Program-made: the position numbers and the translations under genes | Part shown: piece by piece, positions 1 through 64,000 of the stretch | Layout: every line of letters starts with the position of its first letter | How positions within the stretch are numbered: position 1 is the stretch's first letter | Assembly (NCBI GenBank): GCA_965238075.1 | Contig: OZ250173.1 | Coordinates: 3,264,001 to 3,328,000 of the forward strand | Length of the DNA stretch: 64,000 nucleotides | Reading direction: 5' to 3' | From: Candidatus Entotheonellaceae bacterium | GTDB taxonomy: Bacteria; Tectomicrobia; Entotheonellia; Entotheonellales; Entotheonellaceae | Notes under the pieces: generated by a model | Seen by the model: only the letters and a program-made list of their open reading frames with translations | What the model was told of the DNA's origin: nothing | The model's database searches: none

Positions 1-1076
1 CACGGATCTTCTTTGAACAGCCACCAGTCCGCCTCGCGCTTCTCCTCCTGCCAGAACGTCCGGTAAAAATAAGGAACGGTGTCGTGGCTCAGGAGGAGCT
101 GGTCCTCATAGCCCGCCTCCAGTAACGGCCTGATGTACTCGGCGCGATCTTCCACCGGGTAATTCGGGTAACCGATGCGGTCGAATTGCACCCACACCCC
201 CAGGTCCGCCAGTTGCTTGTGATAGTCCGTGGCCCGGACGTTCTCGCGGTCATCCTTGTAGCCTTGATGTCCGATGATGATCTTTTGCGGGCCGACACCC
301 AGGGAGAGCAGCAATTGGGCCATCTCCAGGCCGCCCCCGTCGGTGGTGTGGACACTGATCGGACAGCCCGTTTCGATGCAGGCCAGTCCCGCTGCCGTAT
401 TGGCGCGCCGCTCCAGGGCGGTCAGATAGGTGCTGGTGGCGATCTTGATGATGCCGGCCTTGACGTCCGTGAAGGCGGCGCCGGGCTCGCCGTATGGGTC
501 TTCCATCCCTTCGGTGATTTCCTTCACGTAGAGCTGCGTGACCTGTTCGATGCCGTTGGGCTGCACCAGCATGGCGGCGGCCCACAGGTGCATGGGCGCC
601 AGCGCCTCGCCCCAGAACCCGGTGCAGCCGACGACGTGGACCGGGCTTTTCTTGGCCATGTCGACGATCAGATCGGGGTAGCGACCCACCCGGATCGGCG
701 TCACCTCGACGATCGTGCCGCTTTTGGCCCAGCCGTCGAGCTGATTGTGAAATGCTTGCAAGCCGCTTGCCGCCTGGTCAATGACTTGTTGGCGGAACGC
801 GCCTTCAATCGGGGCGATGGGATGGCCGTACAGCTCCGACCAGTCGATCACCGGGGCGTGCTCGTGCATGAGCGTGACGCCGAGGTCCTCCGGCGAAATC
901 GGGCCCAGAACCGTCTGCACCCTCGGGCCTTCGCCGTTGTCGGACGTCTGCGCCTGCGCGACCTGTGTATGTTCAACCAGCGCCTCTCCGAGGGTGGCCA
1001 TGACCGCCAGGGCCGATGAGGTCTTGACGAAATCCCGTCGGGTTATGTTGGAGGAATGATCGTTGCCCGCATCCAT
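1..1076 (-). CDS. Tat-exported phosphotriesterase-family metallohydrolase (3' end runs off the window)
   Basis: Manual translation from ATG 1076 (RBS GAAAGGAG): MDAGNDHSSNITRRDFVKT (twin-Arg) ... VQTVLGPISPEDLGVTLMHEH ... IIKIAT ... SVHTT ... IGHQG ... LLSHD. Absent from the ORF track because it has no stop in the window. Confidence 0.85.
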   Translation of the reverse strand, partial: MDAGNDHSSNITRRDFVKTSSALAVMATLGEALVEHTQVAQAQTSDNGEGPRVQTVLGPISPEDLGVTLMHEHAPVIDWSELYGHPIAPIEGAFRQQVIDQAASGLQAFHNQLDGWAKSGTIVEVTPIRVGRYPDLIVDMAKKSPVHVVGCTGFWGEALAPMHLWAAAMLVQPNGIEQVTQLYVKEITEGMEDPYGEPGAAFTDVKAGIIKIATSTYLTALERRANTAAGLACIETGCPISVHTTDGGGLEMAQLLLSLGVGPQKIIIGHQGYKDDRENVRATDYHKQLADLGVWVQFDRIGYPNYPVEDRAEYIRPLLEAGYEDQLLLSHDTVPYFYRTFWQEEKREADWWLFKEDP

Positions 1077-1240
1077 GGTGTGCTCCTTTCCGCAGAGGGG
1101 ATGACGTGCGAAATTGGTCTGGGGCGCCACTATATCGCCTTTTCAGGGTCAATGGAATAAGAACGCAGCCCTGCCGTGACAATTTTCGCGACTGGACGGT
1201 ACGACATACCTTTGCAAACTGGAACGGAGGGGATGGGGTG

Positions 1241-1951
1241 CTAAGCTGGGAACACCGCCGCAACTGGCACGACGATTTCAGGCGCCACCAAGGGGGAAAC
1301 CTGCTCGGCAGGGTGAAGAACCTGGCAATCCTGATAGCGCCAGGCGCTGAAGAATTGAGGGTCGGGGACGGGGTGCCGGTACACTTCGAGGCAGCGTTCG
1401 GGGAGATTGACGAGCCAGAAGTCGCGGACGCCGGCCGCGGCGTAGAGTGGACCCTTGTGGTCGCGGTCATAGTCGGGGGACGATTCGGCGACCCCGATGA
1501 CGAGGGCGGCGCTGGTAGGGCGTCCGGCCGCGCTGGTGGGTGCGTTCAGGGACACAATGGCCAAGTTCGGCTCGGGTTCGGAGGTCAAGGAAGGCAGGGT
1601 GAGGGGCATCTGAATGCGAAGGTGATACCCCGTCCGGGAGTTGACATACGGGCTCAGGATTTCATTCAACTATATGATGGTCAGAGCGTGGGGTTCACCC
1701 ATGGGCGACATGACAAGAATTTCTCCCTGCACGAGCTCGACGTGCTTGTCTTCAAGCATCCCCAGGGCGACGAGTTGCTCATAATCCTCCAGTGTCCAGC
1801 GGTATGGCTTGCAAGCGGCGCCGGTGATGACAACGTCGCCGTCCAGCAACTTGATTTCGTCGAACACTCCGGCCTCGACCATGTTGTGGTATTCGTTGGT
1901 GCTCCACTGGTAACGCGGTAAGGTAGTCGTCACGGATTGCTGCCTTGTCAT
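1241..1951 (-). pseudogene. Uma2-family endonuclease-like gene with an in-frame TAG (1670-1672)
   Basis: RWTLEDYEQL...VELVQGEILVMSPMGEPH*LNEIL...SEPEPNLAIV...DRDHKGPLYAAAGVRDFWLVNL; two in-frame ORFs separated by one TAG. Confidence 0.8.
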
Positions 1952-2012
1952 CGCTTCAGACCTCACGGCAGGATGCTCGCCTGCGGGGAGAAAGTAGAGG
2001 GCCGCCTGTGGG

Positions 2013-2576
2013 ATGTCAACCGCCAAGCAGATTCTGAACAACACAAACCTTATTGCGAAACAGGAGACGCTTATCTCTACCTCGTGCCCTGCTGTACCTG
2101 TGTGGTACACCCTTCTTGAAACAACCTTCGGCGCCTTGGGTGTAGCCGGCACGGCTCAGGGTCTGACACACGTCGAATTTCAGGACGGTGAGCACCCGGT
2201 ACGGCGGCGGGCGGATTGGCAGGAAAATCAGGGGATTCTTGACGAGGCACGAAAGCAGTTGCGGGAGTATTTCGAGGGACGGCGTCAGCGCTTCACGTTG
2301 CCGGTGGCGCCGGGTGGGACGCCGTTTCAGCAACGGGTGTGGCGGGAACTTCAGGCGATTCCATGGGGCACGACGACAACGTATCGGGAAATCGCCGAGC
2401 GGCTTGGGCAGCCGGCGGCGGTACGGGCCGTGGGGCATGCCAACGGGCGCAACCCGGTGGCCATCGTCATTCCGTGCCACCGGGTCGTGGGCGCCGACGG
2501 CCGGCTAACCGGCTATGCCGGCGGCATCGCGGTCAAGCGGCGCCTGCTGCAACACGAGGGCGCCCTGCTCGTCTAG
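2013..2576 (+). CDS. ogt: Methylated-DNA-protein-cysteine methyltransferase
   Basis: GTPFQQRVW, AVRAVGHANGRNP, active site IPCHRVV. Confidence 0.95.
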   Translation: MSTAKQILNNTNLIAKQETLISTSCPAVPVWYTLLETTFGALGVAGTAQGLTHVEFQDGEHPVRRRADWQENQGILDEARKQLREYFEGRRQRFTLPVAPGGTPFQQRVWRELQAIPWGTTTTYREIAERLGQPAAVRAVGHANGRNPVAIVIPCHRVVGADGRLTGYAGGIAVKRRLLQHEGALLV

Positions 2577-2670
2577 TGTCCAAATTCTTAAGTTTTGATG
2601 ATTATCTGGGACAGTTTTACCAATAAAATCAACGAAGTAAAAACATACGAATTTCAGAATCAGGACGCTG
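2574..2670. mobile_element. Candidate ~97 bp AT-rich MITE
   Basis: Imperfect terminal inverted repeats: TAGTGTCCCAAATTCTTAAGTTTTGATG versus the reverse complement of the right end, CAGCGTCCTGATTCTGAAATTCGTATG. Confidence 0.45.
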
Positions 2671-2688
2671 CGTAGTTCAGGGCTTTCC

Positions 2689-2768
2689 TCCTCACCCCAA
2701 CCCTCTCCCTCCAGGGGAGAGGGAGCAAACCCCTAAAGCCAGCCTCTTGAAGGGAGGGGGAGCGGGGG
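2689..2768. repeat. REP-like C-rich/G-rich palindrome between convergent genes
   Basis: CCCTCTCCC-TCCAG-GGGAGAGGG hairpin at 2701-2723 followed by a G-rich tail. Confidence 0.55.
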
Positions 2769-2801
2769 CAATCAGATACGGACGTGCTCTAGCCCTGGCC
2801 G

Positions 2802-3242
2802 TCAGTCCAGCGGCGGCAGCACGTCGGGTTCGACCTGATAGCCATCGGCCAGGGTGTTGGTGGTGTTGAACAGCCCGACAATCGCCATCACCTCGCCCAG
2901 CGCTTCGATATCTAACCCCAGCTTGCGCACCGCCGCGGTGTGGGAGTTGGTGCAGTATGCGCAGCCGTTGGTCGCCGACACCGCCAGGGCGATGATCTCC
3001 CGCGTCAGCGGATCAAGCCGCGACTGACGTCCGACGGTCTCCGGGTGCATAAGGGTTTTCAGGTTCGTCCACACCAGTTCCAGGTGGTCGGGGTTCGTCG
3101 CCAGAACGCGCCAGAAATTGGGCACGAACGACAGTCCCTTGGTGGCCTTGATGTCGGCGAATATCGCCGCCGCCTTGCCGCTTGCCTCGTCTTCGCTCAC
3201 CATGCGGACGGTGGCCATCCGTTCTTCGGTCATTGTCGCCAT
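2802..3242 (-). CDS. Carboxymuconolactone decarboxylase/AhpD-family protein
   Basis: REIIALAVSATNGCAYCTNSH motif; start MATMTEER chosen because the upstream extension overlaps the dioxygenase. Confidence 0.88.
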   Translation of the reverse strand: MATMTEERMATVRMVSEDEASGKAAAIFADIKATKGLSFVPNFWRVLATNPDHLELVWTNLKTLMHPETVGRQSRLDPLTREIIALAVSATNGCAYCTNSHTAAVRKLGLDIEALGEVMAIVGLFNTTNTLADGYQVEPDVLPPLD

Positions 3243-3286
3243 GAATGGTTTCTCTCCTTGCCGTTTGAATCTCTTGCCTTCCTGGA

Positions 3287-4201
3287 TTAACCCTGCGCGG
3301 CGACCGGCTGCTCCGCCGGCGCTCGATGCCCCCAAATGCTGCCCGTCGCGTGCTGCTGCACCTGCCAGGTGCTGTCGTCCACGGTGCGCGCCCCCCAGCC
3401 GTATTCGACCTCGAAGCCCGACGGCGAAGCCATGTAGAACGACACCATGTGGTCGTTGGTATGACGCCCCATGGTGCGGTTGATCGGCACCCCCTGGTCC
3501 TGGCACAGAGTGTGCGTCGAGCCGACGTCGTCTAGCGATTGCGTCTGCAGCATGAAGTGCCGCAGACGGGGCTTGATCGATGCGGCCAGGAACGCGACCG
3601 AGTGGTGGCGCGGGTTGCAGTGGAAAAAGGCCATGCGGGGCGAGGCGCTCCCGGTGGGGGCCATCCTGGAAGTCTGCACGAAATCGCTGATCCGCATGCC
3701 GAGCACGTCGCGGTAGAAGTGAATGCTCCGCCCTACGTCCTCAACCACCAGCACAATGTGTCCCAGGCCCTGCGTGCCGGTTTCAAAACCGGAGATGGCG
3801 CGCGGCGAGGCAAAGGGCTGATCGTAGTTCACCAACGGACCGTAAAAAATTTCGGTGCGCAAGCCGTCCGGATCGTCGAATGCAATGAGGTCCACAACCC
3901 GCCGCTGCGCCGCCAGGTCTGCGGCGCCGGCCGTTACCTCGACCCCCGCGGCTTCCAGTTGCCCCCGTATCGTCTTGAGGGCATGTTCGTCGGCGACCTC
4001 CCAGCCCACGTGGTCGATGTCGTCGTGTCCGTTGGCCCGCAGGGCGAACCGGTGATGATACTCGTCCATTTTAAGGAGCAAGGTGCCATCGGCGTCCGGC
4101 TCGTGTGCTTGCAGGCCGAGCGTCCGGGTCGCAAAGCGCTCCCAGGCTTCAACGTCACTCACCCCAATACCCAGATACCCAAGTTGGGTCACGCGTTCCA
4201 T
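3287..4201 (-). CDS. Extradiol ring-cleavage dioxygenase (BphC/HsaC family)
   Basis: VTQLGYLG, GLGHIVL, FFHCNPRHHS, GRHTNDHMVSFYMASPSGFEVEYGWG. Confidence 0.93.
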   Translation of the reverse strand: MERVTQLGYLGIGVSDVEAWERFATRTLGLQAHEPDADGTLLLKMDEYHHRFALRANGHDDIDHVGWEVADEHALKTIRGQLEAAGVEVTAGAADLAAQRRVVDLIAFDDPDGLRTEIFYGPLVNYDQPFASPRAISGFETGTQGLGHIVLVVEDVGRSIHFYRDVLGMRISDFVQTSRMAPTGSASPRMAFFHCNPRHHSVAFLAASIKPRLRHFMLQTQSLDDVGSTHTLCQDQGVPINRTMGRHTNDHMVSFYMASPSGFEVEYGWGARTVDDSTWQVQQHATGSIWGHRAPAEQPVAAQG

Positions 4202-4219
4202 GTTGCCTCCTTAGTTGCG

Positions 4220-5671
4220 TCAATTGTCCTTACCGAGAAACTCTCGGATACGCTCCATCAACGGTTCCTTGGGATACATACTGTACAGGAAACCAGCGCG
4301 GGCCAGCGGGTCGCCGGCAAAGAAACGCTCGTAGAGTACCTGTCGGCCGCCAAAGGCGCTACAGGCGACGTCCCACGCCAAGTGGAACAGTTGAACCCGC
4401 TCCCGAGCGGAGGCCGTGTCTGTGGCCAGATACCGCTCGATCTCTGCCGCCAACGGGGTCTCGAAATCCGCCTCGGACGGCAGGGCCATGAAGCTGCTCG
4501 ATCCCAGGAGTTGCAAAATTTCCACCATGCGGGAATAGACGCTCATGAACAGCGTGCGGATGGCTTCCAGCGGCAGCTCGTCGGGACACATCACGCCCCA
4601 CTGATCGACCCGCGCGTCCGCCTCGGCAGCGCGCAAGGAGGCTTTCATGACCTCCGTGTAGGTCATAAGCTCGGCCAGACGCTCCTTCACGTGCGGTAGT
4701 TCCTCCGAGCCCAGCGTGCGCGCCATGAGCAGGGCCACGCCCAGCACGAACTCGCTCTTCGCCACGTTCTTGACCGCCCCCTGATGAGCCGTGTGCACCG
4801 ACGAGTTGGTGGCGCGCGGCATGTCATTGAGCAGATCCGCGTCCCCCAACAAAAAGACCCGCTCCCAGGGCACGAAGACATCGTCGAAAAAGACCGTGGC
4901 GTCCATCTCCTCGAAGCGCGAGCCCAAGGGATGATCGAAGTGCGAGCGGCCCATATCGAAACTCTCGCGGCACAGAAATTTGATCCCCGGCGTGCTACAG
5001 GGAATGGCGAAATTGAGCACGTAGGCTTCCGATCCGGCGGCGTTTCCGCCTCCAAAACGGGGCGAGTAGACGGCGATTTCGTCGGCGATCGGCCCGAGTG
5101 TCGCCAGAATACGCGAGCCGTGCAGCACCAGGCCGGCGTCCGTTTCCCGCACCACGCGCAGCCCCACGCCCTCGGACAGCTGAGATTGGCCCGAGGTGCG
5201 CCGGCGCTGCAGGTTGATCAGGGCATGGGTCAAGGTCAGATCGTTTTCCCGGATGTACTCGTAGTACTGCCGGACGTGCGTTTTGAAGGCCGGACGGTTC
5301 TGGGCGAAATAATCCGCTGCGGCGCTCCAGGCGGCGAAATTGACGTTCAGAAAATCCGGTGAACGCCCCAGCATGCCGCATCCGGTGCGCGCCCAGCGCA
5401 TCATCATCCTGCCGCGCTGCTGGAGTTCGAGTTGCGTCTGCGGAATGATGAAGGAGTACCCTACCCGGTCGCCGGTGGTCGGTGACACATAGGTCATCTC
5501 ATCACGCAGCTCGGCGCGGGATTGCAAGTCGTAGAGGGCGGCCACAGTCTGCACACCCCCGCGCAACGCCGGATGCGTGGTGACGTCCGTAATCCGTTCA
5601 CCCCGCAGCCAGACCTCGCGCGGATGTTCCCGCAACCCGGTGATGTAATCCTGTCCCGTCCGTGCCGGCAT
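4220..5671 (-). CDS. hpaB: 4-hydroxyphenylacetate 3-monooxygenase, oxygenase component
   Basis: MPARTGQDYITGLR, GMLGRSPDFLN, SHFDHPLGSRFEEMDA, FGGRQVLYERFFAGDP. Confidence 0.88.
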   Translation of the reverse strand: MPARTGQDYITGLREHPREVWLRGERITDVTTHPALRGGVQTVAALYDLQSRAELRDEMTYVSPTTGDRVGYSFIIPQTQLELQQRGRMMMRWARTGCGMLGRSPDFLNVNFAAWSAAADYFAQNRPAFKTHVRQYYEYIRENDLTLTHALINLQRRRTSGQSQLSEGVGLRVVRETDAGLVLHGSRILATLGPIADEIAVYSPRFGGGNAAGSEAYVLNFAIPCSTPGIKFLCRESFDMGRSHFDHPLGSRFEEMDATVFFDDVFVPWERVFLLGDADLLNDMPRATNSSVHTAHQGAVKNVAKSEFVLGVALLMARTLGSEELPHVKERLAELMTYTEVMKASLRAAEADARVDQWGVMCPDELPLEAIRTLFMSVYSRMVEILQLLGSSSFMALPSEADFETPLAAEIERYLATDTASARERVQLFHLAWDVACSAFGGRQVLYERFFAGDPLARAGFLYSMYPKEPLMERIREFLGKDN

Positions 5672-5757
5672 GAAGCCTTTTTCCCTTCTGCTCAAGTCGC
5701 TTGGAGGTGTTATCGTCAGATCTGGGAACAAAGAATCTGGAGGGCGCCTTACGACAA

Positions 5758-6480
5758 TCAGGTGCTGGGCTCGTCCAGCAGGACGAGATGCAACTCACCC
5801 GGACCATGCACGCCGACGGTGAGCTTGAGCTCGATGTCGCCGGTGCGGCTGGGGCCGGTGACGAACGAGATGCAGCTGGTGAGATTCTGCTGCATGTCCT
5901 CCCCCGACTGCCGAACGGTGCGCAGGGCGTCGGCGAAGGTGGCGACGACCTGGTCCGTGCGGGCGACGGCGATGTGCACGGGCGGCAGGAGCGAGACGCC
6001 GCGCATCTGGCCGGGCTGCGCCGTCAGCATCAGGGTGCCCGTTTCGGCGATGACGGCATCCACCCCCGAAAGGCCCAGGTCGGCGCGGGCCAGCAAGTCG
6101 CGCATTTCCTGACGGCGATTGCCGGCCTCCGCCTCGCTCGTCGGCGAAGCGGTGTGAACGTTGGCGCCACCGGCCTGGAGCGCGTCGTCGATCTCCAGCG
6201 TATCCAACAAATCCGATTGCCAGCGCACCACGACCTCGGCGCCCTTCTCCTTGGCCAGACGGGTGACGTACTGCACCGCCTCGGCCACGTGCTTGACCCG
6301 CGCCACGCTGCCGCCCACGCCCTCCAGTTCACGCTGCAGACGCGCTGCCAAGTCCTCGCCTTCTGTCACTAACGAAACGATTTCCCTATTCTCCGCGGAT
6401 GCCGCTTCTGCATGATGGGATTGACCTCCCGTTTGCAGAGCCTGCCGCACACGCGCCAGAAAGGCCTCCCGGCTACTCAT
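5758..6480 (-). CDS. lutC: Lactate utilization protein C (LUD domain)
   Basis: AETGTL, SLLPPVHIA, TGPSRTGDIELKLTVGVHGPGELH; last gene of lutABC. Confidence 0.9.
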   Translation of the reverse strand: MSSREAFLARVRQALQTGGQSHHAEAASAENREIVSLVTEGEDLAARLQRELEGVGGSVARVKHVAEAVQYVTRLAKEKGAEVVVRWQSDLLDTLEIDDALQAGGANVHTASPTSEAEAGNRRQEMRDLLARADLGLSGVDAVIAETGTLMLTAQPGQMRGVSLLPPVHIAVARTDQVVATFADALRTVRQSGEDMQQNLTSCISFVTGPSRTGDIELKLTVGVHGPGELHLVLLDEPST

Positions 6481-7921
6481 GATGCCCTCCACCTGCGCCG
6501 TTGCGATGAGGGTGCTCGTATTGCAGGGTGGCCTGCCAGCGATCCCGGAAGGACTGCGGTGCAACCGCCTTGAAATCGCGGGATTGCGTCCAGTGATGGA
6601 ACGGCGGCGGCAATTTCCCCAGCCAACCGCGCCGTGCGAAAGGCGTCTGCCCCAGCCGTGCCAGTTTCAGACCCAATCGGTAAAGCCCCGGATGCCGCAT
6701 AACCCACGCCCACAGCGAAAACAGTGGCGCCTCGCCAGCCGGCGCGTCGCCGCGGCTGACGCTCTGGCGCCGCAGGTTCAATAGCATCTGGGGGATATTA
6801 ATCTTCACTGGGCACGCCTCGCGGCAGGCGCCGCACAGCGTGCTGGCGCGCGGCAGATGCTTGGCCGTGTCCAGGCCGGTGAACAGGGGGGTCAGCACGG
6901 CGCCGATCGGGCCGGGATACACCCAGCCGTAGGCGTGCCCGCCGATATTCTGATAGATCGGGCAAACGTTGAGGCAGGCGCCGCAGCGCAGGCAGTAGAG
7001 CGCCTCGCGATTCTCGCTGCCCAGGATGTTCGAACGTCCGTTGTCCATGACGACCACGTGCAGTTCCTCGGGGCCGTCGAGGTCGTGCGCCCGCCGCGGC
7101 CCGGTGATCATGGTGACGTAGCTGGATATTTTCTGGCCGGTGGCGCTGTTCGTCAGCACTTTTAACATTACCGGCAGATCGTCGAGCCGCGGGATGATCT
7201 TCTCCATGCCCATCAGCGCGATGTGCACCCGCGGCAGGGTGGACGACAAGCGCCCGTTGCCCTCGTTGGTGACCAGGACGATCGAGCCGGTATCGGCGAT
7301 GGCGAAGTTGACGCCCGTGATGCCCACATCGGCGCGCAGAAACTGCTGGCGCAGAGCGCGGCGGGCAATCTGCGTCATGTCGGTCAGTTCTTCGGTGTAC
7401 GGGTTACCGAGCTTGTCGTGCAGCAGCGAGGCGATCTGCTGTCGGGTCTTGTGGATGGCAGGCGCGATGATGTGCGAAGGCGTCTCTTCGGCGAGCTGGA
7501 TGATGTATTCGCCGAGGTCGGTCTCCAGGACCTCGTATCCCAGTTCTTCCAGGTGCGGGTTGAGGTGAATTTCCTCGGCGGCCATCGACTTGCCCTTGAC
7601 GATGACCTTGGCCTCGGCCTGTTGGGCAATGCTGGTAATGATATCGCGCGCCTCGGCGTCGTCGTGCGCCCAATGCACGTGAGCACCTAGCTTGTCCAGG
7701 TTGTCGGCAAATTGCTCCAGATACGTATCGAGCTGGGCAATCGCCTGCTCCTTGACAGCGCGTGCCTGGGTGCGCAACGCCTCGGGGTCACCGAGCGCCT
7801 GCATGGCCGCCACCCGCCGGGGCTCGAATTCGGTGGTCAGGAGGTGTAGAGCATTTTGCAGCGGCTCGTCTTTCAGGGCCTGTCTGGCGTGGTCTTGAAA
7901 GCCCTCAGTTCCCAGATGCAT
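6473..7921 (-). CDS. lutB: Lactate utilization Fe-S protein B
   Basis: ETDLGEYIIQL, TNEGNGRL, CLRCGACLNVCP, CGACREACP. Confidence 0.95.
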   Translation of the reverse strand: MHLGTEGFQDHARQALKDEPLQNALHLLTTEFEPRRVAAMQALGDPEALRTQARAVKEQAIAQLDTYLEQFADNLDKLGAHVHWAHDDAEARDIITSIAQQAEAKVIVKGKSMAAEEIHLNPHLEELGYEVLETDLGEYIIQLAEETPSHIIAPAIHKTRQQIASLLHDKLGNPYTEELTDMTQIARRALRQQFLRADVGITGVNFAIADTGSIVLVTNEGNGRLSSTLPRVHIALMGMEKIIPRLDDLPVMLKVLTNSATGQKISSYVTMITGPRRAHDLDGPEELHVVVMDNGRSNILGSENREALYCLRCGACLNVCPIYQNIGGHAYGWVYPGPIGAVLTPLFTGLDTAKHLPRASTLCGACREACPVKINIPQMLLNLRRQSVSRGDAPAGEAPLFSLWAWVMRHPGLYRLGLKLARLGQTPFARRGWLGKLPPPFHHWTQSRDFKAVAPQSFRDRWQATLQYEHPHRNGAGGGHHE

Positions 7922-8690
7922 GGTGCGGCTCCTCGGCGCTGTGACCGGTGTTCAGTAATTCGGCGAGATGCATGACCCGTACGTCTATCCCCTGCCGTCG
8001 GAGCCGTCCGGCGATGTGCATCAGGCAGCCGGCGTCGCACGACACCAGCGTATCGGCCCCGGCCCGCTGCAGACTGGCGATCTTCTTCTCAAGCATGGCG
8101 CTGGAAATCTCCGGGTATTTCACCGCGAACGTGCCGCCGAAGCCGCAGCACTGCTCCGACATCTCGGCGTCGCACGCCTCGACCCCGGCAACCCGGGATA
8201 TCAGTCGCCGCGGAGCTTCGGTGACACCGAGTTCGCGCTGCAAATGGCAAGAGGCGTGGTAAGCCACCTTGCCAGCGAACGCCGCGCCAACGTCGTCGGT
8301 GCCGACAACGTTGAACAGAAACTCCGACAATTCGTAGGTGCGCGCAGCCAGCGACTCGGCCTGCTGATGCAGGTGGGGGTCTTCGGCAAACAGATCGGGA
8401 TAAAACAGACGGATCATCGCCGTACAGGAACCCGAAGGTACGACGACGTATTCGTAATCGGCGAAGAGGGTGAGGTTGCGTTGCGCGACTAGTCGGGTTT
8501 GGTCATGAAAGCCGGCATTAAAGGCGGGTTGGGCGCAGCAGGTTTGGCCAAGGGGAAAATCGACGGCAATTCCCAGGCGGTGCAGCAGGCGTACGGTAGC
8601 TTCCCCTACTTGCGGGTAGAAGGCGTCGCCCAGACAGGTCACGAACAGGGCTACCCGCGTCGGCCGTCGGCGGCCGGTGGGTTCGGTCAT
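7905..8690 (-). CDS. lutA: Lactate utilization protein A (CCG domains)
   Basis: LFVTCL, QTCCAQPAFNAG, YHASCH, QCCGFGGTFAVK. Confidence 0.93.
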   Translation of the reverse strand: MTEPTGRRRPTRVALFVTCLGDAFYPQVGEATVRLLHRLGIAVDFPLGQTCCAQPAFNAGFHDQTRLVAQRNLTLFADYEYVVVPSGSCTAMIRLFYPDLFAEDPHLHQQAESLAARTYELSEFLFNVVGTDDVGAAFAGKVAYHASCHLQRELGVTEAPRRLISRVAGVEACDAEMSEQCCGFGGTFAVKYPEISSAMLEKKIASLQRAGADTLVSCDAGCLMHIAGRLRRQGIDVRVMHLAELLNTGHSAEEPHHASGN

Positions 8691-8708
8691 GGGTCCTTCT
8701 CCATGGGC

Positions 8709-8930
8709 TCACGCGTTTGAATTTTTGTCCTGATCAATCTTCCGGAAGAGTTCCTGAAACTGATCAGTCAATTGATCAACTTCGCGTTTTCTCCCGCGCA
8801 CACGTCGGCGGCTTAGCCATTGGATAAGGGTATGGCAGGAAAACACCCCGACGAGAAATCCGATGATCAGACCACTGACGAACAATGGCATTACCATACG
8901 CTGAGCCCCTTTCCCAATGAGGAATCCCAA
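8709..8930 (-). CDS. Small hypothetical membrane protein
   Basis: Hydrophobic segment followed by a basic, helical tail; same strand, upstream of lutA; start uncertain. Confidence 0.55.
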   Translation of the reverse strand: MGFLIGKGAQRMVMPLFVSGLIIGFLVGVFSCHTLIQWLSRRRVRGRKREVDQLTDQFQELFRKIDQDKNSNA

Positions 8931-8962
8931 TCCGACATGGAGAGCCTCGGCGAAAATCGTCC

Positions 8963-8991
8963 TTGACGACTCAGACCACGTTAACTAGGAT
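8963..8991 (+). promoter_or_regulatory. Sigma70-type promoter for tRNA-Thr
   Basis: TTGACG-N17-TAGGAT ending 19 bp before the tRNA. Confidence 0.65.
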
Positions 8992-9009
8992 ACAACCCTT
9001 GTTTTTGCC

Positions 9010-9082
<73 letters not shown>

Positions 9083-9190
9083 TTCCCCATAGGTCATGAT
9101 CCCGCCCACTATAAACCAGCACTTGTCAAAAGGCAAAAGACCCTCCGGCAGTTTCCTTCGCCGCCCGGCGCAACATATAAGGACAGCAGG

Positions 9191-10777
9191 GTGAACAGCG
9201 TGGTCAAACCTTCCCTGGCGCAACGCATCGCGGCCTTGGCTGAGGAGGCCGACGCTGACGTGCGGCATTTGCGTCGGGAGTACGCGGATTTCGACAAGTT
9301 CATTACGCAGCGATTCCAGCGATTCGACGGAGTGCAGCAACGGGTCGTTCTGGCGGCCCTGCGAGCTGACGAAGCGGCTGATCTGATGCCGATGCTGGAA
9401 CGGTGGAGCCGCGCTTCCGATGTATCCCTGGTGGTTCGGGCTGAGACCCTTGCGGTCCTGGAGACTCTGGGAGGGCCGGTGGATACGGACTACCTTGAGG
9501 CGCTGCGGCAAGCGGCCGGGGTGGTGCGGCAACTGGGCGCGGACGAGCCGCCGGAACTTACCGACGACGAGACGCTGACCGCGCCGCTGGCAACCTCGGT
9601 CTTAGCTTTGCCCCTGACACTGGTGGTGGACGTGGCGCGGCAGGTTGCCTTGAGCGATCCGGCACGAGGATTGGCGGTGCTGCGCACGGTGCGGCCGGGG
9701 GTTGAGGCATCGGATTTGCCAGCGCTGGTGGACGGGCTTGCTACCATCCCGCTGACCAGCAGTGCCATGTTACTGATGGACATTCTCTCGGAATCCCCTC
9801 CCAAAGCCTTGCAAAAGGCCATCAAGAAAGCCCTGCATCGCCTCAAGTCGCGGGGCGTCGTCTTCAACGAAAATCAGGCACCGCGCCGCGTTGTGCTAGG
9901 CGGCACAGCAAGTCACTTGGAGCGCTGCCTGGCAAGCTTCATCGACGGCTCCGGGGACCGTATGATCCTGATGATCCGCACCCGACCGGGTGGTGGCTAT
10001 CAGATGGCTTATCTGGTTCTCAACTACGGCACGGGCATACGTTTTGCCAGGGCACTCCAGATGAGCCGGCGCGAGTTGCCCGAGATGCTCGAGTCGGTAC
10101 AAGCGCAGGCGCCGCTTATCGATCTGGACCCCGCCCACTGCCAGCGTCAGATCGCCCTGGTGCAGCAGATGAACCTCGCCACGCGAACGCCCGTGCCGGA
10201 GGAATTCTTCATGCTGCGCGACCTCATAGGCGAGCCGGAGACGATGCCGGAAACCGGTGCGATTTACGAGGCCCTCAGCCCGGAAGAACTGGAATTGGCC
10301 AGAGCGCAGGACGCCCACGCCAGCGACCTGCTGGAACTGCCGGAGCTGGCCGGTTGGACCCTGCCGGAGTCGGTGGTGCAGCCGTACGCTGACGCCTTGG
10401 CGGAGATCGACGAAAGCAAGATTGTGGTCAGCGAGGCGATGCAGCACGAGCGAGTTGATCGCGTCTTCGCGAGCGCCATGCAAGAGGTGCTGGGGGAAGA
10501 ATCGCGCGCCATCATGCGTTTGCGCTTAGAGGAAACGGCTTTTTACTTCCTGCAAACGGAGCGGCGCATGGAGGCCCTGTGGGCTTTGGTGGCGGCGGAG
10601 TCTATGCTCGATGACAACCTGGACCGCCTGCGCCTCAATCCCTTCGCCGGTGCGTTATTGGAACGCAGCCTGGAAGGCGCCAAGAAGCGGCCGGGAAGCC
10701 GCATCGTGATGCCCTTCTCTATACCTTCTGCCGGTGCGCCGGCTGACCCGAGCGGTGCGCCGCGTCTGATCATTTAG
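9191..10777 (+). CDS. Hypothetical protein (528 aa, largely helical)
   Basis: Long ORF with genome-typical codon usage; no motif recognised. Confidence 0.75.
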   Translation: MNSVVKPSLAQRIAALAEEADADVRHLRREYADFDKFITQRFQRFDGVQQRVVLAALRADEAADLMPMLERWSRASDVSLVVRAETLAVLETLGGPVDTDYLEALRQAAGVVRQLGADEPPELTDDETLTAPLATSVLALPLTLVVDVARQVALSDPARGLAVLRTVRPGVEASDLPALVDGLATIPLTSSAMLLMDILSESPPKALQKAIKKALHRLKSRGVVFNENQAPRRVVLGGTASHLERCLASFIDGSGDRMILMIRTRPGGGYQMAYLVLNYGTGIRFARALQMSRRELPEMLESVQAQAPLIDLDPAHCQRQIALVQQMNLATRTPVPEEFFMLRDLIGEPETMPETGAIYEALSPEELELARAQDAHASDLLELPELAGWTLPESVVQPYADALAEIDESKIVVSEAMQHERVDRVFASAMQEVLGEESRAIMRLRLEETAFYFLQTERRMEALWALVAAESMLDDNLDRLRLNPFAGALLERSLEGAKKRPGSRIVMPFSIPSAGAPADPSGAPRLII

Positions 10778-10821
10778 TTGGTTTACTCACGCTCTCTGTC
10801 TGCCGATAAGGATGTTCAGCA

Positions 10822-11210
10822 ATGAACCACTCGCGTGACCGAGATTCCACCGGCTTCCTCGGCCATCGCCGCAGCTTATTTCGAGTCGCAGATGGGGTTG
10901 ACGACCGATTGCTGGGACGGGCATGAATCAATGAATGAGGGCACGCGGATTTCGTGTTGCTTGACGTGCGCAGCCGTGAGAATTTCCGGGAAGGTCATGT
11001 ACCGGGAAGCGTCGGCCTGCCGCACGCGGAGATTTCCGAAGCGGAGATGGGAAAATACCGTCGGATACCATCTTCGTTGTTTATTGTGCCGGACCGCACT
11101 GCAACGGCGCGTATCGTGAACGATCCGACTGGCTCACCTCGGCAGGCCCGTAAAAATGATGATCGGAGGGGTTACGGGTTAGCTGGCCGAGGGCTTTTCC
11201 TTGGAGGCCG
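10822..11210 (+). pseudogene. Rhodanese-like sulfurtransferase, multiply frameshifted
   Basis: Pieces in different frames: VTEIPPAS...TDCWD; DFVLLDVRS...GHVPG; FVVYCAGPHCNGA; GRPVKMMIGGVTG*LAEGF. Confidence 0.8.
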
Positions 11211-11249
11211 GTTAAGGCCCGTTGTTGGCGTCACATCAGGAGGTTCACC

Positions 11250-12356
11250 GTGTTGATTCATCGTAAGCTCGTCTCCTGCCGCGCGGTCAGCCGTGCCGGT
11301 CTCCTGCTGATCGGCCTCGCGTTTCTGGCGGCCAGCGCGGCCGGTGTGGAAGCCCAGCGGCTGTGGACCGAACAGGCTGCCGGGCAACCTGCCCTGCCGA
11401 CCCTGCAGCAACTGAACGACGCCTTGTTGGACCTGACCGAACAAGTGCTGCCGGCGATCATCAGCCTGCAGGTGCGTGGCGACGAGGGCGCTGCTCCCGA
11501 CTTGCCGCGCAACCACCCCCCGGTGCCGGACCCCAGCATGCCAATCACTGGTAGCGGCTTTATCATCAAGGCCAATGGGCTGGCGATCACCAACCAGCAC
11601 GTGGTACAAGACAAGGAAGACATTCACGTCCGCCTTTTTGACGGCACCCAGGCCCGCGCCAAGGTGTTGGGACGGGACACAATTGGCGACATGGCGCTGT
11701 TGCAGATCGAAACCGAAACCCCGCTGCCTGTTGTGCCGCTGGGGGATTCGGACGCACTGCAGGTCGGCGAATTTGTCGTGGCTATCGGCAGCCCGTTCGG
11801 CTTTGAGAACTCGGTGACGTTCGGGATGATCAGCGGCAAGCGGCGCAATTTCCTGCGCTCCAGCGCGGTCGGCGGCTACCTGCAAACGGACGCCTCCATC
11901 AACACCGGTAACAGCGGCGGGCCGCTCCTGAACATGCGCGGTGAGGTGGTTGGCGTGAACACCGCCACCATCCGGCGCGGCGTCATGGGTTTCGCCATTC
12001 CGATCAACGCCGTCAAAGCCTCGCTTGCGCAGCTTCATGATTACGGCCATGTAAAGCGCGCTTACCTGGGCGTGCGCATCGACCCGCTCGACCGTGACAT
12101 GATCATCCGCCTGGGGCTTGAATCGCCGCGCGGCGCCTATATACATGAGGTTCTGAAAGGCCAGCCGGCGCAGCAGGCCGGCCTCGCCATCGGCGACATC
12201 ATCGTCGGCTTCGACGGTCGTGAGGTGAATTCGCCCTTCGATCTGCAAACGGCTGTTGCGGCCAGCCCAATCGGCAAGAAGGTGCGGATCGAATTTCTGC
12301 GCCAGCAGGAGCGTCAGACAGTCGAATTGGCGCTGGGCGAAATGCCGGAAAACTGA
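11250..12356 (+). CDS. HtrA/DegP-family serine protease with one PDZ domain
   Basis: Signal peptide, GSGFII, TNQHVV, QTDASINTGNSGGPL, C-terminal PDZ. Confidence 0.93.
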   Translation: MLIHRKLVSCRAVSRAGLLLIGLAFLAASAAGVEAQRLWTEQAAGQPALPTLQQLNDALLDLTEQVLPAIISLQVRGDEGAAPDLPRNHPPVPDPSMPITGSGFIIKANGLAITNQHVVQDKEDIHVRLFDGTQARAKVLGRDTIGDMALLQIETETPLPVVPLGDSDALQVGEFVVAIGSPFGFENSVTFGMISGKRRNFLRSSAVGGYLQTDASINTGNSGGPLLNMRGEVVGVNTATIRRGVMGFAIPINAVKASLAQLHDYGHVKRAYLGVRIDPLDRDMIIRLGLESPRGAYIHEVLKGQPAQQAGLAIGDIIVGFDGREVNSPFDLQTAVAASPIGKKVRIEFLRQQERQTVELALGEMPEN

Positions 12357-12427
12357 CAGCCATCGTCAACCGTAGACTCCGCTTGGTATCCAACGCGGCT
12401 TGGCGGGTTTGTGGAAAGGACGACATC

Positions 12428-14641
12428 ATGGCCCAAAGTGACGGCACGGCAGCGGCGTCGCGACTTCTCATCGTCTCCAATCGCCTGCCGGTTACCATCC
12501 ACCAAGATGGCGACGAATTCACCGTTGAGCGCAGTTCTGGCGGTTTAGCCACTGCGCTCTCCCACCCACACGCAGCGGGCAACAGTCTGTGGCTCGGCTG
12601 GCCCGGCAGCGCTTACGAGTCGGCTGACGACCGTCGCCGACTGACCCGCCTTCTGCATGACACCTATCGCTTCTCTCCCGTCTACCTCACCGACGAGCAG
12701 GTTCAACGGTATTACTACGGATTCAGCAACGGCGCGCTATGGCCGCTGTGCCACTTCTTTGAAGCGCACGTAGTCTACGACGATGACGAGTGGGAGGCCT
12801 ACGTGCAGGTCAACCGCTTGTTCTGCGACGTGGTGGCCGAGGAGGTGCGCGGCGACGAGCTGATCTGGGTGCACGATTACCACCTTTTCCTGCTGCCCGA
12901 CATGCTGCGCCAACGTTTTCCCGAGGCCAGAATCGGCTTTTTCCTGCATACCCCCTTCCCGCCTTCCGAGCTCTTCCGCGTGCTGCCCTGCCGCGAGGTC
13001 CTGCTGCGCGGCCTGCTGGGCGCTGACGTGGTGGGCTTCCAGACGTTCAACAACCTGCAGAACTTCCTATACTCCGTGTACCGGGTGCTGGGCATTGCCG
13101 CCGACATGAACGCGCTGTCCTACGAAGGGCGCCCGGTGCGCTGCGCGGTGCACCCCATCAGTGTCGATCCCAAGCAGTTCCTCCAGGCGCTGGATTCGGA
13201 TAGCGACACGCTTGAGGAGTCCCGGCGGTTGGATGAGGCAATGGAAGACCGCAAGGTCATTCTGGGCATGGACCGGCTGGACTATTCCAAGGGCATTCCA
13301 GGCCGCTTGCGCGCCTATCAGCGTCTGCTCGGGGCGCACCCCGAGTGGCGGGGGGCGGTGACCCTGGTGCAGGTGGCGGTGCCGTCGCGCGAGCAAGTGA
13401 CGGCCTATCAGGACCTGCGGCGCCAGGTGGACGAATTGGTGGGCGAGATCAACGGCACCTACGGCACCACCACCTGGACGCCGGTGCAATACGTGCACCG
13501 TAATCTGCCGTTTGCCGAGATCTGCGCCCTGCTGCGCCGGGCTGACATCGCGCTGATCACGCCGTTGCGCGACGGCATGAACCTGGTTGCCAAGGAATAC
13601 GCCGTGTGCCAGAAGGAGCGCGCCGGGGCGCTGATTCTCAGCGAATTTGCCGGGGCCTCATCGGAGTTGGGCGAGGCGTTCTTCGTCAATCCCTACGACA
13701 TCGAGGCCATGGCGGCACGCATACACGAAGTGCTGTCGTCGTCCGACGAGGCGCTGGCCGACAGGATGGGCGCCTTGCACCGGCGCGTTTGTGAGCATAC
13801 GGTGCACGTTTGGGCGCAGAAATTCCTGGACGAGTTGGCAAGTGTGCAGACGCAGCGCACGCCGTGTGTGCTGAACGATACCGCGCAGCGGCGGTTGCTC
13901 GTCACCTATGCCAAGGCGGAGAAGCGCGTCCTGCTACTGGGGTATGACGGCGCTCCGGCCTCGTCCGTGGAACGCTGGTACCGCACCGCGTCGGGTGCCG
14001 ATCTGTTGGATGCCTTGCAGACGGTGAGCCACGACGCGCGCAACACCGTGGCCGTTTTAAGCCGGCGGGACCGAGATACCATGGCGAACTGGTTCGGCTC
14101 GTGCGGTGCTATTCTGGTGGCCGAGGACGGCGGCTGGATTCGGGAGAGCCCGCAGGTGCCCTGGCGACAGACCTTGCCGGACTTGGATGACGATTGGAAG
14201 GCCACGGTAAGGCCGATTTTGGAGGACGCGGTGGCGCGCATCCCCGGTTCCGCGTTGGAAGAGGGGGGTCATTCGCTCGGCTGGCAGTATCATCTCGCCG
14301 ACCCCGAGTTCGGCCTGTGGCAGGCGCACGAGCTTTGCGGCCAATTACAAGCCATGCTGGCCGGCAGCGGTCTCCAGATGCAGCGGGGCAACAAGTTGGT
14401 GGAGATCACGTGGGCCGAGATTCACAAGGGCATGGTCGGGGCGCAGATCATCGCCGCTGCCGGGGCGGATTTCATCATGGCCGTTGGCGGGCAACACTCC
14501 GACGAGGCTCTCTTCGAGTCGGTGCCGCCGGAACAATGGACAATCAAGACGGGGACGGGATTCTCCAGGGCGCAATTCGTTTTGCCAACGACGGCTGATG
14601 CCGTCGCCCTGCTGCAAACGCTGGCCGAGCTTTCCGCGTAG
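12428..14641 (+). CDS. Fused trehalose-6-phosphate synthase / phosphatase-like protein
   Basis: SNRLP, WVHDYHL, GFFLHTPFP, DRLDYSKGI, RDGMNLVAKEY; C-terminal HAD-like TPP domain with degenerate motifs. Confidence 0.92.
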   Translation: MAQSDGTAAASRLLIVSNRLPVTIHQDGDEFTVERSSGGLATALSHPHAAGNSLWLGWPGSAYESADDRRRLTRLLHDTYRFSPVYLTDEQVQRYYYGFSNGALWPLCHFFEAHVVYDDDEWEAYVQVNRLFCDVVAEEVRGDELIWVHDYHLFLLPDMLRQRFPEARIGFFLHTPFPPSELFRVLPCREVLLRGLLGADVVGFQTFNNLQNFLYSVYRVLGIAADMNALSYEGRPVRCAVHPISVDPKQFLQALDSDSDTLEESRRLDEAMEDRKVILGMDRLDYSKGIPGRLRAYQRLLGAHPEWRGAVTLVQVAVPSREQVTAYQDLRRQVDELVGEINGTYGTTTWTPVQYVHRNLPFAEICALLRRADIALITPLRDGMNLVAKEYAVCQKERAGALILSEFAGASSELGEAFFVNPYDIEAMAARIHEVLSSSDEALADRMGALHRRVCEHTVHVWAQKFLDELASVQTQRTPCVLNDTAQRRLLVTYAKAEKRVLLLGYDGAPASSVERWYRTASGADLLDALQTVSHDARNTVAVLSRRDRDTMANWFGSCGAILVAEDGGWIRESPQVPWRQTLPDLDDDWKATVRPILEDAVARIPGSALEEGGHSLGWQYHLADPEFGLWQAHELCGQLQAMLAGSGLQMQRGNKLVEITWAEIHKGMVGAQIIAAAGADFIMAVGGQHSDEALFESVPPEQWTIKTGTGFSRAQFVLPTTADAVALLQTLAELSA

Positions 14642-14643
14642 GG

Positions 14644-15627
14644 TCAGGGCCGCAGCGCGTCGGCCACCTGCATGTAATCTTCCAGACGCGGCAGCAGCAA
14701 GGGTTCATCGACACCGGCGGCACGGTACTCGGCGATGCGGGCCCTACACGTTGCGGCGTCGCCGATCAGGTAAAACGCTTCCACCATGTCATCGCTGATC
14801 AGTTCGACCACAGCGGCATCGGTGTGGGACGCAGCAGCCCGCAGGGGCTTGAGAATGTCGGCGTCGAAGCCGCCCTGCGCCAATAGAATTTCGCCCACGT
14901 GGGGCTCGGCGAGGAGGCGCACCAGGCGCTGCTTGAGGCCGGGAATGAGTGCTCCGGCGTCCGGCGTCAGCCGTACGACGAGCATGCAGGTAATGTCGAT
15001 GGTTTCGGGATGACGCCCCGCTTGGCGGGCGGCTTCCCGAATTTCCCGCACGGCATAGCGCACGTAGCCGGTCGGCACGTAGGCGTTGAGGATGACGCCG
15101 TCGGCAACGGTACCAGCCAGCCGCAGGGCCTGCGGGCCCAGGGCGGCGAGATAGATGGGCATCGGCTGCTGCACGGGCAGAATGGCGAGGCGGGTGTCGC
15201 GCATGGTGACCTGCCCGCCGGTGGTGTCCACTCGATTGCCGGCGAGCAGGTCCCGGATGTTGCCGACGGCCTCGGCGAGCACGGTGCGCGGCTGGCGGTA
15301 GTCGAGTCCCAGGCGGTCGCGAATGATGAAGGGTTCACTCCTTCCCATTCCCAGAATGAACCGCCCGCCGGATACGCGATCCAAGGTCGCACTGGCCATC
15401 GCAAGCAGGGCCGGATGCCGGGTGTAGGGATTGATGACCCCTACCCCCAGTTTCAAGCGTTGCGTCACCGCGGCCAGAAAGCCGAGAAGCGTGAAGGTTT
15501 CCTCGTGAAAGTAGCGCTCGGTCACCCACAACGACTCGTACCCTGCCGTTTCTGCCGCGCGGGCATATGATTCCAGCGCCGCGCCGCTCTCAAGACCGTG
15601 ATAGAGCACCATGCCGAGTCGGGCCAT
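14644..15627 (-). CDS. LLM-class (luciferase-like, possibly F420-dependent) oxidoreductase
   Basis: AETAGYESLWVTE, TRHPALLAMASATLDRVSGGRFILGMG, ADGVIL. Confidence 0.88.
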   Translation of the reverse strand: MARLGMVLYHGLESGAALESYARAAETAGYESLWVTERYFHEETFTLLGFLAAVTQRLKLGVGVINPYTRHPALLAMASATLDRVSGGRFILGMGRSEPFIIRDRLGLDYRQPRTVLAEAVGNIRDLLAGNRVDTTGGQVTMRDTRLAILPVQQPMPIYLAALGPQALRLAGTVADGVILNAYVPTGYVRYAVREIREAARQAGRHPETIDITCMLVVRLTPDAGALIPGLKQRLVRLLAEPHVGEILLAQGGFDADILKPLRAAASHTDAAVVELISDDMVEAFYLIGDAATCRARIAEYRAAGVDEPLLLPRLEDYMQVADALRP

Positions 15628-15752
15628 GCGATTTCTCCCCTACAAAGCTTACTAGACAGAGGCCGCTGCGATAGGTGTGGATAACGTGCATTTGTTATTA
15701 TAGCTGCGACCTTTCTGCCCGCCATTACCAGAGACTGGAGCGACCCCTGTTG

Positions 15753-17303
15753 ATGGAAACCCGGATCGGTGTTGCCGATGGACTGGATTTGTTGATGAAC
15801 GTGATGCCCACGCGTATTCGGGTGGCACTGGAAGGCCACCCGCAGCGTGAGGAGCTGCTGGAGGTTGTGCTTGACCTGGGGCGTCTGCCCGAGGCGCGTT
15901 TTACGGATTCTAAAGAGGCGCTGTCGCAGACACAGGTGATACGCGAGGACCTGGACCACGTGACGGCGCATGTAGGGGCGTTCGGCCAGGATAACCGCGC
16001 CGGCGTTGAACGCACCCTGCACCGCATCTCGGCTATCCGCAATCGCGCTGGGGCCATTGTCGGCTTGACCTGCCGGGTCGGGCGTGCCCTGTTCGGCACG
16101 GTTGCCATCCTGCGCGACGTGATCGAAAGCGGCAAATCGCTGCTGCTGTTGGGACGGCCTGGGGTTGGCAAGACAACGCTGCTCCGCGAAGCCGCGCGGA
16201 CGCTGGCGGACGAGGTGGGCAAGCGCGTCGTCATCGTCGACACGTCCAACGAAATTGCCGGCGACGGCGATATCCCGCATCCCGGCATCGGGCAGGCGCG
16301 GCGCATGCAGGTGCCGATGCCGAGCACGCAGCACGCGGTAATGATCGAGGCGGTGGAGAATCACATGCCGGAGGTGATCGTCATCGACGAAATCGGCACC
16401 GAAGCAGAGGCGCTGGCCGCTCGCACGATTGCCGAGCGCGGCGTGCAGCTCATTGCCACGGCGCACGGCAACACCCTCGAAAACCTCGTCCGCAATCCCA
16501 CCCTCGCCGACCTCGTTGGCGGTATTCAGGCCGTCACCCTCTCCGACGAAGAAGCCCGCCGCCGCCGCACCCGCAAGACCGTTCTGGAGCGTAAGGCGCC
16601 GCCGACGTTCGACGTGCTGATTGAAATTCAGGAACGCGACAGATTGGCCGTGCATCACGACGTGGCTCAAGTGGTCGACGGGCTGCTGCGCGGCCACGGC
16701 CACGGCCCGGAATTGCGCGTACGGAAAGCGGAAGGCGGCTTTGAGGTGATGCCGCCGCCGGGTCCCATTCTGCAGGAGCCGCACTATCCGGACGCGCCGC
16801 CTCCACCCCGCCGGCAGCACCATCGCATCTTTCCCTATGCTGTGAATCGCGGACGCTTGCAGAGGGCTATTCAGAACAGCCGGGTGGCGGCCTCGGTGGT
16901 CGACGACCCCGATCAGGCCGACGTCGTTCTGACGCTGAAATCTCAGGAGAAGCGCCAGCCCAAGCGCCTGCAGGAAGCGCGCGCCCGCGGCATGCCCTTC
17001 TACAGCATCCGTCACAACACGGCCACACAGATGGAGTTGTTCCTCGCCGAGGTCGGCCACCGTGCCGAGGGGCGCGACCATCGTGCCAATAAGCAGGACC
17101 GCAGCCATCAGACGGAGATGGCCCGGCTGGAAGCGGAGGCCGCCGCGCATGAGGTCATGGCCAGCGGCCGCCCGGTGGAGTTGGCGCCGCGCAATGCCTA
17201 CCTGCGGCGGGTGCAGCACGAACTCGCGGGGCTGTATGAACTGAATTCGGAAAGCAAGGACATCGAGCCGTATCGCCGCGTCATCATTTATCCAAGGGCT
17301 TGA
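15753..17303 (+). CDS. Ycf45/SpoIIIAA-like AAA ATPase with C-terminal R3H domain
   Basis: [40 protein letters not shown]. Confidence 0.9.
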
Positions 17304-17320
17304 AAGGATACAGGGGCATC

Positions 17321-18487
17321 ATGGTAGACATTCACATCACCCTCACCGAGGAGCAACAGGCGCTGAAAAAGGCTGTCGCGGACCTGTGCCAACTCTATCC
17401 GGGGTCGTACTGGCGGGAATTGGACGCCAAGCGCGAGTATCCCGAGGCGTTCGTGCAGGAGTTGAGCAAGGCGGGCTATCTCGCGGCGCTGATCCCGGAG
17501 GCCTACGGCGGCAGTGGCCTGGGCATCCTCGAGGGTGGCCTGATCCTGGAGGAGATCAATCACTCCGGCGGCAACGCGGCGGCCTGTCACGCGCAGATGT
17601 ACATCATGGGCACCCTGCTGCGGCACGGCTCGGACGAGCAAAAGGCGCGCTATCTGCCGCAGATTGCCAACGGCGCCTTGCGGCTGCAGGCGTTCGGGGT
17701 GACGGAGCCGAATTCCGGTTCTGATACGACGCAACTGCAAACGACGGCGGTGCGGCAAGGTGACGTGTACGTGGTCAACGGCCAGAAAATCTTCATTTCG
17801 CGTGTCATGCAGTCGGATCTGATGCTGTTGCTGGCGCGCACGACGCCGCTGAGCGAGGTTCGCAAACGCACGGACGGGCTGTCCGTGTTTCTGATCGACA
17901 TCCGCGACCTGCCGGGCTTTGAGGCGCGGCCCCTGCAGACGATGCTGAATCATTCCACCAACGTGCTGTTTTTTGACGGCGTAGAAATCCCGGCGGACAG
18001 CTTGGTCGGCGTCGAGGGCAAGGGGTTTTCGCACATCCTGGACGGCATGAACGCGGAGCGCGTGCTGGTGGCCTCGCAGTCGGTCGGCGACGGGCGTTGG
18101 TTCGTGGAAAAGGCGTCGCAGTACGCCAAGGAACGCGTCGTTTTCGGCAAGCCGATCGGTGCCAACCAGGGGGTGCAATTTCCGATTGCCAAGGCGCACA
18201 TGGCCGTCGAAGCGGCCGACCTGATGCGCCTCAAGGCAGCGGCGATGTTCGACGCCGGCGAGCCGTGCGGCCCGGAGGCCAACATGGCGAAATACCTGTC
18301 GTCCGAGGCGGCCTGGGAGGCGGCCAATGCCTGCCTGGACTGCCACGGCGGCTACGGTTTTGCGTCGGAGTACGATGTGGAGCGCAAGTTTCGCGAGACG
18401 CGCCTGTACAAAACGGCGCCAGTCAGCAACAACCTGGTACTGGCCTACGTTGGGCAGCACGTGCTGGGGATGCCGCGCTCTTACTGA
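17321..18487 (+). CDS. Acyl-CoA dehydrogenase
   Basis: FGVTEPNSGSDT, NGQKIFIS, FGKPIGANQGVQF, HGGYGFASEYDVERKFRE. Confidence 0.93.
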   Translation: MVDIHITLTEEQQALKKAVADLCQLYPGSYWRELDAKREYPEAFVQELSKAGYLAALIPEAYGGSGLGILEGGLILEEINHSGGNAAACHAQMYIMGTLLRHGSDEQKARYLPQIANGALRLQAFGVTEPNSGSDTTQLQTTAVRQGDVYVVNGQKIFISRVMQSDLMLLLARTTPLSEVRKRTDGLSVFLIDIRDLPGFEARPLQTMLNHSTNVLFFDGVEIPADSLVGVEGKGFSHILDGMNAERVLVASQSVGDGRWFVEKASQYAKERVVFGKPIGANQGVQFPIAKAHMAVEAADLMRLKAAAMFDAGEPCGPEANMAKYLSSEAAWEAANACLDCHGGYGFASEYDVERKFRETRLYKTAPVSNNLVLAYVGQHVLGMPRSY

Positions 18488-18515
18488 CAGCGGCTTTTCA
18501 TCATGAGGAAACGAT

Positions 18516-19463
18516 ATGTCGATGCCAGAGCGAGTTACGATTTGCGAGGTGGGAACGCGGGACGGGTTCCAGATCGAGCCGGAGTTCATTGCCACCGAGA
18601 CAAAGATCGATGTGGTGAATCGTCTCACCGCGGCGGGCCTGCCGCGCATTGAGGTCACGTCATTCGTGCACCCCAAGGTGGTGCCGCAGATGCGGGACGC
18701 TGCCGAGGTGATGGCGGGCATCGAGCGCCGGCCGGGCACGGTGTATGCCGCTTTGATTCCCAATGAGAAGGGTGCCGTTCGGGCCATCGAGGCGGGAGTG
18801 GACAAGCTGCATACGGTGCTGTCGGCGAGCGAGAGCCATAATCTCGCCAACGTCAACATGACGGTAGCCGAATCGCTGGACAAGCTGGCCGCGCTGGCGC
18901 CGGTGGCGCGCGATGCCGGCATCCCGGTGCAGGGCGGCATCTCGACGGTTTTCGGTTGCCCGTTTGAGGGCCGCATTCCGTTGAAAAAACTGGAATCCAT
19001 TGCGGCGCGGCTGGTCGATCTGGGCTTTCAGGGCATCAGCCTGGCGGATACGACGGGTATGGCCAACCCGGCGCAAGTGCAAAGGATTCTGGAGTATCTG
19101 ATGCCCAAGTTTCCGGGCATTGAGTGGAACCTGCATACCCATAACACGCGGGGCATGGCGATCTCCAACATCCTGGCTGCGATGTCGTGCGGGGTGCAGT
19201 CTTTCGATTCATCGGTGGCAGGCCTGGGCGGCTGTCCGTTTGCCCCCGGCGCGACCGGCAACGTTTGTACCGAGGACCTGGTGCACTGCCTGCACGCCAT
19301 GGACGTGGAGACGGGGATCGATCTCGACGAGTTGGTCGCCGCGGCGCAGCGTCTCGAGGAGGTGATCGGCCGCCCGTTGCCGGGCCAGGTTATGAAGGCG
19401 GGGCCGTGGGACCGCCGCTACGCCCTGCCGCACGCGGTTGAAGAGCGTCTCGCTGCGCTCTGA
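18516..19463 (+). CDS. Hydroxymethylglutaryl-CoA lyase family
   Basis: EVGTRDGFQ, LADTTG, HTHNTRG, GLGGCPFAPGATGNVCTED. Confidence 0.92.
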   Translation: MSMPERVTICEVGTRDGFQIEPEFIATETKIDVVNRLTAAGLPRIEVTSFVHPKVVPQMRDAAEVMAGIERRPGTVYAALIPNEKGAVRAIEAGVDKLHTVLSASESHNLANVNMTVAESLDKLAALAPVARDAGIPVQGGISTVFGCPFEGRIPLKKLESIAARLVDLGFQGISLADTTGMANPAQVQRILEYLMPKFPGIEWNLHTHNTRGMAISNILAAMSCGVQSFDSSVAGLGGCPFAPGATGNVCTEDLVHCLHAMDVETGIDLDELVAAAQRLEEVIGRPLPGQVMKAGPWDRRYALPHAVEERLAAL

Positions 19464-19476
19464 TGCGCGCGGTGTT

Positions 19477-20277
19477 TTATCTTCCTTTGAAACTAGGTGC
19501 CCGGCGTTCCGTGAATGAGGCCCGCGACTCCTCGACGTCATGCGGCGCGCGGCGCGCCAGGATCAGCCCGTAGGATTCGTGGCGCAGTTGCGCTTCCAGG
19601 TCGGCTTCCATGCTCTGCTGCAGGACGCGGCGCGCGGTCTGCATGGCCACCGGTGGCCAGGAGGTGATCTGCCGTGCCACCGCCAGGGCCTCGTCCAGAA
19701 GGTTCTCGGCGGGCACCAGGCGGTCGAGCAGGCCGATACGATGCGCCTCCTCGGCTTCCACGAAGCGGCTGGTGTAGATCAAGTCGCAAGCGCGGCTGTA
19801 TCCGACGATGCGCGGCAGGAAGAACGACATGCCGGAGTCCGGACTCAGGCTGCGTTCGAGGAACACCGTTTTGAAACGTGTGAGCGGCGAGCCGACCCGC
19901 AGGTCGCAGGCCAATGCCAGGGACATACCGGCTCCGGCCGCGACGCCGTTGACCGCGGCCACGATGGGCTTGTCCAGGGTGCGGTAGACGGCCATGGCTT
20001 GGCGCCCGGTCCAGCCGTACATGTCGAGGCGCTCCTGACGGCTGCCGATGTCGTCCGTGGCGGACACCGCGGCGCGTAGGTCGACGCCGGAGCAAAATCC
20101 CCTCCCCTCGCCGGTGAGCACCACCGCCCAGATGTCGTCATTATGGCGTATATCCTGACAGGCCTGCTCCAGTTCTTGGCGCAGGTCCAGGCTGAGGGCG
20201 TTCAGTCGGTCGGGGCGGTTCAAGGTCAAAATTGCGATTTTATCCTGTCGTTCGATTCGTAAAACGTGGTCGGCCAT
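19477..20277 (-). CDS. Enoyl-CoA hydratase/isomerase
   Basis: LNRPDRLNAL, GRGFCSGVDL, KPIVAAVNGVAAGAG. Confidence 0.92.
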   Translation of the reverse strand: MADHVLRIERQDKIAILTLNRPDRLNALSLDLRQELEQACQDIRHNDDIWAVVLTGEGRGFCSGVDLRAAVSATDDIGSRQERLDMYGWTGRQAMAVYRTLDKPIVAAVNGVAAGAGMSLALACDLRVGSPLTRFKTVFLERSLSPDSGMSFFLPRIVGYSRACDLIYTSRFVEAEEAHRIGLLDRLVPAENLLDEALAVARQITSWPPVAMQTARRVLQQSMEADLEAQLRHESYGLILARRAPHDVEESRASFTERRAPSFKGR

Positions 20278-20378
20278 GTACGTTCCTTCGGTTGCGCTGG
20301 TGCAGTGCTGAGGCTGTTTTCAGATGAGAAGGCACCCATTTTAGCACGCGATACGGTGCGAGCCGTGGAGATCAACTG

Positions 20379-21518
20379 ATGCAAGAAAGACCGAACACGC
20401 GGATTACCGACGTGCGATTGATTCGTTTGCGGACGGAGCGCGAGGTGGGCGTCGTTGAGCCGGCGTGGGACCTGGGCGGTACCTGGCCGCTTCGCATCGG
20501 CGGCGGCTCGTACGTCGAGGTGCACACCGACGCCGGGCTGGTGGGCATCGGGCCCGGCTGCAGCGCCGCCCTGCTGCCCGCGGTGCGGGAGCAGATGGTG
20601 GGCCAGGATCCGTTCGACATTGAGTGGCATGACGCCGTCCTAGGCTACTACGCGGCGGGTCTGCCCTACGAGGGCACCGCCGGGGTGGACATCGCGCTGT
20701 GGGACGTGATCGGCAAGCTTTGCGGCCAGCCGCTGTACAAGCTCTGGGGCGGCGGGCGCGACCGGGTGGTGCCCTACGCCAGCCTGATGCGGCTTTCCGA
20801 CCCCGAGGAGCGGGCGCAGCAGGCGGCGGGCTTGCGACAGGCCGGTTGGCGGGGACTGAAGGTGCGGCTGCACCATGAAACGATGCAGGAAGACATCCGC
20901 ACCGTCGAGGCCGTGCGGGAGGCGGTGGGCGATGACATGGCGATCATGGTGGACGCCAACCAGGCGCAATCCGCCGGGGGCTGGCAGCCCGGCGTGCGCT
21001 GGGATTTTCGCCGTGCCGTCGAGACCGCCCGCGTCCTGCAAACCCTCCGCTGTACGTGGCTGGAAGAACCCCTGCCCCGCTTTGCTTTCGACCAGTTGGC
21101 GGAACTGAGGCGGCGCGTCGAGCTGCCGATTGCAGGCGGCGAGAACAACACCGGCCTGCACGAATTCCGGCACATGCTGCAACACGAGGTGTACGACATC
21201 CTGCAGCCCGAATGCCTCGTCCTCGAAGGCATCTCCACCGTCCGCAAGGTCGGCGTCCTGGCTGGCGCCTTCGGCAAGCAGGTCGTTCCCCACCACGGCG
21301 CCTGGGACCTCGGCCTCATCGCCCACCTGCATTTTGTCGCCTCCTGCCCCCACGCCCCCTATCTGGAAATCCTCCACGACCCGCCAATCGGCGACTACCG
21401 CCACGGCTTTGCCGTTTTGCAAGACCCACCGGCCGTCGGCCCGGACGGTTGCCTCGCCGTTCCTCAAGCCCCCGGTCTTGGCGTCGAGTTGCGGCAGGAC
21501 CTGATCGAGGCGCCGTAA
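20379..21518 (+). CDS. Mandelate racemase/muconate lactonizing enzyme (enolase superfamily)
   Basis: DIALWDVIGK, KVR, IMVDANQ, WLEEP, AGGEN, VVPH. Confidence 0.9.
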   Translation: MQERPNTRITDVRLIRLRTEREVGVVEPAWDLGGTWPLRIGGGSYVEVHTDAGLVGIGPGCSAALLPAVREQMVGQDPFDIEWHDAVLGYYAAGLPYEGTAGVDIALWDVIGKLCGQPLYKLWGGGRDRVVPYASLMRLSDPEERAQQAAGLRQAGWRGLKVRLHHETMQEDIRTVEAVREAVGDDMAIMVDANQAQSAGGWQPGVRWDFRRAVETARVLQTLRCTWLEEPLPRFAFDQLAELRRRVELPIAGGENNTGLHEFRHMLQHEVYDILQPECLVLEGISTVRKVGVLAGAFGKQVVPHHGAWDLGLIAHLHFVASCPHAPYLEILHDPPIGDYRHGFAVLQDPPAVGPDGCLAVPQAPGLGVELRQDLIEAP

Positions 21519-21689
21519 GTCGAAATTCAAGCACCCGCCTGCGTCAGATTTCACAGAACCCAAACGGTTCACAAACAAAGACTTACCAACACCTCAGTAG
21601 GTGGAGTACAAGTAGGTTTCCCTGCGCCCCGGTTCTCTCGGAGGGGAGACGCAGTTCCCCCGTCTGAATGCCATCCCGCCATTCGAGTA

Positions 21690-22068
21690 TCAGTTCTGTG
21701 CGTGGCCGGCTTGGGCGAATTCGGGTATCTGACCCTGGTCTCGGGAACTCTATATAACGGCCTCGGCCCCACTCTCGCCAACACGCTGGTCGGCGTGCTA
21801 TCGGCCATTGTGGACAATGTACCGGTGATGTATGCGGTGCTGAGCATGGATCCTGATATGTCACTAGGCCAGTGGCAACTCGTCACGCTGACCGCGGGCA
21901 CGGGCGGCAGCCTGCTGGCCATCGGCTCCGCCGCCGGGGTTGCGTTGTTGGGGACTGTGCGCGGGGCTTCTATACCTTTGGCGGGCACCTCAAATGGACG
22001 CCGGTGATTGCCCTGGGATACCTGCTGAGCATCCTCATCCATCTGTGGCTGAACGCCGGGGTGATGTG
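21690..22068 (+). pseudogene. nhaD: C-terminal fragment of an NhaD-type Na+/H+ antiporter, frameshifted
   Basis: ANTLVGVLSAIVDNVPVMYAVL, LVTLTAGTGGSLLAIGSAAGVAL, then YTFGGHLKWTPVIALGY in another frame; no N-terminus. Confidence 0.8.
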
Positions 22069-22126
22069 AGGCGAGCGACGTTGCCACAACGCCGCCATTG
22101 CGCAGACGTTGCGCTGGTGGACATGG

Positions 22127-22160
22127 AAAAAGGCCGCCTCGGAATGCCCGGAGCGGCCTT
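22127..22160 (-). terminator. Intrinsic terminator downstream of the TA pair
   Basis: AAAAAGGCCGC...GCGGCCTT hairpin; the A-tract reads as a U-tract on the minus strand. Confidence 0.6.
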
Positions 22161-22193
22161 GGTGCCTTGCTTCGCACGATGTGTGACGGGAAT

Positions 22194-22460
22194 TCAGTTC
22201 ATTCTCCTGCGATAAGCCTGCCGCCTGTGGGCGACACGAACGACCAGCACGATGAGCGCGTCCTCCTGTACTTCCTAAAGCACGCGATAATCGCTGACGC
22301 GAAGCCGTCGTAGGCCCTGCAACTCTCCCTGCAATGCACTGCCCAGGAAAGGGTTCTCCGACAGCCGGTCGATGGCCCCGACAAGCCGTATGCGGTCCGC
22401 CTTCGCAATGTGTCCCAGTTCCTTGGCTGCCCTGCCCTTAATGCGCATCGAAAAGCTCAC
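22194..22460 (-). pseudogene. RelE/ParE toxin with an internal TAG (22275-22277)
   Basis: ...LRRLRVSDYRVL*EVQEDALIVLVVRVAHRRQAYR; the frame continues past the stop with a typical RelE C-terminus. Confidence 0.85.
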
Positions 22461-22659
22461 GTTTGATTTGTTCCCAATCCAGTACGGGATCGCTGGGGTC
22501 CTGGAGCCGCTCTATGGCAATCGAGAAATCGTCGAAATCCTCTAGGTAACGCTCGACCGCTTGACGAACGATCTCAGCCCGGCTGCGTTTGAGTCGGCTC
22601 GCGACCGTGTCCAGCGCGTCGACAACGGTATCGGGTAACCGTGCAGTAATCTGACCCAT
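22438..22659 (-). CDS. Ribbon-helix-helix antitoxin
   Basis: ITARLPD...KRSRAEIVRQAVERYLED; overlaps the toxin start. Confidence 0.85.
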   Translation of the reverse strand: MGQITARLPDTVVDALDTVASRLKRSRAEIVRQAVERYLEDFDDFSIAIERLQDPSDPVLDWEQIKRELFDAH

Positions 22660-23004
22660 GAGGCATCCTGAAGTCTTACGAAGTAAATTTCACCATCATA
22701 CCTCCACTTCGCTGACCGGGGCAATCCAGCCGTCGTCGCCTCGACCCGTTCATCAATTCGTAATCACCCAAAGCCTACAACCACCCTGCCTATTTATGTT
22801 CAGTAAACCAGAATTGCATCGGCGCATATTCTGACCGTCTGACTGTCACAGGGGATTCTGCTCCGTCGCCCCCACCCTCTCCGCATGTTGACTGCGTGGC
22901 AGGCCACAACTACGATACCGCGGCTTTGTACTTGGCCAAATGACGCAGCAGGCGCACGGAACGACGTGCGGCGAGGCGACGGAGACATCGTAAGGAGCAA
23001 ATTC

Positions 23005-24084
23005 ATGCAGCGACGCACGTTGATTCGAAATTTGAGTTTAGGGGCCGCGGGGGTGGTGCTGGCGGCGCCGGCGGTGCAGGCGCAGAAGAAATATCGCTGG
23101 CGGATGGCGACGAGCTGGACGCCGGCTCTGGACGTGCTGCAAGGCAATGCGGTGCGTTTCGCCAAGGTCGTGGACGAAATGAGCGAGGGGCGGCTTAAGA
23201 TTCAGGTATACGCGGCGGGCGAATTGATCCCGGCGTTCGGCGTCTTCGATGCGGTTCTGCAGGGCACGCTGCAGATGTTCAACGCCGCGGCGTATTACTG
23301 GGCCGGCAAAGAGCCGGCCACGCAGTGGTTCACGGCGATGCCGTTCGGCCTCAATCCGCGCGGCATGTATGCTTGGTACTACCAAGGCGGCGGGCTCAAG
23401 CTGTGGGAGGAAACCTACGCGGCGTTCGACCTGATTCCGCGTCCGGGGGGCACCACGGGCAACCAGATGGGCGGCTGGTTCAAAAATAAGCTGGAATCAA
23501 TGGCCGATCTCCAGGGCCTGAAGTTCCGCATTCCCGGCCTGGGCGGCAAGGTGTACGCCGAGGCGGGCACCACGGTGGTGCTGACACCGGGCGGCGAAAT
23601 TTTCCCGGCCCTCGAACGCGGCGTCATCGACGGCTCGGAATGGGTGGGGCCGCACGACGACATGAAGCTCGGCCTGCACAACGCCGCGAATTACTACTAC
23701 TACCCAGGCTGGCACGAGCCCGGCACCACTGGCGAGTTCACCTTCAACCGTAAGGCCTATGAGGAGTTGCCCTCGGACCTGAGGGCGATTCTCGATTACG
23801 CAACGAGCTATTGCGGCGAGCAGATGCTGGCCGAATACGAGGCGAAGAACATCGTCGCCCTCAACACCCTGAGAACCAAGTACCAGGGGCAGGTCGAAAT
23901 CCTGCCGTTCCCCGCCGATGTGATGGACAACCTGCGCACCTTGGCGCGCGACGTGCTGGCCGAGGAGGCCAACAGGAGCCCCATGGCCAAGAAGGTGCAC
24001 GAGTCGTTCACCAAGTTCCAGGCGCAAATCAGCCCGTGGGCGGAAATGACGGACGGCGCGTATCACCGGCTCGTGAGGGGGTAG
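23005..24084 (+). CDS. dctP: TRAP transporter substrate-binding protein (TakP-like)
   Basis: Tat-like MQRRTLI, WRMATSW, YYWAGK, TGNQMGGWF, EWVGPHDD, YYPGWHEPG. Confidence 0.92.
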   Translation: MQRRTLIRNLSLGAAGVVLAAPAVQAQKKYRWRMATSWTPALDVLQGNAVRFAKVVDEMSEGRLKIQVYAAGELIPAFGVFDAVLQGTLQMFNAAAYYWAGKEPATQWFTAMPFGLNPRGMYAWYYQGGGLKLWEETYAAFDLIPRPGGTTGNQMGGWFKNKLESMADLQGLKFRIPGLGGKVYAEAGTTVVLTPGGEIFPALERGVIDGSEWVGPHDDMKLGLHNAANYYYYPGWHEPGTTGEFTFNRKAYEELPSDLRAILDYATSYCGEQMLAEYEAKNIVALNTLRTKYQGQVEILPFPADVMDNLRTLARDVLAEEANRSPMAKKVHESFTKFQAQISPWAEMTDGAYHRLVRG

Positions 24085-24277
24085 GGGCGCAGGCAACATG
24101 ACCATCGAACGGCGGACCGCCAGAGCGGCAGCGCCGCGGAAGCAGGAGTATCAATAGGAATCGGACAACTTGGACCGTAAGGCCCCGGTGGCGCCCCACG
24201 CAATCTGTGACTTGGTTATTGAGGTGTTCCAGGCCGAACCATCGCGCGGATTCGGACGCGATGGAGAGGAGGGTTAC

Positions 24278-24526
24278 GTGGTCTGGAAGGCAATCGGCAA
24301 CATCGCCGCCTTGGTGGGTGTGCTGGTGGCGATGGTCATGATGTTCAATCAGGTTGACGGGCGACTGGACTGCATGCAGACAGAGACAAACCCCCTCTTT
24401 GACCGCATGCAGACAGATACCAACGCCCGCTTTGATGCGGTGCTTGAGGCGATTATGAGCTTCGACCGCCGGGTCTCGCGCATCGAACGGCGTTTCGATG
24501 CCCATAGCACCGGGGCCGCCGAGTAG
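24278..24526 (+). CDS. Small TM + coiled-coil protein of the repeated leader (copy 1)
   Basis: GTG start after GGAGG; hydrophobic N-terminus, then heptad-like RLD/RMQ/RFD repeats; paralog at 33693-33917. Confidence 0.65.
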   Translation: MVWKAIGNIAALVGVLVAMVMMFNQVDGRLDCMQTETNPLFDRMQTDTNARFDAVLEAIMSFDRRVSRIERRFDAHSTGAAE

Positions 24527-24766
24527 GCATGCGGTCCCGCTGGCGGATTGGCGACCGCGGCTCGCGGCCGCTTAGAACTCCCCAACTGGCTGCCAAAAGA
24601 GGGCTGATGATACGGTTGACGTCCCACCGATTGCGGGCGAAATCGCCCCTTTCGCAACTTCCGGTGGGGCGTTCTGGAGTTCTCCGCGGCAAAATGGCGT
24701 AAGTCCAGCATCCACGCGGGTTTCCGGTGATGCTAAAGTTTACACATAGAGACTTATCAGAAGTTG
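24311..24766 (+). repeat. Leader/platform repeat, copy 1
   Basis: Aligns by eye with 33693-34158; the last ~300 bp are near-identical and similarity ends at the dif-like site. Confidence 0.92.
24737..24764 (-). other. dif/Xer-like site 1 (leader-proximal)
   Basis: Minus strand ACTTCTGATAA-GTCTCT-ATGTGTAAACT. Confidence 0.75.
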
Positions 24767-24780
24767 AAGGGAGAAATCTC

Positions 24781-25071
24781 ATGAGTGTATTCGCGCATCT
24801 GGTCACTTCTATGGGGTGGGGTGAACCTGAGGCGACGCAGGCCTTGGCTTATATCCTCCGCCAACAACCCGGCATTCTTCGGGCGTTCGTCAGCTTGCTC
24901 GGCGCGGCAGGCGTCACATTCAACCCCGGACGCATTGAGTTTGATGATAATGAGGTGTATTTGCCGGGCAACGACAAATACCTCCCCATCCGCCTCAAAC
25001 CTGGTGTTGAGCGAGAGAGGGTAGTTGAGGACGCGGTTGAGCAGATCCGCGCTGCTGTGTTCGGAGGTTGA
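24781..25071 (+). CDS. Cassette ORF, hypothetical protein (possibly internally deleted)
   Basis: RBS GAAGGGAG just after site 1; the TGA stop lies inside site 2. Confidence 0.55.
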   Translation: MSVFAHLVTSMGWGEPEATQALAYILRQQPGILRAFVSLLGAAGVTFNPGRIEFDDNEVYLPGNDKYLPIRLKPGVERERVVEDAVEQIRAAVFGG

Positions 25072-25094
25072 CATAAGACGGGATTATCCGAAGT
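25066..25094 (-). other. dif/Xer-like site 2
   Basis: Minus strand ACTTCGGATAA-TCCCGTC-TTATGTCAACC. Confidence 0.8.
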
Positions 25095-25222
25095 TGAGCG
25101 GGTATGACCTGCGCGGGGAACCAGCTCCTTTTTTTCCGGTTGACTTGCCGATTGAACATAGAAGATATTGGCCGCCGCTCAGGCACTTCGTCCTTGAATC
25201 ATCAAACGAAAGGGGGTCCGTT

Positions 25223-25398
25223 ATGCGCTGGATCGTGGTTTTGACGGTGCTCGCGGCGGGGCCACGATTGCCGAAGCACAGGCATTTCAAGGAATTGTGA
25301 TGGATGATGGCAATCGAAGCGTGACGTTCTCCAACTCGATGCTGGAGATCGGCTCCGATACGCTGAACAATCTCAGAGTCTGGCCCAAAATAAGTTGA
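25223..25398 (+). pseudogene. Remnant of a secreted-protein cassette gene
   Basis: RBS AGGGGG; MRWIVVLTVLAAG, then a frameshift to ATIAEAQAFQGIVMDDG...; truncated. Confidence 0.35.
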
Positions 25399-25620
25399 GC
25401 GATTTCGGTAGGTTGTGATTCGCTGGCATGACCAAGCCGCCACTGGCGAATCCCAAAGGACATCGGGACGACCGTTAATACCGCCCAAACGTGGCTCCTT
25501 CATCACCAGCGCAGATCTTCTCGTCTTTGGATTGGTAGAGCTATGAAAAACAATGCCTTATTTCGGGACGAACTCTTAACAAGGTTATATTTACGGACAC
25601 TACACTCTAGGGGTTGACCG

Positions 25621-26550
25621 ATGCGCGAGAGGATGATAACGGATGAGATCCGCATGAGCGACGGCGCACCCATTATCCTGCGGAGGCTCGGGAACCCCAA
25701 GGGCTTGCGGCTTGTGGTCAGTCACGGCAACGGCTTGGCGGTCGACGCCTATGAGTCGTTCTGGAGGCTGCTCTCGGACCGGTTCGATCTGATCCTCTAC
25801 GACGTCAGGAACCACGGGCGGAATCCGGTGGGAGATCTCGCCGCGCACAACATGGCCCAACTGATCGACGACACCGTGACTGTCGCGCAGGCCATCGACC
25901 GGACGTTTGGCCGACGGCCGCGGGTCGGTGTCTTCCACTCGTTGGCCGCTCTCCTGTGCCTGTTGCCGGGCGCGGAAGCGCACGGCTATGCGGGCCTGGT
26001 GCTGTTCGATCCGCCGGTGGCGCCGGATGCGGACTCGGCGAGCCGCCTGCTGAAGATGAGGCGGAAGCGGGTCGAGCAGGCGCGGCAGCGGCAGGCGGAC
26101 TTCGACACGTGGGAGGATCTGGCGGACGTCTACCGGAGCGCCGCGCCGTTTCGCTTGCTGCCGCCGAGAGCCGTCGAGCGGCTCGCGCAGGCAACGCTCC
26201 GGCCGCGCGGGCCGACGGGCTTCACGCTCTGTTGTCCGCCTGCGTTCGAAGCCAAAATATACGAGGAGAGCATCGCTTGGTCAACGCGCGTTGACTTCGA
26301 CCGTATCCGGTGTCCCGTAAGGGTAATCGGCAGCGATCCGGTGCTCCCCTTCTCGTTCCTTCCAAGCGTCGATCTGAACGAGATCGTGAAGCTGGACTAC
26401 GATTTCCTGCCCGATGCAACGCACTTCCTGCAACTCGAGAAGCCCGGGGAGTGTGCGCTGTTGGTGCGGGACTTCCTCGACACCCTGGAGAGCGACCGAT
26501 GCAGGGGCGCAACAGCGGACCTGGCCGGCGGCGGGCCGGAGACATCGTGA
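25621..26550 (+). CDS. Alpha/beta hydrolase
   Basis: SHGNGL, YDVRNHGRN, nucleophile elbow GVFHSLAA, THFLQLEKP. Confidence 0.85.
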   Translation: MRERMITDEIRMSDGAPIILRRLGNPKGLRLVVSHGNGLAVDAYESFWRLLSDRFDLILYDVRNHGRNPVGDLAAHNMAQLIDDTVTVAQAIDRTFGRRPRVGVFHSLAALLCLLPGAEAHGYAGLVLFDPPVAPDADSASRLLKMRRKRVEQARQRQADFDTWEDLADVYRSAAPFRLLPPRAVERLAQATLRPRGPTGFTLCCPPAFEAKIYEESIAWSTRVDFDRIRCPVRVIGSDPVLPFSFLPSVDLNEIVKLDYDFLPDATHFLQLEKPGECALLVRDFLDTLESDRCRGATADLAGGGPETS

Positions 26551-26680
26551 ACCGGACTCGCCTTGGGGCCTTCCATCGGGGAACCTTCAGGCAGCAGACC
26601 TGCGACCTGCGGCCTGTCGGTGGTAAGCCGAACCGCCGGTCACCTGCCACGGGGCCGGAAGTGCTGTGAGGTGGATTCGC

Positions 26681-27729
26681 ATGCGGACACCGCCGGAACG
26701 TGAACGAGGGGAACCTCAGGTGTCGTTGGCGTTCTCACAGATGATCATGGGGGCTTGGGTGCCCCAGGTCATCTATACCGCAGTCTCGCTCGGGGTCTTC
26801 TAGAACCTCCACGCCGGGCCGCGTTCCGGCGCCGAGATAGCAAACGAGATTGGTGTTCCGCTCGCGACCACGAATCGGCTGCTGCGCGCCCTCGTTTGCC
26901 TCGAATTGTGCAGCGCGTCCGAGTCCGACACCTTCGCACTCATGCCGGGGGGACGATTACTTTGCGCGGAGACGCCGGGCTCGATGCGCTCGCTGGCGCT
27001 GCTCCGGGGCCGAGGGAGCGTCTGGTCGGCGTGGGGCAGGCTGCTGGACGTTGTTCGCACGGGGAAAACGGCTCCGGAGCTGGTCGCCGGGAAAGGCATC
27101 TACGAGTGGCTGGCCGACGATCCGGCCGGTTTCAATGTCTTCAACCAGGCGATGACGGAGCTGAGCATCGCCCAGGCGTAGGCGGTCCCGATGCCTTTGA
27201 CTTTTCGGATGCCCACGTCATCGTGGATGTCGGTGGGGGCTACGGTGCGCTCCTCATGGCGATACTCATGAGGTACGGCGACGCCAGCGGCGTCGTCTTC
27301 GATCGCTCCACGTGCCGTGAGGGATCGGAACGGTTGATCGCGCAGACCGGACTGTCGGATCGCTGCAGGTTCGTCGGTGGCGACTTCTTCAAGTCGGTGC
27401 CCGTGGGGGGCGACATATACCTGCTCAAGAACGTGATCCACAATTGGGACGACGATTGGAGCATGACCATCCTGCGAACCTGCCGCACGGCCATGAGCGG
27501 AGATTCACGCCTGCTGCTGATTGAGCCGATCGTGCCCGAACAGATCACCGCGTCGCTCGCCGACACTGTAGTGGTCGCATTCGATTTGCATATGCTGCTG
27601 TTGACCGGCGGTTGCGAACGCACCGAAGAGCAGCATCGGTCGCTGTTGCAGGCAGCCGGGTTCGACGTGATGCGCATCGTGCCGACATCGTCGGCGCTCA
27701 ACCTGATCGAGGCGCGCCAGACGGCTTGA
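26681..27729 (+). pseudogene. SAM-dependent O-methyltransferase (dimerisation + methyltransferase domains), disrupted
   Basis: In-frame TAG at 26801 and a frameshift near 27180; VDVGGGYG, GGDFFKSVP, LLKNVIHNWDD, GGCERTEEQ. Confidence 0.85.
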
Positions 27730-27732
27730 CTC

Positions 27733-27913
27733 GGCATTGTCGAACAAGAGCCATTGTGAAGGATGTGTTGAAACTTTCAAATGGTGGCAAGAGTGCGATG
27801 GGTCGAGTCGACCGGGTTCCATCTCATGCAGCCACCTCGAACAGCTTGTTGATGAACTGAATCTGTTGCCGAAGATCCGAACCGCTCACCCACCGCGCTT
27901 GCCCCTTCCGGAT
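27733..27913 (-). mobile_element. IS6-family right-end remnant
   Basis: Minus strand IRKGQARWVSGSDLRQQIQFINKLFEVAA* resembles IS6 transposase C-termini; the end GGCATTGTCGAACAA resembles IS6 IRs. Confidence 0.6.
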
Positions 27914-28165
27914 CTGGCGGCGGCCCTGGGCCTGAACGGCCTCGGGGGCTTCGGAGGCTTCGCGGGCGGCGGCGGGGACGCGCCGATGGGCGGCACGGAG
28001 TTCCTGTTCGCGTGGGGCGGGGCTGGCAGTTCTGGGGCCAGGGCGACATCCAGACGTTCGCGGGCGAGCCGGCGGTCGAGCGGCGCTACGAGGGCGGCAT
28101 GCGCCTCGAAACCGAGCTGACGGCCATGCATCCCTACCTGGGCTGGTCGAACGGGGCCACGTCGG

Positions 28166-28269
28166 TGTGGACGAAGTCGGCGGCGCAGATCCTCGAGAAG
28201 GTGGACCGAGCCCGGAAGGCCCTCGCCGCCGTCTCCCGCATAGGAGGCTGTGTTCGGACACTACACTAG
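28166..28269 (+). mobile_element. IS630-family transposase C-terminus and right end
   Basis: WTKSAAQILEKVDRARKAL...LH*, ending in GGACACTACACTAG (TA-terminated). Confidence 0.7.
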
Positions 28270-28334
28270 ATATCATGCTAGGATGGACTCGACATGCGGC
28301 GACCGTCAAGTTCGCCGCCAGGGGGAATGATGAC

Positions 28335-28622
28335 ATGGCAGCCTACGTGATCATGGATATCGAGGTAACCGACCCTACCAGCTACCGTGGTTTTCTGGAG
28401 CAGGCGGCGGCAACGGTTGCAGCGCACGGCGGCAAGTATCTCGTGCGCGCCGGCGCCACGACAGTCCTGCAGGGCAACTGGCAACCTCATCGCCTCGTGG
28501 TGGTGGAGTTCGACAGCGCCGAGCAGGCGAGACAATGGAGAAACTCGCCGGACGCCACTCACGCCAGAGAGATGCTCAACAGGTCGTCCAACACGAACAT
28601 GATAATTGTCGAGGGCGATTAA
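28335..28622 (+). CDS. DUF1330-family protein
   Basis: MAAYVI, HGGKYLVRAG, RLVVVEFDSAEQARQW, IIVEG. Confidence 0.88.
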   Translation: MAAYVIMDIEVTDPTSYRGFLEQAAATVAAHGGKYLVRAGATTVLQGNWQPHRLVVVEFDSAEQARQWRNSPDATHAREMLNRSSNTNMIIVEGD

Positions 28623-28777
28623 CGCCGCGCTACGGTGGGCGGACCGGTTGTGGTGCAACTTTGGCCGACGGCGGCTGGTAACCGGAAGAGATCATGAAAA
28701 AAGACAATCCGACTGGCGATCTTCAAGTGGCGACAGACGCGGCCGCGGGTGCTGCCGCTGGTAATCAGGTGAATGCG

Positions 28778-30043
28778 ATGAGCCGCGCTCAGCGCTACGA
28801 CTGCGCGGTCATCGGCGGCGGGCCCGCGGGCGCGACGGCGGCGACGGTGTTGGCACAGCACGGCCGGCGCGTGGTGGTCATCGAGCGCGAGCGCTTTCCG
28901 CGCCACCACGTCGGCGAATCGCTGATGCCGTACACTTGGTTTACGTTCGAGCGGCTCGGCGTGCTCGACTGGTTCACGGAAGCCGCCTGTCCTCAGAAAT
29001 ACAGCGTGCAATTCGTCCCGACCTCCGGCAAGGTGTCGCAGCCATTCTATTTCTTCGAGACCATCAAGCACCCTTGCGCCACCACCTGGCAGGTGCTTCG
29101 CAGCGACTTCGACCGGATGCTGCTCGACAACGCGCGCGCCAAGGGCGTCGAGGTGCGCCAGGGGGCGGTGGTCCGCGAGGTGCTCATGGAAGGCCAGCGC
29201 GCCGTCGGTGTCCGGGCTGACCTAACCGGGGGCGGATCCGAGACGTTCTCGGCCGACGCGGTGATCGACGCGTCCGGACGCAACTCGTTCCTGGCCTCCA
29301 GGCTCGGCATGAAGCGGCGCGACCCCGACCTGAACAAGATCGCCATATTCACCTACTACCGCGGCGCCCGGCGCGACCCAGGGCTCGACGCGGGAGCCAC
29401 CACCGTCGCCTACATCCCGCACAAGGGCTGGTTCTGGTACATCCCGCTGCCGGACGACATCGTCAGCGTCGGCGTCGTGGCCGAGAAGGACTATCTCTAC
29501 CGCGACACGCGCGACCCCGAGGACATCTTCGCACGCGAGGCGGCGGCGTGCATCTGGATCGAGGACCACCTGCGGCCGGGAACGCGCGTCGAGCCGGTGC
29601 GCGTCACCGGCGAGTTCAGCTACCGGGCCGAGGCTATCGGGGGGGACGGCTTCTGTCTGGCGGGCGACGCGTTCTCGTTCCTCGACCCGGTCTTCTCGAC
29701 CGGCCTGTTCATGGCGCTCAAGAGCGGGGAGATGGCGGCGGACGCCGTCCACCAGGGTCTCGACAGCGGCGGGGTTACCGCCGCGACGTTCGAGGAGTAC
29801 GGGCGCCAGATGCGCTGGGCGCTCGACCAGTTCCGGCAGCTCGTGCTGTCGTTCTACAATGAGCGGTTCAGCTTCCGCGAGTTCATCCGCGCCTACCCGG
29901 ACATGCACCCGCGGCTGGTCGACGCGCTGGTCGGCAACGTTTTCTCCGATCTCGGTCCGCTGATCGACGCGCTCCGCGACTTCTTGGCGCGGGAGCCATC
30001 GACCGGCGCCTCGGCGATCGACCCGCCGGCTGTCAGCGCCTAG
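28778..30043 (+). CDS. Flavin-dependent halogenase-family protein
   Basis: GGGPAG, FPRHHVGESL, conserved Lys in CPQKYS, WxWxIP (GWFWYIP), GDAFSFLDPVFSTG; start may be 28694. Confidence 0.85.
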   Translation: MSRAQRYDCAVIGGGPAGATAATVLAQHGRRVVVIERERFPRHHVGESLMPYTWFTFERLGVLDWFTEAACPQKYSVQFVPTSGKVSQPFYFFETIKHPCATTWQVLRSDFDRMLLDNARAKGVEVRQGAVVREVLMEGQRAVGVRADLTGGGSETFSADAVIDASGRNSFLASRLGMKRRDPDLNKIAIFTYYRGARRDPGLDAGATTVAYIPHKGWFWYIPLPDDIVSVGVVAEKDYLYRDTRDPEDIFAREAAACIWIEDHLRPGTRVEPVRVTGEFSYRAEAIGGDGFCLAGDAFSFLDPVFSTGLFMALKSGEMAADAVHQGLDSGGVTAATFEEYGRQMRWALDQFRQLVLSFYNERFSFREFIRAYPDMHPRLVDALVGNVFSDLGPLIDALRDFLAREPSTGASAIDPPAVSA

Positions 30044-30385
30044 CAGCCCGTGGAAGAAACGGGTCTCCAGAGCGTCAGGTGGCGGAAGGGGGCCAGCACC
30101 CAGGCGGCGGTGAGTTTGTGCCGACGGCGGGTTTTGCAGCTTGAAGACCCGGCGATCGGGCTGAAAAGGCCAATATGACGGCGAAAGTGGCGAAGAATGT
30201 GCAGAAAACGGTGCTGACATGACCCGCGAGCGCCGCTTGCGCCGCGGCGAGCCCCTGCAGAGCCCGCGGGGTGCCAAAACGTGCGTGCGGCGGCAGCCCG
30301 GCCAACCGCTGGCCGCGGTCGGCAGCCCGCCGGAAATCGTCCGACGCCTACGCGCCGCGAACGACGGCTCCGGGACGGACGCTCC

Positions 30386-31705
30386 ATGACCCGGGACGCC
30401 GGGGCGGTTCCAGCAACCGAGCGGCTGCCGCGCGAGACGCTGGCCGCGCTTCAAGGCGAGCGCCTGACACGGCTGCTCGGCTATATCCACGCACGGAACC
30501 GGTTCTACACCCGCAAACTGACGGATGCGGGCATCGATCCCGCGCAGCTTGTCCTGCCGCGTGATCTCGCCGCGCTGCCCTTCACCACCAAGGCGGAGCT
30601 GGTGGCCGATCAGGCCCAGGCGCCGCCGTGGGGCACCGTGCTTACCGAGCCGCTCGTGCGCTACACCCGTTACAACCAGACCTCGTCCACGACCGGCCGA
30701 CCGCTGCGCTGGCTCGACACGACGGAGAGCTGGCAATGGATGCTCGACTGCTGGCAGGCGGTCTACCGCGGCGCCGGCGTCGGCGCCGACGACCGCATCA
30801 TCTTCCCGTTCTCGTTCGGACCGTTCCTCGGATTCTGGACGGCGTTCGACGCGGCCACCCAGCTCGGGGCGCACGCCATTCCGGCCGGCGGGATGACGAG
30901 CCACCAGCGACTCGCCCTGATTAGGTCGCTGGCGCCCACCGTGGTCTGCTGCACGCCGACCTACGCGCTGCGGCTGCTCGACGTGGCGCGCGAGGCGGAT
31001 GGCGTCGACAACGCGCTGGCCGATACTGCCGTCCGCACCGTCATCGTCGCCGGCGAGCCGGGCGGCAGCATTCCGGCCACGCGCCAGCGGATCGAGCGCG
31101 GCTGGGGGGCGCGGGTCATCGACCACCACGGGTTGACCGAGGTCGGCCCCATCAGTTTCGAGTGCCGGGAGGCCCCGGGGTTCCTGCACGTCAACGAACG
31201 CGAGTACATCGCCGAGATGCTCGACCCGGAGTCGGGACAGCCGGCGGCGGACGACAGCCGCGGCGAGCTGGTCATCACGAACCTCGGGCGCACCGCCAGC
31301 CCGTTGATCCGCTACCGTACGGGCGATCTGGTCGTCGCGACGCACGAGCCGTGCGCCTGCGGGCGTACGTTCGTGCGCCTCGTGGGCGGCATTGTGGCGC
31401 GCGCCGACGACATGGTCAACATCCGCGGGACGAACGTCTATCCGACTGCCGTCGAAGAGGTTCTGAGCGCAATCGACGCAGTAGTCGAGTACCGCTGCAC
31501 GGTGCGGACGGCAGCCTCGATGCGCGCGCTCGCCGTGGAGGTCGAGGTGGGCCGCGGCGCCGATGAGGCCGCGGTGACGGCGCTGGTGTCGCAAAACCTG
31601 CGGAAAGCGCTCGGCCTGAACGTCCAGGTCACGCCGGTCGCCGCCGGCACGCTGCCGCGCTTCGAGATGAAGGCGCGCCGATTTGTCGTGGAACGCAGTT
31701 CATAA
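30386..31705 (+). CDS. Phenylacetate-CoA ligase family protein
   Basis: LPFTTKAEL, QTSSTTGRP, AGEPGG, HGLTEVGP, PLIRYRTGD, RADDMVNIRGTNVYP. Confidence 0.88.
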   Translation: MTRDAGAVPATERLPRETLAALQGERLTRLLGYIHARNRFYTRKLTDAGIDPAQLVLPRDLAALPFTTKAELVADQAQAPPWGTVLTEPLVRYTRYNQTSSTTGRPLRWLDTTESWQWMLDCWQAVYRGAGVGADDRIIFPFSFGPFLGFWTAFDAATQLGAHAIPAGGMTSHQRLALIRSLAPTVVCCTPTYALRLLDVAREADGVDNALADTAVRTVIVAGEPGGSIPATRQRIERGWGARVIDHHGLTEVGPISFECREAPGFLHVNEREYIAEMLDPESGQPAADDSRGELVITNLGRTASPLIRYRTGDLVVATHEPCACGRTFVRLVGGIVARADDMVNIRGTNVYPTAVEEVLSAIDAVVEYRCTVRTAASMRALAVEVEVGRGADEAAVTALVSQNLRKALGLNVQVTPVAAGTLPRFEMKARRFVVERSS

Positions 31706-31709
31706 TCTG

Positions 31710-31933
31710 AAGCGTCGTAACATGCTGGGGCTCCGCGCGCCGGACAGGCAAACCCCGCCAGAACCTCGTAGCGGTCCTGGGCGTAGGCATGACGAAAACC
31801 GTGTGTGCCGTTCAGCCCGATGCTCTTGCGGGGACTCTGCCACAGGCCGTCACGGTAGTCTTTGTACGACAGCGACGACGGGATCAGCGAGCCCTTGCCC
31901 GCCACCGCCTTGGCATGGTCCAGGGCCTTGCGC
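31710..31933 (-). pseudogene. Tyrosine recombinase C-terminal fragment
   Basis: GSLIP...HGFRHAYAQDRYEVLAGFACP (HxxRH box); bounded by the ISKra4 end. Confidence 0.7.
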
Positions 31934-33348
31934 GGGAGCACCAAAAAGTGTGGGACAGTCAGGCAGCGCGTGGTTCAGCTTCAGCTGACCTGTCCCCGGC
32001 CTTCATTCCCGGGTACCACTGCTCGAACTTCTCCCTGAGCGTGCCGTCGAGGGTCCGCGTCCGGACTTGCAGCATGAGATGCGCCCCGCCTTTCGACCAC
32101 CGCATCTGCTGACGCTTGCCAAACCGTTTGCCGACAACCGTGTTGATGGCACTCTCCACAAACCGTGGAAACGCGCTCGCCGTAGCGCCGCCGTTCGGCA
32201 TAGTTGGGAATCAAGCCCGCGTTGCTGCGGATGTAGGTATCGAACTCGCCGGCAGCTTTCCTGAGTGCCTTCATGCCCGGGTAGTCGGTCTTGATGCCTT
32301 CCAGATCCAAGACGAGTTCCGTGATCGCACGACGGCCGTCGTGCAGATTCCCATTCCACAGGCCGCCTTTGATGCGGCGCAGAAGCCGATCCACGGCTTC
32401 CGCTTCATCCGAATTTGAGTGGCTCAGCCCTCTGACATACTGGCGCATGACGGTGATGCGCATGGTGATGTAGAACCAGTCGAGCAGGTGCTCGGACGCC
32501 GGGGCCATGTAACGCGCCATGTTCCTGACCGTGTCGCCGCCATCGGTCAGGTGACAGGCTGGTTTTCCTGCCATCCCTGCTCCTTCAGGACCTCGTGCAG
32601 CCGCCGCCGTGGCCGGGTGTCGTGGGACTGCACGAGACCGAGGTAACGGTTTGGCTTGTCCACGGGCATGGACTTGGCGACCATGACCTCGAAGTGCGTG
32701 TTCCTTGTCCCGCGAGCGCACATAGCCGCCATCGATTCCGACCGTGATGGAGTCTTCCGGCAGCGGCATGGCGGCCCGCTCCTGCGGGCACGTTTCGATG
32801 AAGAAGAACTGTTCATCTGCCAGTTCGCCTTCCATGCGTTTGGCCGCCATGTGAAGATGGTTACGCACGGTCTCGGCGCTCAGGCCCTCGCCGATGGGCA
32901 GGACATCCTTGAGAAGATGGGTCGCGGCGCCGAACGAGACCAGCGAGGCCCACCTGGTTTCCAGCCACAGCAGTTCCGGTGCCGTGTGGTCCGGAGGCAA
33001 GTCGTTCAGAGGGCTGAAGGTGTTTGGGCGACGGCCGTCGCAGGCACATTGGCAATACCGCGGGCTTGTGACTGAGATATCACCGAAGACCATGCGGTAA
33101 CGGATGGCGCGGCTGCCCTTTTTGCGCAGCCGCAGACCGCAGCCAGGACAGACCGACTTCGAGGCGCAGTATGCCTCCGCCTGGGCCGTAACGATCTCGT
33201 GTTGCAGGGACTTCAGCAGTGCTTTGCCTTCGGCGATTGACAGGCCGGTCTCTTCGTGCCGATCATGTCCCTTGTCGAGAATGATGACCTCGCGCTCCCG
33301 TATCTCACCGTCCGGGGTTGTCACGCGTAGGGTGATCTCGAATTTCAT
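31934..33348 (-). mobile_element. ISKra4-family transposase, frameshifted, with right end
   Basis: CPGCG zinc motif, VGIDGGYVR, TDGG, LDWFYITMR, FVESAINTVVGKRFGKRQQMRWS; true reading frame switches at least three times; end GGGAGCACCAAAAAGTGTGGG. Confidence 0.85.
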
Positions 33349-33561
33349 GGCTGTCCTCCCCAGGCAAGGGGTTTTCCAGAATCCGGGGAGAGGAAAATCC
33401 GCGTTTCACTGGATGGCGTTTTCTGCCATGCCATGGCGTCGGATTGCCCTCTTCGGTCCTCATCTTTGTTTTCGGCCTTTGAGTAGTAATGGAACAGAAA
33501 ACTGTGTTAAGCCTTGCTGAGTTGACGGCCGGCGTCTTTCGGTGAGCCAGTGTCGTTGGCG

Positions 33562-33693
33562 TCATTGAGCTCGGGGAATGAGATGGCGAGAGCGCATGAA
33601 ATGATAGAGCGTTGAGCGATCTACCCCGGTGATCTTGGCAATCAACGCCTTTGAGACCTTGAGGTCCAGGAGCCTTTGAATTTCGTCTTCCTT
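33562..33693 (-). pseudogene. Serine resolvase C-terminal HTH fragment
   Basis: KEDEIQRLLDLKVSKALIAKITGVDRSTLYHFMRSR; lies upstream of the ISKra4 transposase and abuts leader copy 2. Confidence 0.65.
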
Positions 33694-34158
33694 TGGTGGG
33701 TTTGTTCGTGGCGATGGTTACCCTGTTCAACGGTGTCGACGCGCGCGTCGACGCCTTGAACGACCGCATGGACCGCATGCAGGCTGAAACCAACCTGGGC
33801 TTTGAAGCCGTCAATGCACGCTTCGACAAGGCTTTTGAGGCGATCATGAGTTTTGACCGCCGGGTCTCCCGCATTGAAGGGCGTCTCGATGCCCATAGCG
33901 CCGGGGCCGCCGAGTAGTCATGCGGTCCCGCTGGCGGATTGGCGACCGCGGCTCGCGGCCGTTTAGAACTCCCCAACTGGCTGCCAAAAGAGGGCTGATG
34001 ATACGGTTGACGTCCCACCGATTGCGGGCGAAATCGCCCCTTTCGCAACTCCCGGTGGGGCGTTCTGGAAGTCTCCGCGGTAAAATGGCGTAAGGCGAGC
34101 ATCCACGGGGGTTCCCGGTGATGCGAAAGTTTACATATAATCGTCTTATCGGAAGTTG
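33693..34158 (+). repeat. Leader/platform repeat, copy 2 (5'-truncated small ORF at 33693-33917)
   Basis: Paralogous to 24311-24766; the ORF ends EAIMSFDRRVSRIEGRLDAHSAGAAE. Confidence 0.92.
34128..34156 (-). other. dif/Xer-like site 3 (leader-proximal)
   Basis: Minus strand ACTTCCGATAA-GACGATT-ATATGTAAACT. Confidence 0.8.
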
Positions 34159-34217
34159 GATATTCCTAGGTGCCGTAGTGGATATAGACCTTATATCTGG
34201 AACTAAGTGAGGTATTG

Positions 34218-35035
34218 ATGACTGATTTTGCGACTGATGGGTTTTTGAGCGATGAGATATTACGATACGAGAGTCAGCACATCGATACTCTGACGAACTG
34301 GACCTGGCTAAAAGCGTCAATCGAGTTGCCCATACTGCAATCCGGTCGATACGGATCGATCGGACTCAATCAAGCGTGCTTCTTCTGGCATCTCTGCTGG
34401 TGCGTCAAGTAGAGACGTTCCAAGCCTTCTTAATCCTCATCGGAAAGGGTCTCATTCCTCAGTCTGCAATACTTCTGCGAAACATGGCAGAGTCGATGTT
34501 CATTGTGGGGGCTATCGGTAAAGATCAGACCTTTGCAGAAAGCTACATCCAGTCTGAGGATTTACCTCGCCTGAAGGTCCTCAGAAAATTAAGGGAAACC
34601 AGTCTGCGTAGGGGCAATGCACCAGATCCGGAACTGGATACCTCAATTGGAGAGCTTGAGAAAAAAACTGGGAAGGGAAAAATCTGGCAGACGATAGAAA
34701 TAGCCAAAGTTGCTGAGTTGACCGACTATTACGACACCCTGTATCGGTTTATGAGCATGACGGTACACACGTCGCCACGAAGCCTAAACGAAATACTTGT
34801 CGTAGGTTCAAATGGTGACGTCGAAGCATTGAACTACGCACCCAAGGTGGAGAATCTTGAGGTCCACCTTGCATGTGCAATAGACATGATGTCTTACACG
34901 CTACACGAAATAGCAACCCATTTCTCGCTTGACCCTGCGCGAATAGGGCTTGAAGAAGTGCACCAAAGACTTCGAACCCTCGACATCCCTTTTGCCATGG
35001 AGAAACACGGGCATAAACCTCACCGCCAAGGGTGA
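34218..35035 (+). pseudogene. Cassette A: DUF5677-like (HEPN-like) protein, one frameshift near 34275
   Basis: MTDFATDGFL..., then HRYSDELDLAK...ILLRNMAES...YDTLYRFMSMTVH; TGA inside site 4. Confidence 0.6.
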
Positions 35036-35057
35036 CATATAAGGGCTTATCGGAAGT
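35030..35057 (-). other. dif/Xer-like site 4
   Basis: Minus strand ACTTCCGATAA-GCCCTT-ATATGTCACCC. Confidence 0.8.
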
Positions 35058-35075
35058 TGGGGGAGGAGTATCTGA

Positions 35076-35772
35076 ATGAGTGATGGCAACTTGAATCCAG
35101 AAACGACCCTGCAACAGGCTTTGGATCGATCCCTGGTCATACAGGAACAGATCAACACGCTTTTGAATGACCCTGGGCTTTTCATTCCCTCTCTGCCAAC
35201 GAACAAGCAAACGCAGATCGCCTGTGGCTTGTTCGGCCTCACGATCGACCAAGCTTGGAGTGTTACCCTTGAACCTTGGAGTGTTACTCCAGAACGAACG
35301 ATATGGTGCAGCTTTGGCGCTGACACGCCCTGTTCTCGAAGCCTGCTGCAGGGGGAAATGGATCAGATACCATGCAAAAAAGAGAACCATTGAGACCTTC
35401 TCATCCAACAATTTTCCCGACACGCCCTCTCTCATCAAGAAGACAATGAGCCGTGTTGCTGGCCTTAACGGGGGAGCGGATGACTTTGTCTTAAATGTCT
35501 ACCGATGGCTAAGCGACTACACGCATGGCGGGGTTCGCATGCTCAGGATGCAACTGTCCGAGACCGGCGTCGCCTCAGAGTACAACTTGGAAGAAGTGAG
35601 AAAAGCTCTGATGGTATCAGACGTGATGCAGATACAAGCAGCTAGCGAATTGCTCGACTTCGCCCGGTGCAAAAACGACAACGACTGCCAATCATTGAGA
35701 GGAACACACAACCAGTGCAAGCGGTTTCAAGCTGATATGGAAAAAATACGCCATCTTCTGAAGTTGCTATAG
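35076..35772 (+). pseudogene. Cassette B: HEPN-like (DUF5677/DUF6988-like) protein, frameshifted near 35254-35290
   Basis: RBS GGAGGAG; ALALTRPVLEACCRGKW, YRWLSDYTHGG; TAG overlaps site 5. Confidence 0.6.
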
Positions 35773-35798
35773 ACGACATAAAACGGCTTATCAGAAGT
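35771..35798 (-). other. dif/Xer-like site 5
   Basis: Minus strand ACTTCTGATAA-GCCGTT-TTATGTCGTCT. Confidence 0.78.
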
Positions 35799-35851
35799 TA
35801 GGGGGATAACCCTCAGAACGCGAAGAATGTGACCAAAATAAGGAGAAGCCG

Positions 35852-37189
35852 ATGAGTGCAGCAGCAGAAAGCAACACAAGGAACGTTCTGGAAAAAATAA
35901 GTGAGGTAGTAAAACAATCAGCCGATGGCGACTACATCTTTCGTGGCGAACCTAAACACTATCCCAAAGTGTCATCGAGCCTTTACCGCCAGTACCCTGA
36001 GGTTGAGACGGAACATTTCGATATAGAGGTTGTCCAAAGAGAACTTTTGCAGGAGGCGAAAAGACATGCAGATGAACCCGACGACTTTGAAATCCTGACC
36101 CAACTCCAACATTATGGCGGCGACACAAACCTTATTGACTTTACGGCTGACTTTCTCATAGCTCTGTTCTTTGCCTGTGACAGGCACTTCGACATGGATG
36201 GCAGAGTGATCCTGCAGCGAAGGGAACCGATCGAAGATCAACTGAAGGAACCTCGTCACCCAAGAAATCGCGTCATCTCTCAGAGAAGCATATTCATTCA
36301 ACCGCCAAAGGGCTTCATTGAGCCAGACCATGTTGTCTTAATCCCAAAAGACCTTAAACAGCCCATTTTAAACCACTTGCGAAAGTACCATGGCTTATCC
36401 AATGCAACCATCTACAACGATCTTCATGGGTTTATCACCAATCAACGCAACCATAAGAGTGCTTATAGGGAGTTTTACAGAGGTCTTACCTGCCAGGAGA
36501 AAGGCAATCATGACAAAGCGACACATCATTACACCAAGGCCATTGAACTGAATCCGAACCTTGCTGCCGCCTACAACAACCGCGGTATTGCCTACGGGAA
36601 AAGAGGCGAGCTTGACCGAGCCATCGAAGATTGCACCAAGGCCATTCAACTGAATCCGAACCTTGCTGAGGCTTACAGCAACCGCGGTACTGCCTACCAG
36701 AATAAGGGCGAACTTGGCCGAGCCATCGAAGACTACACCAAGGCCACTGAACTGAATCCGAACCTTGCTGAGGCTTACAACAGCCGCGGCGCTGCCTACC
36801 AGAATAAAGGCGACCTTGGCCAAGCCATCGAAGACTACACCAAGGCCATTGAACTGAATCCAAATCATGCTGAGGCTTACAACAACCGCGGCGTTGCCTA
36901 CGGGAATAGAGGCGAGTTTGGCCCGGCCATCGAAGACTACAACAGGGCCATCGAACTGAATCCAAATTATGCTGAGGCTTATTACAACAGCGGCATTACT
37001 TTGTTATCGCGGGAAGAATGGGACAGGGCCAAATCAAAGTTATGTACTGCCGAGAACGAGGGAATAGATATCATCGCTGCGTTTCAGAGTGAGTACAAAA
37101 GTGTTACAGATTTCGAGAGTCAACATGGCGTGGATGTGCCCAAAGACATCACAGCAATGCTAACGCCAAGAGAGGGCGCGTCAGGTTGA
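35852..37189 (+). CDS. Cassette C: FRG-domain protein with TPR repeats
   Basis: YIFRGE, SSLYR, LQHYGGDTNLIDFT..LIALFFAC, RVISQRSIF; 34-aa TPRs; TGA inside site 6. Confidence 0.88.
   Translation: MSAAAESNTRNVLEKISEVVKQSADGDYIFRGEPKHYPKVSSSLYRQYPEVETEHFDIEVVQRELLQEAKRHADEPDDFEILTQLQHYGGDTNLIDFTADFLIALFFACDRHFDMDGRVILQRREPIEDQLKEPRHPRNRVISQRSIFIQPPKGFIEPDHVVLIPKDLKQPILNHLRKYHGLSNATIYNDLHGFITNQRNHKSAYREFYRGLTCQEKGNHDKATHHYTKAIELNPNLAAAYNNRGIAYGKRGELDRAIEDCTKAIQLNPNLAEAYSNRGTAYQNKGELGRAIEDYTKATELNPNLAEAYNSRGAAYQNKGDLGQAIEDYTKAIELNPNHAEAYNNRGVAYGNRGEFGPAIEDYNRAIELNPNYAEAYYNSGITLLSREEWDRAKSKLCTAENEGIDIIAAFQSEYKSVTDFESQHGVDVPKDITAMLTPREGASG
36533..36990 (+). repeat. 102-bp tandem repeats encoding TPRs
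   Basis: ACCAAGGCCATTGAACTGAATCC-like units at 36533, 36635, 36737, 36839 and 36941. Confidence 0.9.
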
Positions 37190-37212
37190 CATAACGCGGG
37201 GTTATCAGAAGA
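37184..37212 (-). other. dif/Xer-like site 6 (array-distal)
   Basis: Minus strand TCTTCTGATAA-CCCCGCG-TTATGTCAACC. Confidence 0.78.
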
Positions 37213-37392
37213 TGGGACGAGGTAGCTGCTGCTGGGATAACGGCTGATGAGATAAACACCGTACCTGTAAAGCTCCGCGAGCTTCTTCGTACACCACACC
37301 GTTACTGCTATACCCACCGCCTGTCTCCGCTATCCATCCCTCCCGTCTGAAAAATGCAGGCACCTACGCGCAAAGACTGATTGGCGTCTTCC

Positions 37393-38715
37393 TCAGTTGA
37401 ACACGTAGCGCGGCAGCCACGTCGACAGCTCCGGGAAGAAGGCGACGAGCATCAGCCCGATGATCTGGATAATCACAAACGGAATGATGCCGCGATAAAT
37501 CTGGCCGGTGGTGACTTGCCCCGGCGCCACGCCCCGGAAGTAGAACAGCGCGAACCCGAAGGGCGGCGTGAGGAAGGACGTCTGCAGGTTGATGCCCAGT
37601 AGGACGCCGTACCACAGCGGGTCGAAGCCCATGGCGCTCAGGATGGGCGCGATGACCGGCAGGTGGATGAAGGCGATTTCGATGTAATCCAGGAAGAACC
37701 CCAGCAGAAACACCACCCCCATGATGCAGGCGAAAATGGCCCAGTTGGGCAGGTCGAGCTGATTGACCATGTCGTGGATCAGGATGTCGCCGCCCAAGCC
37801 GCGGAATGTCAGGCCGAAGGCGGTGGCGCCCACCAGTATGATGAACACCATGCTGGTCAGGCGCGTGGTCGTTTCCATGACCTCCTTCAGCATTTTGAAG
37901 TTGAACCTGCCGCCGAGAATGCTGAGCAGAAGAGCTCCTGAGGCACCCATGGCCGCCGCCTCGGTGGGTGCCGCGATGCCGAAAAAAATGGAGCCGAGAA
38001 CGGCGACCATCAGGAACAGCGGCGGGACAAGTACCTTGCCGATGCGCCTCAGGAGTTCGCGGGAAGAAATCGCCGTGCGCTCTTCACGGGGAATCGGCGG
38101 TGCGACCTGTGGGCGGAAGAATGAAACGCCAAGAAGATACAGGATATACAGAGCCGCCAGGCTGACGCCGGGAATGAGAGCGCCGAGGAAGAGATCGCCA
38201 ACCGGCACGCCCAGGATGTCGCCCACCAGGACGAGGACGATGCTCGGCGGGATGATCTGGCCCAGGGTGCCGGAGGCGCAAATAACGCCTGACGCGAGCC
38301 CTTTGTCGTAGTTGCGCCGCAGCATGGTGGGCAGCGCGATCAGGCCCATGGTGGTGACGGTAGCGCCGACGATGCCGGTGGACGCTGCCAGAAGCGTGCC
38401 CACGATGACTACCGAAATGGCCAGCCCGCCCGGCAGCCGCCCCAGAACCAGGCCCATGGTTTCCAGCAAGTCTTCCGCCAACCTGGAACGCTCCAGCGTC
38501 GCACCCATGAAGACGAAAAGCGTGACCGCAATGAGGGTGAAATTGGTCATGATGCCCCAGATGCGCAGGGGCAGCAGGTTGAAGAAGTCCAGCCCGAAGC
38601 CGTACAGCCCGAAGGCCAACGCCGTGCCGCCGATGGTGAAGGCGATCGGGTAACCCGCCAGAATCAAAACGCTGAACACCACGAACATCAGCGCCGGAAG
38701 CAGGTCGGTTATCAC
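37393..38715 (-). CDS. dctM: TRAP transporter large permease
   Basis: ASTGIVGATV, SGTLGQIIPPSIVL, NLQTSFLTPPFGFALFY. Confidence 0.94.
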   Translation of the reverse strand: MITDLLPALMFVVFSVLILAGYPIAFTIGGTALAFGLYGFGLDFFNLLPLRIWGIMTNFTLIAVTLFVFMGATLERSRLAEDLLETMGLVLGRLPGGLAISVVIVGTLLAASTGIVGATVTTMGLIALPTMLRRNYDKGLASGVICASGTLGQIIPPSIVLVLVGDILGVPVGDLFLGALIPGVSLAALYILYLLGVSFFRPQVAPPIPREERTAISSRELLRRIGKVLVPPLFLMVAVLGSIFFGIAAPTEAAAMGASGALLLSILGGRFNFKMLKEVMETTTRLTSMVFIILVGATAFGLTFRGLGGDILIHDMVNQLDLPNWAIFACIMGVVFLLGFFLDYIEIAFIHLPVIAPILSAMGFDPLWYGVLLGINLQTSFLTPPFGFALFYFRGVAPGQVTTGQIYRGIIPFVIIQIIGLMLVAFFPELSTWLPRYVFN

Positions 38716-39227
38716 GCCATCTCCTTTCCCAGCACCACGAACAGGTTCTTGAGCGTCGCCGAAACTCCCTGTAAAGCCACCAGCGCGAAGGCGACCGGAA
38801 TGACGGTTTTCAGGATGTAGCGCGCCGGAATGCCGCCGGGGTCAGGTGAGCCCTCCATGACCGACCAGGAATTGACCACAAAAGGGATTGACGTCCAGAT
38901 CAGCAAGAAACAGGTGGGAAAGAGGAACAGAATGCCGAAGACGAGCTCGACCCAGGCTTTCGCGTGCGGCGACAGGTTGGCGTGCACGATATCGACCCGT
39001 ACATGGTCGCCCTTGAGGTGCGTGTACCCGGCGGCGATCAGGAACAGGACGGCGAACAGGTGCCACTCCAGTTCCTGGATGAAGACGTAGGTGATGTCGA
39101 ACAGGTAGCGCATGACCACGTCATAGGTGGTCACCAGGACCATGATGAGGGTGAGCCAGGCAACGTTTTGGCCTACCTTTTCGTTCAGGCGGTCGATTCC
39201 GCGCACTACGGCGGAAAGAAAATTCAT
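38712..39227 (-). CDS. dctQ: TRAP transporter small permease
   Basis: QELEWHLF, HVRVDI, EGSPDPGG. Confidence 0.92.
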   Translation of the reverse strand: MNFLSAVVRGIDRLNEKVGQNVAWLTLIMVLVTTYDVVMRYLFDITYVFIQELEWHLFAVLFLIAAGYTHLKGDHVRVDIVHANLSPHAKAWVELVFGILFLFPTCFLLIWTSIPFVVNSWSVMEGSPDPGGIPARYILKTVIPVAFALVALQGVSATLKNLFVVLGKEMA

Positions 39228-39417
39228 GCCGTCTCCCCTTCCCTATCGGGTTCACGGTCCGTTCAGGTGGCAGACTTGCGGGTCCCGGAATGCCCTGCAT
39301 TATACGCGAAAGCGGCGCCGGGGGCGCATTGACTGCCCCATGGGGCTGCGCTACCCTGCCCGCCTGCCGCCCACCCCTCGCTACGGGCGGCGCCTGGGTC
39401 CTCAAGGAGCTCCTCCC

Positions 39418-42400
39418 GTGGCTTTCTACGCCGACCTGCACGTGCACTCCAAATACTCACGCGCCACCAGCCGCAACTGCGACCTCGAACACTTGGCGCT
39501 GTGGGCTCGCAAGAAGGGCATCACCGTCGTCGGCACCGGTGACTTCACCCATCCGGCCTGGCTGGCGGAGCTCAAAGACAAACTGGTCCCCGCGGAGCCT
39601 GGACTGTTCCGCTTGCGGCCGGATCTGGAACGGACCGTTGCCGGCCGCCTGCCGCGTGCCTGTCATGGACCTACGCGCTTCATGTTGTCGGTTGAGATAT
39701 CGACGATTTACAAGAAGGGTGAGACGACCCGCAAAATCCATCATCTCATCTACGCGCCCGACTTTGCGACCGCTGAGGGGGTGAATGTCCGCCTCGGCAA
39801 GATCGGCAATCTGAATTCCGACGGGCGGCCCATTTTGGGTCTGGATTCGCGCCACCTCCTGGAGGTCGCCCTGGAATCCGGCCCCGGCGCGTATCTCGTG
39901 CCCGCCCATATCTGGACGCCGTGGTTTGCCGCCCTGGGCTCGAAGTCCGGTTTTGACTCGATTGATCTGTGCTACGCTGATCTGGCGCCGCACATTTTTG
40001 CCGTGGAGACCGGCCTGTCGTCAGACCCGCCGATGAATTGGCGGGTGTCGTCTCTGGACCGCTTTCGGTTGGTTTCCAACTCGGATGCTCACTCGCCTGA
40101 AAAACTGGGCAGAGAAGCTTGCGTGTTTACCAGTGATCTGGACTACTTTGCTATCCGCAGGGCTTTGGAGACCGGCCGGGGATACGCGGGGACCGTCGAG
40201 TTCTTCCCGGAAGAGGGCAAGTACCACCTGGACGGACACCGTTCTTGCCAAGTGCGGCTGTCGCCCCGCGAGACCCGTGCCGCCGGGGGCACCTGCTCGG
40301 TGTGCGGCAGGGCGCTCACGGTTGGCGTGATGCACCGCGTGGAAGCGTTGTCCGATCGTATGGACGACGCGCCGCCTGCCACGGCCGGCAGCGTGCAGAG
40401 CCTCGTGCCGCTGCCCGAAGTGCTGTCGGAACTCCACCAGGTCGGCAGCAAGAGCAAGCGCGTGAGCCACCACTATGAACAGTTGCTGGGTCAGCTCGGA
40501 CCCGAGTTGCCGCTGCTTACGGAAGTGCCGCTGGAGGACATTCGCCGTGTGACGTCATCGCTGTTCGCCGAGGCGATCACGCGCCTGCGCCAGCACCGCG
40601 TCATCCGGGATGCCGGCTACGACGGCGTCTACGGGACGATCCGGCTTTTTCACGCCGACGAATTGCGCCGCCGCACCGTCGGGGCGTCCTTGTTTGCGGA
40701 TGCCACGGCGCCGACTGCGGTCCCGGCGGACAACCGCTCGCCGGCCGTTCCCATCATGCAGGAGCCGGCACCTCACCCCGGTGCGAGGGCGCAGGAAGCA
40801 CCGGTTGCCTACCCACAAAGAAATGAGGCCGTCCCTGAGCTGGATGCAGACCAACGACGAGCCGTCGAGGCCGGGACGGGTCCCATCCTGATCGTGGCCG
40901 GGCCCGGCTCCGGCAAAACGAGGACCTTGACTCATCGGATCGCCCATATCGTTCGCCAACGTGGGGTGCCGGCGGCCCAATGCCTAGCCCTTACGTTTAC
41001 CCGGCGCGCCGCGGACGAGATGCGTTCTCGTCTGAAAACTATGCTCCCGGACGTCTGTGAACAGATCCCGATCTTCACGTTTCATGCCTTGGGACTTTCC
41101 ATTCTCCAGGAACATGGGAACGCGGCCGGCTTGCAGCGCGGCTTTCGGATTGCGACAACGGTGCAATGCCTCGGTCTCCTGCAGAAGGCGTTGGAGGTTT
41201 CCGAGACACAAGCGCGTCGCCTGCTGGCGGCGATCTCGCATGCCAAGCGGACCCAAACGGCACCCGAGGCGGCCAAGCTGGCGCATGCCTGCGAGACCTA
41301 CGAGCGCGAATTGACCCTCCGCAACCTGGTGGACTATGACGACTTGGTCGGTTTGGCGGCCGACGTGCTGGAGGCCCAGCCAGACCTGCAGGTGTCTTAT
41401 CGTCAGCGTTATCCCTGGGTGTATATCGACGAGTATCAGGACGTTGACGAGCAACAGGTGCGTCTGATCAAACAACTTGTGCCGGCAGATGGTAACGTAT
41501 GCGCGATCGGGGATGCGAACCAGGCAATTTATGGCTTCCGGGGCGCCGACGTGCGCTTTTTCGAACGTTTTCAGGATGACTTCCCCAACGCGCAGGTGGT
41601 GCGATTGAAGCGCAATTATCGCTCCCAGCCCCACATCGTCGCGCTGTCCAGCAAACTCATGGCACAGTCGGCCTTTCAATCCGCATCCGTTTCCGCACGT
41701 GCTGTGGAGCCACGCCGTATCATCCTGCATGAGGCCGCCAGTGAGGCAGCGGAGGCGGAATTTGTGGTCCGTACCGTTGAGCAGCTCCTCGGCGGTCATT
41801 CTTTTTTCTCAATCGATAGCGGGCGTGCCGCGGAGGCTGCGACGGACAATTTGTCCTTTGCGGACATTGCCGTGCTCTACCGCACGGAAGCCCAGGCGCC
41901 GGCACTCGTCAAGGCGCTGCATCGCTCCGGCATGCCGTTCCAGCACCGTTCGCACCGTCTGCTCATCGACCATCCCGGCGTTGCCGCACTGGTCGATGCC
42001 TTGGTGCAGCGACATAATGCGGGCTCTCTGCATGAACAACTCACGGCTGCCGTCACGACGTATGGGTATAACGGGACAGATTGCCTCGAAGCATTCGACC
42101 TCTTGCAACCTCTGGCGACCGCGTGTGGAAACGACCTCGAACGATTTCTTGCCGAGCTAGCCTTGGGGACCCAAGTGGACACGTGGGACCCGCGAGCCGA
42201 CCGCATCTCCCTGCTGACGCTCCACGCTGCCAAGGGCTTGGAATTCCCGGTCGTCTTCATCGTGGGATGCGAAGACGGCCTGCTGCCGCTTGTATGGGGT
42301 CAACGCAGCCAGGCAGACCTCGACGAAGAACGCCGGCTGTTCTACGTGGGGATGACGCGGGCCAAGACCCATTTGTATCTGTGCCACGCCCGCCAACGGC

Positions 42401-42537
42401 TCTGGCGCGGCCGCGTGCAAGCGCTGGCGGCCTCACCGTTCCTGGATGATCTCGAGGAAGGCTTTCTGGACCGACAACGTTTCCGGCTTCAGGGCGCCCG
42501 GTCAAGAACGCCGGACGCGCAACTCAAGCTCTTCTGA
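39418..42537 (+). CDS. Endonuclease Q-like PHP domain fused to a UvrD/Rep helicase
   Basis: ADLHVHSKYSRATS, GTGDFTHP, SNSDAHS, GKYHLDGHR, GYDGVYG; AGPGSGKT, IDEYQD, TLHAAKGLEFP, EERRLFYVGMTRA. Confidence 0.9.
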   Translation: MAFYADLHVHSKYSRATSRNCDLEHLALWARKKGITVVGTGDFTHPAWLAELKDKLVPAEPGLFRLRPDLERTVAGRLPRACHGPTRFMLSVEISTIYKKGETTRKIHHLIYAPDFATAEGVNVRLGKIGNLNSDGRPILGLDSRHLLEVALESGPGAYLVPAHIWTPWFAALGSKSGFDSIDLCYADLAPHIFAVETGLSSDPPMNWRVSSLDRFRLVSNSDAHSPEKLGREACVFTSDLDYFAIRRALETGRGYAGTVEFFPEEGKYHLDGHRSCQVRLSPRETRAAGGTCSVCGRALTVGVMHRVEALSDRMDDAPPATAGSVQSLVPLPEVLSELHQVGSKSKRVSHHYEQLLGQLGPELPLLTEVPLEDIRRVTSSLFAEAITRLRQHRVIRDAGYDGVYGTIRLFHADELRRRTVGASLFADATAPTAVPADNRSPAVPIMQEPAPHPGARAQEAPVAYPQRNEAVPELDADQRRAVEAGTGPILIVAGPGSGKTRTLTHRIAHIVRQRGVPAAQCLALTFTRRAADEMRSRLKTMLPDVCEQIPIFTFHALGLSILQEHGNAAGLQRGFRIATTVQCLGLLQKALEVSETQARRLLAAISHAKRTQTAPEAAKLAHACETYERELTLRNLVDYDDLVGLAADVLEAQPDLQVSYRQRYPWVYIDEYQDVDEQQVRLIKQLVPADGNVCAIGDANQAIYGFRGADVRFFERFQDDFPNAQVVRLKRNYRSQPHIVALSSKLMAQSAFQSASVSARAVEPRRIILHEAASEAAEAEFVVRTVEQLLGGHSFFSIDSGRAAEAATDNLSFADIAVLYRTEAQAPALVKALHRSGMPFQHRSHRLLIDHPGVAALVDALVQRHNAGSLHEQLTAAVTTYGYNGTDCLEAFDLLQPLATACGNDLERFLAELALGTQVDTWDPRADRISLLTLHAAKGLEFPVVFIVGCEDGLLPLVWGQRSQADLDEERRLFYVGMTRAKTHLYLCHARQRLWRGRVQALAASPFLDDLEEGFLDRQRFRLQGARSRTPDAQLKLF

Positions 42538-42571
42538 CAACAGCTTCCAACTCATCTTTGGAGAAAGTCTC

Positions 42572-42901
42572 ATGCCTCAGTCCACAATGAAGTCATGGTT
42601 TATTATGCTCCTGATCATGGTGCTGCTCTCGGCTACGACGATTGCGGCGGCCCAGGAAACCATCAAGCCGAACGAGACAGACGAGACGTTAGAGGCGCCG
42701 AACCCGGCCGGCATGATGCTGGTGGATGCCTTCCTTCTGCGACCCCTGGGGCTTGCCGCTACGGTTTTGGGCACGGCCACGTTCATTGTCACCCTCCCCT
42801 TCAGCCTGCCAACGCGCAGCGCTGACGATGCGGCCAAAGCCTTGGTCGTCAAGCCGGCGAAATATACCTTCGCGCGGCCCTTGGGCCAGGTCGAACCTTG
42901 A
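42572..42901 (+). CDS. Small exported/membrane hypothetical protein
   Basis: Signal peptide; DAFLLRPLGLAATVLG...LVVKPAKYTFARPLG. Confidence 0.75.
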   Translation: MPQSTMKSWFIMLLIMVLLSATTIAAAQETIKPNETDETLEAPNPAGMMLVDAFLLRPLGLAATVLGTATFIVTLPFSLPTRSADDAAKALVVKPAKYTFARPLGQVEP

Positions 42902-42992
42902 TTTCCGATTGCATTCATCCCCCTGTATGGGACGAATTGCGCGTCAACATGCTGCCATGTGCATGGCTTATGAGAGATGAGAGGATGAACCT

Positions 42993-44072
42993 ATGAAATT
43001 CGGGCTTATGTACGAGATTCAGATTCCCGAACCCCATTACCCGGGTATCGAACGGGACGTGTACAAGCAAGTCCTGGATCAGGTGACCCTTGCCGACGAG
43101 GTGGGGTTTGACCACGTCTGGACGGTGGAGCACCATTTCCTGAAGGAGTTCTCACACTGCTCGGCGCCGGAAGTGCTATACGGCGCGATTTCGCAGCGTA
43201 CCTCGAACATTCGCATCGGCCACGCCGTGGCCCTGCTGCCGCCGCAGTACAACCATCCGGTGCGCGTTGCCGAGCGCGCCGCGGTGCTGGACATCCTCAG
43301 CGACGGGCGCTGCGACCTCGGCACCGGGCGTTCCACCACACTGATCGAGATGGACGGTTTCCAGATAAGCCCCGAGGAAACGCGGGCGATGTGGGAAGAG
43401 GCCGTCAGCATCATCCCGCGCATGTGGACGGAGGACCCCTTCGAGCACGACGGCCATTACTTCAAGATTCCGCCGCGCTCGGTCATTCCCAAGCCGGTGC
43501 AGGATCCGCACCCGCCACTGTGGGTCGCCTGCGGCCAGCCGGAAAGTTTCTACGCGGCGGGCGAAAAGGGTCTCGGCGTCCTGTGCTTCAACATCGGCGT
43601 GCCCGAGGAACTTCGCAACCGCATCGACAATTACCGCAAGGGCATTGCCAACGCCAAGCCGGTCGGCAAGTTCGTCAATAACCAAGTGGCGGCATTGTGC
43701 ATCCTGCATTGCGCCGAGACCGACGAAGAGGCCATCGACAATGCCGGCATGCACGGGCTGTGGTTCATGGACAAAACGGTAGACCTGTACCAGCCGTGGC
43801 GCCAGAAGGGCAACGAGGTGCCGGATTCATACAAGTTTGCGGTGGATGCGGTGCAGAAGGAACGCGCCGGGCGCACGATTCAGGATTACGTCGACGGCGG
43901 GACGTTCTGCATCGGCAACCCTGACACCTGCATCGAGACGATCAAGAAGTACGAGGCGCAAGGCGTCGATCAGGTCCTGTGCTTCATGCAATACGGCAAA
44001 CTGCCGCATGACAAGATCATGAGCGCCCTGCGGCTGATGGGCAAGCACGTGATGCCGTATTTCCGGCAGTAA
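42993..44072 (+). CDS. LLM-class flavin-dependent oxidoreductase
   Basis: WTVEHHF, HPVRVAERAAVLDILSDGR, PKPVQDPHPPLW. Confidence 0.92.
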   Translation: MKFGLMYEIQIPEPHYPGIERDVYKQVLDQVTLADEVGFDHVWTVEHHFLKEFSHCSAPEVLYGAISQRTSNIRIGHAVALLPPQYNHPVRVAERAAVLDILSDGRCDLGTGRSTTLIEMDGFQISPEETRAMWEEAVSIIPRMWTEDPFEHDGHYFKIPPRSVIPKPVQDPHPPLWVACGQPESFYAAGEKGLGVLCFNIGVPEELRNRIDNYRKGIANAKPVGKFVNNQVAALCILHCAETDEEAIDNAGMHGLWFMDKTVDLYQPWRQKGNEVPDSYKFAVDAVQKERAGRTIQDYVDGGTFCIGNPDTCIETIKKYEAQGVDQVLCFMQYGKLPHDKIMSALRLMGKHVMPYFRQ

Positions 44073-44124
44073 TTTGCCTCCAAGGTGGTAAAGCTGCCGA
44101 TGCGTCCGGGTGGGAAATGAGAGG

Positions 44125-44152
44125 GGCGCCTCACGGGTGCGAGGCGCCTTTT
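44125..44152 (+). terminator. Intrinsic terminator between convergent LLM genes
   Basis: GGCGCCTC-N8-GAGGCGCC-TTTT. Confidence 0.65.
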
Positions 44153-44157
44153 GGGGG

Positions 44158-45015
44158 TCAGGCCAGAATCTGCCGCGCGATCTCATCCATCTCAGCCAGG
44201 GCGCCCTCGCCTTCCGTTTGGTCCAGCCAGATGGTGACGCGGTCTGCACCCGCGTCAATGGTTTCCAACACCGCCTCGCGGCTCTTGAAATGACCGGCGT
44301 GTCCGAAGGCCATGATCTGCACCGTGTCGGGGTCGCGGCCGGCGGCTTCGGCGAGTTCGCTGAGGGTGTTGCGGCCGCGCCGGATCTCGTCGGCCGAGGT
44401 GCGGTTGGGCATCCAGCCGTCGCCCCATTCGACCACACGCTTGAAGACGTTCTGCGCCTTGCCGCCCAGAAAGACGGGCGGATGGGGCTTCTGGGCGGGT
44501 TTCGGCACCGAGAGCACCGGCGCGAAATCGTAGTAGGCGCCGTGATACTCCGCCTCATCCTGGGTCCACAACGCCTTCATGGCCAGGATGGCGTCGCGCG
44601 TCTGGGTCCAGCGGTGCGCGAAGTCGCCGCCCATCATTTCGCTTTCTTCCTTGTGCCAGCCCGCCCCGATGCCGAACAGGAAACGCCCGCCGGACGCTTG
44701 ATCCAGTGAGGCGATGACCTTGGCCAGATGCAGCGGATTGTGCTCCGGGACCAGGCAAATGCCGGTACCCAGCTTGATCGTCTGGGTGACGGCGGAGGCG
44801 CGCGCCAGGGCAATGAAGGGGTCGACGATGCGGCCGTAGGTGTCCGGAACGGCGCCGTCGGGTGAGCCGGGAAAACGCGACGTGGTGTGGACCGGGAGGA
44901 CGACGTGCTCGGGCACCCAGTACGACTCAAAGCCCAAATCTTCAGCATGCTTGGCAAGCACCGCCGAGTCTACCGACGTATTAGTCTGGAAAACGAAAAT
45001 GCCTACGTTCATCAT
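44158..45015 (-). CDS. LLM-class, probably F420-dependent oxidoreductase
   Basis: GFESYWVPEH, DPFIALA, GGRFLFGIGAGW, PKPAQKPHPP. Confidence 0.9.
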   Translation of the reverse strand: MMNVGIFVFQTNTSVDSAVLAKHAEDLGFESYWVPEHVVLPVHTTSRFPGSPDGAVPDTYGRIVDPFIALARASAVTQTIKLGTGICLVPEHNPLHLAKVIASLDQASGGRFLFGIGAGWHKEESEMMGGDFAHRWTQTRDAILAMKALWTQDEAEYHGAYYDFAPVLSVPKPAQKPHPPVFLGGKAQNVFKRVVEWGDGWMPNRTSADEIRRGRNTLSELAEAAGRDPDTVQIMAFGHAGHFKSREAVLETIDAGADRVTIWLDQTEGEGALAEMDEIARQILA

Positions 45016-45043
45016 TAACTGCTCCCTTTTCTGTGGTTCATCG

Positions 45044-45134
45044 GAACCCCCCAACCCCCCTTCTCAGGGGGGCTTCGATGCCCATGCTCGATTCCAATGT
45101 TCTCGCCCTCACAAGGGGGAGTTAGAGGGGGTTC
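45044..45134. repeat. ~90 bp REP/MITE-like element
   Basis: GAACCCCCCAACCCCCCTT ... AAGGGGGAGTTAGAGGGGGTTC terminal inverted repeats; inner CCCCCC-TTCTCA-GGGGGG hairpin. Confidence 0.6.
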
Positions 45135-45141
45135 GTCAACC

Positions 45142-46242
45142 CTAAACCTTAAAGTCCGCCACCCCCACGTCCAGCAATACGGTTTGCTGCACCGACGGCG
45201 GTAACGAGGTAATGCAACTGGCGAGACAGGTGTCAATGTCCGGGGCGAAAGCGCCATGAGTGGTCAGGAAGGCATCCAAGTCGCCGGCACCCTTGGCGAT
45301 CATGTCCTTGGCAATGGCGTGCGTAGCCAGGGAACGCTCCGGGTAACGGTCCAGGATGAAGGAAAATGCCAGGGTGATGTTGATCATCGGCTGGATGGAC
45401 AACCGGGAGAGGCCCTTCTCCTGGGCGAGTTTGGCCGCGTAAATGGCATCGACCACGGCGTGCCGGATGCTGAAGCCGGTGGCCCAGTCGTCGTCTTTGA
45501 CCCCCTTGCTCAGGGCCACGTCCCATTGCCGAGTGCCGCCGGCGCCGCCGTTGAGAAAGTCGAAGTAGGCGCCCTGCTGTTCGCCGCCCATAACGCCGTC
45601 GGCGAAGCATTCCGCGTACAGCGCGGCACCGGTGCAGATGCCGGTGCAGCCGTTGAACACCAAGTGCTGTCCGATGAGCTTGGTTTCAGCGCCAGCCGAG
45701 ACGGAGGCACCGTAGTTTCGGGGACGCCCCAGGACTTCGAGGGTCGGTTCCAGGCGGCTGTAGATCTCCTGGTCGCCGCTGGCCAAGATGAGCATGCCGT
45801 TCGGATGCCCGCCGCCGAGCTGGGCGCCCAGCGGTCCACCGGTGAGTGGGTAATTGACGTAGCCAACGTCCAGCCCTTTGCAAAACGCCTCGGCCGTAAC
45901 TGTGAAGCCGGCACTGACGGTCGACATGTGCAAGATGAAGGGCGTCGCGTCGCAGCGCTCATGCAGCAGCCGGGCGAGATCGGCGATTACCTTCAGGTCG
46001 TCGCCGTTCTTGCCGCAACACGCCACGACACCGTCGATCTGTCCGTCGCCGACCAAGGCATCGAAGGTGCCCACGAGCTCGGCGCCGTGTTGCCGCCAGC
46101 CCTCGCGAAAGGTGTCCCTGTGCTGGCCCGGGTTGCCCCGGTCGTGCACCCGCGGCACGCGGGCCGGCCCCCCCGGTTTCAGATGCGTGCCTGCCGGACC
46201 TGCCATCAGCCCTAGTCCGCCCACGTATGCAAGCCGTAACAT
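45142..46242 (-). CDS. NAD(P)-dependent oxidoreductase, divergent beta-hydroxyacid dehydrogenase-like
   Basis: GGLGLMAG, LHMSTVS, PLTGGPLGA, ETKLIGQ. Confidence 0.7.
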   Translation of the reverse strand: MLRLAYVGGLGLMAGPAGTHLKPGGPARVPRVHDRGNPGQHRDTFREGWRQHGAELVGTFDALVGDGQIDGVVACCGKNGDDLKVIADLARLLHERCDATPFILHMSTVSAGFTVTAEAFCKGLDVGYVNYPLTGGPLGAQLGGGHPNGMLILASGDQEIYSRLEPTLEVLGRPRNYGASVSAGAETKLIGQHLVFNGCTGICTGAALYAECFADGVMGGEQQGAYFDFLNGGAGGTRQWDVALSKGVKDDDWATGFSIRHAVVDAIYAAKLAQEKGLSRLSIQPMINITLAFSFILDRYPERSLATHAIAKDMIAKGAGDLDAFLTTHGAFAPDIDTCLASCITSLPPSVQQTVLLDVGVADFKV

Positions 46243-46377
46243 TAACGGTCCCTCCGTTGGTTCGGTTGTGCGGATACGGGCGATCGACGCACTGCGGCCC
46301 GTCCGACGTCCGGTTGACCCTTCGCGTTTCCTTCCGATAGTATCGACGGCGGATTCTATCACAGCCAGGAGGCGTGC

Positions 46378-47025
46378 ATGTGTCGGTTTCTACTGCTGTC
46401 ATCTGACGAGCCCTGCGGTGTGCAGCAGGTTGTGGAGCAGTTCGCGCGCATGTGCGAACAAAGCACCTGCCTGGATGGCGATTGGCAAGGGGATGGATGG
46501 GGCGTGGCCTGGTGGCGGGAGGGTGAGGGCTGGTCCCTGCATCGGTCTCTGGCGCCGATCTGGACCGAGACGGATTACGGGCGCCAATTGCCCGCCACGC
46601 GCCGCCTCGTGGTGCATGCGCGTGCCGCCTCATTCCCGGAACACAAGGGTGATCTGGCGTTTGCGCAGCCCTACGTGCACGGGCCGTACGCTTTCGTATT
46701 CAACGGTCTCATTGCGGGGGTGCGCCTACCGCGCGGCATGAAGATTCCCGGTGCCATCGGGGCGGAAAAAATCTGGTATCTGGTGCGGCAAAGGCTGGAG
46801 GAAGGCTTCGTGCTCCGGGAGGCCCTGGCGTGGGTGTACGCCTTTCTGGAGCGCCGCAGCCGCAGAATTCAGGCGTGCAACATGGGCCTCAGCGACGGCC
46901 GGCAGGAGGCGAGCCACAACGGCAATCCCACCGGCCATCCGTACTATCAAATTCATCAGGCGCAGCGCAGAGGCGTGCGCCTGATTTGTTCCGAACCCTT
47001 CGGCGACTGGCCGTGGCAGGCTTAG
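46378..47025 (+). CDS. Class II glutamine amidotransferase (Ntn hydrolase)
   Basis: N-terminal MCR, DGWGVAW, VHARAAS, FVFNG, ICSEP. Confidence 0.85.
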   Translation: MCRFLLLSSDEPCGVQQVVEQFARMCEQSTCLDGDWQGDGWGVAWWREGEGWSLHRSLAPIWTETDYGRQLPATRRLVVHARAASFPEHKGDLAFAQPYVHGPYAFVFNGLIAGVRLPRGMKIPGAIGAEKIWYLVRQRLEEGFVLREALAWVYAFLERRSRRIQACNMGLSDGRQEASHNGNPTGHPYYQIHQAQRRGVRLICSEPFGDWPWQA

Positions 47026-47636
47026 CCCCAGAGTTCCTCCAGGCGTTGGGCACGGCCGCAGTTCCACTTGTAGTACTTGTAGCGCAGCGGGTTGTGCTTA
47101 TAGTAGTCCTGGTGATAATCCTCGGCGGGATAGAACCTCGAAGCCGCGATGATCGGCGTTACGATCGGCTCCGCGAACGGCTTGGATTCCTGGAGCGCCG
47201 TTTTGGAAGCTTCGGCGAGTCGCATCTGCTCGTCGTCATGCACGAAAATGGCGGTGCGGTACTGGTTTCCGAAATCGCAGAATTGCCGGTCCGCGACGGT
47301 GGGATCGACATTGCGCCAGAAGACGTCGAGCAGTTGCTCATAGGTGATCTGCGCCGGATCGTAAATCACCTCGACGGCTTCCGCATGACCGGTTCGGCCG
47401 TTGGTGACCTGTTTGTACGTCGGATTATCGGCGTTCCCTCCGGTGTAACCTGAGGTGGCCGATGTAACGCCAGAAACCTTCTCGAACGCCTCTTCCACGC
47501 ACCAGAAGCAGCCGCCTGCAAACGTGGCTTTGGCGTGTTCGGTCTCTTCCGCTGTTGCGTGAGTCGCCATCACGGCCAGCAAGACGCCGGCCAGCGCAAG
47601 AGCAGTCATCCAACTGGGTATGCGTTTCGTTGTCAT
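47022..47636 (-). CDS. msrA: Peptide methionine sulfoxide reductase A with signal peptide
   Basis: FAGGCFWC, GYTGG, FYPAEDYHQDYY. Confidence 0.95.
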   Translation of the reverse strand: MTTKRIPSWMTALALAGVLLAVMATHATAEETEHAKATFAGGCFWCVEEAFEKVSGVTSATSGYTGGNADNPTYKQVTNGRTGHAEAVEVIYDPAQITYEQLLDVFWRNVDPTVADRQFCDFGNQYRTAIFVHDDEQMRLAEASKTALQESKPFAEPIVTPIIAASRFYPAEDYHQDYYKHNPLRYKYYKWNCGRAQRLEELWG

Positions 47637-47745
47637 AATACGCTTCCTTTTCTAATTGGTTTAACAATACTTTCCAAACCGATTTAACAACCAGCCTGTA
47701 TCCGTAAACAGCCATCCCACCCAAATAAGTCCCCCAATGGCAATT

Positions 47746-48699
47746 TTACTTCCGTAACATGCCGAAACTGAATCCGGTAATCAGATGCTTCTGGATGAGG
47801 ATGCCGAGCACGACCACGGGCAGGGTAATGACCGTGCCGATAGCGGCCTGCGGGCCGTACAGGCGGCCCTCCACGGCGCTCTGGAACTTGTTCAGCAGTA
47901 CCGGAAGGGTGGATACCTGCGGCTGCGTGAGGGTCAGCGCGAGCAGGAATTCGCTCCAGTTGAGGATGAAGATGAAGAGAAACGTTACCATCATGCCCGA
48001 GGCCACCAGGGGCAGCACAACGCGCCGCAGGGTGTAGATGCGGCCGGCTCCCATAATGCGGGCGGCATGTTCCAACGTGTAGGGTACTTCGTCGATGAAA
48101 TTGAGCATCATCCAGATCACGAACGGCAGGGCCGTCGCCACATACAGCAGGCCGAGCCCGAGGTAGGTATCGAACAGGCTGATGCGCACGCCCAGCAGCA
48201 ACTCGGTGGTGTAGGGGATCAGCACCGCATAGTACATCAGGATGGGAATGGCAATGACGATGGGCGGCACCATGCGGATGGTCAGGACGAGGTAGCGAAA
48301 ATTCTTGCCGCCCACGTTGAAGCGGGAAATCGAATAGGCCAGGAAGGTGCCCATGAGCAGCGCCACTAGGGAACTGAGCGTGGCGATGGCCACCGAGTCG
48401 CCGACTGCCTTCCAGATGTTGTAGACCTGTTCGGTCGCCTCGCGGCTGGGTGCGGTAGCCAGAGGGCCGACAGCCAGAATCTGCTGGTAGTTGTACAGGG
48501 TGGGCTGATGCGGCAGCCAGTGCGGCGGCCAGGCGATCCACTCGCCCGATCCCTTGAACGAGGTCGACACCATCCAGAAGATGGGAAACAGCACGACCAT
48601 AGACCAGGCGATCAGGACCGCGTGCCGAAGATATGGAAAGAGCCGCCGCCGTCTCGCCTTGGCGGTTGACGCGTGAGGTTGGTTGCCCGTTGCCATCAT
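47746..48699 (-). CDS. Carbohydrate ABC transporter permease
   Basis: LEHAARIMGA (EAA-like loop), NWSEFLLAL, QKHLITG. Confidence 0.9.
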   Translation of the reverse strand: MMATGNQPHASTAKARRRRLFPYLRHAVLIAWSMVVLFPIFWMVSTSFKGSGEWIAWPPHWLPHQPTLYNYQQILAVGPLATAPSREATEQVYNIWKAVGDSVAIATLSSLVALLMGTFLAYSISRFNVGGKNFRYLVLTIRMVPPIVIAIPILMYYAVLIPYTTELLLGVRISLFDTYLGLGLLYVATALPFVIWMMLNFIDEVPYTLEHAARIMGAGRIYTLRRVVLPLVASGMMVTFLFIFILNWSEFLLALTLTQPQVSTLPVLLNKFQSAVEGRLYGPQAAIGTVITLPVVVLGILIQKHLITGFSFGMLRK

Positions 48700-49643
48700 T
48701 CCCTCCCCTCAGCCTGCAACAGGGCCCGTTCGCGTACCAGAAGGTAGATGCCGCCGTATATCAGCGTGGAGAAGAGCAGCAGCACCAGAACCGAGGCGGC
48801 GGCGCCGAAGCCGTACTTGTTGAATTGCCACACCTGGCGCCACAGAAAGAAGGCGATCGTCTGCGTGCTGTCGCCGGGCCCGCCGAAGGTGAGCAGTACG
48901 GCCTGGTCGAACAGTTTTAGGGCTTCCATGGTGCGAATGACGACCGCGATGACGATGGCAGGCTTCAGCAGCGGCAGTTGAATGCGGCAAAAAATCTGCC
49001 AGCGGCTTGCGCCCATGACGCGAGCGGCGTTGATCAACTCCGGTGGCAGAGCGGCGAATCCCGACAGGAAAATGAGAAACGTCAACGACGTCCATTGCCA
49101 GACGTCGGCCAGGATAATCGCCCATTGAGCGGCCAGCGGATGCGACAGCCAGCGGATGCGGGCCGTTACGCCGAACGGGGTCAGAATCGGCGCGAGAATC
49201 TGGTTCAGAGGCCCGGAATCGACGTAAATCATCGAGAAGTTGTAGCCCACCACCACCGGCACGACCATCATGGGGATGAGAAAGATGGTGATGTACAGCC
49301 GCCGTCCGCGAAACGCCTGATGCACCAGCATGGCCAGGAAGAACCCCAGCACCAGTTCGAGGGTCACTGCCGCCCCGGCGAAATAAAACGTTCTGCCGAG
49401 CGACCACCAGAACTCCGGCTCGCCGATGACTCTGACGTAGTTTGCCAGGCCCTGAAAGTAAGCCTGCTCGAAAGGCCGACTGGCGCGCCATCTGAGTAGG
49501 CTGATGTAGATCGTCAGGGCAAACGGCAGGGCCAGCAAGAGCAGGAACATGCCTTCCACCATGACGAACGGCACGAGCCGGAATATCCGTTCCTGCGCCA
49601 ACCACGCCGCCAACCCAGACGGCCGTCTGGGGGTTGCTTCCAT
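48696..49643 (-). CDS. Carbohydrate ABC transporter permease
   Basis: DVWQWT, INAARVMGASRWQIF, GGPGDSTQT. Confidence 0.9.
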   Translation of the reverse strand: MEATPRRPSGLAAWLAQERIFRLVPFVMVEGMFLLLLALPFALTIYISLLRWRASRPFEQAYFQGLANYVRVIGEPEFWWSLGRTFYFAGAAVTLELVLGFFLAMLVHQAFRGRRLYITIFLIPMMVVPVVVGYNFSMIYVDSGPLNQILAPILTPFGVTARIRWLSHPLAAQWAIILADVWQWTSLTFLIFLSGFAALPPELINAARVMGASRWQIFCRIQLPLLKPAIVIAVVIRTMEALKLFDQAVLLTFGGPGDSTQTIAFFLWRQVWQFNKYGFGAAASVLVLLLFSTLIYGGIYLLVRERALLQAEGRE

Positions 49644-49671
49644 TTCCGCCAACACGAGTGTCACCGACTCC

Positions 49672-51135
49672 CTATTGGAAAGTGTCGAGATAGGCACCGC
49701 TTGCAACGCCGCTGCGCCATGATTCGATCTGGTAGTCGCGTCCCACGTCTTCCGTGACAGAATTCCAACCTCTCTCAACGCGCGCGGCGGCCTCCTCCGG
49801 CGTCAGGTTGCCTTGCATCACCTGTGCCAGATTCTTATCCAGGATGTTGAAGTACTCGTAATTGCCCTCGATCATCAGCAACGAGATGGCATATTTGGTG
49901 TTCGCCATGGTCGTCTCAATGAACTGGCTGCCGAACTTTTCGACAATCGCCGGGTTGTGCAGATTCGAGCGCCGCATCGGGTCCCAGAAGCCCCGCGGGT
50001 CGGCGATCGCGACATCGCCCTGCTGCGGGCCCGTGAACCACTGCAGGAAGTAGTAAGCCAGTTCCGGGTGGTTGCCGTGGCGGTTCACCATATAGCCGGT
50101 GCCTGCGGCCTGCGGCGAGCGGCGCACCAGTCGGCCGTCCCGCATCACCCCGGGGATGATGCAGCTGAGCTGTTGGCCGGCGATCTGCGTCTGCGGGTTC
50201 TTGTTGCCGTAGCCCACGATGGAGGGGAAGGACATCACCGAGAAAGCCTGCCCGCTCGCCCAGAAGGGATAAATCTGGGGCGTTCCCCAGCCCTGGATAT
50301 CGGGCGGCATGTACTGCACGATCGAGCTGAACGCGCGGATAGCCTCAATGCCGCCCGGCGTGTTGACCAGGGGATTCATGTCCTGATCGAACAGCAGCCC
50401 CCCGAAGTAGGCCGGGAAATGACGGTATGAAAAGTTAATGGCGCGGTAGCCCATGGCGCCGTACAGGTCCTGGTCGAACGTCTTGCCCCATCGCGTGTCG
50501 CCCTTCCGGGTGTGGAAAAACGACGCCAATTGTTCCCACTGCGCCATCGTTTCCGGGCAACCGGGTTCCCAGCCGTACTGCGCCTGGAATTCTTCTTTGG
50601 CGCCCGGCAACTCCAGAATATCCTTGCGCAGCACCAGGATGAGGTGATCGCCGTCGAGCAGGAAAAAATACTGTTTGCCGTTGTAGCGTTGTTGGGCGCG
50701 CAGGGCCGGTTCGATGCCGGAAAAGTCCGGGCGGCCGCGCTCGGTGTAGTCATCGAGCGGCATCAGCACACCGGCGCCGGCGGCATCGGGCACGACGTAG
50801 GGGAAGTGGTTGAAGATGTCGTACTGCCCTGTTCTGGCAATCGCCTCCGCCATGATCTTGGAGGGGATGTCGGTGTAGCCGTACTCGATGAAATTCACCT
50901 TGATGTCGGTCAGTTCCTCCCACTGCCTGGCGTACGCCGGCATGGCATTCCGAAACAGGGAGATGAGCAATAGGGTAAGTGACGGGTTTTGCAGTTGGTG
51001 TTTTTCGACGTATGCCTTGGCGCCATTGATGGCGCGTTCCTCCACGGTGTCGCCGGGCAGGGTCTGGGCCTGCGCCAGTGCGCACGCAAAAACGAGGCAG
51101 AGCGCTATTGCGGTCAGCAACCTGAGGTGTTTCAC
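49672..51135 (-). CDS. Carbohydrate ABC transporter substrate-binding protein
   Basis: Signal peptide after GGAG; WEELTDIKV, PETMAQW; operon context. Confidence 0.85.
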   Translation of the reverse strand: MKHLRLLTAIALCLVFACALAQAQTLPGDTVEERAINGAKAYVEKHQLQNPSLTLLLISLFRNAMPAYARQWEELTDIKVNFIEYGYTDIPSKIMAEAIARTGQYDIFNHFPYVVPDAAGAGVLMPLDDYTERGRPDFSGIEPALRAQQRYNGKQYFFLLDGDHLILVLRKDILELPGAKEEFQAQYGWEPGCPETMAQWEQLASFFHTRKGDTRWGKTFDQDLYGAMGYRAINFSYRHFPAYFGGLLFDQDMNPLVNTPGGIEAIRAFSSIVQYMPPDIQGWGTPQIYPFWASGQAFSVMSFPSIVGYGNKNPQTQIAGQQLSCIIPGVMRDGRLVRRSPQAAGTGYMVNRHGNHPELAYYFLQWFTGPQQGDVAIADPRGFWDPMRRSNLHNPAIVEKFGSQFIETTMANTKYAISLLMIEGNYEYFNILDKNLAQVMQGNLTPEEAAARVERGWNSVTEDVGRDYQIESWRSGVASGAYLDTFQ

Positions 51136-51166
51136 AATGTTATCTCCTTCGGGTGATGATTCGGGT

Positions 51167-52249
51167 TCATTCCAAGCGTGTCCCGTCCTCGGCATCGAAC
51201 ACGAGCATGCCTTTGGGGTCGAAGCCAAAGGCAATGGCCTCCCCCACTTCAAAGCCTGCTAGCCCGAGATCGCCCCTGACCTTGGCCACGAGTTGGGACG
51301 GGCCGCCGTAATCGAAATGGACCAGCGTTTCATCGCCCAGCGGTTCGGTCAGTTGAACATGTCCGGCAGCGCCTTGAGGACCGAGCAAGACATGCTCGGA
51401 ACGGACGCCGAGGCAGACGTCGCGGCCAATGGCAGCACCAGGCACGGCCTCGGCGGGTAATGCAAGATCGAGATGATCTGCCTGAAAGTGGGGCGGGTTG
51501 GTGTCGCTGAGCCGGCCTGAGATAAGATTCATGGTCGGCATGCCGAAAAAGCCGGCCACGAAGAGGTTGGCCGGCCGGCGATAGATCTCCAGCGGTGTGC
51601 CGATCTGCTGAATGCGGCCCGCCTGCATGACGGCAATGCGGTCGGCCATGGTCATCGCCTCGGCCTGGTCGTGGGTGACGTAGACGAAGGTGGAGCGCAA
51701 TTGCTCATGCAGGCGTTTGAGCTCGGTGCGCATTTCAATCCGCAGCTTGGCGTCGAGGCTGGACAGCGGCTCGTCCAGCAGGAGCACGTCGGGGTTGCTG
51801 ATGGTGGTGCGTGCCAGGGCGACGCGCTGCGCCTCGCCACCGGAGCATTGGGCCGGTTTCTTGCCCAGCAGGTAGGTGATCTGAAAGGTTTCAGCGACGC
51901 GGTTGACGCGTTCGTTCAGGTCGGTCGAGGGGACTCTCCGGACCCGAAGGCCAAAGGCGATGTTCTCGAACACGCTCATGTGAGGGAACAGTGCGAGATT
52001 CTGAAACACCATGCCCAGGTGGCGCTCGCCCGGTTCCAGATCAGTGACGACGCGATCGCCGATGATCACGTTGCCGCTGGTCGGCTGCTCAAGACCGCAG
52101 ATCATGTTCAGGGTAGTCGTTTTGCCGCAGCCGGAGGGCCCGACGAAAATCATGAACTCGCCGTCCTGGATGTCCAGACTGACCCCGGCGACGGCCGTGA
52201 TCCCGGCGCCGAATGTCTTGACGAGATTTTCGAGCACGATGCGGGCCAC
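51167..52249 (-). CDS. ABC transporter ATP-binding protein (MalK-like)
   Basis: GPSGCGKTT, SGGEAQR, LLDEPLS, VTHDQAEAMTMADRI. Confidence 0.93.
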   Translation of the reverse strand: MARIVLENLVKTFGAGITAVAGVSLDIQDGEFMIFVGPSGCGKTTTLNMICGLEQPTSGNVIIGDRVVTDLEPGERHLGMVFQNLALFPHMSVFENIAFGLRVRRVPSTDLNERVNRVAETFQITYLLGKKPAQCSGGEAQRVALARTTISNPDVLLLDEPLSSLDAKLRIEMRTELKRLHEQLRSTFVYVTHDQAEAMTMADRIAVMQAGRIQQIGTPLEIYRRPANLFVAGFFGMPTMNLISGRLSDTNPPHFQADHLDLALPAEAVPGAAIGRDVCLGVRSEHVLLGPQGAAGHVQLTEPLGDETLVHFDYGGPSQLVAKVRGDLGLAGFEVGEAIAFGFDPKGMLVFDAEDGTRLE

Positions 52250-52444
52250 CCTGACTCCTCCCAGACGGTTCTCACAGGTCATCGCGTCTGTATTATCAAG
52301 TGTCATCAGGCGGGGTCAATCGGAAAGTGCACGATCCCATACCCGAATCACAACCCGCTTTCCAGCCAGAGTTGACACGACGACAGGCGGTATGTTGTCG
52401 TACCATGACCGATCTGCCATGACTGCTCAGAGGAGAGATGGGCA

Positions 52445-54490
52445 ATGAAGAAAGTATACGGGATGGTCAAAAGAGTAGGCGTATTGGCTTGCCTAGCGCT
52501 GGTGGTGCTATTGGCCAGCGTCGCAGCACAGGCAACGGTAGCGTCTGATGAGCAACGTATGGGTGCGCATCTCATCGGCACCATTGAGGGGCCCGAGGTC
52601 ATTACCGATCCGACCCGGATGCCGACGCAGTTCCAGGAAGCGCCGACGCTAGCCGCCTTGGTCGAGCAGGAAAAGTTGCCGCCAGTAACCGAGCGTCTAC
52701 CCGCCGAGCCACTGGTGATCAAACCCTTACACGCCATCGGCACCTACGGTGGCACCTGGCATCGCGGCTTCACGGGTCCAGCCGATAAGTGGAGTGGCTA
52801 TCGCTGTTGTGCGTTCGACACCCTGACCTACGTCGACTTTCGGGGTGAAAAGCTCGTGCCCAACGTGGTCAAGGACTGGCAGGTCTCCGACCAGGGGCGG
52901 ACGTTCACCCTGTTTCTGCGTCAGGGCATGAAGTGGAGCGATGGCACCCCGTTCACGGCCGATGATTTTGTCTTCTGGTACGAAGACATGTTTCTGAACG
53001 AGGAGCTTAACCCGACCCGGCATCAAATCATGTCCATCAATGGTAAGCCGGGGATCTTGGAGAAAGTCGACCCTTACACCATTCAGTTCAAATTCCCTGA
53101 GTCCTACTATCTGTTCCTCGAATTGCTAGCCGCTGCCACCCCGCTTGGCGGCCACGCCTATCAAGGGCTCTTCAGCATGGGCGGGTACGCCCCGAAACAT
53201 TATTTGCAGCAGTTTCACCCCAAGTACGCCGGCTCAGACGCGGTGCAAAAGATCGTGCAGGCCGAGGGATACGACAACTGGGTAAATTTATTCAAATTCA
53301 AAAACGACTGGGCACTCAACGTGAATCTGCCGGTCGTTACGGCCTGGAAAACCGTTTTGCCGATTAACCAGACCACCTGGATGCTCGAACGCAACCCATA
53401 CTATTGGGCTGTGGACACGGCCGGTAATCAGCTGCCATACATCGACAAGGTCGTCATGACGTTAGCGGAGGACTTGGAGGTGCTGAACTTGCGCGCCATC
53501 TCGGGTGAATATGATTTCCAGGCCAGGCACATCGATATCCAGAAACTCCCGGTGCTTTTGGAGAATCAGGAGCGGGGTGGCTATGAGGTGTCTCTGGATC
53601 CCATGGAAAATGGTTCAGATTATGGTATCTGGTTCAACCTGGCCTACGACGCCGACCCGGAAATAGCCCAATGGATCAACAATCGCGACTTTCGTCGTGC
53701 CCTGGCGCTGGCAATCGATCGAGACCAGATCAATGAGATTTTCTTTCTTGGCATTGGCATAGCCGGTTCCGTGGCCCCAGCAGAGGATAACCCGTACAGC
53801 CCCGGTCCCGAGTACCGCACCCGCTGGGCCACCTACGATCCACACAAGGCCAACCAGATGCTCGACGCCATCGGCTTGGTTAACAAAGACCAGCAGGGTT
53901 TCCGGCTGCGCACCGACGGCAAGGAGCGGTTACAGCTCGAGCTGGCGACGCTGGGGAGTCAGTTCGTCCAGCACACCCAGATCTCGGAAATGGTCCGCGA
54001 GCACTGGAAACAAATTGGCATCGAAATCTTCGTCAAGGAGCACGAACGCAGCCTCTGGGGTACCCGGGCAGGCGCGAACGAGGGCCAACTTTTCGCCTGG
54101 GGTAACGATGGTACGGACTCGCTATTCATCTTTCCGTTCTGGTTGGTCCCTCTGCAGGCAGGGCATTGGGTCAGCTCGCCATACGGCGCCTGGTTTGCCT
54201 CCAGCGGTATGCGGGGTAAAGAGCCCCCTGCTCCTATGCGCCAGGTGATGGACCTGTATAAGCGTGGCTTCACGGTGCCGTTCGAGGATCGGGTGGAGAT
54301 TGGCAAGCAAATCTGGCGTATCCACCTCGATGAAGTTTGGCATCTCGGCGTGGTGGGACAAGCCGGAGCCGTCATGGGCGTCCGGGTGGTCAGTAACAGA
54401 ATGGGGAATATCCCGGACCGGCAGGCTAACCTGAACACCTACAAGCCGCCGGCCCTCTCTCGGCCGCAGACGTTCTTTTTCAAACGGTAA
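52445..54490 (+). CDS. ABC substrate-binding protein, family 5
   Basis: LPPVTERLP, LRQGMKWSDGTPFTADD, RNPYYWAVDTAGNQLPYID. Confidence 0.9.
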   Translation: MKKVYGMVKRVGVLACLALVVLLASVAAQATVASDEQRMGAHLIGTIEGPEVITDPTRMPTQFQEAPTLAALVEQEKLPPVTERLPAEPLVIKPLHAIGTYGGTWHRGFTGPADKWSGYRCCAFDTLTYVDFRGEKLVPNVVKDWQVSDQGRTFTLFLRQGMKWSDGTPFTADDFVFWYEDMFLNEELNPTRHQIMSINGKPGILEKVDPYTIQFKFPESYYLFLELLAAATPLGGHAYQGLFSMGGYAPKHYLQQFHPKYAGSDAVQKIVQAEGYDNWVNLFKFKNDWALNVNLPVVTAWKTVLPINQTTWMLERNPYYWAVDTAGNQLPYIDKVVMTLAEDLEVLNLRAISGEYDFQARHIDIQKLPVLLENQERGGYEVSLDPMENGSDYGIWFNLAYDADPEIAQWINNRDFRRALALAIDRDQINEIFFLGIGIAGSVAPAEDNPYSPGPEYRTRWATYDPHKANQMLDAIGLVNKDQQGFRLRTDGKERLQLELATLGSQFVQHTQISEMVREHWKQIGIEIFVKEHERSLWGTRAGANEGQLFAWGNDGTDSLFIFPFWLVPLQAGHWVSSPYGAWFASSGMRGKEPPAPMRQVMDLYKRGFTVPFEDRVEIGKQIWRIHLDEVWHLGVVGQAGAVMGVRVVSNRMGNIPDRQANLNTYKPPALSRPQTFFFKR

Positions 54491-54508
54491 ACGGCTGTCC
54501 TCAAAACC

Positions 54509-55384
54509 TTAGTACCGTACCGTGTCGTCCGGCTCGTCGATGACGCGGTTTTCGAGCGTGCCGAGTTGATCAATCGTGATGCGTACCACATCGCCAGCCT
54601 TTAACCACACCTGTGGATCCATCCCCAAACCAACGCCACTAGGCGTGCCGGTACAGATCACGTCGCCTGGCTCCAGCGTAAAGGCAGTGGAGAGATGAAC
54701 GATGATGTCGGAAAGATTGAAAATCAGATTCTTCGTATTGGAGTCTTGGCGGAGCTCGCCATTCACCCACGTTCTCAGCGTCAGGTTATGAGGATCGCTC
54801 ACTTCGTCAGGCGTCGCCATATAGGGGCCCAAAGGACAGTGGGTATCCCAGGACTTGCCCATGGTCGTGGTTGGTGAACGGAACTGCCATTCCCGTACGC
54901 TGACATCGTTGGCAATCGTGTAACCGGCGATGACGTCCAAGGCTTTCTCTTTGGGGACACGTCGGCACCGCTTGCCGATGACAAAGGCAAACTCACCTTC
55001 ATAATCGAGCTGGACAGACTCTTTTGGCAGGTAAATAGCGCCCTGGGGACCCGTCACGGCGGTCGATTGCTTGTTGAAGATCATGGGCACCGTAGGAATG
55101 TCAAACCCCCCTTCTGCCGCATGGTCCCTATAATTGAGCCCAACCGCAAGAATCTTCGGTGGGCGACGAATCGGTGCTTCGAGGCTCACGTCCCTCAGGG
55201 CTAGACGTCCTGTCCCGGATGCGCACACCTCTCGGGCGGTATTGAAGGCGGCCTCGCCTTGGGCGAGAAACGTTAGCATGTCATCCGGCAGACCACGTCC
55301 ATGGGCAGCAAAATCAACTACGGCGTCCAATTCAACGGCACCTAGGCGGGTGCGACCCTCATGGGTAAACGTGACAAGTTTCAT
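54509..55384 (-). CDS. Fumarylacetoacetate hydrolase family
   Basis: VGLNYRDH, LDYEGE, NDVSVREWQ, GKSWDT, GTPSGVG. Confidence 0.93.
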   Translation of the reverse strand: MKLVTFTHEGRTRLGAVELDAVVDFAAHGRGLPDDMLTFLAQGEAAFNTAREVCASGTGRLALRDVSLEAPIRRPPKILAVGLNYRDHAAEGGFDIPTVPMIFNKQSTAVTGPQGAIYLPKESVQLDYEGEFAFVIGKRCRRVPKEKALDVIAGYTIANDVSVREWQFRSPTTTMGKSWDTHCPLGPYMATPDEVSDPHNLTLRTWVNGELRQDSNTKNLIFNLSDIIVHLSTAFTLEPGDVICTGTPSGVGLGMDPQVWLKAGDVVRITIDQLGTLENRVIDEPDDTVRY

Positions 55385-55440
55385 CGTGTACTCCTGTTCT
55401 GCGCAGGCTGTTCCGTGTCATGCCAGGCAGATGATCGACA

Positions 55441-56454
55441 TCAGAGCCGGTAGACCCGAGCGGCGGTGTCGTGGAACAGCTGCGCCTTTTCGTCGGCCGA
55501 GTAATTCGCCGTGAGCCGCTTGAACGAATTCCACAGTACATTGTAGCTGCAACTCACCTTGTCGACGGGATAGTTGGATTCGAACATGCAGCGGGCGGTG
55601 CCGAACTGTTGGATGGTGTGCTCGTAATATGGGCGGGTGGTCTCCATCAACTCCTGTGACGTGGGTGGCCGCTCGCGCTCGTGCCAGCCGAAGCCGTTGA
55701 CTTCCATGTTGATGCCGCCGAGCTTGGCCACCACATTCTCACACTTCGCCAACTCGATGATGTCCTTGCGCCACTGCGCCATGATTTCCTGGCGCTTGCC
55801 GGCGTAGGGGCCGACGCCGAGGGGGCCGCCAAAATGATCGAGAATGATTGTGGTATCGGGGAAGGCGCGGGCGAGGTCGGTAAGCTCCGTGATCTGGTGG
55901 TGATAGCACCAGCCTTCGAAGGTCATGTTGTGGCGGGCCAAGTGGACGAACCCGGAGCGGAAACTGGCATCGAGGTGCAAATGCGCCGGCGGCATTGGGC
56001 GATTGGAGATGAGAGGGCCAGCTGCGTCCCACGAGGCGCTGTGGCGAATGCCGCGGAAGCGCCCGCCCCCGGCCTGGAGATGGGCTTCAAGCACCGGCGC
56101 TGCGGCATCGCCCAGCCTGAGATCGACCGTGCCCACGATGCCGGCGGCGACCCGGCTCGGGCCATACGCTCCCGAAGCACTCATGGCGGCAATACCGTTG
56201 ACGAATTCCGTTTCGCCCACCGGCCGCATGGCTTCCGGGCCGTCGGCCTTGTGCATGGCGCTGCATTGCACGAAGACCGTCGAGACGACGTTGTGGCCAC
56301 TGTTGATGTCGGCCAGAACCTCGTCAAGCAGGTAGCGCGGCTCGACCCGCTCGTAACGGTGGTCCCACAAGTGATGATGTGGGTCGCAAATCGGTAGGTC
56401 CGGCTCAATCGTGTCTTCCTGCACGAGCGAAAGCCAGTGGTCATTGGTCGCCAT
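55441..56454 (-). CDS. Amidohydrolase family protein
   Basis: ICDPHHHLWD, RGIRH, ILDHFG, RCMFESNYPVD. Confidence 0.9.
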   Translation of the reverse strand: MATNDHWLSLVQEDTIEPDLPICDPHHHLWDHRYERVEPRYLLDEVLADINSGHNVVSTVFVQCSAMHKADGPEAMRPVGETEFVNGIAAMSASGAYGPSRVAAGIVGTVDLRLGDAAAPVLEAHLQAGGGRFRGIRHSASWDAAGPLISNRPMPPAHLHLDASFRSGFVHLARHNMTFEGWCYHHQITELTDLARAFPDTTIILDHFGGPLGVGPYAGKRQEIMAQWRKDIIELAKCENVVAKLGGINMEVNGFGWHERERPPTSQELMETTRPYYEHTIQQFGTARCMFESNYPVDKVSCSYNVLWNSFKRLTANYSADEKAQLFHDTAARVYRL

Positions 56455-56671
56455 GTCAGTCCTTTCAATGGTGGCTGTTTTCAACAGGCATGCGGCGTGG
56501 CTTGATTTGTCAGGGCGCCATTCTATGTTGAGCGGGCTTCGCGTTCAACTTGAATAAGCCCACTGGAATTTCTATGCTACTTGCCGCAATTCGGACGTGT
56601 TCCCCCATTTTCCTACCGAGCGGCCTGGAAGGCGCCGCGGCAACCGCTTGCCATCGAGGCCACAACGCCAA

Positions 56672-57748
56672 ATGCCGTCCATAAGTTCTGAGCAACTCCA
56701 GAAGGACAATGCTATTCCGCTTGTCGTTGACGTGGACGGTTCGTTGGTCAGGGGCGACCTGCTGACCGAAGGCTTGCTGCGGCTGTTCGGGGATTCGCCT
56801 GCCAAACTGTTCGCCCTGCCCTTTTGGCTGGCCGGCGGGCGCGCCCCACTGAAGCGCTGGCTCGCACAGCAGACCGGTATCCTGTCCGCGGCGACTCTGG
56901 TCCTGAACCCGGCCGTGCTGGAGGAAATCGACGCTGCTAGACGGGCGGGGCGTGAGGTGTGGCTGGCTTCCGGTTCGGACGAAATGGTCGTTGCGCCCCT
57001 TGCCCGGGAGGTGGGGGCCACCGGTTGCTTCGCTTCGGACGGCCGCACCAACCTGGTTGGTCACATCAAAGCCGCTGTCCTCGTCGACCGCTTCGGTGAG
57101 CACGGTTTCGACTACGTCGGCAACGAGCGGCGCGATCTGGCTGTTTGGGAACGCGCGCGGCGCGCCATTGGGGTTAACCTCTCGGCACGTCTGGCGCGGC
57201 AGGTGAAGGCGCTGGATCCGCACGCCCGTTTTCATCCCGGACTCGGCGGTGGCGCCTTGGACTTTCTGTGTGCTTTGCGTCCGCGCCAGTGGATGGCCAA
57301 TGCGCTCGTATTCGTTCCTGTCATTGCGGAGCCGGATGCCCATGCCGGGCAATATTGGGTTGCGGCCGGTGGGTTTGCGGCCCTTTCAGCCTGTGCCTCC
57401 AGCCGTTGTGTTGTGGAAGACCTGCTCAATTTGCCGCGCGACCGGCAACGGGTAAGCAAACGTCACCAACCGATGGCAGCGGGCAAAACGCCCTTGCCTT
57501 CCATGATTGCCGTCGCTTCCGTCCTGGCGGCGGGGGGACTCGCCCTCGCCTTTTGGCTTTCGGCTGCCATTGGGCTTGCCGTCCTCCTCTATGCGATTCT
57601 GGGTTTGTGTTACTTGCTGTGGCTCAGGCAAAACACACGCGTTGGCATCTTCGCACGCGCTTTGCTCAACCTATATCCTCTCGTTGTGGGAGCAGCGGTC
57701 GTGCGGGTCCCCTGGTCGCTGGGGGTTTCGGCTTTTTGGGGGAGTTGA
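56672..57748 (+). CDS. HAD-like + UbiA-like prenyltransferase fusion, degenerate and C-truncated
   Basis: PLVVDVDGSL, ASDGRTNL, FDYVGN; LRPRQWMAN, EDLLNLPRDR...KRHQPMAAG. Confidence 0.7.
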   Translation: MPSISSEQLQKDNAIPLVVDVDGSLVRGDLLTEGLLRLFGDSPAKLFALPFWLAGGRAPLKRWLAQQTGILSAATLVLNPAVLEEIDAARRAGREVWLASGSDEMVVAPLAREVGATGCFASDGRTNLVGHIKAAVLVDRFGEHGFDYVGNERRDLAVWERARRAIGVNLSARLARQVKALDPHARFHPGLGGGALDFLCALRPRQWMANALVFVPVIAEPDAHAGQYWVAAGGFAALSACASSRCVVEDLLNLPRDRQRVSKRHQPMAAGKTPLPSMIAVASVLAAGGLALAFWLSAAIGLAVLLYAILGLCYLLWLRQNTRVGIFARALLNLYPLVVGAAVVRVPWSLGVSAFWGS

Positions 57749-57785
57749 CGGGATTGAATAGGGGTGCAATTCGCAGGAGGTGAAG

Positions 57786-58775
57786 ATGGCAACACTGATT
57801 ACGGGAGGCGCCGGGTTTATCGGCCTGGAAGTGGTACGGCTTCTGCTTTCGCGGGGTGAGAAGCGCCCGCTGGTGATGAGCCGAAATCCCTCGCCGAAAC
57901 GGCTGGGCGACGTGGCGGATGAGGTAGAAGTGACGCGGGGCGATCTGGGGAATTTCAGCCATGTGCTGGAGGCCGTCAAGAAGGCGCGGCCGCAGGTGAT
58001 CTACCACCTGGGCGCTACCCTGTCCGTCCCTTCGGAGGCCGATCCGGCCAGTGCCATGCAGACCAACGCGATGGGCACTTTCCACGTGCTGGAAGCGGCG
58101 CGGCTGTTCGATGTGCCACAGGTCGTGTTTGCCAGCAGCGTGGGCACCTACGGGTCCGATATCCGGGACGACACCATCGATGACGCAACGATCCAGCGTC
58201 CGCAGCTTTTCTATGGCATGACCAAGGTGTTCGGCGAACACATGGGGCTGTTTTACCGGCGCAAGCACGGGGTTGATTTTCGGGGTATACGATATCCATC
58301 CATCATTGGACCTGGTGTGCGTACGCCAGGCGCGGTGCAATACACCTCCTGGGTCATCGAATCGTGTGCCCAAGGCCGTCCCTACACCATCTGGGTTGAG
58401 CCCGAAACGAGGGTTCCGGTCATGTACATCAAGGACGCGGCCCTGGCCACCGTGCAATTGGCGCAAGCGGCGCGGCAGGCCATTACAACGGTCAACTACC
58501 TTGTCAATGGCGTGACACCAACGCCGAGCGCGGGTGAGCTGGCCGACGTTGTGCGGTCCAGAGTCTCCGGGGTTCGGATTGAATTCAAGCCGGACGTGGA
58601 CCTCCAGCGCCTGATTCAGGAGTCTCTGCGGCCACTGGACGACCGCAAGGCGCAGCAAGAATGGGGCTGGAAGCCGAGCTATGACCTGGAAAGCCTGGTG
58701 CAGGATTTTCTGCTGGAGTTGAAGGCTCATCCGCCCAATCCGGGAGATGCTGACCTCACGCTTATCCCGGGATGA
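57786..58775 (+). CDS. NAD-dependent epimerase/dehydratase (extended SDR, threonine dehydrogenase-like)
   Basis: ITGGAGFIG, YGMTK, DFRGIRYPSIIGPG. Confidence 0.9.
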   Translation: MATLITGGAGFIGLEVVRLLLSRGEKRPLVMSRNPSPKRLGDVADEVEVTRGDLGNFSHVLEAVKKARPQVIYHLGATLSVPSEADPASAMQTNAMGTFHVLEAARLFDVPQVVFASSVGTYGSDIRDDTIDDATIQRPQLFYGMTKVFGEHMGLFYRRKHGVDFRGIRYPSIIGPGVRTPGAVQYTSWVIESCAQGRPYTIWVEPETRVPVMYIKDAALATVQLAQAARQAITTVNYLVNGVTPTPSAGELADVVRSRVSGVRIEFKPDVDLQRLIQESLRPLDDRKAQQEWGWKPSYDLESLVQDFLLELKAHPPNPGDADLTLIPG

Positions 58776-59847
58776 CGTGCAAATGCTGCCGGCTGAGTTC
58801 CACAACGAGATTGGGCGTTGTTTGCAGTGCAAGCCGGTGATAGACGTAGCCCGGTAGCACGATTTCCAAATCGTATGCCGCCTCACTGTTGTCCAGCCGC
58901 AGATGAAGGGTGTAGGTCTCCGCCTGCATGTCGGTATGGACGATGGAGCCGCTTAGCAGGTTCTGGCGCTCGCGGGCGGCGAAACGATCCGGACGTACAA
59001 TCAGAATCTGAGTGGGACGAATACAAACGTGCACGGGTGTTCCTGCCGCCAGGGGTTGCGCGTCCGTTGCCAGCAGATGATCGCGCCACTTCAGCCACAT
59101 CGTTTTCTCGTCGACGCGCTCCACGACCGCCGGCAGGATGTTGCCCGTTTGCACAAACTCCGCCACCCGCCGGCTCGTCGGACGGAAGAACACCTCATCC
59201 CGCGTCCCCTGCTGAATCACCCTGCCGTTGTCGTACACGATGACCCGCTGTCCGAGCGCAAAGACATCGGACAGGTCGTGCGTCACGATCAGCATCGAGA
59301 TGTTCCACAGCTTTTGCACCTGCGCCAGCTCCTGGCGCAAGGCGCCCCGCAGGGCGGCATCAAGCGCCGCAAACGGCTCATCCAGAAGTAGCAAGCCCGG
59401 TTGCACGGCCAGCGCACGCGCGAGCGCGACCCGTTGCTGCTGACCGCCGGAGAGCTGGCGTGGCCGGCGCTCGGCCAGCGCCTGCAGGTCGAAATTACGG
59501 AGCAACTGCGCAACCCGCTGCCGACGCGTCTCGCGCGGCAGCCGATCCAGCCCGAAGCCGATGTTGTCGGCAACGCTCAGATGCGGGAACAGCGCGTAGT
59601 GCTGAGGCACGTATCCAACACGGCGCTTTTGGGCGGGGAGATTAAGGCCGCTGGAGCTGTCGAAGATGGGATGGCCGTCGAGCGAGATGCGTCCCTCGTC
59701 GGGCTCTATCGTCCCGGCAATGGTTTGGAGCGTCAGGCTTTTGCCCGATCCTGAGGGGCCGAACAGCGTGATCAGTCCACCCGGCGCCGCGAAGGCCGCG
59801 TCGAGTTGAAATTCCCCTAGCCTTTTGCGCAGGGCCACCTCAAGCAT
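58762..59847 (-). CDS. modC: Molybdate-type ABC ATP-binding protein
   Basis: GPSGSGKS, LSGGQQQR, LLDEPF; downstream of modAB. Confidence 0.82.
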   Translation of the reverse strand: MLEVALRKRLGEFQLDAAFAAPGGLITLFGPSGSGKSLTLQTIAGTIEPDEGRISLDGHPIFDSSSGLNLPAQKRRVGYVPQHYALFPHLSVADNIGFGLDRLPRETRRQRVAQLLRNFDLQALAERRPRQLSGGQQQRVALARALAVQPGLLLLDEPFAALDAALRGALRQELAQVQKLWNISMLIVTHDLSDVFALGQRVIVYDNGRVIQQGTRDEVFFRPTSRRVAEFVQTGNILPAVVERVDEKTMWLKWRDHLLATDAQPLAAGTPVHVCIRPTQILIVRPDRFAARERQNLLSGSIVHTDMQAETYTLHLRLDNSEAAYDLEIVLPGYVYHRLALQTTPNLVVELSRQHLHVIPG

Positions 59848-60673
59848 AGGTTCCGTAACTCCTGCGCCGGGCAAAGAACCGGGTGGCGAAGAGGCCGCCG
59901 AACGGCACGATTATCAACAGGGTGGCGAGTACCAGGGCGGTAGTCAGATCCGATTCCATGGCAATGTAGATAGCCAGTGGCATGGTCTGGGTGCGACCGG
60001 TGAGATTGCCGGCGAACATGATCGTGGCGCCGAACTCGCCCAAGGCGCGCGCCCACGCCATGACGGCGCCGCTCAGCAAGGCCGGGAACGCCAGGGGCAC
60101 GGTGACGCGAAGGAACGTCCGGGTGGCGGAGTATCCAAGGGTATAGGCGACGCGCTCCAGTTCCGGATCAACGCCGCGAAACCCGGCTTGGGCGGAGCGG
60201 ACGTACAACGGCATGCTGACAAAGCTTTGCGCCAGAACGACCGCCGCCATGGTGAACACAACCTGTATGCCCATCGCGTTCAGCCACGGTCCCAAGAGTC
60301 CTCGGCGTCCAAACGTCATCAGCAGGGCCACCCCGGCCACGGTGGGCGGCAGCACCATCGGCAGGTCCAGCAGGGTGTCGAACAGCGTGGTCCCGGGGCC
60401 GCGGCGTCGCGCCAGAACGTAGGCCAGCGGGGTGCCGAAGGCGACCGTCAGCACCAGACTGCTCAGTGAGGTGATCAGGCTGGTCCGCAAGGCTTGCGTG
60501 ACGAACGGCTCTTGCAGGGTATGCCACAGATGACTTTGCGGCAGGACTTTGAGAAAAATTGCCAGCAGGGGGAGGATCAGAAAAGTGACCGCGACCAAGG
60601 CCGGTACGCGCCATAGGATGCTTCGCTCGGCAAGAGGCCAGAAACGGGAATGTCGGCGCCCATGATTTGGCAT
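59840..60673 (-). CDS. modB: Molybdate ABC permease
   Basis: DLPMVLPPTVAG, WARALGEFGATIMFAGN. Confidence 0.9.
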   Translation of the reverse strand: MPNHGRRHSRFWPLAERSILWRVPALVAVTFLILPLLAIFLKVLPQSHLWHTLQEPFVTQALRTSLITSLSSLVLTVAFGTPLAYVLARRRGPGTTLFDTLLDLPMVLPPTVAGVALLMTFGRRGLLGPWLNAMGIQVVFTMAAVVLAQSFVSMPLYVRSAQAGFRGVDPELERVAYTLGYSATRTFLRVTVPLAFPALLSGAVMAWARALGEFGATIMFAGNLTGRTQTMPLAIYIAMESDLTTALVLATLLIIVPFGGLFATRFFARRRSYGTYA

Positions 60674-60682
60674 GAGAAAAAC

Positions 60683-61489
60683 TTATTCGGTGACTGGAAT
60701 GAAGCCGTGAGCTTTCAAAATGGCCTGCCCTGCCGGCGAGAGTACGAAACGGATGAAGGCCGCCGCTCCCGAGGGATTGCGCGCTGCCCGCGTTGCCGCG
60801 ATGGGATAGTTGGCGAGGCGATTGTATGCGCCCGGAATGGGTACGGTGCTGATGTCTTGTAGGGTTTTTTCGGACACGTCCGAAGCGTACACGATGCCGG
60901 CATCCGCCTCGCCGAGCTGAACTTTGACCAGCACCTGTTTGACACTCGTTTCTTCCGAGACCAGATTGCTCAGCACCCGTGCCGTAAAGTCTGTTCCATA
61001 ATCCGCCTGCGTGGATTCCAAAGCCTCCCGGCTATAGCGTCCGACGGGCACCTGCGGACCCGCGAGGGTCAATTTCAGGCCCGGCTTCGCAAGGTCTGCA
61101 AAGGAAGTTGCCTGACTTGGGTTGTCGCGGGGCACGATGATCAGCAAGGTGTTGCGAACGAAAACCTGCGGCGACCCGTCTATCAGCCCGCGGTCCAGGG
61201 CGCGTTGCATTTGTGCGTCGTCCGCGGAGGCGAAAACATCCGCCGCTGCACCCTGTTCGAGTTGGGTGCGCAATGCCTGCGAGCCCGCAAAGTTGTGCAT
61301 GATGCGCAACCGGGGATGAGCATCCCGAATGCCGCGGGCCATGTCCGTGAAGGCAGCCGTCAGGGAAGCGGCCGCCATGACGACCACCTCGCCGCTGGGC
61401 TGAGATGCGGTGGCGCCGGCATGGCTGACCAGCCCGATCCACAAGATCATACCTGCCAGCGCGGTTGCCGCCCTGCCCCGCCCCGTCAT
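60683..61489 (-). CDS. modA: Molybdate ABC substrate-binding protein
   Basis: AAASL, FAGSQAL, ADVFASA, VPVGRY, GEADAGIVYASD. Confidence 0.92.
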   Translation of the reverse strand: MTGRGRAATALAGMILWIGLVSHAGATASQPSGEVVVMAAASLTAAFTDMARGIRDAHPRLRIMHNFAGSQALRTQLEQGAAADVFASADDAQMQRALDRGLIDGSPQVFVRNTLLIIVPRDNPSQATSFADLAKPGLKLTLAGPQVPVGRYSREALESTQADYGTDFTARVLSNLVSEETSVKQVLVKVQLGEADAGIVYASDVSEKTLQDISTVPIPGAYNRLANYPIAATRAARNPSGAAAFIRFVLSPAGQAILKAHGFIPVTE

Positions 61490-61508
61490 CGCTCCGTAAC
61501 TCGCCGGA

Positions 61509-62645
61509 TTACCATCCCAGTGCATCGGCGAGACGGCGATGGTGGTAGCGGGCGTCCCCGAGAAAATGATACAGGGTGCGCGAACGCTGCGTGTGCAGGG
61601 TCAGGCCGTACTCGCGCATCACGCCCACGCCGGCGTGTACCTCGTGCCCACCGGCGCAGACCTTGAGATATGCCTCGCTTGTTACCGCCTTGGCCAGGTG
61701 AACGCTGGACCGGGAATCGCGTCCGGAATCGAGCTTCCAGAGGGCCTCGCAGGTCGTCCAACGCGCGGCATCCAGGCGGTTGACGGCGCCGATGATGTGG
61801 TCCTGGACGCGCTGAAACCGACCGATTGGCTGCGAAAACTGATGTCGGGTGCGGCTGTAGGCCACGGACATGTCCACAACGGCTTGGCAGGAACCCACCT
61901 GATAGGCGCAGAGGATGGGGATTGCCCCCATCGACGCCGCTTCGAGGATGTCCCACCCATTCCCTGGCGTATCGCCCAGAACGTTTGCGGCCGGCACCCG
62001 TACGTTGTCGAAACGGATCTCGTCCACCTGCGACATCCAGCCCGGCAGCGTTCGGATCGCTACGCCGGGGCTGTCGGCTTCCACCACGAAAAAGGTAATG
62101 CCGCTCCCTGAGCCGTTGTCGGGCGTCGCCGTGCGGGCGGCGCACAGCAGGTGCGTTGCCGCCTGGGCGTCGTGCACGAAGAGTTTGGTGCCGTTGAGGA
62201 TGTAATGGTCCCCCTGCCGGCTGGCCGGCAGCTGCACCGTGTCGGGAATCCAGCCGTACTGGGGTTCGGTAACGGCGACGCTCAGCACCGTCGTTCCTTG
62301 CGCGACGCCGGGCAACAATTCCTGTTTCTGGGCTTCCGTGCCGCCTAGCAGGACGATAAGGGTGCCAAGGACGCTTGACGAAAAATGAGGGCCCAGCACA
62401 GGGCCGCGTCCCAGCTCTTCGAATAAGACAGCGGTATCGGTGAGGGAACGGTCGGTGCCGCCGAAGGATTCGGGGATCAAAATGCCCAGCCAGCCAAGAT
62501 CGGCCGCTTGGCGGAAGAGTTCGGGGGTGATACCCGTGGGGGTGTTTTCCAAGGCGATCAGCGTGTCTTTGTCATATTCCTGCCGCACGAAATCAGCGAC
62601 TGCCGTCTTGAGTATCTCTTGGGCTTCCGTCAATCCCAGGTCCAT
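61509..62645 (-). CDS. Acyl-CoA dehydrogenase (FadE27-like partner subunit)
   Basis: LNGTKLFV, RHQFSQPIGRFQRVQ, HAGVGVMREY. Confidence 0.88.
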   Translation of the reverse strand: MDLGLTEAQEILKTAVADFVRQEYDKDTLIALENTPTGITPELFRQAADLGWLGILIPESFGGTDRSLTDTAVLFEELGRGPVLGPHFSSSVLGTLIVLLGGTEAQKQELLPGVAQGTTVLSVAVTEPQYGWIPDTVQLPASRQGDHYILNGTKLFVHDAQAATHLLCAARTATPDNGSGSGITFFVVEADSPGVAIRTLPGWMSQVDEIRFDNVRVPAANVLGDTPGNGWDILEAASMGAIPILCAYQVGSCQAVVDMSVAYSRTRHQFSQPIGRFQRVQDHIIGAVNRLDAARWTTCEALWKLDSGRDSRSSVHLAKAVTSEAYLKVCAGGHEVHAGVGVMREYGLTLHTQRSRTLYHFLGDARYHHRRLADALGW

Positions 62646-62685
62646 GCCCGCCCGTTCCTTTCTTTAACCCCGAGTTCCGGCCCGT

Positions 62686-63918
62686 TCAGCGCAACCGGCC
62701 GGCCTGCTCCTTCGCGCTGCGTCCGATGCCGATACGTCGTGACATGACCACTTTCTGAATATCCGTCGTGCCCCCCGGATGCAGGCCGACCACGGCAGCG
62801 CGCTGATAGTGCTCCAGCAAACCCTGCAGCGGACCCCACTGCGGATCGTTCGTCATCGCGTAGGGGCCGAGGGCGCGCAGCATCGTTTCCGCCATCTCAA
62901 GCGCCGTGACCTTGCGGTAATAGGAGCCCTGCGGGCCTTCGTAGGACCTGGGCTTGTGGGCATGGCTGAGCCAATAGGTGCGCAGACCGAAGAGGCGGTT
63001 GATCTCGCTCTTGATGTATACCTCGACCATGTCTTCGCGGACGTCCGCATTCTGACTGAGGGTGGCGCCGTTGTGTTTACTGGTGGTGCAATACTCAAGA
63101 AACTGGTCCACGATGCGGTTGCGACGAACGATACCGCCGCCGCCGTGTTCCAGCTCCAGATGCGTCGTCGCCACTTGCCAGCCGTTGTTCTCGCCGCCGA
63201 CCAGATTGAAGGCCGGCACCCGCACGTTGTCGAAAAATATGGTGTGCTTGAGCCCGGGGGAAGCGCCGCCCTCGCCGCCGGCGGTAAGCAATTCCATGGG
63301 GCGCACCTCGATGCCGGGCAGTTCATAGGGGATCATCAGCCATCCGAGGTTGTGGTGCCTCGGTGCCTCGGGGTCCGTGACTACGATCGTCCACATCATC
63401 TCGCAGCCGTACAGACTGCCGATGTAGATCTTCTGTCCGTTGACCACGTACGAATCGCCGTCGCGCACAGCCCGCGTCTGCACGCCTGCCAGGTCGGAGC
63501 CGGCGTTCGGCTCGCTGAGCAATTGCCAGGTGCGCCACGCGCCGCGAAAAATGGGCGGCAGAAAGTGCTGTTTTTGCTCCTCCGTGCCCCACACGAAGAT
63601 GCTGGCGCCTCCCAGGCGGCCGCCGGAGTCGTAATAGGGAGGCAGGTGCAGGCCGTAGCGATCCAGTTCCTCTTCCAGGATCATGACGAAATCGACCGAC
63701 AGGTCGCCGCCGCCGTATGCCTGCGGATAGGTGGGATACAGCCAGCCCTTGGCGCCCAGACGGCGGCCAAGTTCGCGCAGCTTGTGATATTGCTCGAGGG
63801 TGAGGTCCGCCGGATCGACCGGTTGCGTCAAGTCCGCCGGGATATTCTCGCTCAGCCAGCCACGCGCCTCGGCACGGAAAGCCTCCTGCTCGGGCGTATA
63901 CGTCACTTCGAAGTCCAT
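62686..63918 (-). CDS. Acyl-CoA dehydrogenase (FadE26-like)
   Basis: SEPNAGSDLA, VNGQKIY, GGENNGW, GGTTDIQK. Confidence 0.9.
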   Translation of the reverse strand: MDFEVTYTPEQEAFRAEARGWLSENIPADLTQPVDPADLTLEQYHKLRELGRRLGAKGWLYPTYPQAYGGGDLSVDFVMILEEELDRYGLHLPPYYDSGGRLGGASIFVWGTEEQKQHFLPPIFRGAWRTWQLLSEPNAGSDLAGVQTRAVRDGDSYVVNGQKIYIGSLYGCEMMWTIVVTDPEAPRHHNLGWLMIPYELPGIEVRPMELLTAGGEGGASPGLKHTIFFDNVRVPAFNLVGGENNGWQVATTHLELEHGGGGIVRRNRIVDQFLEYCTTSKHNGATLSQNADVREDMVEVYIKSEINRLFGLRTYWLSHAHKPRSYEGPQGSYYRKVTALEMAETMLRALGPYAMTNDPQWGPLQGLLEHYQRAAVVGLHPGGTTDIQKVVMSRRIGIGRSAKEQAGRLR

Positions 63919-64000
63919 TTCATGTCTCCACGGGATCTTTGGGCCACACCGATGGCGGGCGTCATCATAGCAGGGTTGGCGAAGGGTAATCCAGCGAGGG

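Follow-up and report, generated by a model that had tools for sequence, protein, structure and literature searches.

Organization of the DctP-DctM locus

The window (the whole stretch of 64,000 nt analysed here) belongs to a genome designated G000, which was compared with five congeners, G001 to G005. Coordinates are those of the window unless stated otherwise. Between DctP and DctM, the following features were found:

22885..24084, + strand: DctP, TRAP transporter solute-binding protein (Pfam PF03480, 4.5e-48)
24278..24526, + strand: small ORF A, 82 aa (start GTG at 24278; frame open from 24170)
24571..24736, + strand: leader A, conserved non-coding arm (model R1 match 24571-24767, 129.7 bits; two alignments)
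24737..24764, + strand: site 1, leader-proximal, AGTTTACACAT / AGAGAC / TTATCAGAAGT
24781..25071, + strand: cassette 1 ORF, 96 aa, no family; stop TGA within the left arm of site 2
25066..25094, + strand: site 2, GGTTGACATAA / GACGGGA / TTATCCGAAGT, 7-bp central region
25095..33692, no strand: 8.6-kb high-GC segment (GC 57-70%; Pfam)
33693..33917, + strand: small ORF B, 74 aa, 5'-truncated
33963..34127, + strand: leader B (R1 match 33963-34159, 129.4 bits)
34128..34156, + strand: site 3, leader-proximal, AGTTTACATAT / AATCGTC / TTATCGGAAGT
34376..35035, + strand: cassette 2 ORF, DUF5677 (Pfam PF18928, 2.5e-23; GC 49%); TGA in the left arm of site 4
35030..35057, + strand: site 4, GGGTGACATAT / AAGGGC / TTATCGGAAGT
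35167..35772, + strand: cassette 3 ORF, DUF6988 (Pfam PF22491, 2.6e-11)
35771..35798, + strand: site 5, AGACGACATAA / AACGGC / TTATCAGAAGT
35852..37189, + strand: cassette 4 ORF, FRG domain and TPR repeats (Pfam); TGA in the left arm of site 6
37184..37212, + strand: site 6, terminal, GGTTGACATAA / CGCGGGG / TTATCAGAAGA
37393..39227, - strand: DctM and DctQ (Pfam), conserved right flank, with orthologues in G001-G005

DctP is the left flank kept in all six genus genomes, its orthologues in G001-G005 being 90 to 94% identical; on the right, the right arm of site 6 followed by GGGACG is kept in G000, G002, G003 and G005. The GC content of the cassette block is 49%, compared to 57 to 70% in its surroundings. 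Cassettes are compact: the stop codons of ORFs 1, 2 and 4 fall within the left arm of the site that follows, and ORF 3 overlaps the left arm of site 5 by 2 bases. An RBS-like GGGAG lies immediately after site 1, ahead of the cassette 1 ORF, and a 65-aa ORF (34215-34412) precedes that of cassette 2. Cassette 4 contains tandem repeats of 102 nt (36477-36986).

Six directly oriented dif-like sites start near 24737, 25066, 34128, 35030, 35771 and 37184. A site pattern specifying 16 bases gave 3 matches where 0.05 were expected, and none of 100 shuffles gave 3. As the first-pass annotation had stated, the arm AAAGTTTACA[C/T]AT occurs at only two of the six, the leader-proximal sites 1 and 3; the other left arms are GGTTGACATAA (two sites), GGGTGACATAT and AGACGACATAA.

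The 8.6-kb segment encodes, according to Pfam, an alpha/beta hydrolase, an O-methyltransferase, a DUF1330 protein, a FAD-dependent halogenase-like enzyme and an AMP-binding enzyme. It begins at site 2, carries near its end a resolvase-gene fragment (33474-33693, resembling the 3' end of a resolvase gene at positions 368568-368783 of G000) and the truncated small ORF, and closes with leader B. The segment is collinear and 96% identical in G005, and missing at the G001 locus. Leader B is probably the tail of an integrated circular 8.6-kb element with its own leader and site, for which the expected topology is seen. Two cassette arrays, each headed by a leader, had been described here; the two leaders are real, but they belong to one composite array between DctP and DctM, with leader B inside it.

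Two paralogous leaders

By blastn, the leader repeat extends over 347 bp (24421-24766 versus 33812-34158) at 90.2% identity, and is gap-free and 91% identical between 24421-24720 and 33812-34111. The alignment crosses the core site because the right arms of both copies are similar. Divergence starts within the site spacer (AGAGAC versus AATCGTC), and the cassettes behind the two leaders have no mutual similarity. The 5' portion of the repeat is more diverged (24311-24370 versus 33693-33752, 73% identity); its small proteins are paralogous (59.7% identity across 67 aa), small ORF B being cut off at 33693. The original description, paralogous leaders that each end at a dif-like site and are followed by different spacers and cassettes, is thus borne out.

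The possibility of an assembly artefact, raised at the outset, was checked with contigs from two studies. Runs X2 and X3 gave zero-difference contigs covering 22883-24557, 24686-25414, 34034-35053 and 35795-37228, and the second study (X4, X6) gave 34061-35053 and 34153-35496. Contig 24686-25414 takes in site 1, cassette 1 and site 2 together with ~50 nt at the end of leader A, and a 128-bp gap (24558-24685) separates it from the contig with small ORF A. Since independent contigs of the two studies bridge the junction between leader B and its cassette, and X2/X3 contigs span site 1 through cassette 1, we regard an artefact as virtually impossible; G005 moreover has the same two-leader layout. 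X6 also contained a single joint from 34157 to 37189 (site 3 to site 6, intervening letters undetermined), whose shorter side of 30 letters just meets the reliability bound and whose 90% likeness lies below the 95% bound. Depth over 34248-36917 falls to 8-11 compared to 36-200 (X4, X6), which may reflect a co-resident strain with other cassettes. The sequences are assembled contigs, and neither observation was taken as evidence of active excision.

A family of leaders

A search with R1 retrieved 12 full-length leaders in G000 (78 to 132 bits) and 8 to 17 copies above 40 bits in each of G001, G002, G003 and G005. In G004 no leader exceeded 35 bits, and eight genomes of other genera of the family gave just three weak matches, to the core part. 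The leader had been described as heading both arrays of this locus. Two copies are indeed present here; the leader is not confined to this locus, being a family spread across the genus and present on small Rep plasmids too.

The leader consists of ~200 bp of non-coding DNA adjoining the XerD-type arm of a dif-like site of 28 to 29 bp. The motifs CCCCAC, CCCACCG and CGGTGGGG are near-invariant, the remainder being on average ~55% identical; leader A has CCCCAAC, CCCACCG, CGGTGGGG, CCAGCATCCAC and GGGTTTCCG. Both site arms were found by script in 38 of 41 aligned leaders, and the 150 nt downstream of 38 copies fell into 31 clusters. The leader-side arm is kept, and variation falls in the spacer, the right arm and the DNA beyond, in agreement with the proposal that the leader supplies a fixed half-site, and the same survey, across the genome and its relatives, had been suggested as a check.

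Small ORF A encodes a hydrophobic N-terminal helix followed by a coiled-coil-like tail of 11-residue repeats. By tblastn, homologues lie directly upstream of leaders at four G000 loci and at many in G001, G002, G003 and G005; on two plasmid-like contigs they lie 2.3 to 2.7 kb upstream. Among 5.8 billion proteins, 41 homologues were found, none with a Pfam domain. NCBIfam gave no match, Pfam and homologue names gave no clue to function, and the Atlas neighbours were all hypothetical.

Three small contigs carry a full-length leader with its site, which lies 80 to 175 bp ahead of a PF03090 replicase gene in the same orientation. One of these contigs is a perfect tandem with a period of 9,649 bp, and the plasmids seen carry a single leader-site module per unit. 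No leader was matched among PLSDB plasmids (blastn) or in IMG/VR (pattern, 0 matches).

Cassette turnover at fixed platforms

Five platforms are orthologous between G000 and G001 (3288571, 2078845, 555160, 450041 and 1928653). In all five, homology covers the upstream DNA and the leader and halts at the leader-proximal site; in three, it returns past a non-homologous cassette block. The chromosomal position of leader A, and of four or more further platforms, is the same in the two genomes (86 to 93% identity), with the DNA behind them replaced. At the DctP-DctM locus of G000 and G005, the flanks are 92 to 96% identical and nothing is shared from the site of leader B to the terminal site. Orthologous leaders precede other cassettes in other genomes, as predicted for a platform, and similarity breaks at the central region or at its border with the leader-side arm, which agrees with the suggested exchange in the spacer. 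Three G000/G005 platforms are collinear throughout, and turnover is therefore slow.

Cassettes also relocate. In G001 and G003, the DctP-DctM array ends with a cassette that has a 96% identical counterpart, 1.25 kb long, at platform 2476059 of G000. The likeness stops just past the cassette's own arm, GACAT[A/G]AA; its 5' boundary in G001 and G003 lies off any site. Cassette content includes restriction-modification and repeat proteins.

Candidate dif and recombinases

A candidate dif, AAAGTT[T/A]ACATAATATAACTTATCAGAAGTT, was found at one orthologous intergenic position in all six genus genomes, in each case with neither leader nor cassettes. Its layout is AGTTTACATAA / TATAAC / TTATCAGAAGT; both arms are shared by leader-proximal sites, and site 1 matches both. 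On the reverse complement, its XerD arm is identical at 11 of 11 positions to that of Bacillus subtilis dif, the sequence of which is printed in PMC3025954. The arm that the leader adjoins is of this XerD type, TTATGTAAACT on the complementary strand matching B. subtilis dif. Cassette-borne arms such as GGCGACATAA, GGTGACATA and GACGACATAA depart from the dif arm AGTTTACATAA. Central regions vary, with a length of 6 to 7 bp, CCGCCC being the commonest in cassettes and present at many sites. At several platforms one site was found and no second site was detected.

Besides XerC and XerD, a PF00589 scan of G000 returned a broken gene and a pseudogene; none of the four is near the arrays. By NCBIfam, XerD scored 370 bits (cut-off 329.6) and XerC 337.5 (cut-off 335.15). 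The integron integrase model TIGR02249 gave scores of 150 and 112 bits (cut-off 265). No recombinase was found in cassettes. No tyrosine recombinase other than XerC and XerD was found intact in G000, the chromosome of which is rated 93% complete. Site likeness and the genes of the chromosome make these two the likely catalysing enzymes; plasmid-borne enzymes may also act. Two other candidates were discarded: the PF00589 scan revealed no dedicated integrase in G000, and a XafT-like activator had no match there to DUF3653, which we take to be the domain of XafT.

Proposed mechanism and alternatives

We consider it fairly probable that the leaders are a family of composite sites serving a multi-platform cassette system that exploits Xer. 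A member would comprise a conserved double-stranded arm of ~200 bp, often behind a small membrane/coiled-coil gene, fused to a dif-mimicking core of 28 to 29 bp in the order leader-side XerD-type arm, central region of 6 to 7 bp, XerC-type arm. Circular DNA with a compatible core, its XerC arm good and its XerD arm degenerate, would recombine into the leader-proximal core, host XerC/XerD being the likely enzymes. After integration, the platform's own arm would stay with the leader, the central region and right arm would come from the incoming cassette, and the cassette's degenerate arm would move to its 3' end; repeated integration would generate short directly repeated arrays. What the comparisons show is the anatomy of the sites, the leader family, the fixed platform positions, the replacement and relocation of cassettes, and a break point in or next to the central region; Xer as the enzyme, the leader's accessory role and the direction of events are inferred. 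As with cer/psi, the most likely role of the leader arm is to bind an accessory factor making the site proficient away from the terminus; the arm may drive transcription too. Leader-bearing circles (small Rep plasmids, larger elements) would integrate as well, which would place leader B within the array of leader A. The first-pass view of the leader as a half-site with differing cassettes largely holds, with two corrections (the composite array, and leader B as the probable tail of an integrated 8.6-kb element).

A tentative extension, on which we have more doubts, is that this sponge-associated Tectimicrobiota lineage possesses an integrase-free integron analogue with XerC/XerD as the gene-capture machine. 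Platform make-up, licensing and shared module would all be part of it. Each genome would have about a dozen or more chromosomal platforms, each composed of the small membrane/coiled-coil gene, an XerD-side factor-binding arm of 200 bp and a dif mimic. Strand exchange at the border of the XerD arm, without need of FtsK, would be licensed by the leader arm, possibly along with the small protein. As the module is common to small plasmids, then plasmids, large elements and single-gene cassettes would use one recombination currency.

Leaders might instead act mainly in expression, as Pc does in integrons, with a promoter and 5' region that transcribe any DNA recombined behind them, rep on plasmids included; they would be conserved for their transcription signals and not for recombination. 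The four cassettes of the window all share the orientation of the leader; the cassette 1 ORF begins 17 nt after site 1, leaving no space for a promoter of its own, and on the three plasmid-type contigs rep is likewise co-oriented behind the site. However, no sigma-70-type match was found in leaders (a consensus that may not be that of this phylum, whose promoters are uncharacterised), no RNA run was found to contain this stretch, the longest ORF is co-oriented in just 19 of 28 short cassettes from four genomes, and the repeated direct and inverted CCCAC motifs resemble factor-binding sites more than a promoter. Though compatible with the Xer-exploiting system, expression as the main role seems rather unlikely, and the promoter suggested in the first-pass annotation is so far unsupported. 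We judge it improbable that chromosomal leaders are inert scars of Xer-mediated plasmid or element integration, with leader and core having served small plasmids as multimer-resolution site or origin region, and arrays being accreted remnants that do not act as platforms. The modules on Rep plasmids, the topology of leader B beside a resolvase fragment, and a second, unrelated leader within the DctP-DctM locus of G003 would fit such scars. Yet the PF03090 replicase is found in none of the six genus genomes, the platforms keep their position while the DNA behind them is replaced, the motifs are near-invariant in copies otherwise ~55% identical, and a six-genome alignment revealed no relic site in the stretch from DctP to small ORF A.

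Far less probable still is a reading of the leader as the gene of a structured non-coding RNA, or as single-stranded DNA in folded form, the 3' end of which would be the integration target, as for tRNA/tmRNA genes or attC. CCCACCG and CGGTGGGG are inverted repeats ~55 nt apart that could pair, but RNAalifold on 41 leader copies yielded 4 pairs and -0.96 kcal/mol, and Rfam gave no leader match at the gathering threshold or at E ≤ 10, except one 14-bit chance match. Covariation in the 11-pair CCCACCG/CGGTGGGG helix did not exceed that of shuffles (127 and 269 of 500 reached the observed values), the motifs being invariant rather than compensating. Structured RNA was rejected.

Comparison with known systems

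To our knowledge, gene-cassette capture is known almost solely from integrons, where a dedicated integrase and a folded attC are needed. As in integrons, a fixed platform site leads an array of small cassettes, mostly of unknown function but including restriction-modification and repeat proteins; insertion is beside the platform, the recombination site contains the ends of the ORFs, and content varies between close relatives. In contrast to integrons, an integron integrase is lacking, the cut-offs passed being those for XerC and XerD alone; the cores are double-stranded two-arm sites without a conserved fold, whereas integron attC sites are folded over 60 to 140 nt; and a genome has at least 12 platforms instead of one, with arrays of 0 to 4 cassettes and a weaker orientation bias.

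Xer is exploited by phages and islands at dif, and by plasmid dif modules. The former, IMEXs (CTXphi, VGJphi, TLCphi, the gonococcal island), similarly have no recombinase of their own, dif-mimicking sites, tandem accretion, a degenerate XerD arm and a variable central region. They enter chromosomal dif, whereas here the candidate dif is unoccupied in six of six genomes and arrays lie at 12 other loci. The many secondary sites here each have a conserved 200-bp arm, and the cargo is single genes, not phages. In phage dif-like sites, the XerD arm is degenerate and the central region is variable and often longer (PMC3025954).

In cer/psi, the accessory sequence lies on the XerC-arm side and is bound by PepA with ArgR or ArcA. 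Leaders adjoin the XerD-type arm and have no sequence similarity to cer/psi, so that the analogy is architectural only. Moreover, cer/psi needs the arm on both partners and acts within one molecule, whereas here one partner has it. PMC9113270 describes a short XerCD core with roughly 180 to 200 bp of adjacent accessory DNA, comparable to the ~200-bp arm adjoining the core in 41 aligned copies, Rep plasmids included. Discrete gene modules between XerC/D-type sites are also a feature of Acinetobacter, the pdif sites of which alternate in orientation. Those modules are plasmid-borne and have no leader arm, whereas the arrays here are chromosomal, directly repeated and leader-headed. Acinetobacter dif modules bounded by such sites occur in several contexts (PMC9455709).

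In open-access literature and preprints, we found no leader-headed chromosomal Xer cassette arrays and no Xer sites in Entotheonella. Our results suggest a third arrangement, in which many fixed chromosomal platforms, with a conserved accessory arm also found on plasmids, would house single-gene cassettes and exchange them by host dimer-resolution enzymes. If confirmed, this would widen the known routes to flexible bacterial gene pools, offer a way into the genome plasticity of an uncultivated symbiont lineage rich in natural products, and provide a natural case of Xer sites acting away from the terminus with a putative licensing factor. Because the leader motifs are defined, this factor can be searched for directly.

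Leaders on contigs assigned to other taxa

Full-length leaders were also found on contigs labelled Nitrospira, Dehalococcoidia, Caldilineaceae and Rariloculaceae. The Nitrospira-, Rariloculaceae- and one of the Dehalococcoidia-labelled contigs have transposons or introns in common with G000 (83 to 95% identity), and the first also a signal-peptidase gene (79%). Spread to other phyla was not accepted; we read these contigs as plasmids or mis-binned kin. Records from Myxococcota, Bryobacter-type bacteria and Gemmatimonadetes gave partial pattern matches, to the core only.

Organization of the DctP-DctM array

The array lies between DctP and DctM/DctQ and contains two leaders, A and B, each heading a series of sites that delimit cassettes:

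22885-24084: DctP, outer left flank
24278: GTG start of small ORF A (82 aa), followed by leader A
24737: site 1
Cassette 1: 96 aa, ORF beginning 17 nt past site 1
25066: site 2
8.6-kb high-GC segment: hydrolase, O-methyltransferase, DUF1330, halogenase-like flavoenzyme and AMP-binding enzyme, with a resolvase-gene fragment at its end
Truncated small ORF B, followed by leader B
34128: site 3
Cassette 2: DUF5677
35030: site 4
Cassette 3: DUF6988
35771: site 5
Cassette 4: FRG and TPR
37184: site 6, closing the array
37393-39227, minus strand: DctM/DctQ, outer right flank

The six sites are direct repeats, each made of a left arm, a central region of 6-7 bp and the right arm TTATCnGAAGT. They were found with a fuzzy pattern, which decayed sites escape; the site pattern, with 16 specified bases, had three matches in the window, compared to 0.05 expected. 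With ORFs called as longest-ORF guesses in GC-rich DNA, those of cassettes 1, 2 and 4 stop within the left arm of the next site, and that of cassette 3 overlaps the arm of site 5 by two bases. The GC content of the three-cassette block is 49%, compared to 57-70% in its surroundings.

The first-pass annotation had described the two leaders as paralogous stretches of about 450 bp, each ending with a site, and this was borne out: 24421-24720 and 33812-34111 are 91% identical without gaps, and blastn gave 90.2% identity over 347 bp, reaching 24766 and 34158. The 5' portion, which is part of the small ORF, is more diverged (73% between 24311-24370 and 33693-33752); ORF B is truncated at 33693, and the products of small ORFs A and B are 59.7% identical over 67 residues. 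The details of that description also hold, namely that the arm AAAGTTTACA[C/T]AT is proper to leader-proximal sites (two of the six sites in the window, both after a leader), that the spacers differ (the first differences between leaders A and B being the central region, AGAGAC versus AATCGTC), and that the downstream cassettes differ, the DNA behind the two leaders being unrelated. An assembly artefact, the alternative for which a check had been proposed, is ruled out, because contigs of two independent studies agree with the layout. Independent contigs span the junction of leader B with its cassette, as well as the last ~50 nt of leader A together with site 1, cassette 1 and site 2.

Behind leader B, the cassette region (34248-36917) had a contig depth of 8-11, against 36-200 in the flanks, in sequencing runs X4 and X6; in runs X2 and X3 the depth was level. 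These depths suggest that the population of the second study mostly has other cassettes at the leader B platform.

Directly upstream of truncated ORF B, the 220 bp at 33474-33693 share 93-95% identity with the 3' end of a PF00239 resolvase gene (368568-368783 of G000, the genome that holds the window) and with a stretch in G001, one of the five other genomes of the genus (G001-G005). This resolvase-gene fragment marks the head of leader B as a point of rearrangement. Within the FRG-TPR cassette, the TPR repeats are encoded by 4-5 tandem units of 102 nt (36477-36986), which are 76-80% identical. At two other G000 platforms, and in G002 and G005, there are related repeat cassettes that resemble it at the 3' end and close with a terminal site of this type.

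Fixed platforms, changing cassettes

At the DctP-DctM locus of G001, DctP, the small ORF and the leader are homologous to the window up to 24765, and homology restarts at 37244; between the equivalents of these positions, G001 has 10.4 kb of different DNA that bears sites of its own. The layout of G005 is that of the window, apart from two differences. A deletion of 0.8 kb via GGTGCT microhomology has taken out leader A with site 1, cassette 1 and site 2, as well as the 3' end of small ORF A, and the 3 kb from the leader B site to the terminal site have nothing in common with the window's three cassettes, while the flanks of this block are 92-96% identical between the two genomes. At this locus, G002 has a diverged leader and three sites; of the two leaders in G003, the second belongs to another subfamily; and G004 has neither leader nor site. 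Wherever the terminal site is intact, its right arm followed by GGGACG forms a conserved flank.

The search of related genomes for the leader, which the annotation had proposed, gave the same picture elsewhere: at all four further orthologous platforms of G000 and G001, homology ends exactly at the leader-proximal site, and at two of them it is regained past 2-4 kb of unrelated DNA. Three platforms that G000 has in common with the more closely related G005 are collinear throughout, which shows that turnover is slow. Since the cassettes of leader B differ between these two genomes and the 8.6-kb segment is 96% identical, turnover at the leader-proximal site appears to have continued after this segment was integrated.

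In G005 the deleted stretch corresponds to 24451-25246; across the joint, a shared GGTGCT, small ORF A is fused by its 5' part to the ORF starting at 25224. About 0.8 kb of G000 (32423-33237), within a minus-strand ORF of 455 aa without family (31981-33348), is also missing from the G005 segment, which is 96% identical elsewhere.

The leader family

When the upstream DNA of every leader-type site in G000 was aligned, a non-coding element of about 200 bp emerged, with the near-invariant motifs CCCCAC, CCCACCG, CGGTGGGG, CCAGYAAYGRC and GGGTTTCAG, the remainder averaging 55% identity. A sequence-only model of this leader was searched in genomes of the genus and the family. It detected 12 full-length leaders (78-132 bits) and three partial ones in G000, and 8-17 leaders above 40 bits in each of four of the five other genomes of the genus. 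G004 had no leader above 35 bits, and the eight genomes from other genera of the family gave only three weak matches, to the core site alone. Both arms were present, by a script criterion, in 38 of 41 aligned leaders, and in two of the three others arms can be recognised in the alignment. Behind 38 leaders, the first 150 nt fell into 31 clusters, counts across relatives not being independent, as these are few and related.

We considered whether the leader is a structured RNA, and rejected this reading. Rfam gave no match, and RNAalifold predicted only 7 pairs (-7.8 kcal/mol) with 21 leader copies and 4 pairs (-0.96 kcal/mol) with 41. For the sole plausible helix, CCCACCG/CGGTGGG, covariation did not exceed that of shuffled alignments (127 and 269 of 500 reached the observed value). 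The invariant motifs, direct and inverted and some of them one helical turn apart, look instead like protein-binding sites in duplex DNA.

Of the 12 G000 leaders, 4 have a homologue of the small ORF directly upstream, as do many leaders in G001, G002, G003 and G005. This ORF had 41 homologues among 5.8 billion proteins, with no domain and no informative neighbour. The broken gene of an invertase-like tyrosine recombinase, split between two frames (376888-377378), lies 3 kb from an orphan site with a partial leader at 373752 of G000.

Plasmids with a leader

The leader and site pattern was scanned against the genomes of 185,579 species. Matches came from records titled Candidatus Entotheonella and Candidatus Tectimicrobiota, and also from contigs binned in other phyla. 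A spread of the leader across phyla was not accepted: contigs L074, L083 and L091 have transposons or a group II intron in common with G000 (83-95% identity), and the Nitrospira-labelled L080 an IS and a housekeeping gene (79%), and these contigs are therefore taken as plasmids or mis-binned relatives.

In three small contigs with a full-length leader, a co-oriented PF03090 replicase gene starts 80-175 bp past the site; this replicase was found in none of the six chromosomes of the genus. One of the three is a perfect tandem with a period of 9,649 bp, which points to a circular molecule, and one record titled as a plasmid likewise carries a full-length leader. The period comprises two subunits of 4.6 and 5.0 kb that are 90-93% identical. 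Among the replicase loci, L076, L078 and L089 belong to one 27.8-kb contig, and L083, L086 and L095 to one of 23.7 kb. The tandem contigs were binned in MAGs labelled Caldilineaceae and Dehalococcoidia; as they share mobile elements with G000, these labels are doubtful.

A proposed composite Xer-type site

All six genomes of the genus, G004 included, have a leaderless site, AAAGTT[T/A]ACATAATATAACTTATCAGAAGTT, at one orthologous intergenic position. This candidate dif lies at 3.139 Mb; the cumulative GC skew, which is weak, has its peak near 3.34 Mb. The opposite strand of the site reads ACTTCTGATAA-GTTATA-TTATGTAAACT, and B. subtilis dif is ACTTCCTAGAA-TATATA-TTATGTAAACT (PMC3025954); further dif sites end with TTATGTAAACT (PMC2731167). 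By this likeness, the leader-side arm is of XerD type and the conserved TTATCnGAAGT of XerC type. Leader-proximal sites agree with the candidate dif in the two arms. In cassette-borne sites the arm retains ACATAA and has lost the outer positions, and the central region varies and is often 7 bp long, features also ascribed to the dif-like sites of Xer-exploiting phages (PMC3025954). The only intact tyrosine recombinase genes found in G000 were, by the NCBI equivalog cut-offs, those of XerD (370 bits, cut-off 329.6) and, narrowly, XerC (337.5, cut-off 335.15), which leaves Xer as the only candidate enzyme for the sites. A DUF3653 protein, looked for as an XafT-like activator, is not encoded in G000.

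Judged by sequence, leader and core form a composite Xer-type site, which has two settings of use. On plasmids, upstream of rep, it may serve multimer resolution, by analogy with cer and psi, in which about 180 bp of accessory DNA lie beside a 28-bp core (PMC9113270). On the chromosome, it occupies a dozen or more fixed places, where it collects cassettes. A circle would integrate through exchange within the central region or next to it: the leader would keep its arm, each cassette would end with its own degenerate arm, and the distal right arm would remain with the flank. A circle itself bearing a leader, made of the 8.6-kb segment and the resolvase remnant, would place that leader within the older array, as the downstream end of the insert. 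Integration of this kind would explain the kept leader arm, the degenerate arms at cassette ends, the right arm held by the flank and the embedded leader B. At informative junctions the central region accompanies the XerC-type arm, not the leader-side arm, which would fit exchange at the border of the XerD arm with a putative leader-bound activator; since many sites share the commonest central region, we propose this step as a hypothesis.

The architecture is like that of cer, but the accessory DNA of cer and psi lies on the other side from the leader arm. The array works like an integron, but the integrase and attC sites of integrons are lacking, and the sites are IMEX-like, but the dif locus itself is not used. 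The dif modules of Acinetobacter (PMC9455709) are alike, but here the sites are chromosomal, directly repeated and headed by a leader. We found no leader-headed chromosomal Xer cassette array in the open-access literature.

Cassette movement and content

The last cassette of the DctP-DctM array in G001 and G003 is matched, at 96% identity, by a 1.25-kb cassette behind G000 platform 2476059. At the 3' end the limit of this cassette is precise: likeness stops after its own arm GACAT[A/G]AA, past which each genome has a different central region and right arm. The 5' boundary lies away from any site in G001 and G003. G001 also has paralogous MmeI-type restriction-modification cassettes in two arrays (78% DNA identity), and in G002 two arrays at different loci are 99.75% identical, a whole array having recently been duplicated or transferred. 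The MmeI-type genes are complete (977 and 938 aa), each forming one cassette (L107, 4393-7326, and the DctP-locus array, L059/L060); the distant G002 arrays (L137 and L066) both consist of a leader and two Sel1-repeat cassettes.

Four genomes yielded 39 inter-site segments, 30 of which are 2 kb or shorter; in 19 of the 28 short segments with an ORF, the longest ORF is co-oriented with the leader. Most products belong to no family, the others being Sel1/TPR repeats, DUF2971, DUF6941, NYN, DUF3187 and globin, with IS elements as intruders among the cassettes. A 4.2-kb inter-site segment of G000 (445805-450040) holds a group II intron with reverse transcriptase and maturase, 84-91% identical to 5304-7301 of L074, a small Rep plasmid contig. 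Pairs of sites only 52-117 bp apart were seen in G003 (L068, 381/460; L069, 3370/3450), G001 (L110, 5061/5138) and G000 (2474165/2474025); these are near-empty cassettes, perhaps left by excision or by duplication of a site.

Follow-up and report, generated by a model that had tools for sequence, protein, structure and literature searches.

Chromosomal arrays of dif-like sites and gene cassettes headed by a conserved leader in a Candidatus Entotheonellaceae genome

Two cassette arrays in the window

We analyzed a 64,000-nucleotide stretch of DNA (the window) from the source genome of a Candidatus Entotheonellaceae bacterium (G000, a single contig of 3.35 Mb), together with the other members of a six-genome genus set (G000 to G005). 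The first of two arrays in the window is preceded by a small ORF of 118 aa that belongs to no family (24170..24526, + strand), homologues of which lie upstream of four of the eight array platforms in G000 and at other places in the genome. It is followed by a leader (leader d, 24614..24736, + strand; covariance-model match G000:3288614-3288771, 153 bits), which consists of a P1 stem, CCCCACCG/CGGTGGGG, and a long second hairpin and ends a few nucleotides 5' of the primary dif-like site D1 (24737..24764, + strand). D1 has its XerD-type arm towards the leader and its XerC-type arm towards the cassette. The cassette gene (24781..25071, + strand), which encodes 96 aa of no known family, has a ribosome-binding site, an ATG 17 nt past D1 and a TGA inside the cassette-end site D2 (25066..25094, + strand; spacer of 7 nt).

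The leader d region is repeated at 33812-34111 with 91% identity, where the 3' part of a second copy of the small ORF (33693..33917, + strand) lies 5' of leader e (34005..34127, + strand; match G000:3298005-3298163, 145.9 bits). The + strand of leader e folds at -67.9 kcal/mol (z = -2.3). Behind the primary site E1 (34128..34156) follow three cassettes, ending at E2 (35030..35057), E3 (35771..35798) and the terminal site E4 (37184..37212), all on the + strand; homology to G005, G002 and G003 resumes inside E4. Their GC content is 0.46-0.51. The first two genes, encoding a DUF5677 protein (34218..35035, + strand) and a DUF6988 protein related to DUF5677 (35076..35772, + strand), are frameshifted in the window, and contigs from three public sequencing runs add 4 nt after 34276 in the former and lack 13 nt at 35272 in the latter, which restores a single open frame in each. 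The third gene (35852..37189, + strand) encodes a 445-aa protein with an FRG domain and five TPR repeats, the latter encoded by 102-nt tandem units. Close homologues of the second and third cassettes were found in other genomes without flanking sites. Between the two arrays lies an ISKra4-family transposase gene (31981..33348, - strand), and window positions 32424-33236 are absent from G005. We rejected the 9-kb interval 25095-34127 as a cassette, given its host-like GC content (0.60-0.71) and this transposase gene.

An earlier note on this DNA had described six dif-like sites of 28-29 bp on one shared strand, and all six were confirmed where it had placed them. Allowing at most one mismatch, the 10-nt core TTATCRGAAG matched the window nine times, compared with 3.10 ± 1.81 times in shuffled sequences, and none of 100 shuffles reached nine or more. 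Six of the nine matches are the sites; the remaining three (10800, 42531 and 46331) each have one mismatch on the opposite strand and were not counted as sites. Spacers are unlike between neighboring sites. Single-stranded DNA folds of the six site regions were no better than those of shuffles (z from -1.75 to +0.24), and an Rfam scan of the window matched only a tRNA, with no family for the sites. The four short intervals contain a single + strand gene apiece, which starts 17-62 nt past the preceding site (24781, 34218, 35076 and 35852) and has its stop codon in or at the edge of the following one (TGA 25069-25071, TGA 35033-35035, TAG 35770-35772 and TGA 37187-37189). The earlier proposal that every interval within an array contains a single co-oriented gene holds in the window but fails as a generalization: only 13 of 38 intervals across the genus contain a + strand ORF ending in the next site.

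Sites, platforms and cassettes across the genus

To place these sites in the whole genome, we scanned it with a two-arm weight matrix (score threshold ≥30), for which 15 sites had been taken by coordinate. The scan returned 27 sites in G000 and none in reversed-sequence controls on both strands; because the 15 training sites match the matrix by construction, 12 of the 27 are new. One of the 27 sites, at G000 3139041 and ~150 kb from the window sites, is the true dif. Its 23-nt core is identical across the six genomes of the genus, and the distance to xerD is 19-20 kb every time. Its arms are shared with the other sites, which bears out the Xer-type architecture suggested earlier. The 26 sites besides dif fall mostly within eight arrays. 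Exact-pattern sites numbered 12, 15, 7, 22, 1 and 5 in G000 to G005, respectively, and 0-3 per genome in 35 other genomes, while the reversed pattern yielded no site in any of the 41 genomes searched. Arrays of dif-like sites were also seen in a Bacillaceae genome and a Versatilivorator genome.

The eight platforms in G000 (0.45, 1.32, 2.08, 2.48, 2.66, 3.07, 3.289 and 3.298 Mb) share one order: a conserved, structured non-coding leader of ~125 nt, a dif-like primary site and 0-3 low-GC cassettes. In all eight, the primary site lies a few nucleotides 3' of the leader, which is found at primary sites only and on the side of the XerD-type arm. Downstream array sites are co-oriented across the genus, with one scored exception in G001. 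The leader and the XerC-type arm are conserved across 33 copies. Support for the leader fold is moderate, its outer helix being paired in 55.8% of cells, and its G-U-rich pairing suggests a single strand, of either RNA or DNA. The two arms of the sites differ in conservation. In primary sites (n = 24), the XerD-type arm is near-invariant (mean consensus frequency 0.93), whereas its outer half is variable in the other sites (n = 40; 0.40-0.78); the XerC-type arm shows no such difference between the two classes (0.84 and 0.83). Some sites are degenerate. Platforms of this kind, present at many loci and equipped with a leader, are peculiar to the genus.

Cassettes have a GC content of 0.42-0.65, compared with 0.62 for the genome, and empty cassettes of 77-82 bp also occur. 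Their cargo includes defense genes and toxin-antitoxin parts, and several cassette genes are anti-phage or host-interaction genes. Insertion sequences and a group II intron were found inside arrays; the element in array B is of the IS5 type and has its own ends. An independent metagenome contig contains two convergent leader-headed arrays with one and five cassettes.

Cassette content differs between relatives, and homology breaks exactly at the sites. At the dctP-dctQM (TRAP transporter) locus, the flanks are 84-96% identical while the cassettes of G005, G001, G002 and G003 are unlike, and identity ends or resumes inside sites; G004 has neither site nor leader at this locus. Array B, a second locus, behaves in the same way. 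A 218-bp cassette is 94% identical between an array of G001 and an array of G003 at a different locus; the match begins at the XerC-type arm and includes the XerD-type arm downstream, but not the upstream arm and spacer. Array C of G000 and an array of G003 share another cassette, at 95.6% over 1250 nt. Orthologous primary sites of G000 and G005 differ in their spacers. In the public sequencing data, contigs from one RNA-library run leave the window sequence just past D1 and E1, with loose ends at 24766 and 34159, respectively, and the summed depth in run X3 was 4.8-20 over cassettes against 41-98 over flanks. Neither circles nor empty junctions were seen in public-run contigs.

Recombinases and the proposed mechanism

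Five Phage_integrase matches were identified in G000, none of them beside an array: XerD (TIGR02225, 370 bits against a cut-off of 329.6), XerC (TIGR02224, 337.5 against 335.15; the gene adjoins trmFO) and three fragments from two broken genes. XerC and XerD, both canonical, are therefore the only intact tyrosine recombinases of this genome. With the integron integrase model TIGR02249, XerD and XerC scored 150.5 and 112.4, below the cut-off of 265, and no IntI was found. The two most site-rich genomes, G001 and G003, additionally encode a 198-aa FimB-like tyrosine recombinase (142-147 bits on Phage_integrase), located within 10 kb of weak leader copies. G004 has XerC and XerD and no array, which indicates that Xer alone does not create arrays.

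The structural part of the earlier reading, a cassette system with integron logic, dif-like sites and no IntI, is supported. Based on the likeness of the sites to dif and the lack of another intact tyrosine recombinase in G000, we infer that the arrays probably store cassettes in the manner of an integron and are operated in trans by host XerC and XerD, likely with XerC acting first. Of the eight platforms on the chromosome at which mobile gene cassettes would dock, the window then contains two. Each comprises the structured leader of ~125 nt and a primary site that is a close copy of the chromosomal dif. A cassette is a short piece of foreign, lower-GC DNA, often a single gene with its own ribosome-binding site, laid out with the conserved XerC-type arm first and its own variable XerD-type arm and spacer last, so that a free circle would carry one complete dif-like site. 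Host XerC/XerD may catalyze both the integration of these circles at the primary site and their later excision, with the exchange point at the border between spacer and XerC-type arm.

Because spacers differ among sites and the XerD-type arms of cassette sites are degenerate, a single XerC-catalyzed strand exchange, independent of FtsK and completed by replication, appears likely. Exchange of this kind has a precedent in CTXphi-type elements and, by analogy, in integrons. The leader may serve as an accessory element for recombination or as a sense-strand RNA governing cassette expression. Several observations count against this reading: public-run contigs showed neither circles nor empty junctions, G004 has both Xer proteins but no array, a FimB-like recombinase is encoded in the two genomes richest in sites, close homologues of the second and third cassettes occur without sites, and the leader fold has moderate support. 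In addition, pure XerC-side exchange does not predict the differing spacers of orthologous primary sites, and the unlike spacers of neighboring sites conflict with classical two-step Xer excision, which requires matching spacers (PMC11705084, PMC13141974).

It is also conceivable, but rather unlikely, that the arrays are genuine cassette stores driven by another recombinase, such as the FimB-like enzyme of G001 and G003, an Xer paralogue carried by a phage or plasmid, or some enzyme that G000 has since lost. The proximity of the FimB-like gene to weak leader copies in the two most site-rich genomes would fit, as would a dif-like array from another phylum (L042) that lies directly 3' of a tyrosine recombinase gene. 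However, the arrays of G000, G002 and G005 differ in content without a FimB-like enzyme, the intact tyrosine recombinases of G000 are XerC and XerD only, and both arms of the sites match the host dif. FimB-type enzymes, moreover, are known to act on short inverted repeats rather than on dif-like sites.

Still more doubtful is the view that the arrays are immobile relics of Xer-exploiting elements, with species differences produced by deletion and homologous recombination. Degenerate sites, the IS elements and group II intron within arrays, the two cassettes frameshifted in the assembly and the lack of circles or empty junctions in public-run contigs would all suit such fossils. Nevertheless, the breakpoints lie inside sites of 28 nt, a length at which homologous recombination is inefficient, cassettes 94-96% identical occur in different arrays of different species, the leader and XerC-type arm have stayed conserved over 33 copies, and the frameshifts are missing from the contigs of three runs. 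Finally, that the sites are IS or MITE ends, integron attC sites or chance matches is scarcely credible: they are short repeats at gene boundaries with IS copies nearby, but the weight matrix separated 27 sites from none in controls, no transposase is linked to them, the IS5-type element has its own ends, the site regions fold no better than shuffles, no Rfam family matches and no integron integrase is present.

Integrons are the textbook system for capturing and reshuffling single genes, with an integrase presumed to descend from recombinases of the Xer type. If the Xer-driven cassette store is real, the housekeeping machinery of dimer resolution would itself serve as a gene-capture engine and offer a living model for a possible origin of integrons. 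Arrays of dif-like sites would also become a new signature for accessory and defense genes in uncultured bacteria. The conserved leader adds a structured element that is new and whose role can be tested. Two proteins and two sites could suffice to rebuild the system in E. coli. More tentatively, the arrays might be a Xer-run counterpart of the integron, in which a multi-copy platform of sense-strand leader and dif-like primary site permits FtsK-independent, XerC-first capture of single-gene circles by the housekeeping XerC/XerD, the leader licensing this capture or controlling cassette expression, and with which a sponge-associated lineage stocks anti-phage and eukaryote-like repeat proteins. 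Like the arrays of the Bacillaceae and Versatilivorator genomes, they would then belong to a widespread, undescribed cassette class perhaps resembling the integron ancestor.

Comparison with known systems

Our literature search found no published description of such arrays, the closest systems being IMEXs and the dif modules of Acinetobacter. Like integrons, a comparison group in which we included sedentary chromosomal integrons and integrase-less CALIN clusters, the arrays have a fixed platform site followed by mostly co-oriented, often promoterless single-gene cassettes, a recombination site at the 3' end of each cassette, a crossover at one conserved site edge, and cargo with defense genes and toxin-antitoxin parts. 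They differ in that IntI, a tyrosine recombinase marked by an additional segment of its own and encoded beside the array, is lacking, the leader occupying the place of intI and Pc, and in having eight platforms per genome rather than one. Whereas attC sites are imperfect inverted repeats of 57-141 nt that form hairpins as single strands, the sites here are double-stranded, dif-like and 28-29 bp long.

IMEXs (CTXphi, VGJphi, TLCphi and the gonococcal genetic island were compared) likewise use dif-like attachment sites without a recombinase of their own, stack in tandem in the same orientation and tolerate non-matching spacers through one-strand exchange. However, IMEXs integrate at the chromosomal dif, whereas the arrays lie ~70 kb to 1.5 Mb from dif at dedicated platforms. 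IMEXs are phages, satellites and many-gene islands, while the units here are mostly single genes or empty cassettes of 77-82 bp.

The plasmid resolution sites cer and psi resemble the platforms in combining a Xer core with a conserved accessory region of more than 100 bp on one side and in the XerC-first exchange that is proposed here. Their accessory DNA flanks the core on its XerC side and is required on both partners, whereas the leader lies on the XerD side and at the primary site only. Both cer and psi are described as FtsK-independent in PMC11705084.

In the Acinetobacter dif modules (pdif/xrs), 28-bp XerC/XerD-type sites bound small accessory modules that host XerCD shuffles between replicons, and only directly oriented sites whose spacers match allow excision (PMC13141974, PMC11705084). 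These modules reside on Rep_3/OrfX plasmids, and their sites alternate in orientation to give C and D modules (PMC13141974), in agreement with the contrast drawn in the earlier note between plasmid-borne, alternating sites and those of the window. The arrays described here, in contrast, are chromosomal and lie between genus-conserved genes in one 3.35-Mb contig. The six sites of the window are direct repeats with unlike spacers, and the same orientation prevails at nearly every array site of the genus. A leader and a special primary site stand at the head of each array.

Dif-like sites and the chromosomal dif

The six dif-like sites reported in the earlier note were all found at their positions in the window (24737, 25066, 34128, 35030, 35771 and 37184), on a single shared strand. 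Read on the plus strand, each site has a left arm whose last bases are ACATA, followed by a spacer and the right arm TTATCNGAAGT; by the known layout of dif sites, we take the left arm to be XerD-type and the right arm to be XerC-type. Counting 11-nt arms, the spacer is 6 or 7 nt long, the longer form occurring in three of the six sites. The 10-nt core of the right arm, allowing at most one mismatch, occurred nine times in the window, compared with 3.10 ± 1.81 times in shuffled sequences (0 of 100 shuffles reached nine), and six of these nine matches were the sites themselves. Single-strand folds of the six site regions were no better than those of shuffled sequences.

The window spans bases 3264001-3328000 of a genome (G000) assembled as a single 3.35-Mb contig with 62% GC. 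Because a loose regular expression was too permissive, giving 132 matches against 95 in the reversed genome, it was replaced by a two-arm weight matrix trained by coordinate on 15 sites. The genome-wide scan proposed in the earlier note, performed with this matrix, yielded 27 sites scoring at least 30 in G000 and none in reversed-sequence controls. Across the genus, which includes the relatives G001 to G005, the sites fell into two classes. The 24 primary sites, each heading an array, had a nearly invariant XerD-type left arm and an A/T-rich spacer, whereas the 40 other sites were variable in the outer half of the left arm and had G/C-rich spacers that recurred as a few types. The XerC-type right arm was as well conserved in the one class as in the other.

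A pattern search of 41 genomes identified a 23-nt core at G000 position 3139041 that was identical in all six genus genomes. In each of these genomes, 19-20 kb separate the site from xerD, and in G000 the cumulative GC skew, which is weak, peaks about 200 kb away from it; we took this site to be the true dif. Exact-pattern sites numbered one in G004 (the true dif) and 5-22 in the other genus genomes, compared with 0-3 per genome in the 35 genomes outside the genus; the reversed pattern had no match in any of the 41. The window sites therefore belong to a genus-specific expansion of dif-like sites. In a pattern scan of named genomes, the matches listed were mostly ordinary dif sites from many phyla, and included a record labelled Candidatus Tectimicrobiota. 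A sponge-metagenome run contained a small share of the window stretch.

A structured leader ahead of each array

While the dif-like sites of the earlier note were upheld, it had overlooked a leader ahead of the first site of each array. Window positions 24421-24720 match 33812-34111 at 91% identity, and copies with greater divergence are found ahead of other sites. We refer to the non-coding leader and its primary site as a platform; the two window platforms, d and e, are followed by one cassette (D) and three cassettes (1-3), respectively, each closed by its own site. A covariance model of the leader and its site was searched against 14 genomes of the family, giving matches of at least 37 bits in G000 (8), G001 (9), G003 (15), G005 (5) and G002 (3), nothing above 29.3 bits in G004, and nothing in the eight family genomes from other genera. 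All eight G000 copies stop a few nucleotides ahead of a site, at 450041, 1320915, 2078845, 2476057, 2655915, 3066946, 3288735 and 3298126, the last two being window positions 24735 and 34126.

The first part of the leader is an almost invariant stem, in which CCCCACCG pairs with CGGTGGGG, around a variable hairpin, and the second part is a long hairpin. Default RNAalifold on the first alignment returned the P1 stem only, without compensatory change, and was set aside; the second hairpin was taken from single-sequence folds and tested afterwards. Across 33 copies, in an alignment that was itself fitted to the model, 76.2% of cells were paired compared with 38.6-48.2% when partners were slid, and two-sided changes occurred in 50 cells compared with 29.7 ± 3.7 in shuffles, none of 500 matching the observed count. 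In the outer helix, pairing reached only 55.8% of cells. The plus strand folded better than the other strand (z = -2.3 versus -0.9), and the leader is rich in G-U pairs, which the opposite strand would turn into A-C mismatches; the structure is thus assigned to the sense strand of the cassettes, in the form of RNA or single-stranded DNA. Rfam searches with the leader at gathering and permissive thresholds returned nothing (best E-value 1.5). The leader may serve synapsis as an accessory element, or it may act as a sense RNA with a regulatory role.

A sigma-70 promoter scan gave no match in either window leader. Many primary sites contain a perfect TATAAT in their spacer, but since no matching -35 box was found, a promoter built into these sites is speculative. 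A small ORF considered as a fixed part of the platform was rejected, being upstream of only four of the eight G000 leaders and present elsewhere, including in the array-less G004.

Relative to dif, 18 of 25 platforms in G000, G001, G002 and G005 share one direction on one replichore and the opposite direction on the other (binomial p 0.04, with orthologous arrays not independent), so that cassette genes would mostly run head-on to replication. In a metagenome scan for the P1 stem, the 80 stretches listed (of 100 matches) were searched with the covariance model, and two of them contained real leaders, representing one sequence in two records. This independent contig (L289/L253) carries two convergent leader-headed arrays, of one and five cassettes; the terminal sites of the facing arrays are about 35 bp apart and inverted.

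Cassette variation and content

Comparison of relatives, as the earlier note had advised, revealed that cassette content differs at a locus whose flanks are 84-96% identical. In every one of the six genus genomes, the array e locus has dctP on one side and dctQM on the other. In place of the G000 cassettes, G005 has three others, G001 five, G002 two, and G003 at least three plus three on two contigs; G004 carries an IS and a higBA pair, with neither leader nor site. Identity between G000 and G005 ends in the primary-site spacer, and identity of G000 with G005, G002 and G003 starts again inside the terminal site. Window positions 24402-25240, comprising platform d and its cassette, are absent from G005.

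Array B, at 2.08 Mb in G000, behaves likewise, its contents differing at one locus among relatives: G001 has three cassettes, G000 has one, interrupted by an IS5-type insertion, G004 lacks leader and site, and in G002 the flanks are at different loci. These G002 flanks (G002:2744141-2749431 and G002:1938496-1942299) are about 0.8 Mb apart, one terminating in a site and the other adjoining a weak leader match, which suggests that recombination between arrays may rearrange the chromosome. The insertion inside array B is a multi-copy IS5-family element (G000:2077235-2078517), and at G001:170667-171835 an IS5-family copy abuts a leader in place of the primary site; the arrays tolerate or attract IS insertions.

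Cassettes are also shared between non-orthologous arrays. A 218-bp cassette is common to G001 and G003 at 94% identity; the shared block opens at the right arm and takes in the following left arm with part of its spacer, but not the left arm and spacer upstream, which are different. This puts the point of exchange next to the XerC-type arm. Array C in G000 has a cassette that matches a G003 array over 1250 nt at 95.6%. Contigs from an RNA-library run part from the window exactly past both primary sites; window parts outside the RNA-library cover carry no evidential weight. In one public run (X3), summed depth was 4.8-20 over the three cassettes compared with 41-98 on the flanks, and because these depths sum related strains, they reflect between-strain variation and not movement within a strain.

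The one co-oriented gene per interval described in the earlier note holds for the four short window intervals (plus strand), where an RBS and start lie 17-62 nt past a site and the stop is in or edging the next left arm, but it is not a general rule. Among 38 genus intervals of up to 6 kb, cassettes spanned 77 bp to 4.3 kb, 13 had a plus-strand ORF terminating in the next site, and the longest ORF was co-oriented in 24 of the 34 that contained ORFs. Terminator-like hairpins preceded just 3 of 40 cassette-end sites. Gene-less mini-cassettes, with 77-82 bp between two sites, were present in G001 (L165 ~4770-4879; L033 ~10900-11010) and G003 (L036, L037), those of G001 being made up of a strong G+C hairpin and a T run after it, resembling an intrinsic terminator.

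GC content in the three-cassette window array is 0.46-0.51, compared with 0.60-0.71 in the surroundings. In the window assembly, frameshifts interrupt the genes of cassettes 1 and 2. Contigs of three public runs differ from it by 4 additional nt after 34276 and 13 fewer nt at 35272, both changes bringing the gene halves into one open frame; either the assembly is in error or the strain carries two pseudogenes. In G001, G005 and G002, the cassette 2 and cassette 3 homologues lack flanking sites. In cassette 3, an FRG-domain/TPR gene, the TPR repeats are encoded by four to five tandem 102-nt units (36477-36986; 76-80% identity). Just downstream of the cassette-end site of array d, a repeat of about 200 nt (25372-25576) has many copies in the genus at 72-95% identity.

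A family scan covered 53 of 71 candidate ORFs (the 18 shortest, 63-97 aa, were omitted), with one minus-strand ORF swapped for an RBS-supported gene. Cassette families included defence-type genes (two MmeI-type IIG restriction-modification enzymes and one ThsB TIR protein), Sel1 (3) and TPR (3) repeats, DUF5677 (2), DUF3187 (2), a TacA antitoxin, an ADP-ribosylglycohydrolase, two DDE transposases and a group II intron maturase. The last, a reverse transcriptase/maturase gene, lies in the 4.3-kb cassette of the 0.45 Mb array (G000 445000-450500; L201), an arrangement reminiscent of the group II introns whose targets are integron attC sites.

Recombinases, proposed mechanism and known systems

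G000 contains five Phage_integrase matches, namely a canonical XerD and a canonical XerC, each scoring above its NCBIfam equivalog cut-off, together with three fragments that derive from two broken genes. None of the five reached the integron-integrase cut-off or lay near an array, in agreement with the absence of IntI in the earlier note. XerC and XerD are present in every genus genome. A 198-aa FimB/FimE-like tyrosine recombinase occurs only in the two site-richest genomes, G001 (2542334-2542930) and G003 (contigs C10 and C160).

We conclude that these loci are arrays of site-specific cassettes, which XerC/XerD most probably serve in trans. Since the spacers of neighbouring sites differ, cassette sites have degenerate XerD-type arms and the arrays are far from the terminus, exchange would be of one strand, XerC-first and FtsK-independent, with replication completing it. 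The spacer differences would also guard the chromosome against deletions between arrays and dif. Against this mechanism, classical Xer excision requires matching spacers (PMC11705084, PMC13141974), and primary-site spacers differ between orthologous G000 and G005 sites, which does not fit a pure XerC-side exchange.

Tight direct-repeat arrays of dif-like sites were also observed in Ectobacillus panaciterrae (L085, L078, L154) and Candidatus Versatilivorator (L042). L085 has six sites within 3.2 kb with small genes in between, and L042 has three immediately past a tyrosine recombinase gene. These records suggest that such arrays may be widespread beyond the host phylum.

Among the records listed, a full-text literature search returned only known systems, namely IMEXs and Acinetobacter dif modules. 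The arrays work like integrons but lack IntI and attC, two defining integron features. Their sites resemble those of IMEXs, although they are not located at the dif locus, and they differ from Acinetobacter dif modules in replicon, site orientation and the presence of a leader. We rate the arrays as a form of Xer-exploiting mobile DNA, a kind already known.
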